Positions 1 through 52,540 of a DNA stretch of 52,540 bases are shown here, piece after piece. Source of the DNA: Octopus bimaculoides (taxonomy: Eukaryota); the NCBI RefSeq assembly GCF_001194135.2, contig NC_068998.1, positions 27,199,532-27,252,071 of the forward strand, written 5' to 3'. Within the stretch, counting starts at the first letter, position 1. Each line of letters opens with the position of its first letter. Below the pieces are notes generated by a model. That model made no database searches. It was not told the origin of the DNA and saw nothing but the letters and a program-made list of their open reading frames with translations. Position numbers and translations under genes: made by a program.

Positions 1-162
1 ATATTTACTTACGTGCGCACGTATGTGTGTGTGTGTGTGTGTGAGTGCGTGCACGCCCTTGGTTGTAGTAGTAATGGTACTATCGTGCAAGTAATGTTGT
101 TTGTTTCCAGTCCTTCATGAAAAATATGTCTGCAAGCATGGTAATCTAGGTATGAAATGATA

Positions 163-196
<34 letters not shown>

Positions 197-269
197 CTTA
201 CATTGGTTTCAGCCATTATCGGCCCAGGCCATGACTAACTCAATAGCACCACCTGGAAAAGTCTTTTAG

Positions 270-955
270 CTAATTATTTTGGGACACCATGGACCACCCA
301 AGCAGAGAGTTGTTGTTGGCTGAGACGTATCCAAGTGTAGATGATTTATCCGGTATTTCCTGGAGGGATTTGTCTAGGCATCATTTGAAAGTTTGTGGGG
401 TCTTTTTCTACTTTAATTTCTTTCAGGATAACATTGAAAAGAGCAGGACTATTTGCAGTGAAGAAATTATCATTTGGATAATACTGGTGGAATATTTTGC
501 ACATTGTGCAAATAATGTATTGCTCATGGCAGTGTTGCAGAAAATAGAGTTTCAGCTGTTTAAGTCGAGCCCAATAATCAAGTCCTGTCATGCCATTTAT
601 TTTTTTAGTGATTGATCTTTGTGGTGCTTTGATCCTCATTATGTCTGGTTTTTTTGTAGGGGAACCACAATGAGCAGCAGTATTCGAGATGGGGCCAGGC
701 AAATGCAGAAAAGAGAAGGATGATGGTTTCATAATCCCTAGATTGAAAAGTTCTGAGATCCATGAGCACATTCTTGGGCAACATTGACTTTTTTGTTGAT
801 GTGCACACTCCAGCTAAGGTTGCCGTCAACAATTACACTTAAGTCTCTGATATTATCCGAAGGTTCAAGGTCTCCGGACAGTAGTGTATATGGTTTGAGT
901 GTGCCCTCTTTTCCAAAGTGGATGAGCTCAAACTTTTCTTTGTTCAGCTGCATTT
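270..955 (-). mobile_element. CR1/L2-like LINE, degraded 3' part of ORF2 (RT C-terminus)
   Basis: Frameshifted minus-strand frames give MQLNKEKFELIHFG..IRDLSVIVDGNLSWSVHINKKV, WPHLEYCCSLWFPYKK, QRSITKKINGMTGLDYWARLKQLKLYFLQ and CLDKSLQEIPDK..GYVSANNNSLLGW, in the canonical order of CR1/L2 RT C-terminal motifs. Confidence 0.85.
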
Positions 956-996
956 GTTTTTTTTTTGTTTTTTTTTGTGCCCACTGGGTTACTGCA

Positions 997-1058
<62 letters not shown>

Positions 1059-1059
1059 A

Positions 1060-1290
1060 TCTATACTCATACGTGTGTGTTTTTGTTTCTTTGTCTTCAC
1101 ATCATGCACTGATTGTTAGTTAACAAAGCTCTACAATCTTCCATAAAACATTTGTGTTCAAAGGGCTAGAGGAAATATTCCCTTGCATGGAAACAGGTGG
1201 AAATTAGTATCAGGAAGAGAATCTGACTAGGGACAACAAATTTTGTCTGACCCAAGCAAGCACGGAAAATAGATGTTAGGAAGAGGAGAG
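1060..1290 (+). mobile_element. Degenerate SINE 3' module (family A2, RTE-like tail)
   Basis: Follows (TG)n; matches 13425-13665 and 31290-31540 (ttcttgtcttgacatc...ggaaatatt...ggaaacagg...caagcatggaaaa). Confidence 0.6.
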
Positions 1291-1479
1291 ATATAAGTAC
1301 ATGCCTACACTGACACAAACATATATATAATGGTTACTTTCTTACTGATACTACAGAAAAGGAAGAAACAGAGAAAAAGACAGTATGGGGCGTGTAGCAT
1401 AAATATTGAGTGAAATAGTAATATAGAGTGTGTGAGTGTAACATATGGTCACTTGCTAGCTGTGTGTGGTCTACACGTA

Positions 1480-1650
1480 TTTCTCTCATTGTCTGTGTAC
1501 CTGCATCTCATCTCATTCGCTGCCTACCCATATATATCCTATTTCATCAATTGTCTTATAACTCTTGTCTAAACAGCTGTCTACCTCTACTTTCTGTTTC
1601 AATAACTGTCTAACCTCCAGCACCTCTGTATATCTCTATAATAGCATTAC
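1480..1650 (-). repeat. Inverted block of the degenerate GAGACAGAGGTAGACAGTTAAT minisatellite
   Basis: Contains cagctgtctacctcta and taactgtcta, reverse complements of the units at 1715-2510. Confidence 0.6.
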
Positions 1651-1714
1651 TTATGTTAGCAAACAGAAACAGCAATTCAGTTCAAAAGTATGCCGTTCGT
1701 GACAAAGAATACAC

Positions 1715-2510
1715 TAGACTGTTAATGAGACGGATGCAAGTAGACAGTTAATGAGACAGGACTAGGTGACCGCTGATGAGATGAGAAAGACAGAGATATT
1801 GTAAACAGTTAAATGAGAAAGAGTTGAGCAGTTAACAATACAGACAACAGACAGCTGATGGGTCAGGAAATAGAGGTAGATAATGAAATAGGAGATATAG
1901 GTAGATATTTAACTGAGAAAAGAGAAAGAAGTGGGCAGTTGATGAGAGGAGATAAAAGTAGATAGTTAATGAAAGATGAGACAGAGGTAGACTTTTAATA
2001 TGAAAGATCTAGAGGTACACAATTAACAAGGTAGAAGATAGTAGATATAACGAGACTGGAAGCAGAGATAGAACAGTAAAGAGACAAAAGACAGGTAGTT
2101 AACGAGTGGAGAAAGAGATAGATGGTCAATGACAGACAAGGCAGGTAAATTGTTAATGAGTAAAATCTAGAGGTATACAATTAAGAAGAGAGAAAACAGA
2201 AGTAGACAGTCAATGAGACAGGAAGTGGAGATAGGCAGTTAATAAGACAGAAAAGAGAGAGGAATACTTAAGAGGTAATAAGACAAGAGACAGGGAGATA
2301 TTTAATGAGAAAAAGCAGACAGTTAATGAGACAAGAGACAGAGGTAGACAGCTAATGAGACCAAAGGAGACAGAGGCAGAATTAATGAGACAGCAAAAAA
2401 CAAAGATAGAAAGTTAATGAAACAGTATATAGAGGAAGTTAGCTAATGATACAAAAGTAGAGATAGACAGTTAATAAAACAGGGGTAGACAGCTAAAGAA
2501 ACAGACAACA
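1715..2510 (+). repeat. Degenerate ~22-bp purine-rich minisatellite (consensus approx. GAGACAGAGGTAGACAGTTAAT)
   Basis: Recurrent gacagttaatgagac / gaggtagacagctaat units, e.g. 1741, 2206, 2318, 2341, 2466. Confidence 0.8.
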
Positions 2511-2719
2511 GCTCTTTCATTTAAAAAAGGGGGGGGGAGTATTTTTAGCTGTGATAGCAGAAGATGGACTAACAGAATTTAGTGATTAGAATGTCAAAAC
2601 TAAGAATTAGGAAAAGATGAGCAAGAAGTGTCTGATACATTCTTTGTTGTTGAACAAGATCAACTCTGTTGGAAACTTATAATAAAAACTATTCAACCAT
2701 GACCAACTACCCTTATATG

Positions 2720-2893
2720 CAGACATGCTCTAAATTAAAACCTTTCACCAAACTTTTTCCTGATTTTATGCTTCAAACACCAACTTAATAATGATAAAGT
2801 TTATTTTACTAAATTCTTCATTATTTTCAAAATTAATTTAAACAAAAGCAGTGTATTTTAATAGAAATGTGGTAACTGATAACAAAGGGTTAA
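2720..2893 (+). mobile_element. piggyBac-like MITE, one terminal half
   Basis: Ends AAAGGG-TTAA (piggyBac-type terminus plus TTAA); an inverted copy of the same terminus is at 6316-6418. Confidence 0.6.
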
Positions 2894-3087
2894 AATTATT
2901 TTGATTATTATTTCTAGAAAAGTAAGAGATCACATACAGGCCACCTTATTAAATTATTTAGTTGTGATAGAATAGACAGACCTATGATTAAAGGCATTTC
3001 AGCCTTGACTGTCAAGTCTTTTAGTATGAAGAGTGATTTGAGGGTGAATTTGGTTGCTATTTCTAGAAATCAAATGACCACATAGAG

Positions 3088-3297
3088 CAGGGATCGGGGG
3101 AACTTTTTTAACCAATTACCCCAAAATATATTTATTTACACCAACATTATCCCCTTGATTCAAATGGAAGAAAATCAGAGATAACAGGGAACACATTTTT
3201 TTATATAATTTTATATATGTCTAATGAGTCTTCATTACCTCCAAGAATTTCATTTTTACCCCACTTGGGGTAACTTACCCCAGTTTTCCAACCCCTA
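3088..3297. mobile_element. hAT-like MITE with exact 8-bp TSD
   Basis: ACATAGAG at 3080-3087 and 3298-3305 flanks imperfect TIRs CAGGGATCGGGGGAA...TTTTCCAACCCCTA. Confidence 0.8.
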
Positions 3298-3445
3298 ACA
3301 TAGAGCTTCCTTAGGTGTTGTTGCTGTTCATGAAGCAGACCATAAAGTAAAGGATTCTAGCCATGACCATCACATCTTTTTAAATGTATATCAAGAACTG
3401 ATAATCCAATTTACTCTTTAAGATGGTGGTGGTGGTGGTGGTGCG

Positions 3446-3531
3446 NNNNNNNNNNNNNNNNNNNNNNNNNNNNNNNNNNNNNNNNNNNNNNNNNNNNNNN
3501 NNNNNNNNNNNNNNNNNNNNNNNNNNNNNNN
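3446..3531. other. Assembly gap (N run). Other large gaps: 4932-5299, 14732-14792, 20151-20951, 27906-28442, 35762-36550
   Basis: Runs of N; the long X-filled ORFs in the track are artefacts of these gaps. Confidence 0.99.
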
Positions 3532-4616
3532 GGGGGGGGGGGTAGAGATGGAGTTTCCATGGAGTGGGGTGTGCACAATGGGGTTAACAAGTAGTAACAA
3601 ATCAGGGCCAATATATTTATAAAATACATAACTGTATATAAAAGAAGGAAAAGAAAAAGGAACTGATAAAAAAGACAGTGTGGAGGATGGGGATATAAAT
3701 AGTTCCCAAGGGTGTATGTCATAGCAGAGTTCAGCTTTAAAACATCACTATTGTATTCTTTGAACCACATCTAGCTTTAATTCTCTGTCAAGTGAGATAT
3801 TATCCCTGGGGCTAAGAGAAAGCCTCAAGGGATTTTAACATAATCTTTTCATCACAGAAATGGAGGATTTTTTTGTGTCTTCAGCACATTCCACACACTA
3901 TGCTTAGTGTTCTCCATCTATAATTACAGGACATGTGAAGGAGTGAGGAGGTTGTATGTTTAAGGAAAGGAGGGAAAATGATGTGTATGCCTATGTATGT
4001 AAAATAAACACACCATGTTTTTATAAGAACCTATACAAAGCAATGTGTGTAAATAAGAAAGAGTGTTGACTTTAAAGACAAGATCCACTCCTATCTTTAG
4101 TATCCAAAAATTTCAATTAGTTGTCTTTATTGGTGTTATCTCACTTTTTGTACCTTTAGGGTCTAAACCCTCTGGGGGGAGATTTTGTCTACTAAATGTA
4201 TGGATAATTGCAGTAAATCGAAGTCTTTTATCTGACAATATCACTGATGTGAGACTTTACTGTGTGTGTGTCTAGTATGTAGAATTTTCCCTCAGGTATT
4301 TCCCTCAGTCAGTGTTGATAGGAAGATGAAGATGAAAACATGTGGAGGATAGCAGATAAAAATTTTAAAAAACCAAAAAACAGGAAGACATGGTTATTAA
4401 ATGAGATTGAATGTAGGAGAGAGAGTTGTGTGTGTAGTTGTGTGTATCTGTGTGTGAATGAAGTAGAAATGGATGAATAAAGGTATTATATTCTGTGAAG
4501 GGTAGGGTGTATATGAGTGGGATAATGAGGAACAAAATGTGTATGCCTATGTTCACATGTGAGAGACACAAAGTGATATATATATATCATCATCATCATC
4601 ATCATCNNNNNNNNNN

Positions 4617-4679
<63 letters not shown>

Positions 4680-4759
4680 ATGACAGAACAGGTAAAGGAG
4701 AGAGATTATGTGTGGGTGTGTAAAGTATAGGAAGTGCATATATACGTGATAGAAAATGC

Positions 4760-5606
4760 GGATCTAGTTCAAAACGGGGGCACCAGTATTTTCTTAACGA
4801 AACACTTTGAAACTTGGGACACTGGTAGAATGTGTCATATAAAACATCTTTTTCTCTTAGTCTTCTTAACAAAAAAAACGTACATCGCAAGTTATTTCAT
4901 GTTAAAGTTGTCGTATTTCTGTAATTTCAACNNNNNNNNNNNNNNNNNNNNNNNNNNNNNNNNNNNNNNNNNNNNNNNNNNNNNNNNNNNNNNNNNNNNN
5001 NNNNNNNNNNNNNNNNNNNNNNNNNNNNNNNNNNNNNNNNNNNNNNNNNNNNNNNNNNNNNNNNNNNNNNNNNNNNNNNNNNNNNNNNNNNNNNNNNNNN
5101 NNNNNNNNNNNNNNNNNNNNNNNNNNNNNNNNNNNNNNNNNNNNNNNNNNNNNNNNNNNNNNNNNNNNNNNNNNNNNNNNNNNNNNNNNNNNNNNNNNNN
5201 NNNNNNNNNNNNNNNNNNNNNNNNNNNNNNNNNNNNNNNNNNNNNNNNNNNNNNNNNNNNNNNNNNNNNNNNNNNNNNNNNNNNNNNNNNNNNNNNNNNA
5301 TGTACCGTGATTTGAGGAATATTTGGCTGCTATTTCTAGGACTAACCCTAACCCTTGGAGATTAAATACGCTTTACATCGCTTAAACTGCCAAAGGAGTA
5401 ACTGTAAACAGCTGAATACTTGTCAGTGATTGGTTGAAATTATCGAAATAAGACAATTTTTTACATGAAATAAATTTGAATACAAAAATTTTTTTCTGTT
5501 CTATAACACAAAATAGATAAGTATACGAAGTTTGAAAGTCTTTCGGAACCAAAAACACTACATAAAACATAAATGAAAACTGGTGCCCCCGTTTTGAACT
5601 AGATCC
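4760..5606. mobile_element. Non-autonomous DNA transposon with perfect 27-bp TIRs and 8-bp TSD (Merlin-like; interior partly in a gap)
   Basis: GGATCTAGTTCAAAACGGGGGCACCAG (4760-4786) is the exact reverse complement of 5580-5606; GAAAATGC is duplicated at 4752-4759 and 5607-5614. GG..CC termini with an 8-bp TSD fit Merlin; the superfamily is inferred. Confidence 0.8.
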
Positions 5607-6003
5607 GAAAATGCAACACAAAAAGTCAATGTGGCAGAGTGTGTGTATGTATGTGAAAAAAGGTGTTTTATCTGTGATACAGTAAGATAGAGTATGTGGG
5701 AGATGAGAGAGAAAGGATGGGTCTGTTTGTGATAAACTATGTAAGACAAAAAGATGGTGTAGGTGTGTATTGAAGAGGGGGGAGAGAGTGTATGTGTATA
5801 TGTGTGACTGTAACTTCTTTGATATAAAACTCAGCTTCCTAAAATTAAGGTTTACTTCTGCTTACGTAATATTGTGTAATACCATCAGAGCTATTGAGAC
5901 ACATTTGATTGCTACTTCTAGGTCATGTGACCACATAGAGGCTTATTTGTACAATACTGCTATTGGGGTAGGTGGGTGTATGTATGTATATGTAATTCTT
6001 TAG

Positions 6004-6220
6004 TGCCCTCAAGGGGCTACACATAGAGAGGACAAACAAGGACAGACAAAGGGACTAAGTCGATTGTATCAACCCCAGTGTGCAACTAGTACTTTAATTT
6101 ATCTACCCCAAAAGGATGAAAGGCAAAGTCGGCGGAATTTGAACTCAGAACGTAACGGCAGATGAAATACCGCTAAGCATTTTGCCCGGCGTGCTAACGT
6201 TTCTGCCAGCTCGCCGCCTT
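6004..6220 (-). mobile_element. tRNA-derived SINE family B
   Basis: Reverse strand reads aaggcggcgagctggcagaaacgttagcacgccgggc...gagttcaaattccgccgac (A- and B-box-like), then gcctttcatccttt. Confidence 0.85.
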
Positions 6221-6315
6221 AATGTATGCATGTATATGTGTAGATACATGTATGTGTAGGTGCATGTGTATACATGGAATTGAGAAGAATACTCTGTTGA
6301 TGTTAGTACCCTGCC

Positions 6316-6418
6316 AACCCTTTTGTTACCATCAATGTTTCTGTTGACATACACTGTCTTTGTTTCAATTAATTTTGAAAATAATGAAGAATTTAGTAAA
6401 ATAACTGTCATTATTATG
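6316..6418 (-). mobile_element. piggyBac-like MITE terminal fragment
   Basis: aacccttttgttaccat...aattaattttgaaaataatgaagaatttagtaaaataac is the reverse complement of the family at 2720-2893. Confidence 0.6.
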
Positions 6419-6420
6419 GC

Positions 6421-6583
6421 AGTACTCTGTTCGTTCTGAGTTCAAATTCTGCCGAGGTCAACTTTGCCTTTCATCTTTTCAGGGTTGATAAATTAAGTAC
6501 TAGTTGCATACTGAGGTCAATGTAACTGATGAGCCTCCACTCCCAACATTTCAGGCCTTGTGCATTTAGTAGAAAGGATTATT
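6421..6583 (+). mobile_element. SINE family B, 5'-truncated
   Basis: gagttcaaattctgccgaggtcaactttgcctttcatcttttcagggttgataaattaagtac...caggccttgtgc..gtagaaaggattatt. Confidence 0.8.
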
Positions 6584-7119
6584 AAGCTTGTTGTTATAAT
6601 GTGGATTCTCATCCACTTGTATGTTATTGTCGGCACTGTAATATTCTTGTCGCCACTATTATGTTGTGTGGAGGTATTCCACATCTTACTATCTTTGACT
6701 TGTCTATCATGCTATTGCTGATAGCTCCACAAGACAATGACTTTGAAACTGTCTGACTTGACAGTAACTCAAACTCATATATATCATGTAATTGGACTCC
6801 AACAGAGAACTCATACAATGACTCTACTACTACTACTACTCACTTCCTACAATGACTAACTGTCTGACTTTATAGAGGCCAACACATACCACTTTGTTAC
6901 GTGGGAAGGGGAGTACCATTTTCACTACAACATTAAATTTTGAAGGAAGGTTTTTAAGATCATTCTGAAGGAGGAAGTTTGTCTCATAAAACCAAAGACA
7001 TCTGAGATGGGTTGGTATCAAAGGGGCTAGACCATTAGAAACATGAATACAGCTGGAGAAAGTAGGCAATAGTCTGTAGTGGAGGTAGAGGTGGTCAAAG
7101 TAGATAAGAAATCTTCACC

Positions 7120-7123
7120 TCTT

Positions 7124-7215
<92 letters not shown>

Positions 7216-7218
7216 CCT
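7120..7218. repeat. (CT)n microsatellite
   Basis: Direct reading. Confidence 0.95.
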
Positions 7219-7288
7219 TCACATCCAATTTATTAAGATTTCTGAGAGAAAAAAAAGTGGATCAGATTATTTATTTTTATTTATTTTC

Positions 7289-7713
7289 ATGGCCGTGAGC
7301 TTAAGAAGCTCACTTTGAAACTTTGCAGTCTTGGGTTCAGTCCCACTGCACAACACCTACTACTATGACCCTAGGCTGACCAATGCCTTGTGAGTGAAAC
7401 TGGTAGATGGAAATTGTGAAAACTCATTGTTTATATGTGTGTGTAAGTATAAATATGTGTGTGTGTATGCATATATGTGTTAGTGTGCCTTGTCTGTCCT
7501 CTCACCATTTGACAACCAGTGTTAGTTTGTTTACATCCTCATAACTTAGCAGTTTGACAGAAGTGACCAGCAGAATATGTACCAGACTTTAAAAAGAAGT
7601 ACTGAGGTCAGCAAAACCCTTCAAGGTGGTGCCCCTAAACTCTTCAAGGTTCGACAAAATCCTTCAAGGTAGTGCCCTAGCATGGCCACATTCCTATGAT
7701 TGGAATACGTAAA
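7289..7713 (+). mobile_element. tRNA/CORE-like SINE family A, diverged
   Basis: gggttcagtcccactg head, internal (TG/TA)n, tail ggtgccc..gcatggcc. Confidence 0.75.
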
Positions 7714-7856
7714 GGGTTTTTAAAAATATATCAGAATTTTTCAATTATAACACCATTATTTCAAGTTGTCCATTAAGGACAGTCAGTGCTTCCGGCATTT
7801 CAAATGGTGAAAGTGACAAAAGAATGTTTAGAATTCAAAGACCTTCTGTGTTTTAC

Positions 7857-7928
7857 CTTGAGTATTGGGATAAGGATTGATTCTGCTTCCAATAGGTGAA
7901 TATCCAGCATATAATTAACACACATACA
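7857..7928 (-). CDS. Candidate internal exon, unidentified product (frame VCVLIICWIFTYWKQNQSLSQYS)
   Basis: tatatcAG acceptor and AAG/GTAAAA donor bound 72 nt. It sits at the end of a 117-aa open frame (7853-8206) that also holds a hydrophobic stretch. No homolog recognised. Confidence 0.25.
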
Positions 7929-8163
7929 CTGATATATTTTAAAGAATTATAACCACTGTTTCTGGTTCTTATCTCTTTAAAATCGTAAGTTTGCAGAACA
8001 TGCTGAAAATTCAAATTGCAAGAGGTTGGATGGGTATTTAATATAAGAACATCAACAACATTGATGAGGATGATGCTGATAATAAGAAGGAGTAGAGTGG
8101 CTTTTTTGTTTCTTTTTATGGGGATGGCATTTGAGTGAAGGAAACTGTTAAAGTTTATTTTAA

Positions 8164-8531
8164 ACTTGTTTTGAGTCATTAGACTATGCTGGAGCACCAC
8201 CTTCAATTATTTTGGTCAAACAAATTGATGCCAGTACTTGTTCGTTTTTTTTTAAGCCGGGTACTTATTCCAACAGCCTGTTTTGCTGAAATGCTAAGTT
8301 ACAAGGACATAAACACACCAACACTGGCTATCAAGCAGTGGTGGGGGACAAATACAAAGAGACACACACACACATATACAACGGGCTTCTTTCAGTTTCC
8401 GTCGACCAAATCCACTCACAACGCTTTGGTTGGCCCAAGGCTATAATAGAAGACATTTGCCCAAGGTGCCATGCAGTAGGAGTGAACCCAGAACCATGTG
8501 GTTGGGGAAGCAAGTTTCTTACAACAGTCAC
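8164..8531 (-). mobile_element. SINE family A
   Basis: Full module order on the minus strand: head, ccttgggcaaatgtcttc CORE-like block, microsatellite, ggtgctccagcat tail. Confidence 0.85.
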
Positions 8532-8546
8532 GATTGCGTCTATCCC

Positions 8547-8947
8547 TTTTACCCTTTTACTTGTTTCAGTCATTTGACTGCGACCATGCTGGAGCACCAC
8601 CTTTAGTCGAACAAATCGACCCCAGGACTTATTCTTTGTAAGCCTAGTACTTATTATATCGGTCTCTTCTGCCAAACCGCTAAGTTACAGGGATGTAAAC
8701 ACACCAGCATCAGTTGTTAAGCAATGTTGGAGGGACAAACACAGACACACAAACATATACACACACATACATATATATATACATATATACGATGGGCTTT
8801 TTTCAGTTTCCATCTACCAAATCCAGTGACAAGGTTTTAGTCGGCCCAAGGCTATAGTAAAAGACACTTGCCCAAGGTGCCACGCAGTGGGACTGAACCC
8901 AGAACCATGTGGTTCGTAAGCAAGCTACTTACCACACAGCCACTCCT
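8547..8947 (-). mobile_element. SINE family A, tandem with the preceding copy
   Basis: ttttacttgtttcagtcatttgactgcgaccatgctggagcacc...cttaccacacagccactcc. Confidence 0.9.
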
Positions 8948-9828
8948 ATAAATATAAAAATAAATAAATAAAAAGCTTTAAAATATGTTTCAATGCCTAT
9001 ACAAAAAAATATAATCTATGATGGATGAGAAAAAAGGTGGATTAATGCAGTAGGGATCTAATTTGATGGGTGGGTAATGAGGGGCAGGGGCGTTAGTGAC
9101 AGGTCATTGGACTGAAGAATGGCAGGTAGTGTACATGTACATGTATAAAAGAATTTGCATATGCGAGACAGTATGCATATGCTTGTGAGATGACTATATG
9201 TGTGAGTAGAGTGCATGAGAAAACGAACATCTGTAATAGTAGTTGCAGGTGTATTTGAGAGAATACACATTTCCATTATTTATTCATTATTATTTTTTTT
9301 TAATTTTACATGAGAAGAGAAGGGCCCACACCGTTTGGTACCTTTATAACTAGTATGAGGAAGGAAGTTACCCCCCAAACAGAAGACTGGCTTAAACGCT
9401 TCCAGCAGGGTGGATACCACTAAAGCCCAGATAAGCCAACCACTTCAGGTTTGAGAGGCAGAGACAGTGTGTTGTCGGTACTAAAGTATGTATTGTTTGG
9501 GGTTTCTTATTTTTTATTCTTGAGTGTGAGTATATGTTTATGCGTAATGGAGTACATGCATTCAGAGGACAAAGTACATACTTGCATATGTGTATGAGCA
9601 ACAAAGGTAGAAGATATGTTTGTGTGTGTGTATTTGGGGTGGGGGTGAGTAACTCAGCTATTGGTGTAACTGTGCATGTGTATATAGAAACATATTTGTA
9701 AGTATTGATATAACTTCACCTGTGTATGTAGCTATGTATACACACCTAGGGATAGAAGTGAGTGTCATCCTAAAAGCAGAGGAGATCATTTGCAGGAGCA
9801 ATAGCTTATAAAATATAAACAGTACCGC

Positions 9829-10040
9829 TTTTACTCTTTTAATTATTTCAGTCATTTAACTGTGGCCATGCTGGAGCACCGCCTTTAGGCGAGCAAATCG
9901 ACCCCAGGACTTATTCTTTGTAAGCCAAGTACTTATTCTATCGGTCTCTTTTGCCGAACCACTAAGTTACGGGGACGTAAACACTCCAGCATCATTTGTC
10001 AAGCGATGTTGCGGGGACAAACACAGACACACAAACATAT

Positions 10041-10071
<31 letters not shown>

Positions 10072-10244
10072 CATATATATACGACGGGCTTCTTTCAGTT
10101 TCTGTCTACCAAATCCACTCACAAAGCTTTGGTTGCCCCGAGGTTATTGTAAAAGACACTTGCCCAAGGTGCCACGCAGTGGGAATGAACCCGGAACCAT
10201 GTGGTTCGTAAGCAAGCTACTTACCACACAGCCACTCCTAAGCC
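9829..10244 (-). mobile_element. SINE family A, near consensus
   Basis: Highly similar to 8547-8947 and 44085-44481. Confidence 0.9.
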
Positions 10245-10333
10245 TGTTTACATATATTTCAAAATTTAATTCAAACATATAGGCATCGTATGAAAACTGA
10301 TAATATGTATTAAAGGAACCTTTGGGATGAGAG

Positions 10334-10371
<38 letters not shown>

Positions 10372-10591
10372 CCTTTCTACTACTACTATCAGCACAAGGC
10401 CTAAAGTTTGACAGAAGGGGAATAGTTGACTACATCAACCCCAGTACTCAACTGGTATTTATTTTAAAGACTCTGAAAGGATGAAACTCAAAGCCAACCT
10501 TAGCAGAATTTGAACTCAGAACACGAAGACAGACAAAATGCAGCTAAGTATTTTGCCCGGCATGCTAACAATTCTGCCAGCTCACCACCTT
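10334..10591 (-). mobile_element. SINE family B with (ATT)n tail (tract 10334-10370)
   Basis: (aat)n-cctttctac..cacaaggcc...gaatttgaactcagaac...ctgccagctcaccacctt. Confidence 0.85.
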
Positions 10592-10607
10592 AATAATAAT
10601 AATAATA

Positions 10608-10901
10608 ATAATTGACATGACAGTGCCAGGAGATCAACATATCATCATTAAAGAAAGAGAAGAGGTTGATAAATATGGAGACCTGAAAATTGAGGTTGCT
10701 AAGATGTGGCAGCTAGGAGAGTCAAACATAAAGGTTATCCCTATTGTCATCGGAGCATTGGGTTCAACACCACCCAATCTGAAAAAACATTGGAAAACTT
10801 TAGAAATACCCTACAATCTAGGTATATTGCAAAAGTCAGCATTACTTGGAATTGCACACATATTGCGTAAAGTACTGTCTGAGGTCCTTCTTGTGACTTG
10901 A
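10608..10901 (+). mobile_element. R4/Dong-like non-LTR retrotransposon, 5'-truncated restriction-like endonuclease C-terminus
   Basis: IIDMTVPGDQHIIIKEREEVDKYGDLKIEVAKMWQ..KVIPIVIGALG..LQKSALLGIAHILRKVL matches the RLE terminal motifs of R4/Dong elements. It starts directly at an (AAT)n tract (10592-10612). Confidence 0.8.
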
Positions 10902-10975
10902 CAAACAATACAACCCCCCTGTAGACACAATATCTTCAATCAACAACCTCACGATATTGTACACTGTGCGACATC

Positions 10976-11183
10976 TACTATAGGCACAAGGCCTGAAATT
11001 TTAAGGGAGGGGACTAGTCAATTACATCAACACCAGTGTTTCACAGGTACTTAATTTATCAACCCCAAAAGGATGAAACACAAAGTCGGCCTCAGCAGAA
11101 TTTGAACTCAGAACATGAAGATGGACAAAATGCTGTTACGCATTTTGCTCGGCAAGCTAACAATTCTGTCAGCTTGCCACCTT
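10976..11183 (-). mobile_element. SINE family B
   Basis: tactataggcacaaggcctgaaatt...gaatttgaactcagaac...cagcttgccacctt followed by aataataat. Confidence 0.85.
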
Positions 11184-11329
11184 AATAATAATAGATATTA
11201 TCGCTTTGAGTGTTCTTTTTGTAGTTTTTAAATCAATCTGGACAAACAGCCATCTGTTCTCTCCTTCTCAAACACCATCCAGCTGATATATTCAATGTTC
11301 AGCTTCCATGTTGCACCACTTGTTATTTG

Positions 11330-11665
11330 TGTAATACCCAAATCAATCTGCTATCCTCTGATTTTCACCTGTTCAGTCCAATGAAAGACAGTCTTCAAGG
11401 ACAATTATTTGCTGACAACAGATGAGGTGAAAATGGCTTTGAAGAAATGGATAGAGTAGTTCACACCTGAATTTTTTTCAAAGAGAGTTCAAGAATTAGG
11501 TCTCATGATGGTACAAGCACATTGTTTCTGATGGAGGGATTATGATGAGACGTATGTTTGTATAGAGGAAGAATTACTTAATGAAAATGGAAAATTTGAA
11601 TGACTTATGTTAGTTTATACAAAAGTTAGGCCCACTTTTGCAATACTTTCAACAGAACCCTCATA
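11330..11665 (+). mobile_element. Degraded mariner-like transposon 3' fragment
   Basis: tctgattttcacctgttcagtccaatgaaagacagtcttcaagga reads SDFHLFSPMKDSLQG, followed by DEVKMALKKWI; ends in a TIR-like ...actttcaacagaaccctcata. Confidence 0.65.
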
Positions 11666-11692
11666 TGTATATAGATATAAGTTATATGTACA

Positions 11693-12918
11693 CAGAGGTT
11701 GGACAAAATAACGGAAACACCTAGTATCAAAATTTTTAAATATCTATAAAACCATCAAAAGCGTGTTTATTTTTTATGTTTTTTGATTTATTATTAATGT
11801 TGCTTAATATGTTTTGTTAAAATTGCTGTTCCTTATCAGATATCATCAGGAAAAGGTAATTAAAATTCATTAAAATGACAGATCTATCAGACTTTCAAAG
11901 AGGTCGAATTGTTGGTGCTTGTATGGCAGGCGCTAGCATAACGAAAACAGCCAAAATGTTTGGTGAATCAAGAAGTACTGTCTTGGAAATAATGACAGCC
12001 TTTGAGAAAGAGGGAAAAACCTCCTCGTCAAAACGAAACTCTAGAGGAAAACCAAAACTTTCAGATAGGGACCGTCCAACTCTTACACGAATTGTTAGAA
12101 AGGGTCACAAAAGTACAGCTCCCAAAATTACTGTAGAGCTTAATGACCACCTCGAGAACCCAGCTTCCACAAAACCTGTTTGCCAGGTGCTGCACAAAGC
12201 TGGATTTCACAGGAAGGCTGCAATAAGTAAACCACTACTTTCAAAAACAAATGTTGCAAAGCGTTTAAAGTGGAGTAAAAACCTCCAGAATTTGTTCCTA
12301 GAGCAGTGGAAGTATGTTATTTTCTCAGATGAGTCATCCTTTATCTTATTTCCAACCACTGGCCAAGTATATGTGTGGAGACTGCCAAAAGAAGCATTTG
12401 ATTGCCTTCTTCCAACTGTTAAACATGGAGGAGAATCTGTGATGATCTGGGGAGCTATATCTTGGAAATCTGCCATCCCAATGGTTTCCCTTCATGGCAG
12501 AATTAATAGTCAAGGCTATTTAAGCATTTTATCTGATCATAATTCATCCTATGGTTGCAGAACTGTTTCTGGAGGGAAATGCAATCTTTCAGGATGACAA
12601 TGCACCAATTCACACAGTTAAAGTTGTTACTGAATGGCACGAGGAACAGTGTAGTGAAGTTGAACATCTTATCTGGCCACCGCAGCCTCCAGATCTCAAT
12701 ATTATTGAACATTTATGATGCATTTTAGAAAAACAAGTAAGGAGTCAATATCTTCCACCATCATCACTACAAGAACTGGAGACTGTTTTAGCTGAAGAAT
12801 GGAGAAAAATTCCTTTAGAAACAATTCAAACTTTGTACAAGTCCATACCTCATAGAATCCAAGCTGCAATTATTTGTTTGAAATTTTAAGGTGCTTCCAT
12901 TATTTTGTCCAACCCCTG
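11693..12918 (+). mobile_element. Tc1/mariner transposon, ~1.23 kb, 30-bp TIRs, DD36E type (Incomer-like)
   Basis: TIRs 11693-11722 and 12889-12918 match 27/30; TA follows the right end (left flank reads CA). Confidence 0.92.
11875..12889 (+). pseudogene. Tc1-like transposase, disrupted (+1 frameshift near 12541, TGA at 12716-12718, eroded C-terminus)
   Basis: HTH region MTDLSDFQRGRIVG, first D in VIFSDESSF, TVKHGG. After the frameshift: FQDDNAPIHT..WPPQPPDLNIIEHL. D codon 12596-12598 and E codon 12707-12709 are separated by exactly 36 codons. Confidence 0.92.
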
Positions 12919-13012
12919 TATATATATATATATATAACCAATATTACTGACAGAAGTAGTATAAATATCAAAAAGCAATTTTATATTCAACTTAATGTAG
13001 GTATCTTGTTAG

Positions 13013-13160
13013 AACAATAATTACTGCGATATTCGCCTTGAGAGGTTGTCAGGCATAGACTCATGGTGCATAAAAACACAGACGACATATATTGCAGCAG
13101 ATGAGAATCATCCGGAATGGGTGCCAGAACTGCTAGATTACTGCCCTTCTTCAGTAGCAG
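13013..13160 (+). CDS. Candidate internal exon, unidentified (NNNYCDIRLERLSGIDSWCIKTQTTYIAADENHPEWVPELLDYCPSSVA)
   Basis: tcttgttAG acceptor and CAG/GTATCC donor; one open frame of 148 nt in non-repetitive, GC-richer DNA. No homolog recognised. Confidence 0.3.
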
Positions 13161-13424
13161 GTATCCAGTGACCGCAGAATATCAATGTTTTTTTCAGTCA
13201 CTGATATCACAAATAGCCAGCAGGCAAAACTATCAACCCATTTTATTTTTTGTATACATTGCACCTACTTTGGCTTTTAAAAAGCAATATAATAATAAGC
13301 ATTTTTCTATATGAGGCAATGCTTTTATACTATTCTTATATATATATATCTTATTAACAATCACTGTATCTATATATTTACATATGCGTATGTGTGTGTG
13401 CATGTGTGTGTGTGTGTGTGTATG

Positions 13425-13665
13425 TGTGTGTTCTTGTCTTGACATCACATAATGGTTGTAAATGAGTGTTATTTGTTTCCAATCTTCTACAGAAAAAAAA
13501 AATGCCTGGCTATGGAAACAGCTGAGGGTTGGTGACAAGAAGAGCATGTGGCTATGGAAGATTTGCCTCATTGAATTACATCAGACTTATGCAGGCATAC
13601 GATGATGATGATGATGATGATGACGATGATGACGATGATGATGATGACGATGATGATGATGACGA
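13425..13665 (+). mobile_element. SINE family A2 3' module ending in (GAT/GAC)n
   Basis: ttcttgtcttgacatc...ggaaacagctgagggttggtgacaagaagagcat...gcaggcat followed by (gat/gac)n at 13601-13665. Confidence 0.7.
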
Positions 13666-13697
13666 TGGTGTGTGTGTGTGTGTGTACTACATATTTT

Positions 13698-13911
13698 CTT
13701 TTACTCTTTTACTTGTTTCAGTCATTTGACTGTGGTCATGCTGGAGCACCACCTTTAGTTGAGCAAATCAATCCCAGGACGTATTCTGTGTAAACCTAAT
13801 ACTTATTCTATCGGTCTCTTTTGCCGAACGGCTAAGTTACGGAGACGTAAACACACCAGCGTCGGTTGTCAAGCGTTGTTGGGGGGGACAAACACAGACA
13901 CACAAACTTAT

Positions 13912-13954
<43 letters not shown>

Positions 13955-14204
13955 CACATATATACGGTAGGCTTCTTTCAGTTTCTGTCTACCAAATCCA
14001 CTCACAAGGCTTTGGTCGCCCCGAGGCTATAGTANNNNNNNNNNTATATACGGTAGGCTTCTTTCAGTTTCTGTCTACCAAATCCACTCACAAGGCTTTG
14101 GTCGCCCCGAGGCTATAGTAGAAGACACTTGCCCAAGGTGCCATGCAGTGGGACTGAACCCAGAACTATGTGGTTCATAAGCAAGCTACTTACCACAGAG
14201 CCAC
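13698..14204 (-). mobile_element. SINE family A, with a 76-bp duplication across a 10-N gap
   Basis: Consensus-like; 13959-14034 is repeated at 14045-14120. Confidence 0.85.
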
Positions 14205-14590
14205 ATATATATATATATATAAATATATATAAAGAGAGAGAGAGAAAGAGAAGGATTTAAAATGGCATATAATTACACCCAAGCTGAAGAGATACTTGAA
14301 AACAAAAATGGGTTTCTGAGAGTAAATGGATTATAAAATATCTTGCTGTCTGATGATATATCTACAGTGGAAATAACAAAGAGTGTTGTGAGAGAATTTT
14401 ATTACTGGTATTAAACATCAAGATCACAAAAACACTTAATTTGTTTGCAAAATAGTTAAAATACTTTACAATGTGAACTTGAATTACCAAAATTAAGAGT
14501 AAAATTAATTTATAGAAATGAACTGCTTTAGTAACTGCTGGATAAAAAAAAAACCTAGCAATCATTATGAAAATATTTTTTCTGGACATA

Positions 14591-14836
14591 GGCGCAGGAG
14601 TGGGTGTGTGGTAAGTAGCTTGCTTACCAACCACATGGTTCCGGGTTCATTCCCACTGCGTGGCACCTTGCGTAAGTGTCTTCTACTATAACCTCAGACT
14701 GACCAAAGCCTTGTGAGTGGATTTGGTAGACNNNNNNNNNNNNNNNNNNNNNNNNNNNNNNNNNNNNNNNNNNNNNNNNNNNNNNNNNNNNNGCCGCAGT
14801 CAAATGACTGAAACAAGTAAAAGAGTAAAAGAGTAA
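14591..14836 (+). mobile_element. SINE family A (interior in gap)
   Basis: Head ggcgcaggagtgggtgtgtggtaagtagc; tail gactgaaacaagtaaaagagtaaaagag. Confidence 0.85.
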
Positions 14837-15215
14837 AGCATTTAGCAAAGAGCTCAATAAAATTGAAAATAAATCAGATTGAGAGTAATGAGAGAATATT
14901 TGAAAGTAAAATAAAATCAAGTTATGTGTGTGTGTATGTGTGCAAGCACACAGTTTCTTTCTCTCAAATTCCATCCATATTGGTCAACCATGAGGCTACA
15001 GAAGAACTTGCCCATAGTGCTATGTAATGGGATCAAACCCAGAACAACATCATTGCAAAACAAACTTCTTAACCACACATCCATGCTTGCATCCATCACA
15101 ACCATAATTTCACTCTTTTCCACCACTTACATGGCTGTACTAGGGGCTGTTTTTCAAGGAAGGTGTGAAACTGCATTAGCCTCGGACTATTTTAACCAAT
15201 GTGTCCTTTCTTTAT

Positions 15216-15435
15216 TTAACTTTTTATCTTCAGATTATTGTCAAATGTAATGCTTATTTATTCACATTGTTTTTAATTAATCATGCATCATTTCATAGCT
15301 TTGAGATTTCGATGATTGTATATTTTTAGAAAGACATTTTAGGGTAGGTTTGAGAAACCAGATCTGGCCAGTTTGAACATAAAACAAGTAGAATATTTTG
15401 GACAGATATAGCCAGTTTAAATGCTTAAAGGTTAA
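15216..15435. mobile_element. piggyBac-like MITE (second family), TTAA at both ends
   Basis: TTAA-cttttta...gcttaaagg-TTAA; homologous copy at 29699-29919. Confidence 0.65.
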
Positions 15436-15863
15436 AAGAGTAAGTTTGAGGGAAGTTTTTGGCTGCTATTACTAGCAGGCGGAGCAATTTACTAAGAAGC
15501 TCTTTACAAAGATGAACAGTGTAAAAAAAAAATAGGTAAATGACAAATCAGTTCTTTCCAGGATGGGTGGGGAGAGGGGCACAAAAGAAACATTCCCTGA
15601 GGCTGAAAGAATTACTGGGTAAACACTGAAGATTTCCCTCTTTCTAGAGGGCAGTGGTTCACAACCATTTTTTTCCTAAGGACCTCTTTGATTTCTTTTT
15701 TACTTAAGACCCTCATAGTCATTCATAGCTATTCAATGTTTAAAAAAATCCTATTATATTTTTGTAATTAAATANNNNNNNNNNAGAGGGGCACAAAAGA
15801 AACATTCCCTGAGGCTGAAAGAATTACTGGGTAAACACTGAAGATTTCCCTCTTTCTAGAGGG

Positions 15864-16137
15864 CAGTGGTTCACAACCATTTTTTTCCTAAGGACCTCTT
15901 TGATTTCTTTTTTACTTAAGACCCTCATAGTCATTCATAGCTATTCAATGTTTAAAAAAATCCTATTATATTTTTGTAATTAAATATTATTAGGAAATGT
16001 ATAAAAAAAATTGTTAAAATAATTTGTGTATTGTAGAAGTATAACTAATTTATTGCATCTAATTTTCACAACAAAATCTCATATGGACATTCCCCCACCC
16101 CACCAAAGGTCACGTGGTCTCCAGTTGAGAATCACTG
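15864..16137. mobile_element. hAT-like MITE
   Basis: TIRs CAGTGGTTCACAAC / GTTGAGAATCACTG; same family as 31694-31988 in opposite orientation; no clear TSD. Confidence 0.7.
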
Positions 16138-17325
16138 CTGCAGTGTTTCACAAATAAAACAGGCCTGTTATAGCCTATTGTTATCAAGGCCAGTATATCC
16201 TGCTTTAAATCACAGATGCTGTTGCTGTCTGGTTCCTATTATGCTCTGATCAAAGGGATTTTAGTTATGACCATCCCATTTTTTTCTCAGACATAATGTA
16301 TATACATCACCCAATGCCATTTCCTTTTCTTTTCTTTTTTTTTTTCTACTGTTTGGAGTGATTTGATATGTGACAGCTATTCAAGCAAGATGAGTCACCA
16401 TATAGAAGCTTCCTTGTTGGCTTGTCACAATATAAGGAACAATTAAGTAAAAATGGCTCATATGGAATAAAGTCTGCATCACTGACTCAACTCAACTTTA
16501 CAAAAAATCCTTACCAATAAACTCAGTATATTACTAATATTTATTTTAGTGATCCTGTAACAATAAAAAGCAAAATGGGTTAGTGTGGTTTTAATTCAGA
16601 TCAGCAAAAGGTTGAACTAGGTATGATAACATATCTACACTGGCTCTATTTTCTGCAATCTCATTGTAATAATGACAGCAATAACAGTCTTTTCATTTAT
16701 TTCTACAAGGGTATCAAACAAGGAAGGCACTACAGGGACAGATTACAAAACATGTGATGTTTACAAAGAAATTTGTTGATTAAAAAAATAATAATAGTAT
16801 TCATTGTACACAAATACACTGACTCCAAGAGTTGGTACATAGAAAAGAGATGAGAGAAGTCATCTCTGATAGTTGAAGCATGTGATTCAAAATAATTCTG
16901 ATAGCCGTTTAGTCTGACCACCAAGCAGATGCCAGTGTACCTCAAAGAAATGGGTCTCTGAAAACAGGACCAAAACCGATTGTAGTGAGAATCAAAACTG
17001 ACTGCAACAATGGTTGACCTATTCAAAACCTTTTGATTAATTCCAGCTGATCAAAACTCTACAAAAACAAAGTTTGTATCACACCCTCTTAATCAACATG
17101 CAGCAGGATTTTGAGCCCAAGCTCATCATTGAGGTCCTTTTGAACTACCAATCTTCAGGTCACAAAACTGAACATTCTCCCATTTGTCCACTTTTCTACT
17201 ACCACCAATAAACATGTGCCAGGACATCTAAGTTCTAACACAAGCACAAGACCACACATTTGCAGAGAGAAGTGAGGAAACAAACTAAGACCAGTAATGG
17301 ATATCAATTTAAGACAGCTATAAGT

Positions 17326-17541
17326 AGAGGCATGGCTATGTCGTAAGAAGCTTGCTTCCAAACCACACAGCTCCAGGTTCAGTCCCACAGGCCAATCAAA
17401 GCTTCTTTCAGTTTTTGTCTACCACTAGTCTTTGGTCAGCCTGAGGCTATAGTAGAAGACACTTGCCCAAGGTGTCACACAGTGGGATTCAACCCAGAAC
17501 CATGTGGTTGGGAAACAAGCTTCTTATCACACAGCCACACC
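17326..17541. mobile_element. Two SINE family A head fragments in opposite orientation
   Basis: + head at ~17326-17392 (ggcatggct..ggttcagtcccac) and - head/CORE at ~17399-17541 (gtgggattcaacccagaaccatgtgg..cacagccacacc). Confidence 0.7.
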
Positions 17542-18289
17542 TTGTGTCATTGTACTTATTTCATTGACCAAAGAAAGATAGAAGTAAATTCAATTCCACA
17601 GAGATTTGAATTCTTCAGTTCTCAATGTACTCAAATATGCCAAGATTCAGCCATCCACTGCCACTTGTCAGGATGATATTGATTTCTTTAACTAAGACAC
17701 AAAGGTTGGGGGTAGGATGCAGCCAGTTAAACTGACCTAATTATAAGAGTGTTGCAGTTCAATTGAAACATTGTAGTACAAAAGTAGAAAAAGAAAAGAG
17801 AAATAAAGAAAGCTTCCAATAATGCAGAAAGTTGGTGGAGCAAAAAAATAAATGTGCCTGAAATATAAAAGTTTTTTACCTAATGATAATTAATTAAAAT
17901 CCTTAACTTAAAGTGGCCATAGGTACACAGAAAGTGATGTAACTGCCTCCAACTTCTCCTTGCATCATCATCCAACCTCATCTGCTCCATCTTCCTGTGC
18001 ATTCCTTAATGTTACTCAACCTTCAGAGTTTTCTTTCATTCTATTTTCACTTAGACAGTGTGTGGTGGGGGGGGGGTAACTGTCCTTGAATGTTAACTAT
18101 GTTACTAGTACTTCTTTTATCAACTCCAGAGAAATAAAAGTCAAAGTAAAATCCTGTATGATTTCAACTCAAAACAGACAAAATTAAATAGTTATTCATT
18201 TAAGTAGATGCTCTTCCTAAGATCCACACCAGTGGAATTTGAATGCAGTTCATAAACAGATGTAACTAAATATCAAATCACAAAATGTT

Positions 18290-18457
18290 TTGTTTTCTGT
18301 TGCTCCATCGGATTGATCCCAAAATCTAATCAGTTCATGCCAGTCACGAGGTCAAGTATCCCTGAAAGTTTCATCAGTGGTTCTTGAGATATCTTGTCCA
18401 CAAACAAACAAACATAACTGGAAACAAAACCTCCGCCTTTAGTAAGGCGGAGGTAAT
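18290..18457 (+). mobile_element. HINE/DINE-1-like (Helentron-associated) non-autonomous element, 3' part
   Basis: Short (CAAA)n followed by a perfect 11-bp stem ACCTCCGCCTT-tagt-AAGGCGGAGGT at 18429-18454. The class is inferred from this architecture. Confidence 0.55.
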
Positions 18458-18471
18458 AAAGGTTTCAGATT

Positions 18472-18665
18472 TTGCCACAAGGGCAGCATTTTGGGGGAGG
18501 GGATCAGTCAATTTCATCGACCCCAGTGTTCAACTGGTATTTATTTTATCAACTCTGAAAGGATGAAAGGCAAAGTCGACCAGAGCAGGATTTGAACTCA
18601 GAACATATAGAGCCAGAAGAAAATACTGCTGCAAGACTCTACTGATTTTGCAAATCCAATGCCCT
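18472..18665 (-). mobile_element. SINE family B, diverged
   Basis: gaaaggatgaaaggcaaagtcgacc..gatttgaactcagaac. Confidence 0.75.
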
Positions 18666-18675
18666 TAATTTCTAG

Positions 18676-18860
18676 CACAGGTGAGCTGGCAGAGTCATTA
18701 CCATGCTGGGCAAAATGCTTAGTGGCATTTTGTTCATCTTTACATTGACTTCAAATTCCAGTGAGGTCAACTTTACCTTTCATCTTTTCAGGGTCAACAA
18801 ATCAAGTACCAATTGAACACTGGGGTCAATATAATTGACTTACCATCCCCACCAAAATTT
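18676..18860 (+). mobile_element. SINE family B, head-to-head with the preceding copy
   Basis: aggtgagctggcagagtc..gcaaaatgcttagtggc..cttcaaattcc..cctttcatcttttcagggtc. Confidence 0.8.
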
Positions 18861-19082
18861 TAAATCAATTTCAAACATAGGCACAAGGAGAAGAGGGGAA
18901 CAGTTGATTATATTGACCCCAATACTTCAATGATAATTTTATTATGACAGAGTTTATCTCAGAGCAATTTGATCTCTGAACGTATATGGGGAAGGCAGTT
19001 TGTCAAATACTCTTAAGATTCTGCCAAACCAAGGGAATAGAAATTCCATGTTTTAAATAATTTTTTTTTAATCTTCTTTTAT

Positions 19083-19660
19083 CCTCTTTTACTTATTTCA
19101 GTCACTGGGCTACAGCCATGCTGGGGTACAGCTTTGAAGGGTTCTAGTCAAACAAATTGAACCAAATATTAATTCATGGTACTCATTTTATCTCTTTTGC
19201 CAAACTGCTAAGCTATAAAATGTAAACACTAGTTGACAAGCAGTAAGGAGGGGACAAACGCAGACAACACAACTCCCTCCCTATCCACACACACACATGC
19301 ATGCATACATATATATGTGTATGTATATATATATATAAGTATATATATGCATGTGCTGGTGCCACATCAAAAGCACCCAGCACACACTGTAAAGTGGTTG
19401 GCATTAGGAAGGGCATCCAATTATAGAAACCAAACCAAATCAGACTGGAACTTGGTGCAGCTCTCTAGCTGGAAAGCGGGCATTAAAGGATGATGATGAT
19501 GATGTATGTATGTATACAACAGGCTTTCACAATTTCTATCTATTAAATTTACCGACAAGGCCAGTGCTATATGATAGAATATGCTTGCCTCAGGTGCCAC
19601 AGAGTGTGATTGAACTTGAAACCACATGAATACAAAACAAGCTCCTTAACCACACAGCCT
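19083..19660 (-). mobile_element. SINE family A interrupted in its internal microsatellite
   Basis: Tail half ~19083-19290 and head half ~19515-19660 flank a foreign insert. Confidence 0.7.
19353..19504 (+). mobile_element. Severely 5'-truncated RTE 3' end with (GAT)n tail
   Basis: aaaagcacc..gtggttggcattaggaagggcatcc..tggaaagcgggcattaaaggatgatgat matches the RTE 3' UTR at 28600-28783. Confidence 0.75.
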
Positions 19661-19749
19661 TGCCTGGACCTATCTTTTACTTGTTTCAGTCATTAGACTG
19701 CAGCCATGCTGGGGCACTGCTTCGAAAATAATAACAAAAATTATTAATA

Positions 19750-20122
19750 GGCAAAGGCATGGCTGTGTGGTAAGAAGTTTGCTTCCCAACGACATGGTTC
19801 CAGGTTCAGTCCCCCTGTGTAGCTTCTTAGGCAAGTATTTTCTACTATAACCTTGGGCCAACCAAAGCTTTGAGTAGATTTGGTAAATGGAAACTGAAAG
19901 AAGCCTGACGTGTGTGTGTGTTTGTCCCCCCCCCCCACTACCACTTGACAACTGGTGTTGGTGTGTTTACATCCACATAACTTAGCAGTTTAGCAAAAGA
20001 GACTGATAGAATAAGTAGCAGCCTTAAAAAAAAATAAGCACTCGGGTCAGTTCAATTGACTAAAATTTTTCAAGGCAGTACTCCAGTATGGCCGCAGTCT
20101 GATAACAAAAACAAGTAAAAAG
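19750..20122 (+). mobile_element. SINE family A
   Basis: ggcatggctgtgtggtaagaag...ccagtatggccgcagtc..aacaagtaaaa. Confidence 0.85.
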
Positions 20123-21088
20123 AAAAAAATATAACATTTGACCGGTAGTTNNNNNNNNNNNNNNNNNNNNNNNNNNNNNNNNNNNNNNNNNNNNNNNNNN
20201 NNNNNNNNNNNNNNNNNNNNNNNNNNNNNNNNNNNNNNNNNNNNNNNNNNNNNNNNNNNNNNNNNNNNNNNNNNNNNNNNNNNNNNNNNNNNNNNNNNNN
20301 NNNNNNNNNNNNNNNNNNNNNNNNNNNNNNNNNNNNNNNNNNNNNNNNNNNNNNNNNNNNNNNNNNNNNNNNNNNNNNNNNNNNNNNNNNNNNNNNNNNN
20401 NNNNNNNNNNNNNNNNNNNNNNNNNNNNNNNNNNNNNNNNNNNNNNNNNNNNNNNNNNNNNNNNNNNNNNNNNNNNNNNNNNNNNNNNNNNNNNNNNNNN
20501 NNNNNNNNNNNNNNNNNNNNNNNNNNNNNNNNNNNNNNNNNNNNNNNNNNNNNNNNNNNNNNNNNNNNNNNNNNNNNNNNNNNNNNNNNNNNNNNNNNNN
20601 NNNNNNNNNNNNNNNNNNNNNNNNNNNNNNNNNNNNNNNNNNNNNNNNNNNNNNNNNNNNNNNNNNNNNNNNNNNNNNNNNNNNNNNNNNNNNNNNNNNN
20701 NNNNNNNNNNNNNNNNNNNNNNNNNNNNNNNNNNNNNNNNNNNNNNNNNNNNNNNNNNNNNNNNNNNNNNNNNNNNNNNNNNNNNNNNNNNNNNNNNNNN
20801 NNNNNNNNNNNNNNNNNNNNNNNNNNNNNNNNNNNNNNNNNNNNNNNNNNNNNNNNNNNNNNNNNNNNNNNNNNNNNNNNNNNNNNNNNNNNNNNNNNNN
20901 NNNNNNNNNNNNNNNNNNNNNNNNNNNNNNNNNNNNNNNNNNNNNNNNNNNTTATTCATAAAGCTGCATTCCATTCTCAACCAAAACTGATGAACGGGAA
21001 TGTGGAATTCAGTGTTTGCGATGTTTTAGCAGCTTTATCAATAAAGCATATTACTCTACCTCTGGTATTCGAGTACTATTTTTTTCCA

Positions 21089-21462
21089 CCAACCACATGG
21101 TTCCGGGTTCAGTCCCACTGCGTGGCACCTTCTACTATAACCTCGAGCCGACCAAAACCTCGTGAGTGGATTTGGTAGACGGAAACTGAAAGAAGCCCGT
21201 TGTATATATGCATATGTATATATATATGTGTGTGTGTGGTTGTCGCCCCCCCTCCCAACATCGCTTGACAACCGATGCTGGTGTGTTTACGTCCCCGTAA
21301 CTTAGCTGTTTGGCAAAACAGACCGATATAATAAGTACTAGGCTTACAANNNNNNNNNNGTGTGTTTACGTCCCCGTAACTTAGCTGTTTGGCAAAACAG
21401 ACCGATATAATAAGTACTAGGCTTACAAAGAATAAGTCCTGGGGTCGATTTCCTCGACTAAA
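21089..21462 (+). mobile_element. SINE family A, truncated, with a 69-bp duplication across a 10-N gap
   Basis: ccacatggttccgggttcagtcccactgcgtggcacc; 21281-21349 is repeated at 21360-21428. Confidence 0.8.
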
Positions 21463-21490
21463 GAGTATATGTGAGTGTGTGCTTACCCTG

Positions 21491-21569
<79 letters not shown>

Positions 21570-21718
21570 TTTGTGCTTACTCTGGTGTATATATATATAT
21601 ATATATATATTCAAATATGAAACAAAAGCAGCGCTCGACCACTTGACGTATAAGCTCTGCGTATTTGCGGGTGGGCTGCGTGTGTGTTTGTGTGTGTGAG
21701 AGAGTTTGTGCTTACTCT

Positions 21719-21756
<38 letters not shown>

Positions 21757-21894
21757 ATGGGCTTCGTTCAGTTTCCGTCTACCAAATCTATATACAAGGT
21801 TATATCAGAAGACATGCAATGGAACTGAACATGGAACCATGTGGTTGAGAAGTAAACTTACCATACAACAACACCTGCATATACATATATAAAT

Positions 21895-22272
21895 CATGAA
21901 TGCAGCCGTGCTGGAGCACCGCATTGGGGATTTTAGTCGAAGAAATCAATCCCAGGACTTATTTTATCGGTCTCTCTTTCTGAACCGCTAAGTTAGGTGA
22001 CATAAACTCAGCAGCATCGGTTGTCAAGCGATAGCAGGACGGGCACACACACACATATATGTATATACTTATATGTGTTTATATATATATATATNNNNNN
22101 NNNNTATATACACATATACATACTACGGGCTTCTTTTAGTTTCTGTCTACTAAATCCACTCGCAAAGTTTGGTCGACCCAAGCTATAAGAAGACACTTGC
22201 CCAAGGTGTCACGCAGTGGGACTGAACCCGGAACCATGTGGTTGGGAATCAAGCTTCTTACCACACAGCCAC
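21895..22272 (-). mobile_element. SINE family A (a further head fragment lies at ~21755-21878)
   Basis: gctggagcaccgc...gacacttgcccaaggtgtcacgcagtgggactgaacccggaaccatgtgg. Confidence 0.8.
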
Positions 22273-22870
22273 TATATATATATACACACCATGCTTTTGA
22301 GTTTTTCCCCCACACATCTCTGTATACAAGCTTTGCCAACACCTCATATATTTTCTTTTCTTTATTATTAATAAACTTGTTATAGTGTATATCGACCCTT
22401 TTATCCATTTACGCTGACCTACACCGACCTACATTATGAATAGATTTTTTTTTCTAATGAATAACTGTCCCTATCCATCCCGTGAGATCTAGTTTATGCT
22501 TCCACCTCAACCCATAAAGCCAGACGGGTCTGATACTCCTTGAACCAATCAAATCGATCCCTATTTTTCCATCCTCGGAGAAATAAAAATTATGGTGTAA
22601 CGACTTCTTGTTTACTTTTCACAGCAAGGCTAAACTCCTATAAAATATGATACGTATGTCTTACGTTTCACATTATTCAACAATACTGTGTGATGCAGTA
22701 ATGATGACTAAATTAATATGTTGTTATGTTTCGGAAGTGTGAAGATAGGGATGTGACGGTGTAGGTTGGATTCGTTTGTGCTGACGAACAACTGTGATTG
22801 TTGTTTTGCATTAAATTAATAAAGGGGCCAGTCGTAACCATCACGTTCAGTTTTTTTTTTCTTTTTCATA

Positions 22871-23220
22871 GACCCAAGGCGTGGTTGTATGGTAAGGAGT
22901 TTACTTCCAAACCACTTGGTTCTGGATTTAGTTCCACAGCGTGGAACCTTGGGCAAATGTCTTGTGTTGTAGCCCGGGGCCGACCAAAGCCTTGTGAGAG
23001 GATTAGGTAGACGGAAACTGAAAGAAGCCTATCATATGTATGTGTGTCCCCTACAGCGGCGGCATGACAACCGATGCAGGTCGTAATCTAGCAGCTCGGC
23101 AAAATATCCCGACAGAATAAGCACCAGTTTCTTATAAAAGTACTGGGGTCGATTTGTTCGACTAAATCCTTCAAGCGGTGCCCCAGCATGGTCGCAGTCT
23201 AATGACTGAAGGAAGTAAAA
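22871..23220 (+). mobile_element. SINE family A
   Basis: ggcgtggttgtatggtaagg..accttgggcaaatgtctt..gcggtgccccagcatggtcgcagtc. Confidence 0.8.
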
Positions 23221-24031
23221 GGGGGAAAGACACTGTGTACCGAGGAAAACAATAACCCGATGCGTTCTTCTCTTTTTTTTAAGCAAGATTTGATTTCGTG
23301 TTTTAAGAATGCTTTAGCTGTTATTTCTAGCAAGTCGAACGGCCACATAGAGAAGGATCTTCATTGCTTTGGATCGACGTCAAACACTGGATGGTGAATA
23401 TATAAATGTACTGATGGCGAGAAAAGGAGTAGGGAGAAAGGTTGTGGGTTTAAGGGGGTACCCGGTCAAGCTAAGACCTTGTCTCAAACCCCTTGTATAG
23501 GAGCGGGGACAGGGGAGTAACCTGCCAGTCAGCAGTAGCAGCAAGTTGCTGTGGGCTGACAGCTGTAAAAGAAGGGAAGAAAGATTTAAAAACAATTTCG
23601 AGAGCGCGGGCACCTTTAAGAACTACAAACAACGAATTTGGAAGCAGTCAGCTTAGCTTTTGTAACAGCCAGTCAGCCAGCACAAGTAAAAGCAGGCCAG
23701 CAAAGTAATCAGCCAGCCAGCTGTATGATGAAGTGTTGACAACAGAATACATACACTCACTCATACACAGACATTCTCTGTCATAGACTCACATTCACGC
23801 ACGCAGTGTAGTGTTTAGACTGGACATTCACCGTAACGCTCGGACGACATATCGTAACACACAGATAGCTCCTAACAATACACTCATTTGCAAACATCTC
23901 TCTATCATTCTGTTTTTGTTATTTACACAGATTTATATTCGTAAGCAAAGGAAAATAACACTGAATACACAAACACCATATATGTGTGCACAAACACACA
24001 TACACAATATATACATATACATGTATATAAA

Positions 24032-24093
<62 letters not shown>

Positions 24094-24559
24094 ATATACA
24101 TATGTATATATACTTACAAATATATATATATAAAGAGATATCAGACAAACCAGCAAATAATGGAGCTACATGTGAAGAATATGGAGAACCACATGGTTTC
24201 ATGACATAGCTGACGGTCGTTGGTTTGTATTCTGAGCTTATACATCACACACACATGGTGATCATTTGAACTCTGTACATATTAAGACGGCCAAAAAGTG
24301 AAACACAAACTGTACCAATTCCAAATAAAGAATAAACAAACAATCGCTAATTAATCGGAACAATTCGATAGGGCAGTAATCGACAATAAACGCAGCAATT
24401 CGTAAAATGTGGTTTATTCATATATTTTCATTGTTTTTAATAATTTAACTGGAATGTAGTTATGCCGGATACTAACATGTAATGCATAAGGCCATACAAA
24501 CATACAATGCTTACATACACACACATACACTCTTATATATATATATATATATAGTTAAA

Positions 24560-24730
24560 AAAAACAAAAAAACAAAGTGAGGACGTGATATGGATAGTAT
24601 TATTGGACGCTCAGGAAAGGAAAGAGACTGTATGACGTTTCGGGCGTAGCCCTTCGTAGGAAAGATGGAAAGTTCGGAGAATGGAAGAACGGAGAAAGAG
24701 GAAAATGGTACCGATGCCCACGAGGTTATA
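24560..24730 (-). mobile_element. Penelope-like pseudo-LTR-type repeat carrying a degenerate hammerhead ribozyme motif
   Basis: Minus strand 24660-24633 reads cctacga-a-GGGC-tac-GCCC-GAAA-cgtca. Flanked by (TA)n; a related inverted fragment is at ~27552-27582. Confidence 0.5.
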
Positions 24731-24883
24731 TATATAAGCTGTACCAAGCAGGTTATTTCACTTCGTCATATACGTACAAAGTTCGAAAGCTCGTCCTATT
24801 TGTATATATAAATGTGTTTTTGCGTTTGTGTATCTATATATGCATGTATATAGATGTATGTGTGCGTGTATATTTATATGTGT

Positions 24884-24932
<49 letters not shown>

Positions 24933-25607
24933 AGCCAACTACAGTACTTATTTTATCAGTTCTGTTTGTCAAACTGCTGATTATGGCTCATAAAGGGGCA
25001 AAACGGACAATACTGATTTTATCCGATAGCAAAAAGTCTGTTTGCTATCTATCAAATTCTACTCACAAGGTATTGCCCACCTAAGACTCTGGTAGAAGAC
25101 AACTTGTCCGAGGTGCTGTTTGATGGGTTGTGAAGCAACATTTTTCACCTTACATTTTTGGTTCTGGTGAAAAACTCAATAACAGGCGCACGCAAACATA
25201 TACAACAGAGATACCAGTATCAGAGTTTATCTAACTCAAGACTTGTAGTTGTAAAACATGTAAAGGCATAACATAAATATACAGGCATACATAGATATAA
25301 AATGGTACAAGAGTAGTGTTATAAACCAATATTTAAATATACTAAGAACACTATATAGAGACAGGTGTGTATACTTATATCCATACATGGGTATGTTTAG
25401 GTGGAAATATGTGCCTTGTCCACTTTAGATGGCCATTAAAAAACAGGAAACTAATGCTTCCCACGTGCAGGTACAATCATATTTTGTAAAAGAAACAGAT
25501 AGCCCACAGTAATTTTTACCTCCAGTATATTGCTAGTATTTTAATTTTCTAATTTGGAGAAGTGAAAGGTGATATTAACCCTAGCAACGTCTGAACACTG
25601 GAACATA

Positions 25608-25790
25608 GGACATGTAAAAGACACCCAGCACACTCTGAGGAGTGGCTGGCATTAGGAAAGGCATCCAGCTGGAGAAACCAAGCTAAAACAGACAACTGGA
25701 ACCTGGTGCAGCTCTCCATCTTACCAGCTCTGATCAAACTGTCTAACCCATGCCAGCATGGAAAACGGACATTAAATGAAGATGAAATGA
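25608..25790 (+). mobile_element. Truncated RTE 3' end
   Basis: ggcattaggaaaggcatccagctg..tctaacccatgccagcatggaaaacggacattaaatgaagatga. Confidence 0.7.
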
Positions 25791-27317
25791 ATTAAGGGTA
25801 CTGCTTCAGTGTGTGGTTCCCCACAGTACCCATAGGCTATGCTGTGGAATGACCTGATCTAGGTTAGGATTAAACTGTACTCCAAAGTGTAAAAGATCAA
25901 GTAGTTTGCACACTAAAATGGCACAAAATTAAGTCACATTCTTCATGTCTCCACATCATTGGACCCAGAGAGAGAGAGAGAGAGACCACACATCCTTCAT
26001 ATGTGTTTTCTCATTAGTGTATTCAATAACCAACCCACCAGAAAAATCTTTGCCTGAAATTACATGAAAGGAAATGAGATTTCAATATGTAATGAATTAT
26101 CTTTTATCATGTGAATCATTCCACTAAACCTTTCGTAATTCTCATTATTTCGGAAATGAGAACACAAAGGTAGGAGGTAGATGGTGACATTTCATAGCCA
26201 CCATCCCATCACAAAATGCCTTTCTTTATTCAAAAAGAAGGCTTGTTCAATCAAGAATAACCTGGAACTAAAAAAGGTGAGTTTAAAACCTATGATGTGG
26301 CCACACTAGAAAATAAAGTCTTGTTTCTAATTTTTACAACTTATGCCTATCAAGACAAGAAAAGAGCCTCTATGTGGTCTCTTGATCTGCTAGAAATAGC
26401 AGTCAAATCTCTCAAATCATGCCCTACTGTCTTAATTGCTTTAGTTCACTGGTAGTGAACAGCTGACACTGTAGTACATCTCCAGCGTTAGAAGCTATGC
26501 AAAGGCAATAAATAATAACAACAACAACAATAATAATCCTTTAAGTAAAGAAATGCATACTGGATGGTGTAGTCCTAGATACATCGTGAATGGATGATGT
26601 GCTTCTTTCAGTTTCTTTCTACCAAATTCACTCACAAGGCTTTTGTCAGTCTAGAGCTATAATAGATGACACTTGCTCAAGGTACCATGCAGTGGGGACA
26701 GAACCCAAATCCACATCACTGGGATTATAACTTCTTATGTACAGCCATGCTCATGCCGTTTCTTGACATAATAGCATTTCCTATGAGGTGACAATTTGTT
26801 ATGATAGCAGAGAGAGAGAGAGAGAGCATTATAAACAACCATTTTCAGAAGTTCAAAGGTATCACAAAATAAGAGACAAAATAACAGTTTCTGTTTCCAC
26901 ACAAACAGAGACTAAAACGTTACACCATTGGCTACAAGTGTCAGGAGAAGTTTGCCACCTTCTAAAGTCCACTGTGATGAGCTCAAAAGTAAGATATATC
27001 ATCATCTACCTCAGTCAGTATCTCTAAAAACATAGTTGCTCTCATCTATAGTCTGCTTCAACACAAGCTGACATGAGGTTCAACAAGTACAACAGGTGTA
27101 CTCTCAATCCAAAGTTAAACACTAAAACAGTTGTTCCATTCATTTATATGAAAAAAATCTGAGTTTACATGAGAAAAAAAAAAGGTTTCTTACATCATCT
27201 CATGAGTATGAACATCAGCACAGTGACCTTTTCTTTTCCATTTTGAAAAAATGTGTTATGAAAACTATCTTTATGCATGTATATGCCTGAATAGTTAAAT
27301 TCATATAAATATATAGA

Positions 27318-27530
27318 CATCTTTTATCTTTTATTTGTTTCAGTCTTTAGATTACTGTCTTCAAGAATTTTAGTCAAACAAATGAAGCCAAGTATTTTTT
27401 GTTGCAAAGCATGGTACTTATTCTATGAGTCACTTTGCCAAATCACTAAGGGGACATAAACACACAAACAGCAGTTGTCAAGCAGTGGCATGGGACAAGC
27501 AGATACAGAAACACATAGACACACATACAG
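27318..27530 (-). mobile_element. SINE family A tail half (head half at 28818-28960)
   Basis: ttttatttgtttcagtc...gttgtcaagcagtggcatgggacaagc; the module order continues on the far side of the RTE insert. Confidence 0.65.
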
Positions 27531-27607
27531 AATCATTAGCATATATATATATACTATCCGTATCACGTCCTCACTTTGTTGTTTTTTTGTTATTGTTTTT
27601 TTGAACT

Positions 27608-27631
<24 letters not shown>

Positions 27632-27638
<7 letters not shown>

Positions 27639-28783
27639 CCCGGTGCAAGCTATGGACACATAAGAGGTGCAGCAACATCAAAGGCAGGTTAACTAGGAAG
27701 TTAGTTTTTGTTTGTGGCAGATGTTCAGGTGCAATAAACACTGTAAACAAACAGGAAACAACTTCTATCTCATTCCAGGGAGAAAAACTAGAGGTAGTTG
27801 ATAGCTTCCGCTATCTGGGTGACCAAGTTAGTAGTGGGGGTGGGTGCGCTGAAAGTGTAGCTGCTAGAATAAGAATATCCTGGGCAAAGTTTAGAGAGCT
27901 CTTACNNNNNNNNNNNNNNNNNNNNNNNNNNNNNNNNNNNNNNNNNNNNNNNNNNNNNNNNNNNNNNNNNNNNNNNNNNNNNNNNNNNNNNNNNNNNNNN
28001 NNNNNNNNNNNNNNNNNNNNNNNNNNNNNNNNNNNNNNNNNNNNNNNNNNNNNNNNNNNNNNNNNNNNNNNNNNNNNNNNNNNNNNNNNNNNNNNNNNNN
28101 NNNNNNNNNNNNNNNNNNNNNNNNNNNNNNNNNNNNNNNNNNNNNNNNNNNNNNNNNNNNNNNNNNNNNNNNNNNNNNNNNNNNNNNNNNNNNNNNNNNN
28201 NNNNNNNNNNNNNNNNNNNNNNNNNNNNNNNNNNNNNNNNNNNNNNNNNNNNNNNNNNNNNNNNNNNNNNNNNNNNNNNNNNNNNNNNNNNNNNNNNNNN
28301 NNNNNNNNNNNNNNNNNNNNNNNNNNNNNNNNNNNNNNNNNNNNNNNNNNNNNNNNNNNNNNNNNNNNNNNNNNNNNNNNNNNNNNNNNNNNNNNNNNNN
28401 NNNNNNNNNNNNNNNNNNNNNNNNNNNNNNNNNNNNNNNNNNAGACCTTTGGAAGTGTGCTGTGCGTGAGAAGACCCGGCAAGCCAAGTAAGATCGTTGC
28501 CAGTGCCCCTGGACTGGCTTGTGCGGGTGGCACATAAAAGACACCATTTCGAGCGTGGCCGTTGCCAGTATCGCCTGACTGGCCTTCGTGCAGGTGACAC
28601 GTAAAAGCACCTACTACACTCTCTGAGTGGTTGGCGTTAGGAAGGGCATCCAGCTGTAGAAACTTTGCCAAATTTAGATTGGAGCCTGGTGTTGCCATCC
28701 GGTTTCACCAGTCCTCAGTCAAATCGTCCAACCCATGCTAGCATGGAAAGCGGACGTTAAACGATGATGATGATGATGATGAT
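27632..28783 (+). mobile_element. 5'-truncated RTE LINE (ORF2 C-terminal part, 3' UTR, (GAT)n tail); gap at 27906-28442
   Basis: RCTRCKLWTHKRCSNIKGRLTRKLVFVCGRCSG..GEKLEVVDSFRYLGDQVSSGGGCAESVAARIRISWAKFRELL. The ORF ends DLWKCAVREKTRQAK* at 28491, followed by the UTR and (GAT)n to 28783. Confidence 0.9.
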
Positions 28784-28817
28784 ATATACATATATATATA
28801 TGTATATGTATATATAT

Positions 28818-28960
28818 ATGGGGGTTTCTTTCAGTTTCTGTCTACCAAATCCACTCACACGGCTTTGGTCAGCCCAAGTCTAAAGTAGAAGACACTTGCT
28901 CAAGGTCCCACACCATGTGGTTGGGAAGCAAGCTCCTTACCACACAGCCATGCCTGTGCC
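28818..28960 (-). mobile_element. SINE family A head half
   Basis: tttctttcagtttctgtctaccaaatccactcac..cttaccacacagccatgcctgtgcc. Confidence 0.8.
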
Positions 28961-29240
28961 TATACAGATATCTTCACAATCAGAAGAGCATAGCAGTCAT
29001 GCACAAGTGTCTTTTACTATAGATTCAGGTTCACTCAAAACTTGTGAGTAGATGGAAACTGTGTTGAAGCCAGTCAGAGATAGATTGTACCTGTAATTCA
29101 AAGGCTCGACTTTGTCAAACACTGTGTCAAGTTGAATCTGTTTGGGATTATGTTGAGGGTGTGTCACTCACATCAAAACATAAAAATGGGCATGCCCAGC
29201 GTGCTAATGATTTTGTCAGCTCGCTGCCTTCTTCAGTTAA

Positions 29241-29461
29241 ATAATAATCCTTTCTACTAAAGACACAAGGCCTGAAATTTGCGGGGAGAGGACTAGTTGA
29301 ATACATTGACCCCAGTGTTTCACTGGTACTTAATCATCAACCCCAATAAGATGACAGGCAAAGTCGACTTAGTCGGAATTTGAACTCAGAACATAAAGAC
29401 AGATATAATGCCACTAAGCATTTTGCCTGGTGTGCTAACAATTCTACCAGTTCACTGCCTT
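29241..29461 (-). mobile_element. SINE family B bordered by (AAT)n
   Basis: ataataatcctttctac..ggaatttgaactcagaac..cactgcctt, then (aat)n at ~29462-29505. Confidence 0.85.
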
Positions 29462-29698
29462 AATAATAATAATAATAATAATAATAACTAAAATAATAAT
29501 AATAATGGTGGCATCGGCTGTTGCTGGTTTTATTTTTTAACAACAAAATTCCACTTCTCAAAGAATTATTTCTTGAACTTATAAACTCAGTTGTTTCAGC
29601 AGAAAAGTCACTACATCCCCCTTCATCAATTGTATTTCCCTGTCTTACCCAACATCAGTAAACTGCCCAATACATATGCAGTCTGTGAGTTTGTTACC

Positions 29699-29919
29699 TT
29701 AACTCTTTAGTTTTCAGATTATTCAGTCTAATGTAATGCTTATCTATTCACACCATTTGGAATTAATCATGCATTGTCTCATAGCTTTGAAATGTTGATG
29801 ATGCAATTGTTTATTTTTGCAATGACATTGTGGTGTCAGTGCGAGAGGAAAGAAGTGGCTAGTTTGAACATAAAACAAGTAAAAGATTTGGACTGGACAT
29901 GACTGGTTTAACTGCTAAA
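29699..29919. mobile_element. piggyBac-like MITE, homolog of 15216-15435
   Basis: TTAA-ctctttag..tgtaatgcttat..aattaatcatgcatt..gtttgaacataaaacaagt; right end eroded. Confidence 0.6.
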
Positions 29920-30309
29920 CTCCTCACAGTTGGTTTGTTTGACCCTGCCTCCTATCAGCTCCATTCAGCCACTCACTTATTTCTACTTCTCTCATCCCTT
30001 GTACAGTTACTATCTCATCCCCACATCCTACACTCATCCCAATGTCCAGATCTACCAGACGATTATCTCTTGGATTTTCTTCCTTGTAATCATTAACTTA
30101 ACAGTTGTCAAGAAGAACATCGTTTGCATCAATTTTCCTCATCTCAGGGACCTGTGGAGGCAACAGCTATCATCTCTTCCTCTAAACCAAATCATTGAAA
30201 GACAGAACAAAATAAAAATTAAAAAACAAAAAACACTTCAACTAATTCACATGGAACAGTCATGGGTTCAGTCCCATAAAGACACATGTAACATTCAGTG
30301 AATGCTACC

Positions 30310-30713
30310 TTTTATCTTTATCTTTTACTTGTTTCAGTCATTAGACTGCGACCATGCCAGGGCACCACCTTGAAGAAGTTTTAGTCAAATGAATCAACCC
30401 CACTACTAATTTTTTTTAAAGCCTGGTACTTATTCTATCAGTCTCTTTGCTGAACTGCTAAGTTATGTGGATGTAAACACACCAATACTGGTTGCCAAGT
30501 GGTGGTAGGGGACAAACACACAAAAACACATGCATGCACACACACACATATATACGACAGACTTGTTTCAGTTTCAGTCTACCAAATGCACTCACAAGGA
30601 TTTAGTTGGCCTGAAGCTATAGTAGAAGACACTTGCCTAAGGTACCATGCAGTGGGACTGACCCCAGAACAATATGGTTGGGAAGCAAGCTTCTTACCAC
30701 ACAGCCACGCCTA
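30310..30713 (-). mobile_element. SINE family A
   Basis: Full module order. Confidence 0.85.
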
Positions 30714-31157
30714 TACTATTAAAAAAAAAACAACTTGCCAGTAGAACAAGACAACCATGACACTCTGAAATAATGACAGCATAAACCATATAGAAATACC
30801 TATTCATTGCATTGTAAGTGACTGAGTATTCCAGACACTTGTATCCTTGATATAATTCTAAGGCAGAAATGCAACAGCACTATGAGTGATGAAGCTGACC
30901 CTTCAAATGACAGGCACAGTTTGTCTAAAGGTCTTCTGTCAGTTTCCATAAACCTAATTTCACAAAGCTAAGTCAACCCAACATAGAAAATCCTCGTCCA
31001 ATGATGACATACAATGGGATACCTGAGAAACAACTCAATCACTGGACTATACTTGCGCTCTGTTTTTATTGTGCATTACATAACACACCTTGTGTAATTA
31101 GATTAAAACATTGTTTTATCATACATTGTATAGGTGCAGATTTTATCATACACTACA

Positions 31158-31540
31158 TAGGTGCTGCATTGTAAGAAGTTTGCTTCCCAACCATATAGAC
31201 TCTAGTTCAGTCTCATTGCATGGCACCACAGGCAAAGCCCTGTGAATTTGGTAGAGAGAAACTGAAAGAAGCCCTGTATGTGTACGTATGTATGAGTGAG
31301 TGTTACTGTCTCCTTGCTTTAACTTCATGTGATGTAAATGTGTGTCACTTTCATGATGCAAGCAGTGTCTTTTGTTTTCTATTTTCTATGAAAACATGTC
31401 TGGCCATGGGGAAATATTGCCATACTTGGAAACAGATATGGGTTGACAACAGGGAGGGTATCCTGCTGTAGAAAATCTGGCTTGACAAATTCAATCCAAC
31501 TCATGCAAGCATGGAAAAGCAGATGTCAAAACGATAATAA
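31158..31540 (+). mobile_element. SINE with family A head joined to the A2 (RTE-like) 3' module
   Basis: gtaagaagtttgcttcccaacc..tttggtagagagaaactgaaagaagccc, microsatellite, then gaaaacatgtctggccatggggaaatatt..gtatcctgctgtagaaa..catgcaagcatggaaaag. Confidence 0.7.
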
Positions 31541-31693
31541 TAATATACAACTATAACATAATGATACACCACATTCAATATTGTATAATATGTAAAAGGT
31601 GAGATTTAGTTGTGTGGACAGACCCTTTACACCACCAGCTTTGCATTGTGAATAGACATCTACTGCTGCATCTACACCCCACATTATTTAACA

Positions 31694-31988
31694 CAGTGAT
31701 TCTCAATTGGGGGGGGCCATGCAAGCAAAATAATTGGATACCCATAGTAGTATATTAAGGGTCCATGAAAAAATTCTGCTTTAGATGTATTTATTGCAAG
31801 AAACAGCTGTTACTTTCTCTAACATTTTACATGGTTCGATCTACACCAGTTAATATGTGAAAGGTAACATAAGAATTTTGAAAGTATCTATAAAAATAGT
31901 TTTTCAACTTCAAGTAGCGACGGGGGTCCAACCAGAGTAAAATAGGAATCAAAGGGGTCCATAGATAAAAAATAGTTGAGAACCACTG
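31694..31988. mobile_element. hAT-like MITE
   Basis: TIRs CAGTGATTCTCAA / TTGAGAACCACTG; flanks ATTTAACA and ATTTAATC (6/8, decayed 8-bp TSD). Confidence 0.8.
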
Positions 31989-32896
31989 ATTTAATCCAAC
32001 GCCTTCTTTTATCACTAATTACACTGAGCACCTAGTTTTATCACATGTCATAAATTGAAATTTATCATTGTTTACATAACACACCTAGATGATGCATTTA
32101 CACTACACAATCCATCTGCCTTTCTAACACAACACACCTTTCTGTATTACACATCTAGTTATCTGTTTCTACTACATAATAGAGGTCTTCATTGCACAAC
32201 ATAACCTAAGCAAACATAGTTGTGCACTTTGCTAGCAATAGCAAAAAAAAAAACATTTCCCACTATCTTAAAAAAAGGTAGGACAAATTGTGTAATGTAC
32301 TCCAAGATACACAATGTCTTAAAATGGATTGCTTGGTCACAGCTGGGTCAGGATCGTCTTGAGACTAAACAAGAATATCATATAACATAACACTACACTT
32401 GTCTGCATTTCACATTTGATGTGTGTGTTTGTGTGAGTGTAGGTAGACAGACAGATAGATATTTCTACATACAACTGGAGTTCTTTTGAAAACCTGAAAA
32501 CTCCTTTAAGAGGAGATTTTGTGTGTGTGTGCATGTGCGTATGTTATGAAATTGTAGCTAACAGAGAGATACACACAGTGATGTCAATTATATGTAGAAT
32601 CGACAGAACAGGCTCTCTGCCCCATTAGCAACTGCTCTGTTTCTGTAAATACTCAAACACCAACACTGTTGATAGGAAACAAGCATGCCATTCAGTAATT
32701 AGCACTAATTGATTAGACCGTGCAAGTACGCTTTTGTTTACGTGTTCCGACAGGAAGTGAATGCAAATCTGGCACCTTATGCTTATGTCCCTACATAGCG
32801 TGTGTGTTTGTGTGTATGCGTTTCTGAATGCAATCATTTATATACTATTGCCTAAATTCACTAGCATATTTTCAAACGATGTTGTTTATTACTCAC

Positions 32897-33029
32897 GACT
32901 TCAATTCTCTCTGGAAATGATGACAGCTAGAAGAGGGCAAGTGCCCAGCCGGGAAGGTGATCAGGGTCTTCCTCGTCCCCCTTAGCTGACGGCACTCCAT
33001 CCTTTTGGTGTGGTATCTTTGTTTACATT
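32897..33029 (-). CDS. Candidate exon (…MECRQLRGTRKTLITFPAGHLPSSSCHHFQRELKS), unidentified
   Basis: tttAG acceptor and GTGAGT donor; GC-rich non-repeat island; aggATGg start context. The strand and frame are ambiguous, since a plus-strand last exon EEGKCPAGKVIRVFLVPLS* with AATAAA near 33158 is also possible. Confidence 0.25.
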
Positions 33030-33396
33030 CTAAACGATGAATTCTTAATCTGTTTTTTCTTATGGTACAATGCACTTTGCCCCTTTTGCGCTTATTGTTT
33101 ATATACACCCCAACATGTTTGTTTATCATCATCTTGTGTATCATCATTTTCTGTGGCCAATAAAGAGTAGTAGTAGTAGCAGCAGCAGTAGTAGTAGTAG
33201 TAGTATGATCATATATACATACATATGTGTATACACACACCAGTAAACACAAATGCAAAACACGTAGTACCCAAATACCCAAGGTAGAGTAATATGCTTT
33301 TATTAAAGCTGCGAAAATCTTCACAAACTGTTACTCAGAGTTTCACGTTGTCTTTCGTAGGGCAGTCGGAACTATACTGAATTAAAATTGTGATTT

Positions 33397-33430
<34 letters not shown>

Positions 33431-34272
33431 GGAACGTACACATATAAACTGGAGTATAAAACTAGAGCATATACATATGTAACCTGTAGATACAAACAGA
33501 ACCATACTTCTCATGGAAAAATTTAGTTGTGAATGGTGTTTACAAATTCTAGATAACAATTAATCAATCGACTATAACATATAATAAAAGTAATATGTAC
33601 GTGTGTGTGTGTGTGTAATTGATTAAGGAAACTGCAATGGGTGGGAAAGGAATGTGGCCATCTGCTACTGCATTCGAACGACAATATGCATGTGTGTGTG
33701 TGTGTGTGCGTGCGTGTATGTATGTGTGTGTGTGTGATGTATCTGAAGTGTATGTTATGCGTGCGCCAGTGTGCCGTGCTGTTGAACAAACAGAAAGCAG
33801 CTCCCTCGCCATCAACAAATATATCCAGATTTGCGCAGGGATCATTCAGAAAAGCAGGTTGTGTTATTTCCGACTTATTAATACATAAAATTTACTTCTG
33901 AGCGATTATTTTTTTTTATATTTTATTTTATTCATATATTTTATTTCTTTTAGTTTTTTTTTTGCGCCTGTGCTCTTTGTAAGCGCGCGTGTGTATGCGT
34001 GTGCCTGACAATACAATTTACATTAGGGAACAGGTGCTAACAGCATATAGGTAATTGTGTTAACGTATGTCATCAGTAGACAATAAACATAGGAGTGAAG
34101 AACAGGTTTCAAGGTAGAAAACGTATTTAGACAGGCTTGTTCTTATTTCTTTATCGCTTCAATCGACATTACGTCAGTATTAGAGAAGAATCCTGATAAT
34201 TTTATATGGCAAATCCAATAACCAAACATTATAAATTTCTTCACTTGTTGGCTGACTTTTTATCATATCACA

Positions 34273-34328
<56 letters not shown>
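34273..34328. repeat. (AAT)n microsatellite
   Basis: Direct reading. Confidence 0.95.
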
Positions 34329-34330
<2 letters not shown>

Positions 34331-34761
34331 TGTCTCTTGATTTATTAAAACATTTTCAGAGTTTTGCTTTCAATAAAATCAAAGCGATGAAAGTCGTTAG
34401 AAAATGATGAAATCAATTTTCCCTTTTGTCTGCCCTCTCCGCCACACGTCACTGCTCACCGAATGTTTTTGCTATTATGTGTGTATGTGAAAGCATTGCA
34501 TGTGTGTAATATTGAATTAAATAGCTGTACTACTTAATTCAAAAACACTTTCCAAGAAATCGGTATGCGGTCAATGACTTGAGGGAAACAGCAACCAAAA
34601 CTTCCACGGCATTCTTAGATAAAGAAAGCACATATTAGAGAGATAACATAATCCTGCATAGTCCTAAAAAGACGAGATGGTCACAACTAGAATGCATTTG
34701 ACCGATCAGAGTTGATTTGGAGCTAGACAACAACTTCAATACTGTTATTGAAATACTGGTT

Positions 34762-34972
34762 TCAAACTGTGGCACAAGGCCAGCAATTTCGAGGGAGGGA
34801 CTAAGTCGATTAAATGACCTCAGTGCTCAACTAGTACTTATTTTATCGGCCTCGAAAAGGATCAAAGGCAAAGACGATCCTGGCGGCATTTGAACCCAAA
34901 ACGTAAAGACGGACGAAATGCCGCTAAGCATTTTGCCCGGCGTGCTAACGATTCTGTCAGCTTGCTGCCTTA
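34762..34972 (-). mobile_element. SINE family B
   Basis: ggcacaaggccagcaattt..gacgaaatgccgctaagcattttgcccggcgtgctaacgattctgtcagcttgctgcctt. Confidence 0.85.
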
Positions 34973-35179
34973 TGGTTATCGAAATAAAACTATTCCAATA
35001 CAGGATTGTGAAAAGAACAGCTTCATATGACCAATATTTATTTTGCAATTCCTATTGACAGCATCAATTCCCTTCTCACTTATCTTCACAATGGAAGCAT
35101 AAAATCTGTAACAACCTGTACTTATAATAAATGAACAGAGGGCTGCCTCACACTTAGCCAGGGGTAAAAGATAACTTAC

Positions 35180-35240
35180 CTCTCGGATAAGCCGCCAGCT
35201 TTATCCCAAACAATATTCCTATCTCAAGCATCTACATTTC
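35180..35240 (-). other. Candidate 61-nt exon (5' UTR or start of coding sequence)
   Basis: tttacatatttAG acceptor and GAG/GTAAGT donor. All frames from the acceptor hit a stop, but an internal ATG gives MLEIGILFGIKLAAYPR. Confidence 0.25.
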
Positions 35241-38200
35241 CTAAATATGTAAATAAATGAACTGGAACAAAACGTCCAATTCAGCCACGACGAAATTGAA
35301 GTAGCTATTTGTGAGTAGACCCTGTCTGTTCTATGAGACTTAGAACCTAAACCCCTGTAAGTACTAAAACGAGTAGTTAGGTTAATTAAAACAAAAGTAT
35401 ACAACAAATTATGGCAACCTGTGGAAGAAGCCTTAATTCAATGCTTCAACGTTGTACCTTGCCAAACTGATGAAACGATACCTTTTATCGGATTTGATTG
35501 GGGATAATTAACATGCACTGTAGAACTGTAAATGCTTTAAATTATTACTTTAAAGGCAGTCGAGATAGGAGAAAGTGTACAGCGGTGAACAAGTAAGCTT
35601 TCAGTTTATAGTTACATCCTTCGAAATCCCGCCGAGTTCGAACCCTAGCAGTCTTAGTCTTTCATCCTCATCCTTTCAGGGTCGATAAAATTCAGAACAC
35701 TGAGTTCGATACAAACAACTATACAAATATCTGAGATTGTGTTATATATATATATATATATNNNNNNNNNNNNNNNNNNNNNNNNNNNNNNNNNNNNNNN
35801 NNNNNNNNNNNNNNNNNNNNNNNNNNNNNNNNNNNNNNNNNNNNNNNNNNNNNNNNNNNNNNNNNNNNNNNNNNNNNNNNNNNNNNNNNNNNNNNNNNNN
35901 NNNNNNNNNNNNNNNNNNNNNNNNNNNNNNNNNNNNNNNNNNNNNNNNNNNNNNNNNNNNNNNNNNNNNNNNNNNNNNNNNNNNNNNNNNNNNNNNNNNN
36001 NNNNNNNNNNNNNNNNNNNNNNNNNNNNNNNNNNNNNNNNNNNNNNNNNNNNNNNNNNNNNNNNNNNNNNNNNNNNNNNNNNNNNNNNNNNNNNNNNNNN
36101 NNNNNNNNNNNNNNNNNNNNNNNNNNNNNNNNNNNNNNNNNNNNNNNNNNNNNNNNNNNNNNNNNNNNNNNNNNNNNNNNNNNNNNNNNNNNNNNNNNNN
36201 NNNNNNNNNNNNNNNNNNNNNNNNNNNNNNNNNNNNNNNNNNNNNNNNNNNNNNNNNNNNNNNNNNNNNNNNNNNNNNNNNNNNNNNNNNNNNNNNNNNN
36301 NNNNNNNNNNNNNNNNNNNNNNNNNNNNNNNNNNNNNNNNNNNNNNNNNNNNNNNNNNNNNNNNNNNNNNNNNNNNNNNNNNNNNNNNNNNNNNNNNNNN
36401 NNNNNNNNNNNNNNNNNNNNNNNNNNNNNNNNNNNNNNNNNNNNNNNNNNNNNNNNNNNNNNNNNNNNNNNNNNNNNNNNNNNNNNNNNNNNNNNNNNNN
36501 NNNNNNNNNNNNNNNNNNNNNNNNNNNNNNNNNNNNNNNNNNNNNNNNNNNATATATGGCGGTGCCCCCAGCATGGCCACAGCTCATGAGCTGAAACTAG
36601 ATAAAATGAAAAATGAAAATGATATATATATGCATACACATGAATGATCCTCATCGCAAAGGCCAAAGAACAACTTCAGACATGTACCATATTATATAAT
36701 ATTAGTGAACTAATCATATACACAGGGTATATATAGATGGGTGTATGCATGCAAACTGTATACATTATATGCTGTGTGTTATTAAAGTAATCTTTAAAAT
36801 AATACAAGAACCCCCAATGAGGTGATTCGGAATCAATATTTTTTTTTTCTTCTTTCCAGAAAAATCTAACAAATGGTTGAATGTTGCTTTTATGAACTAA
36901 TGTCAGTTAACTTTTCTCCATTCACCACCAGCTAAGTGAATTGCGACTACAATGTATGTCTTGTCATGTGTTGAAATAATACAATAAAGTTAAACATACA
37001 AACTAGTTCAAAACCGAGACAACTTCCCTATCAATTCACTGCTCAACATTATTAAACTGTAATATAAGCAACACTTATTCGTGTTTACTCGCAAGCATTT
37101 TTGTTGTCGTTTAAACCCAAATAAGCTCTGGTCGAGTACATCTACAGAGACAAAGGCATTCCAGTCCTACCTACCATGGCTTTTTGTTTATCAAAACATA
37201 TCTAGAACATTTTCCTTTCTGAAAACGGCAGCGTATGATTTGAGAGGAAATATGACCATTATTTTAACAGGGCTAGCGACAACTCCCTTAGGTTTCCTGA
37301 GATGGATGGCACCTCATTCATTTGCAGTCTTCTTCATATTCTGGCATTAATAAAGCGTTGTGGTGTTAGTTAACCAATGAAACTTAACTATAGTTAAATG
37401 GGAGTTTAAAGGAGGAGAATTAACAAACACTGTTTGCAATTTGATTCAAGCGAATCCAAAGACCCAGTCTTCGGTGAAGCAATGATAGATATATTCAGCC
37501 TTGACTGCTCGAGAGAATACAGACCATATGGATGTTTTGGTATAAAGTATTAGGGTTTGATTAAATTAAGATGTTTACAATAACCTGATGTCAGACTTGA
37601 CAACTGAATATAAATCTGATAATGCATCATTAGATTATTTACACATGTGTTTATTTACCTGAGTATCTCATAAAACACGAAGATAAACGAACACACTTGT
37701 GTGTGGATGTGTATGTATGCACATACAGATCGCATACACACTCAGACTGATGGTTACTCGCTGTTCTATAGAATATTATAAATAGCCCGTCCTAAAGATA
37801 CATGAAAATATTTACGCCAACAAAAGCGATAACAATACAGTTTATTCCAAAAGTTTAAATATAGTAATTTATATAAATATATGATTTGATTTATCATATT
37901 TCTCATCGTAATTGTTATGTGCAACACAAGCACAACTCTTATATATCAATTCAACAAATCCTAATTCTATAAGTAAATATGGAAATAAATGACGTTATCC
38001 TTGTATGAAATAAGGAAAGATTGTTCAATTAAACTAAAGAGAATATCATTTTCAAAGTTCATCCATGTACATACATTCATCGATTATGGATAGAAATTAG
38101 TGGTAAGACGGTGGCGTTGTCCCCAAAGTACAAGGCCATATGTTTAAAAGTTACTGGTAGCTTTATGAAAAGATATTTAGCCGATGCAATTCCACATCTG

Positions 38201-38407
38201 ATAAAAATGGTACAGTCTCCACTTCATTGTTTACAGACTGGAATTACAAAAGGCGTACAAAACACCTGCTTCAATTCAAATGTAAGATTTCACGGCATCA
38301 TATGATGGAATAAAAACATGATTAAATTACATAAATATATATAAACACATAGTTATGTGTATGCGATAAGTCTCACTAAATGTATGGCTATAATATACAC
38401 ACACACG

Positions 38408-38459
<52 letters not shown>

Positions 38460-39152
38460 GAGTCGTACATATGTAGGAACTTACCGGAATGTGTATATAT
38501 ATATTTTAATATTTCACTTCAGCAGAGCGAGTCATAGATATATAGAGACTTATCGGAACATATATTCACACACACACATACACACACGTGCGTGTGTGTG
38601 TGTGTGTATTACTGTATATGTGGGTCCAAAGAAATTATATCTGGTAAACAATCATCGACCCCGAGGGACTGCAGACGTCGGATATACATTTGTCTATAAT
38701 CATAAGTATGTGTATATGACTATATATCTGTGTGCGTGTATATATGTGTGTTTGTATAAATGACTACATAGACATGATGAAAATGTATGTCCGCGCCTGT
38801 GCCTGGGTGTGTATGAATGTGTGCATGTATTCTCGGCCCTAACTGATTGAATGGATCGTTACATTTTCAAATAGAAACAATCTGAGGTATTAATGTTCAA
38901 CAGAATAAAATTTTGACAAATTTTCGCAGAAATTATTTAATCAATTTCCGTTTAAGGTGCATGTGTATTTAGCTGCATAGTTATCGGTTTATATATACAA
39001 GTCACTCAACTATAATTGTATATACATATATACACGCAAACACAATTATAAACACATATACACACTGTACGTGTGTGTATGGCTCTATATACTTATGCGT
39101 GAGTATATAGTTACGTATGCATAAATATACGGCAATACTTTCTATCTGAATG

Positions 39153-39214
<62 letters not shown>

Positions 39215-39917
39215 TTACATATTTTGTAAATACAATTATATAAACAGAAATACACACATACACACACGTGTATACACGCACACCACATCATTTGTAATTG
39301 AGAGCCCGTCCCATCGTTGATTTCATATTTCCACCGTATATGAACTCTGACTGAAAATTCAGATTTACCCATGGATCAATTTTGAGTTATTTTGTCTTGT
39401 AGACTTTATTAAATTAGTCTGTATCGAACTTAAACTAAAATTACAGTGTTTGTAAAGCAAATATAATGTAGCGATGAAAACGCTCTCAGGTCCCCATGCA
39501 ACATATATACACGCTACTCGCAGAACTGTTCACAAAGCAAGGGGTTGCATTTAACCCCATCACTCAAAAATAGCTTTTTCCGGGCAGATTGTTAGTGAAT
39601 GGGGGTATTGTTTTATGACAATATTTTAATTAAAAAGTAATACACTCTGATATCGAGGCCAACAGATATGCAGAAATTAACGTGAAACCGATCTCTTTAA
39701 CACACACACATACATAAATACGTACACATACATAACACTGAAGTGGTAGCAGTAGCATGCCATTCGAGAGAAGAGCGAGAGACGGAATTTCCTCAAATTC
39801 TATCTGTAATAATACCATCAGATCGAACCTATCGCGAAGACTAAAGTACTATAAATGTTGAGAAAGGAATCAGCAAGGATTTGATACTTTAATTACGACA
39901 TTTAACAGCTAACTTAC

Positions 39918-39990
39918 CTTGAAAACATCAAAAACATACTGGATGAGGGTAAAACCATAACACCTGACGGCCATGTTCTTTACTGCTGGC
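39918..39990 (-). other. Candidate first exon ending at a perfect AAG/GTAAGT donor
   Basis: Donor at 39917-39912. aacATGgcc at 39974 opens MAVRCYGFTLIQYVFDVFK to the donor. Paired CCAAT boxes lie just upstream. Confidence 0.3.
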
Positions 39991-40003
39991 AAAGTCGGAC
40001 ATT

Positions 40004-40040
40004 TTGATTGGACGAAATCTCAAAATTTCAACCAATCAGA
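40004..40040. promoter_or_regulatory. Inverted pair of CCAAT boxes in an imperfect palindrome
   Basis: TGATTGGACGAAAT-ctcaaa-ATTTCAACCAATCA (12/14 complementary); ATTGG at 40007-40011, CCAAT at 40032-40036. Confidence 0.4.
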
Positions 40041-41084
40041 GAAACTGACATATAATGGTAGTAAAGGAAGATAAGACAACTCAAACTTGAGAAGACTCCC
40101 CTTTCCATCTCTAAAAATGGTACATAATTTTTGTATTTTGACTGTTTCCTAAAAATGTTCTTTCAAATATGTTTATGGATGGAAGAGACTTTACAAATAT
40201 AATTTCTACTTATTGATTATTGCAGAACAAATTGGAAGTAAACTGAGAAAGTACTTTCTAATCCCTTTCTTTGTGATAGTTGACTGTAAAAAAAAAAAAC
40301 TTTTGTTAAGTTTAAAAAGAAGAAGCATTACTTCCTTTGCATCAGTCTAAATGGTAAAATTAATATGAGAAGAGGAATAACTAAGTGACATTCTCAAAGA
40401 TAATGTTTACTTTGAACTCGAACTGTGGAGTAATTGAAAGAAAAACATACACAAAGTTAGTTTCAGAAAGATCAGATTCTGAGGAAGAAAATAATAGAAA
40501 GGCCAAGAGAATGGGAAAACAGTGAAACTATTAAGTTTAGATAGCAGTGATAATACAGTCAATAAGAAGATGAGAGGTCATTGCTGAAGCAGTGGCTGGA
40601 GAGAGAGGACAAATTCAAACTATTGTGTACAATTGAAAACTATTTGTGAGGGAAAGGAAAAGTTTGACAAATAGCTGGATGGATGTTTTCAAGATACAAT
40701 CCAGAGTAGGTGAATGTGTGTAGGAGAGAGACAGACAGACAGCAAAAAAAATAGGGGTGAGTAAAGGGCATGTGGGCTCAGCATGCCAGTTGTCTGAACA
40801 GTACTGCAGTGTTTCACAAACTTTATATGGGGATCAGTAGCATTTCAAACCTTAACTATTTATTGTATATTAATGATACAGATCAATGAAGTATATGAGG
40901 TATTTTGCCTTAAAAAGTCATCAGATATTGTAAAGTATTGTGCAGGATGTGTGATAGTTTCAAGTGTTTGTTATAGAGAAATAATAATGATGGAGTTATA
41001 AGTGTTAGGGTTTTTCATTCTACTGAAAGAAGCAGGTTACCAACTTTCCATTGTACTTTTGTTTTAACAGTTTCTTCTCATGAA

Positions 41085-41478
41085 AGATGTGCATGGCTAT
41101 GTGGTAAGTAGCTTGCTTTGCTTACCAACCACATGGTTCCGGGTTCAGTCCCACTGCGTGGCACCTTGGGCAAGTGTCTTCTACTATAGCCTCGGGCTGA
41201 CCAAAGCCTTGTCAGTGGATTTGGTAGACGGAAACTGAAAGAAGCCCGTCGTATATATGTACATGTTATGTGTGTTTGTGTGCCTGTGTGTGTCCCCCCA
41301 ACATTGCTTGACAACCGATGCTGGTGTGTTTACATCCCCATGACTTAGCGGTTCGGCAACAGAGACCGATAGAATAAGTACTAGGCTTACAAAGAATAAG
41401 TCCTGGGGACAATTTGCTCAACTAAAGGTGGTGCTCCAGCATGGCCACAGTCAAATGACTGAAACAAGTAAAAGAGTA
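41085..41478 (+). mobile_element. SINE family A, near consensus
   Basis: catggctatgtggtaagtagc...ggtgctccagcatggccacagtcaaatgactgaaacaagtaaaagagt. Confidence 0.9.
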
Positions 41479-41629
41479 TACCTGCCAAGAACTAGTGAGG
41501 TTGTGTTACTGAGGTCTGAGTACAAAGGAAGTAGGAGTATAGATACATTAGAGAACCTGCAACTAAAACAGTAACAAGGTCATTAATGAGGGTACAACTA
41601 CCAATGTAATTAGTTCTACCTTAGAATAA

Positions 41630-41865
41630 TTCTTTTATTCTTTTACTTGTTTCAGTCATTTGACTGCAACCATGCTGGAGCAGCGCCTTAACAGATTTTT
41701 TAGTTGAAGAAATCAACCCCAGAACTTATTCTTTGTAAGCCTAGTACTTATTCTATTGGTCTCTCATGTCGAACTGCTAAGTTATGTGGATGTAAACATA
41801 CCAAGATCAGTTGTCAAGGGAAGGTGGGGGGACAAGCACAGACAAAGTCACATTTACATAAATGT

Positions 41866-41896
<31 letters not shown>

Positions 41897-42044
41897 CGAC
41901 GAGTTTCTTTCTGTTTCCATCTACCAAATCCACTCACAAGGCTTTGGTCAGCCCAAGGCTATAGTAGAAGACACTTGGCCGAGGTGCCACACAATGGAAC
42001 TGAACCAGGAACCATACAGTTGGGAAGCAAGCTTCTTACCACAT
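41630..42044 (-). mobile_element. SINE family A, tail-to-tail with the preceding copy
   Basis: ttcttttacttgtttcagtcatttgactgc...gcaagcttcttaccac. Confidence 0.9.
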
Positions 42045-42339
42045 TGGAAACAGTTTGCTTGTGCAGGTGTTGTTAATCAAAACATCTAGATATCAGATGC
42101 TTGTACGTTTTTAGAAATCCTCAGGGGAGAATGAACATTTTTGGGGGTCCTTCTTTTCAGTGTGTTACAGTGCACTGGCACCCCATCATTGATATGAGGC
42201 TCCACCTACTGAACTGACTGACTAGTATTCAACCTAAATCCATTTTGGGATCATCACGACATTCAAATAATGGAGTCATGCAGGACTGATTTGCAATGTA
42301 GGCAAACAGGTCCCTGCCTCACACCTACACATACCTCTC

Positions 42340-42800
42340 CAACCAGGTTTCATCCCTTTTCAGCAATATCCAGTAGCTGACTCTTTCAACTGTTGACTGG
42401 ATTTCTTTCAAGATGGTGTTTGATGATGATTGATGCTGACTGATAGCAGCCACTGTCTAAGTCCAGTTCCAATAAAGCCTCTATGCCCATCTTCTACAAG
42501 TAAGTGTACTACACTCCAATGAGCATCTTTACAGTCTTCTAGTCACACCTCATAACACTTGTCTTTCCTAACCTGAGCAGCATTGATATTGTCCTCATGT
42601 GGAACAGTTTATTCAACAAGGTCGACTATCTTACATTCCTCAATCAGATTGCCATATCAGGCTTTTTCCTTGCTCATATTGGAAAGAGGTGTTCACACCC
42701 TAAAAGATCTACTGTTACCTCCCAAACACCATATCAGTTCTCAACATTCACAGCTTTCCCCTCCTGTTTTAGGTAACCATCTTGACCCTAATGAATAAAT
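42340..42800 (-). mobile_element. HERO/NeSL-group non-LTR retrotransposon, degraded RLE C-terminus
   Basis: WEVTVDL..LFPI*ARKKPDMAI, then after a frameshift KIVDLVE*TVPHEDNINAAQVRKDKCYE..DCKDAHWSVVHLLVEDGHRGFIG, resembling the HERO pattern RPD..ELTVPWEE..RK..KY..GW..VEVGCRGF. Confidence 0.7.
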
Positions 42801-44084
42801 GATAGTTAATAACTCTCATAAAAAAAAAAGAGATGACAGAAGTGGAAAAAGTTTTTAGGAACTAGAGATATAAGGTCCATGTGGCCAAGGTTGGCAAGGA
42901 TATGGAAGCAGGCACCATAAAGCCCATCCTCTTTTTCATGAGTTTAAAAGTTGTAGATCACCATTCCCCAGCAGATGTACAATATACATCTGAAAGAGTT
43001 TGGTCTCTGAAAATTTTAAAGTTAAAAATTCTTGAAAATTGTTGGAAATCTTTTCTAAGAGATCTGTTAATGTCTGTATTTTATTTCCTAAAATTACAAG
43101 GTTGCTGAATGGACACATAGAAAAAACATTGTATGATTTCCACATGGCAGATGGGAATATATCCCTTCCATTTCCATTACTGGCTACATGTGTATAACAA
43201 AGACTATAGTTATCAAAGATGTTCTCTCCTAAGCTTTGCACCACTCCATCTCAAGAATCAAATACTTATTTTTAAAAATGCAGTTTCAAAAGTATTTAAG
43301 TATGTCATAGTTTTCTATAAATTTACAATAATCTTATAATTTTCTTATCTATTTTCTCTTATTTATTTGCTGTTTTTCATAATCCTATCAATTTCACTCT
43401 AATCATCCCGTCACTACCAACCCACAAATTCAATAATCTGTTTGCTCCTTGTCTGCGCATTCTATCTAGGGTGATTGTGCAGTCTATAAATCTGTGCTGA
43501 ATGGAAGCAACCAGTTGGAATTTTGGACACAGTACTCTATCTGCTGATCTAACAAATAACCTATATAGACATGATCTGAATGACTCAGTGCAGTTACTCC
43601 ACCACCACTCTGATACATTCAGCACCCCTTCAAATAATCTAAGCTGTCAGTGCATATTTAAAAGGCTTTTACACAAGGCTTTTTCATCTATAGGTATGCA
43701 CTGTATTATTCCAACGTGCATCAAAAATAATATTCCAGTCTTACACTAGTACTAAAGATTGGGGCGTTTTCAAGATTGCTTATATACATATGAAGAAATT
43801 TAACATCCATGCCACAGTCAGAACATTGGAATTCACTAATTTAAAGGTGCTATCAATGTTACTGCTGACTGGCAACAATTGATATGTAGAACTTCAAAGG
43901 AAGTGCTTGAATCTTCTTGCCAATTAATTCTCTTCCAGAGTTGGTATCAGATTAAGCAGGCCAATCTTCTTATTTCAGATTACCATAAATTTATGGCACT
44001 CGTTGGGGATAAACTACTCTCCATAAAGGATCTCCTGTTTCTTGTTTGCCATTTGTCTAGGCTCTTCAATTTTTTAGTCCACTA

Positions 44085-44481
44085 CTCTTCTACTCTTTTA
44101 CTTGTTTCAGTCATCTGACTGTGGCCATGCTGGAGCACCTTTAGTCGAGCAAATCGACCCCAGGACTTATTCTTTGTAAGCCTAGTACTTATTCTATCGG
44201 TCTCTTTTGCCGAGCCGCTAAGTTACGGGGACGTAAACACACCAGCATCGGTTGTCAAGCGATGTTGGGGGGACAAACACAGACACGCAAACATATACAC
44301 ACACATACATATATATACATATATACGACAGGCTTCTTCCAGTTTCCGTCTACCAAATCCACTCACAAGACTTTGGTCGGCCCGAGGCTATAGTAGAAGA
44401 CACTTGCCTAAGGTGCCACGCAGTGGGACTGAACCCGGAACCATGTGGTTGGTAAGCAAGCTACTTACCACACAGCCACTC
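44085..44481 (-). mobile_element. SINE family A, youngest-looking copy
   Basis: Retains many CpGs (gtcgagcaaatcgacc, acggggacgtaaac, gcatcggttgtcaagcg). Confidence 0.92.
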
Positions 44482-44739
44482 CCACTGTTTTTTTTTTGTT
44501 TTTTTTTTGTAGTTTCCAACCCTTTTCTAATCTCCATTTCCTCATTACTGTCATGCGGTGGGGTGGTACTGCTAGTGGTTGTCTCTAGGCAGTTCTATGC
44601 TGAAGAAGAGATCCCACGGTTTTTTAGCCATTATTGGTCTCTGGTGCTAATAGCACTAAGAATGAGACAATCTTGCTTGCACCAAGGCCATTTGTGAAAC
44701 TGTAATGGGTGGGTGCTGTTGTAATAGCGACTCTGCAAT

Positions 44740-44900
44740 ACTCTCTCTATCCTTTGCTCTTCTTCCAGATAATAGGTCTTTACAACCACATGTGTAGCAG
44801 TTTGGCTTTGCACCCTGCACTACCAGTCTCTAAATGCAATGTAACTCTGAGATTGCCAGGTCCTAACGACCCTCTTCAGGATCCATTAGGACTGATTTGA
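44740..44900 (-). mobile_element. Degraded non-LTR ORF1 remnant with a decayed CCHC knuckle
   Basis: RLVVQGAKPNCYTCGCKDLLSGRR shows Cx2Cx4(H>L)x4(C>R) spacing. Confidence 0.35.
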
Positions 44901-45926
44901 ATGTCCATACAGAACCCATCCAGTTACCTATTGTTGCAAATCACCTTTTGGATCCCATGTTTATAGTGTTGCACAAAGGTAATTACAAAATACGAGTCAA
45001 TGTCTATGCTAATATATCTTGTCGTAATCCTACTATTTTTGAGTCCCCTACAGAACTGGTCCCAGGAATTTTTCAAAGGGAGGGCACAAGGTCAGCAGGG
45101 AATACAATTCCAGGAGAAAAGGGCATAATAACATTATTTAGAAGGGTGCACTTCCTTTCTTGAGGGGGCACATGCCCCTCAGACCCACCCCCACTTGGGT
45201 CCGCCCCTGCCCTATGCTATAGTTTGTAACCAGGAGCTCAATACATCTGCTCTTCTTGTCTCCTCACCTCGTCCTTGGTCTTCACCATATAACCTGCATA
45301 CATTGGCCAAAGCTTCTCCTAAGTTTTCCTTCAAGGAGCAATGGAAGTTCACTGCTATTGTTTCTCATAAAGGAAACAGAGATATGTCACATTCTTTCTC
45401 ACTCTTTCCTGGAGAAACTCATTTACCCAATATTTTGTGTCACACATTTCCCATTGTTTCTCCTTTTAATTGAGTGCCTCTTTCTAAGAGACTTCCAACA
45501 CAGTAATTGCTGTTAGTTTGGCTTCATTATGTTTTCTTTTGTTCTTTAATTTTTTATAATTTTATGTATTTATTTACTTACTGCTGCTCTTAGTGATTTT
45601 TTGCCTTTTCCCACCTTTTCCTTCCTTACAGACGGGCTACTCAGAACCTTTAGATGTTACTGTACTAGTAGAAAAAATACCTTGACATTTCAGCATCCTA
45701 CCATTTGGTTAACGATATTAGTGTTACTGAAGTTGAGACAATTCCGTTTGTTTCTGCTTCTGTTGGTCTATTCTCAGAAATGTCACTAACGAATTTGTGG
45801 AAGCTAAGACAGCAGTAGACATGATATTTATGCGAAGAGCCTATTGTTACTGCCACTTCTGCTGTTTTCTGCAACTACCCTCACGTTTTCTTTCTTCTGC
45901 ACAAAAGACCCTCAAATGGCCTTTAA

Positions 45927-47880
45927 TCTTATATATAAATGACAATTTCCGTTTGTCTGTCTGTTACCATCTTGCTGTCGGTACCAGCGAACCAATTTTC
46001 ACCAAACTTTGCATACATGTTGAACTAACATCCAGTTCAATTATAGGCTAATTGGATTTCAATTAAAATCGATAATGGATCCCCTACGGGAGTTGGGCTA
46101 TTATATGATAAAATGAGAAGAATGCAAAAACTGTTAGGTTGAGGGAAATGTGGTGGTATAATGCGGGTGGCTGATATCAGGGAAGGGGAGGAGACAGAAA
46201 CAGACAGAGACACAGGGAACTGAAACAATAATACTATAAAATAATGTCTTTCATTTTCTTCCATAGAGGAATAACCCCTTGAGGGAAATGTGGTGGCATA
46301 ATGAGGGTGGCTGATATCAGGGAAGGGAAAGATACAGGAAGAGACAGAGAATGTGAGAAACAGAGAATGTGAGAAACAGAGACGAGAGACAGAGACAGAG
46401 TGGGAGAGAGAGAACATGTGTACTGAAGGGAAGAGTGAATTTTAATACTTTATTCTTTCGTTTTTACCTATCACTTAACGCTTACGCTTTTGTGAATTAA
46501 CTATCGTATTCTCAGTAAAAACCTTTACATTATGTCCAACAACAGATGTTAAACTAACAAGTGAAAGGTAAAGTGCTTTTACATTTGTTTTCAAATCACC
46601 GTATTAAGATTTATTAAAAGTTTACCAACGTACTGAAGCAATAACACTATGTATAATGTCTTTCATTTTCTTCCATAGATGAATAGGCCGTCGTTGTCGG
46701 GCAATTTTTACAATAGAATGTCATATAATTTTGGTTTATTCCATGTCAGACCATGCCTTCCTCGACAGATAGGTCTTTTGATCAGGACATATTTGTGCAA
46801 TTTTTCGCAAAAAAATTTCCTTAACGATCTTTTTCCTTTTCTAATAATTTACATGTTTGTTCAAACGTTTCCAATGACTTTATTCATTAAAACTTCAGAA
46901 GTTCTTACAACTTTGGTCGTTGTAATGCTTTGCTTTCCTTTGTTTAATTCATCGGAATGATTTTGCTTTCATTTTGTGATAGACAGCTATCATTCAGAAA
47001 ATACCAGTTTCGAAATCCTGTTTTCTGATTAGGTAAAATCGATTAAACTTTAAACCCCAGTATCAGGAAGGAGAGGAGACGAGAAGTGACAGAGAGACAG
47101 AGAATGTGAGAGACAGACAGAGGGAACGAGAGACAGGTACAGAGCGGGAGATAGAGAATGTGCTTACTGAAGGGAAGAGCGAATTTTAGTATTTTGTTTT
47201 TTTAATTTTTACCTAATGCATGCCTCTCACCTCACAACTTGCACCTCAAGATTGGCGCACCAGTGATGCTTTTAAGAAACCTAGACTCACCTAAGCTTTG
47301 CAATGGACTAACAATCAACAAGATGATGCCAAGTATCTTAGAGGCGACCATTCTCACTGGCAAAGCAAGTGGTAAGGTTGCCTTCATACCACGAATTCCG
47401 CTGATTCCCTTTGACATGTTATTTGAGTTCAAACGACTGCCATTTCCTGTAAAACTGAGTTTTGCAATGACCATAAACAAGGCCCAGGGGCAGTCCTTGG
47501 AGGTAGTGGGCCTAAACCTTGCAGAACCTGTTTCTTCCCATGGTAAACTGTATGTACGATGCTCAAGAGTCAATCCAAATCATTTGTTTATTTATGCTCC
47601 AGAGGGCAAGACCAAAAATGTATATCAAAAGGCTCTGCAAAATTGATAATAATCAACCATCAATCGTTTCATAGTCGCACATCGTCAGTCCTCTCATCCT
47701 TCCAGCCACCCACCAACTTTGATATTACCTTAGCATTACAATGAATCACTTTTATGATTCAAGTGTATTACTTGCCAGTATTTGTAAATCTATTTGTAAT
47801 TTAAACGGGAACTGAACAGGGAATGGGATAGGACATGAAACAGTGTAACGGGAACTGGAAATAATCCCCTCTTCAGCTAG
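45927..47880 (+). mobile_element. Helitron, internal-deletion derivative (~1.95 kb)
   Basis: 5' TC(TTATATATAAA..) after A at 45926; 3' CTAG at 47877-47880 before T; weak GGGA..TCCC hairpin at 47850-47868; contains a helicase C-terminus. Confidence 0.85.
47239..47646 (+). pseudogene. Helitron Rep/Hel PIF1-family helicase, C-terminal fragment
   Basis: LKIGAPVMLLRNLDSPKLCNG..FIPRIPLIP..FEFKRLPFPVKLSFAMTINKAQGQSL..VGLNL..SHGKLYVRCSRV. Confidence 0.93.
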
Positions 47881-48340
47881 TATGATATATACAGTAGCTG
47901 AGCCTTTTGCTCTGCATCACTTGTCTGCTGACTTTTCCGTTCCCACAAAGAAGTATAACTCTAATATAATCATGTAATCTTAGGGAGATATTAGGTTCTA
48001 GATTTCTAGTAGATCCCACCTGGTCACATGTTGCACAGGCCACCCCATACTCAATAACTACTCATGCTGTGCAACAAAAGTGCGACGAGCCCTGGGTCCA
48101 CATCGATACCAATATCTCAAGCTGTAATCTTTGTATTTATCCCGCTCATGTACTGCGGCAGTTTCCCATTGTTGAAGATGTACATAACGCACGACCTCTG
48201 TCTGTTTTCTTGCCTCATCTTCGGTTTCAAATAACAGACACATTCTTCCTTATACCCTATTTTATCAATGGAGCACATATCCTAATACACATCGACCAAG
48301 GTTTACCGACTCTTCTTTCGCTAGTCTATAGAACCCTCTC
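47881..48340 (-). mobile_element. Degraded non-LTR ORF1-like remnant split by the Helitron (continues below 45926)
   Basis: LFETEDEARK, LPQYM..TKIT..DIGIDVD. Removing the Helitron restores in-frame KRLSYCIYHIKGHLRVFC, a decayed CCHC knuckle. Confidence 0.45.
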
Positions 48341-49624
48341 TACATTATTTTTCTGAAGAAAAAATAAATAAACGAAAAAAAGAGGTGTGTGATTTCCTTC
48401 CTTGCTCTTTCTTCGGTAAATTCTTTGAGAAAATAGACAGCTCTTCCACATTCTTTTTCTCTTAGGTAAATTCTTTGAGAAAGGAGATACACTTACCTCC
48501 TTGCTCGTTTTAGGGAAATTTCTTTGGATAAGAAGTCACCTCAGCCACACTATGTATCTGTACCATGTCGATATGTAGAATAGAATTTGAACCTTTTAAA
48601 AACCGTTCCCAAACACCAAGTATAAAACCTGAATCATAACTTTACATCATCTTGTTGGGACTGATCCTACGTTTTGGTGTTGTCATTAACGACAGAAGCA
48701 GTACTAATACCAAAAGACCCTCTTTATATCCAACTTAATGTGAATGTATTTCCAGGACTTGACTCATTTAATATCTCACGTTTACTCGAAACACTAGCAA
48801 AAGATGAGTCATTCTTGATGTTTTGTTGTTGTTTAGAATGTTTTGTCATTTAAGTTCAAGTTGTTTGGAAGAAGGTGCTTTTTCATATTGTAACTACAAA
48901 TGTTTGTTCAAAATTGTGTCTGTGTAATTGTTATGTTGTCTGGAACTAAGATTATAACCTGCCATTGTATCTCGAAAAATTGTGGAATGGCTTATTGATT
49001 ACAGTTGCCATTGTTGTAGCATCTCCTTCCACTATCACAGAAGGGACCATTTTGAAATGACACGATTAGAACATGTCTAAAATATATGTAACGGGGTGGA
49101 TATTTAAATATTCCGATGCCCATAATTGATAAAACGAACAAAAATCAGTTTTTCATTCGGTATGCTGAGGGGGGTAGAAATTACTTTCTAAACGAGAACT
49201 CTGTTGAGAAGAAGAAGAAGAAGAAGTCACGTAAGGCTAATCAAGAAACCTCACAGATTTTGGAGTACCCTAACCACCAAGGGTCAGTCCTCTTCAGCTA
49301 ACAGTCTTCAACCTACACTCCAGATGCTATCATTTCTCTGCTCAACATTCCAAATGCCAGGAACTCATACTTGATCTTCAGTTGACCCAAAACTTATAGC
49401 TCTGTGAAAGAAACGAAATGTGGGAGATGCTCTCAAAAAAAAAAAGACAACCCTCAACACCGGTTCCCCGCCCAGGCATCTCAATAAATACCACAGCCTT
49501 AATGCATGCGTGCATGTTATCAGCCACTTCATACCGAGCCCAATGCAGTGAAAGTCTTGACATCAAATGAACGAGATAACAAAGGTGTAACGGGGATTAT
49601 AGTCAGTTACATCTATTACATCGA

Positions 49625-49925
49625 TTTTGCCGAACCGCTACATTACAAGAAAATAATCACACCAACATTAGTTGTCAAGCGGTGTATGTGTATGTGGGAG
49701 TGGGGGGACAAATGTAGACACAAAGACACACACACATATACACAATTACATACCCCCCCACACACACACACACAACGGGCTTATTTCAGTTTCCGTCGAC
49801 CAAATTCATTCAAAAGGCTTTGGTCGGCCCAAGGCAATAGTAAAAGACACTTGCTCGATGTGCCACGCGGTGGGACTGACCCCAAAACCAAGTAGTTGGG
49901 AAGTAAACTTCTTGTCATAGCCACA
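49625..49925 (-). mobile_element. SINE family A, 3'-truncated
   Basis: ttttgccgaaccgcta..gttgtcaagcgg..tcagtttccgtcgaccaaat..gtgccacgcggtgggactgacc. Confidence 0.75.
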
Positions 49926-50122
49926 ATTCAAACTAAACAAAAAATACGTATGTAGTCATTCGTCACTTTACAATGGCTTCAATTGATACAGGTCACCAAA
50001 GACATTCAGGTATTGTTTTTTCTTGTCAAGCATCTTTTGTAACAATGTTACTGCTTCGCTGAAATGTTGATTTGTTTTCATTTTCTGCACCTAGAAAGTT
50101 TGTGACATTATTTGCTTTGTTT

Positions 50123-50340
50123 AAGGCGGTGAGCTGGCAGAAACGTTAGCACGCCGGGCGAAATGCTTAGCGGTATTTCCTCTGACCTTACGTTCTGAGG
50201 TCAAATTCTGCTGAGGTCGACTTTGCCTTTCATCCTTTCGCGCTCGACAAATTAAGTACCAGTTGCGTACTCGGTCGATCTCATCGACCGGCTCCCTCCC
50301 CCAAAATTTCGGGCCTTCTGCCTAAAGTAGAAACGATTAT
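50123..50340 (+). mobile_element. SINE family B, full length, with 16-bp TSD
   Basis: aaggcggtgagctggcagaaacgttagcacgccgggcg..; ATTATTTGCTTTGTTT at 50107-50122 and 50336-50351. Confidence 0.92.
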
Positions 50341-50679
50341 TTGCTTTGTTTATTCATTTTATTTATTTTATTTTTTTTTGTTTGGTGACTTGTCTTGCTC
50401 TGTTCAATTTATTTTTCCATAGCTGGTGGGAGTGGTTTCCGTTTAAAGGTGGGTCATTGCTGACATCATATTACATAGTGAAAGAAAAATGGAAATATAT
50501 TCAAAAAAATCTTATCTATTACAGAACAGACTTCTAAATAGATTAATAAAAATATCTGTACAGAATAAAATCCAAAATAAATCTTGTTTATGTCTATTAC
50601 ACTTGGAATGTATACACAATTCTCAGAGAAAATTCAAGCACACCCGAATAAGTCAGCAATCAAAAGATAAATAAATAAT

Positions 50680-51435
50680 AGAAAAGGAAGTGTGAAAGAC
50701 GATTAAAAAGATACCAGATTGGGAAACTCCTGGATCTGACGGTGTTCAGAAATTCTGACTTGAAAACTTCACAGGTATGCACAGTTTCTTACTGACTGCA
50801 TAGAAAATGGAACACCAACATAGATGACAAAAGAAAGGAAGTGTTAATACAAAAAAGGGAGAGGAGGAGTCAGAAATTATAGGCCTATTGCAAGTTCACC
50901 ATTATTCTGGAAAATACAAACTGACATCAGATAAAGTGTTTGTCTTCCTGGAAAAGGATAATTTATTGCCAGAAAAGCAAAAAGGATGAAGAAAGAAGTC
51001 AAAGGGATTTATTTGATAGCTGATACTTAGTAAAGTACAAATAAGAAAGAACTAAACTGTTGACTGGATAAACGACAAATATGCGATAATATACCTCACA
51101 CTAATGGCTTTTGGCGTATCTGAGAACATGTAGACTTAATCAAAAGATTAACAGTTTTGTTTCGTCTTTTTTTGTTTGTTTGTTTTTTTTGGGGGGGGGA
51201 TTACGTTTTTTTTTTAGAAAAAACAACGAGATCGTGGTGAGAATTTAAGAACGAAAGTAAATCACTAAGAAATATGAAAAATCGAAGGGCAATATTTCAA
51301 GAAAACTCGCTCTTTTCACTACCTCTCATGATTGCATTGGTTCGTCTGACAAATATACTGAGAAAATACAGACCTGATTACCAATTTGCTAAGACCAAGG
51401 TGAAAATAAATCATCTGATATGTATAGACAAACCA
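50680..51435 (+). mobile_element. R4/Dong-like reverse transcriptase remnant, heavily decayed
   Basis: IKKIPDWETPGSDGVQ, NYRPIASSPLFWKI, LEKDNLLPEKQKG, RRAIFQENSL and LTNILRK..KINHLICID appear in RT motif order across frameshifts. Confidence 0.7.
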
Positions 51436-51739
51436 TGTGTGGGGGGTGCATGAGTGTGGGGGGGGGCGTAGAAGATCGATTTCCTCTGCTTTGCTGAGGT
51501 CTCGAAACCCAGTCCGCACACCTGTTGCTTGTCAGGCGAATGTCTGATCCTTTGTGTTTGATCTCTATGTTGGGAGATGAATAAGAAACACCAAACCTCC
51601 GAAGACCTTCGGTAGTCATGGAAAGGTCAATCTATTGTTTTAGATTTGACTTACTTCCCAATCGAACCTTATATAACTGATTGAAAGGTTCATTTCTCCC
51701 TGTTTAGTTTTCAACAAGCTGAGAGCATCTCTCTCTCTT

Positions 51740-51798
<59 letters not shown>

Positions 51799-51827
51799 AA
51801 CACACACACACACACACNNNNNNNNNN

Positions 51828-51878
<51 letters not shown>

Positions 51879-51960
51879 CCTCTCTCTCTCTCGTAGGTTT
51901 TCATTCGTCTAACTGGGGACACAGCATCGACAGAATGGAAGGGGACAACGCAATTCTTAC

Positions 51961-52100
51961 CCTTTCTTCCTCTCTGTCAGCGGACTGTAACTTGGCTTCC
52001 ACACACAGCTTCCAACACACATTAAGAGTGAGCGCGCTTGCAACACCCTATCATTGTTACTGCAATTACTATGTCTATAACCACTGCCGGCAAATAAATC
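51961..52100 (-). other. Candidate non-coding first exon of a minus-strand gene
   Basis: AGG/GTAAGA donor at 51960; CpG-richer unique DNA upstream; a second GTAAGT donor at 51654. The 5' boundary is arbitrary. Confidence 0.25.
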
Positions 52101-52344
52101 TGTGAATATTATTCTTTTCTTTTTGACGTTGTTATTACGCTGTTTCATCCTATTTTCGAACATCTACATATAGCGACCCGACGAGGAACAAGAGTCACTA
52201 TTTCTACATCAAGTAACTTTTCATCCGTTTGTTACAATTGGTGACTCTGACGTGAGAATTCCACATCCATACATTTAGCGATCCCATCCATTACACACAT
52301 ACACCCTCTCTCTCACACACGCACACACACACAGGCACACACAC

Positions 52345-52488
52345 ATATATATATATATATATAATATATATATTTATATATATATGTATATACGTGTATA
52401 TATATGTGTGTGTATATGCACATATATATATATGTATATACATACATATATATACGCATATATATATGTATATATATACATATATATA

Positions 52489-52540
<52 letters not shown>
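52345..52540. repeat. (TA)n-rich compound microsatellite running to the window end
   Basis: Direct reading. Many other (TA)n, (CA)n, (GA)n, (GAT)n and (AGT)n tracts occur throughout, e.g. 33166-33206 and 51729-51890. Confidence 0.97.

What the first reader, a model, noticed from the sequence alone, without database searches (positions are those of the whole stretch)
11693..12918. DD36E (Incomer-type) Tc1 transposon in an apparent mollusc genome
Seen: 1226-bp element, 30-bp TIRs, and exactly 36 codons between the second catalytic D (12596) and E (12707), versus 34 in classical Tc1. Established: the Incomer family is defined by DD36E, ~1.2 kb length and short TIRs. As I recall it was reported mainly from vertebrates and a few arthropods, with evidence of horizontal transfer. 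Inference: a cephalopod copy would extend the host range or be an independent two-residue insertion. Only a few lesions (one frameshift, one stop, small deletions) are present, so intact relatives may exist.
Basis: partly seen in the sequence, partly recalled or inferred. Interest (0 to 1): 0.72.

Follow-up and report, generated by a model that had tools for sequence, protein, structure and literature searches.

The report
Dead DD36E Tc1 transposon in octopus
This is one decayed copy of a cut-and-paste Tc1/mariner transposon in an octopus genome; it belongs to a previously unnamed sister branch of the 'Incomer' (DD36E) family, which is a modest addition to transposon taxonomy and host range rather than a new kind of element.

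Summary
Window 11693-12918 is a 1226-bp Tc1/mariner element with 30-nt inverted termini (27/30 matching). It has one transposase gene and exactly 36 residues between the second catalytic D (12596) and the E (12707). The copy is dead: a 6-bp deletion, a +1 frameshift, a TGA stop and a 34-bp C-terminal deletion.

The 36-residue spacer is not copy-specific. 64 of 76 scorable homologues share it, including many intact 343-346-aa proteins.

In trees built with the published Incomer (IC) alignment, the element does not fall in any published IC cluster. It sits in a separate, strongly supported clade B (bootstrap 99-100%). Clade B also holds spider, ant, nematode and frog sequences. It is sister to published IC (union 25-56% bootstrap; DD36E-only sister in ~80% of replicates). 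Both clades carry the two-residue insertion at the same position.

The host is an octopus. Short interspersed repeats flanking the element match Octopus bimaculoides DNA at 87-95% identity.

No cephalopod DD36E element was found in the searchable literature.

Verdict: a real, ordinary, inactive transposon; a new member of a known kind; low to moderate interest.

The parts
11691..11692 (+). Left flanking dinucleotide CA, where a TA target-site duplication is expected. Probably a mutated TA, or a CA slippage after gTA.
   Evidence: Read directly from the sequence. Relatives have TA on most flanks.
11693..11722 (+). 5' terminal inverted repeat, CAGAGGTTGGACAAAATAACGGAAACACCT
   Evidence: Inverted-repeat pair. 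The core 20-mer is found only at the two ends, against 0.01 expected. The same terminus is conserved in relatives that are only 51-58% identical at the protein level.
11723..11874 (+). 5' untranslated leader between the TIR and the ATG
   Evidence: Aligns with the leaders of L002 and L003.
11875..12539 (+). Transposase, N-terminal two thirds (frame 1): paired-like HTH DNA-binding region and the start of the DDE domain, including the first catalytic D (GAT, 12328-12330)
   Evidence: ORF list and translation. Pfam HTH_28/HTH_23 at residues 5-61, HTH_Tnp_Tc3_2 at 70-136, DDE_3 at 148-291.
12399..12400 (+). Site of a 6-bp (two-codon) deletion relative to all relatives
12540..12540 (+). Inserted T that shifts the reading frame from +1 to +2
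12541..12874 (+). Transposase, C-terminal third (frame 2), with the second catalytic D (GAC, 12596-12598) and the catalytic E (GAA, 12707-12709), 36 codons apart
   Evidence: tblastn with the intact relative P0002 covers both frames.
12716..12718 (+). Premature TGA replacing the conserved W of the IEHLW motif
12874..12875 (+). Site of a 34-bp deletion that removes the last 8 codons (AKGGPTPY), the stop codon and a few 3' bases
12889..12918 (-). 3' terminal inverted repeat (reverse complement CAGGGGTTGGACAAAATAATGGAAGCACCT)
12919..12920 (+). Right flanking TA (target-site duplication half), at the start of a (TA)n microsatellite
   Evidence: Read directly from the sequence.

Best explanation
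Window 11693-12918 is a single, inactive copy of an autonomous cut-and-paste DNA transposon of the Tc1/mariner superfamily, resident in an octopus genome.

When intact, elements of this lineage encode a 343-346-aa transposase. It has an N-terminal bipartite helix-turn-helix DNA-binding region that recognises the ~30-nt terminal inverted repeats. It also has a C-terminal RNase-H-fold DDE domain (D, 90 residues, D, 36 residues, E) that excises the element and reinserts it at a TA dinucleotide, which is then duplicated.

The 36-residue spacer comes from a two-residue insertion relative to classical Tc1 (DD34E). In a structure model the insertion lies in the turn between a helix and the following beta-strand. 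The insertion is shared with the published Incomer (DD36E/IC) family.

The octopus copy belongs to a separate clade, here called clade B, which is sister to published Incomer. It retains Tc1-like sequence motifs and has its own TIR sequence.

This copy has four disabling lesions. It has drifted neutrally by about 12% from a sister copy, so it is an old, dead insertion.

Shown here: the anatomy, the lesions, the spacer, the clade placement, the host and the neutral decay. Inferred from family knowledge: TIR binding, TA integration, the cut-and-paste chemistry, and horizontal transfer as the way the element entered the octopus.
For: Anatomy: TIR pair, ORF and lesions. Pfam HTH_Tnp_Tc3_2 and DDE_3 are above their curated cut-offs. 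The closest solved structure is the Sleeping Beauty SB100X catalytic domain, 5CR4, E = 1.4e-59, and SB has the two-residue gap at the same spot.

Spacer: 36 residues in this copy. It is also 36 in 64 of 76 scorable homologues, including the intact proteins P0001-P0007 (69-73% identity) and the closest copy P0008 (82%).

Phylogeny, DDE-domain NJ tree (193 sequences, 200 bootstraps): 54 of 55 DD36E sequences form one clade. It splits into published IC (bootstrap 76) and clade B, which contains the window copy (bootstrap 99).

Phylogeny, full-length tree (134 sequences, 340 columns): clade B 100%, clade A 74%, their union 56%. The sister of clade B is DD36E-only in 77-80% of replicates under three distance corrections. 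Seven residues are shared by A and B and rare elsewhere, against 2 and 3 for the alternative groupings.

Identity: clade B is 44-47% identical to the IC clusters, which are 47-56% identical to each other. Clade B is 39% identical to the DD34E references.

Ends: relatives have TA|CAG[GC]GG[TA]TGGACAAAATAATGGAAAC termini and are 1224-1245 bp long.

Structure model: mean pLDDT 74. Helix 251-259, turn 260-263, strand 264-267 in P0002 numbering, with D243 and E280.

Host: SINE-like repeats on both sides of the element, within one gap-free 8.7-kb block, match O. bimaculoides chromosome DNA at up to 87.5% over 248 bp and 95% over 168 bp. The best named matches to a Helitron helicase fragment in the window are Octopus proteins.

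Decay: differences between the window copy and L001 are spread evenly over codon positions (0.09/0.14/0.12). Against intact relatives, third positions dominate (0.39-0.43 against ~0.15).
Against: The node joining clade B to published IC is only weakly to moderately supported (25% on the DDE domain, 56% on full-length proteins). Only NJ trees could be built. Named DD35E/TR, DD37E/TRT and DD38E/IT references could not be retrieved, so only unlabelled sequences with those spacers were included.

The left flank is CA, not TA.

Host assignment rests on shared repeats, not on a single-copy gene, and the species was not pinned down.

Only one other close copy (L001, host unknown) was available, so copy number, a consensus and an age in years are not established.

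Repbase and Dfam could not be searched, so clade B may already carry a library name.
Confidence: 0.85

Rival explanations
1. The element is a regular member of the published Incomer family. It would belong to one of the four described clusters and simply extend their host range to cephalopods.
For: It has the same DD36E triad, about the same length (1226 bp), the same TIR length class and the same TA target as in Table 1 of PMC6875036. It scores higher against the IC references than against the DD34E references.
Against: No published IC reference falls in its clade. That clade has 99-100% bootstrap, and published IC forms its own clade at 74-76%. Identity to every IC cluster (44-47%) is below the range between IC clusters (47-56%). 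The diagnostic motifs and the outer TIR halves differ.
Confidence: 0.05
2. Clade B acquired its 36-residue spacer independently from a DD34E Tc1 ancestor. Under this view the resemblance to Incomer is convergent.
For: Support for the A+B node is weak to moderate (25-56%). Clade B keeps Tc1-type blocks such as PTVKHGGG, and it is closer to DD34E (39%) than IC is (32-35%). The mollusc preprint notes that spacer length alone does not define families. One unrelated DD36E sequence, P0325, lies elsewhere in the tree.
Against: The insertion is at the same position in both clades, within a shared W[FH]EEH..E[FV]..L.WP context. Trees built with the insertion columns removed still unite the two clades. 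The sister of clade B is DD36E-only in ~80% of replicates. Seven shared, otherwise rare residues support A+B, against 2-3 for the alternatives. P0285 and P0286 have intermediate motifs.
Confidence: 0.12
3. The DD36E spacing is an accident of this one copy: a private 6-bp insertion in an ordinary DD34E element.
Against: All close relatives have 36 residues with near-identical sequence in the spacer. These include the sister copy P0008/L001 and the intact P0001-P0030.
Confidence: 0.01
4. The element is not an octopus resident. It would be a contaminant or a mis-scaffolded piece from prey, a parasite or another sample.
For: The assembly is a gapped draft with 12 runs of N. The closest relatives come from unidentified environmental or sequencing-run assemblies.
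Against: The element lies in a gap-free block, 5300-14034. That block carries octopus-type interspersed repeats upstream (for example 5983-6224 and 11016-11190) and downstream (13689-13907). The copy is old and decayed, as expected of a resident.
Confidence: 0.02

Closest known systems
Incomer (DD36E/IC) family of Tc1/mariner transposons (Sang et al. 2019, PMC6875036)
   Same: DD36E triad, with the two extra residues at the same position and in the same context. About 1.2 kb long, with a single transposase of about 343-346 aa. Short TIRs of about 29-30 nt, with a similar inner motif (...TA.T.GGAA(A)CACC). TA target. Patchy distribution across animals that suggests horizontal transfer. Recovered as the sister group in the trees.
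   Different: It forms a separate clade with no published IC member in it. It is 44-47% identical to the IC clusters in the DDE domain. It keeps PTVKHGGG and FQDDNAPIH where IC has TVQAGGG and FQQDNAPCH. Its termini start CAGGG/CAGAG rather than CACTC. Molluscs are not among the published hosts.
Classical Tc1 (DD34E), e.g. Sleeping Beauty, Passport, Frog Prince, Quetzal
   Same: The same domain architecture and fold: SB100X catalytic domain 5CR4, E = 1.4e-59. The same TVKHGGG block, TA target and cut-and-paste mechanism.
   Different: The spacer is 36 residues, not 34. Identity in the DDE domain is only 37-39%. The TIRs are short (30 nt), against about 200-nt IR/DR structures in SB-type elements.
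TLEWI (Tc1-like elements with introns, DD36E) of pteriomorph bivalves (Puzakov et al., bioRxiv 10.1101/656579)
   Same: A mollusc host, a DD36E spacing and a Tc1-like transposase.
   Different: TLEWI elements lack TIRs, have ORFs split by spliceosomal introns, carry a YQDNDSKH motif at the second D, and were found only in Pteriomorphia among 18 mollusc species that included cephalopods. The octopus element has TIRs, an uninterrupted ORF and FQDDNAPIH. This comparison uses the features described in the paper; TLEWI sequences were not aligned here.

Membership tests
Tc1/mariner superfamily (IS630-Tc1-mariner) | Transposase with an N-terminal paired-like HTH region and a C-terminal DDE/D RNase-H-fold domain | tested here: met
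   Pfam HTH_Tnp_Tc3_2 (40.2 bits against a cut-off of 31.5) and DDE_3 (45.1 against 28.6). SB100X 5CR4 at E = 1.4e-59. The model shows the helices and strands expected of this fold.
Tc1/mariner superfamily (IS630-Tc1-mariner) | Terminal inverted repeats flanked by a TA target-site duplication | tested here: inconclusive
   The TIRs are clear. The right flank is TA but the left flank is CA in this copy. Relatives with the same termini show TA on most flanks.
Incomer (DD36E/IC) | Catalytic triad with 36 residues between the second D and the E | tested here: met
   Codons 12596 and 12707. Column-based measurement with controls. The spacing is lineage-wide.
Incomer (DD36E/IC) | Total length of about 1.2 kb and a single ORF of about 346 aa | tested here: met
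   This copy is 1226 bp. Intact relatives encode 343-346 aa on elements of 1224-1245 bp. Published range: 1169-1229 bp and 314-382 aa.
Incomer (DD36E/IC) | Short TIRs of 22-32 bp | tested here: met
   30-nt arms, 27/30 matching.
Incomer (DD36E/IC) | Falls inside the monophyletic clade formed by the described IC transposases | tested here: inconclusive
   It is not inside the clade of published ICs (clade A, bootstrap 74-76%). It lies in sister clade B (99-100%). The union A+B is recovered in both trees, but at 25% and 56% bootstrap; the sister of B is DD36E-only in about 80% of replicates. Whether clade B counts as Incomer depends on where the family boundary is drawn.
Incomer (DD36E/IC) | Terminal nucleotides and TIR sequence as listed for IC elements (mostly CACTC..., TACACTCACC...TTATTAGGAACACC) | tested here: not met
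   This lineage has CAGAG/CAGGG...GGACAAAATAATGGAAAC, and only the inner motif resembles IC. Only the fish rows of Table S1 were read. This is a descriptive feature, not a formal criterion of the family.
Incomer (DD36E/IC) | Whether the family's authors already treat clade-B-type sequences as IC (the Lasius niger KMQ82439.1 reference) | not testable with these tools
   The reference row could not be retrieved from the supplements. The Lasius protein in hand, KMQ86560.1, is clade B but is a different accession.
DD34E/Tc1 | 34 residues between the second D and the E | tested here: not met
   36 residues. The DD34E references measured 34 in the same alignment.
TLEWI (bivalve DD36E Tc1-like elements with introns) | No TIRs, intron-split ORF, YQDNDSKH motif | tested here: not met
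   TIRs are present, the ORF is colinear with intact relatives, and the motif is FQDDNAPIH. Family features were taken from the preprint.

The most novel reading that the evidence does not exclude
Clade B would be an undescribed, early-branching DD36E family. It is intermediate between classical Tc1 and Incomer in both motifs and identity, and many intact and possibly active copies are spread patchily across spiders, ants, a nematode, a frog, an octopus and unidentified small invertebrates. Under this reading the octopus copy is the first DD36E/Incomer-like transposon recorded in cephalopods, and it arrived there by horizontal transfer.
Probability: 0.4. Interest if true: 0.4.

Novelty: new member of a known kind. 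Interest (0 to 1): 0.3.

Why it matters
If confirmed, this adds Mollusca (a cephalopod) to the hosts of DD36E Tc1-like transposons. It also shows that the DD36E radiation is broader than the four described Incomer clusters. A well-supported sister clade keeps Tc1-like character states, which helps to polarise how Incomer arose from DD34E/Tc1. It also gives a second, independent set of hosts in which to study horizontal transfer. Intact clade-B transposases with conserved ~30-nt TIRs exist and could in principle be tested as compact gene-transfer tools. The octopus copy itself is a dead insertion with no evident effect on the host, so the value is taxonomic and comparative rather than functional.

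Tried and rejected
1. I tried to pull named DD35E/TR, DD37E/TRT and DD38E/IT rows, and the Lasius niger IC reference, from the Intruder paper's supplementary alignments. The labels occur only in the accession table. These named families are therefore represented only by unlabelled sequences with 35-, 38-, 40- and 32-residue spacers from the exhaustive search.

2. I checked whether P0089 (Lasius niger) is the published IC reference. It is KMQ86560.1, not KMQ82439.1.

3. I scanned the metagenome collection for the TIR core. It gave 63 loci, about the number expected by chance for an 18-mer. Only 8 encode a related transposase, and those gave the TIR/TSD comparison.

4. I tried to identify the hosts of the closest intact relatives from run accessions. 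Only the P0019 family could be traced, to Sphagnum peat-moss metagenomes. The hosts of P0001-P0008 remain unknown.

5. TLEWI membership was rejected on TIRs, introns and motif.

6. A copy-specific insertion was rejected.

7. Contamination was rejected.

8. No further copies or MITE-like derivatives of the element occur in the window.

9. Only NJ trees were possible, because no ML tree software was available.

Full report
**1. What is in the sequence**

Window 11693-12918 is a 1226-bp element. It is bounded by 30-nt inverted termini: CAGAGGTTGGACAAAATAACGGAAACACCT on the left, and CAGGGGTTGGACAAAATAATGGAAGCACCT as the reverse complement of the right end, with 27/30 matching. The 20-nt core occurs only at these two places in the 52.5-kb window, in inverted orientation, against 0.01 expected from shuffles. 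The right flank is TA, at the start of a TA microsatellite. The left flank reads CA.

A transposase gene starts at ATG 11875. It runs in frame 1 to about 12539 and continues in frame 2. A conceptual translation, with X at the stop and the frames joined at the shift, matches Pfam HTH_Tnp_Tc3_2 and DDE_3 above their curated cut-offs.

The catalytic codons are D 12328, D 12596 and E 12707. Exactly 36 codons separate the last two.

**2. Lesions**

Compared with three related elements and mapped to window coordinates, this copy carries four disabling lesions:
- a 6-bp deletion after 12399;
- an extra T at 12540, which causes the frameshift;
- TGG>TGA at 12716-12718, in the conserved IEHLW motif;
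- a 34-bp deletion after 12874, which removes the last 8 codons and the stop.

There are also many substitutions at conserved sites.

**3. Is DD36E a property of the lineage?**

Yes. A protein search found 151 homologues at E <= 1e-10. They include intact 343-346-aa proteins at 69-73% identity (P0001-P0007) and a second decayed copy at 82% (P0008).
- Every close relative has FQDDNAPIH, then 36 residues, then PDLNIIEHLW.
- 64 of 76 scorable hits are DD36E. The exceptions are decayed spider copies, or distant DD34E and DD38E proteins.

**4. Is it Incomer?**

I took the DDE-domain alignment published with the Incomer paper (PMC6875036, supplement 4). It supplies IC, DD34E, mariner and maT references. 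I added the window's lineage and the 150 best representatives from an exhaustive search of 1.84 billion cluster representatives.

The spacer measured from alignment columns reproduced every reference value exactly.

An NJ tree was built on 151 columns, with the two insertion columns trimmed away, and 200 bootstraps:
- 54 of the 55 DD36E sequences fall in one clade, which contains no DD34E reference.
- That clade splits into clade A and clade B.
- Clade A holds all 12 published IC references, in their insect, spider, hagfish/cichlid and vertebrate clusters (bootstrap 76).
- Clade B holds the window copy, its intact relatives and spider sequences (bootstrap 99).
- The deep node joining A and B has only 25% support.

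With full-length proteins (134 sequences, 340 columns, 300 bootstraps), clade B gets 100%, the clade-A proxies 74% and the union 56%.

Asking only what the sister of clade B is made of, it is DD36E-only in 77-80% of replicates under three distance corrections. It contains no DD36E in 10-15%.

Other lines of evidence point the same way:
- The two extra residues lie at the same position in both clades, in a shared W[FH]EEH..E[FV]..L.WP context. HMMER puts the gap in Sleeping Beauty at the same place.
- Seven alignment columns carry residues shared by A and B but rare in 133 other Tc1 neighbours. The alternative groupings get 2 and 3.
- IC clusters are 47-56% identical to each other in the DDE domain. 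Clade B is 44-47% identical to each of them and 39% to the DD34E references. IC is 32-35% identical to DD34E.
- Clade B keeps the Tc1-type PTVKHGGG block and FQDDNAPIH, where IC has TVQAGGG and FQQDNAPCH. P0285 and P0286 look intermediate.
- Published fish IC termini read TA|CACTCACC...TTATTAGGAACACC, 29 nt. Clade B reads TA|CAG[GC]GG[TA]TGGACAAAATAATGGAAAC, on elements of 1224-1245 bp. The length class, the target and the inner motif are the same. The outer halves differ.

My reading is that there was a single DD36E radiation. The octopus element lies on a separate, early-branching sister clade, not inside published Incomer.

**5. Host**

The window is a gapped draft of a repeat-rich, 35% GC eukaryotic genome.
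- A Helitron helicase fragment at 47225-47655 has Octopus bimaculoides (70-78%) and O. sinensis (67%) as its best named matches.
- Stronger evidence comes from genuine O. bimaculoides chromosome DNA (GCA_001194135.2, CM046602.1) fetched around one of those hits. It shares a ~170-250-bp interspersed repeat with at least 10 places in the window, at up to 87.5% over 248 bp and 95% over 168 bp.
- O. sinensis DNA matches the window at 83% or less. The two Octopus species match each other at 81-88% for the same repeat.
- The element lies in a gap-free block, 5300-14034, with such repeats on both sides.

The host is an octopus, closest to O. bimaculoides. The exact species was not established.

**6. 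History of the copy**

The window copy and L001 are 88.3% identical over the coding region, and their differences are spread evenly over codon positions. That indicates neutral decay after insertion. Against the intact relatives L002 and L003, third-position differences are about three times more frequent than first- and second-position differences. The lineage itself therefore evolved under purifying selection on the transposase. No other copy or derivative occurs in the window.

**7. Distribution of clade B**

Named database proteins that belong to clade B by best-hit comparison come from:
- spiders (Araneus, Trichonephila, Parasteatoda);
- ants (Lasius niger KMQ86560.1, Harpegnathos saltator);
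- the nematode Strongyloides venezuelensis;
- the frog Dendrobates tinctorius, whose fragment is 88% identical to an environmental intact copy.

One intact family comes from Sphagnum peat-moss metagenomes. This patchiness resembles that reported for IC and suggests horizontal transfer. I did not test that.

**8. Mechanism**

The following is inferred from established knowledge of Tc1/mariner elements. The HTH region binds the TIRs. The DDE domain cuts out the element and inserts it at TA.

An AlphaFold model of the intact relative P0002 (mean pLDDT 74, and about 85 in the relevant segment) places D243 just after strand 238-242 and E280 at the start of helix 279-291. The two extra residues fall in the 260-263 turn between helix 251-259 and strand 264-267. 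That turn is a place where a small insertion should be tolerated. I did not test whether it has any functional effect.

**9. Literature and novelty**
- Incomer was reported from ray-finned fishes, frogs, bats, a hagfish, insects and arachnids, and later from bees. Molluscs are not listed.
- The only DD36E elements reported from molluscs in the searchable library are the TLEWI of pteriomorph bivalves. These have introns, no TIRs and a different motif, and they were not found in the cephalopods examined.
- Searches combining DD36E with Mollusca, and Tc1/mariner with Octopus, found no classification of octopus Tc1 elements at this level.
- Repbase, Dfam and subscription journals could not be searched.

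**10. Verdict**

This is a real, ordinary, inactive DNA transposon. But it is not a member of the described Incomer clusters. It belongs to an apparently unnamed sister clade.

Novelty: new member of a known kind. Interest: about 0.3.

Noticed in passing
window 5983-6224, 6432-6525, 10410-10598, 11016-11190, 18683-18849, 28629-28796, 29295-29462, 34796-34973, 50122-50288: Many copies of a ~170-250-bp SINE-like interspersed repeat, shared with O. bimaculoides (up to 95%) and O. sinensis DNA. I used it here only as a marker of the host.
   Followed up: partly
window 8156-8379, 8554-8755, 9835-10037, 13689-13907, 19910-20132, 30319-30530, 41267-41475, 41629-41852, 44094-44293: A second ~215-bp repeat family. 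It matches one stretch of O. sinensis DNA (L005 11438-11670) at 71-75% identity. Its nature was not determined.
   Followed up: no
window 47225-47655 (+): A fragment of a Helitron-type Pif1 helicase (Pfam Pif1_2B_dom). Its best named matches are Octopus proteins at 67-78%, followed by spider proteins at about 65%.
   Followed up: partly
window 15573-15986: A 'perfect' 212-bp tandem duplication that brackets a 10-N gap (15775-15784). This is almost certainly an unclosed overlap from scaffolding, not a biological repeat.
   Followed up: yes
window 346-1109 (-): Two overlapping ORFs (141 and 123 aa) whose sequence looks to me like the tail of a non-LTR retrotransposon reverse transcriptase. Pfam gave no hit, so this is unverified.
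   Followed up: partly
P0073 (Dendrobates tinctorius XP_073446393.1) and P0089 (Lasius niger KMQ86560.1): Both annotated 'proteins' look like gene-model chimeras. The frog entry joins the C-terminal half of a clade-B transposase to the N-terminus of another Tc1-like transposase. The ant entry joins a YxDTDS DNA-polymerase-B-like segment to an internally deleted clade-B transposase.
   Followed up: no
L006-L008 (ERZ12294360, ERZ12293637, ERR9963778): An intact clade-B transposon family (P0019, 343 aa) is assembled repeatedly in Sphagnum peat-moss 'microbiome' metagenomes. It presumably comes from small invertebrates in the samples.
   Followed up: partly
P0277-P0284 and similar entries: Several top-scoring representatives are 600-1360-aa proteins with 2-5 separate transposase-like stretches. 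They are probably gene models that run through tandem or nested Tc1 copies.
   Followed up: no
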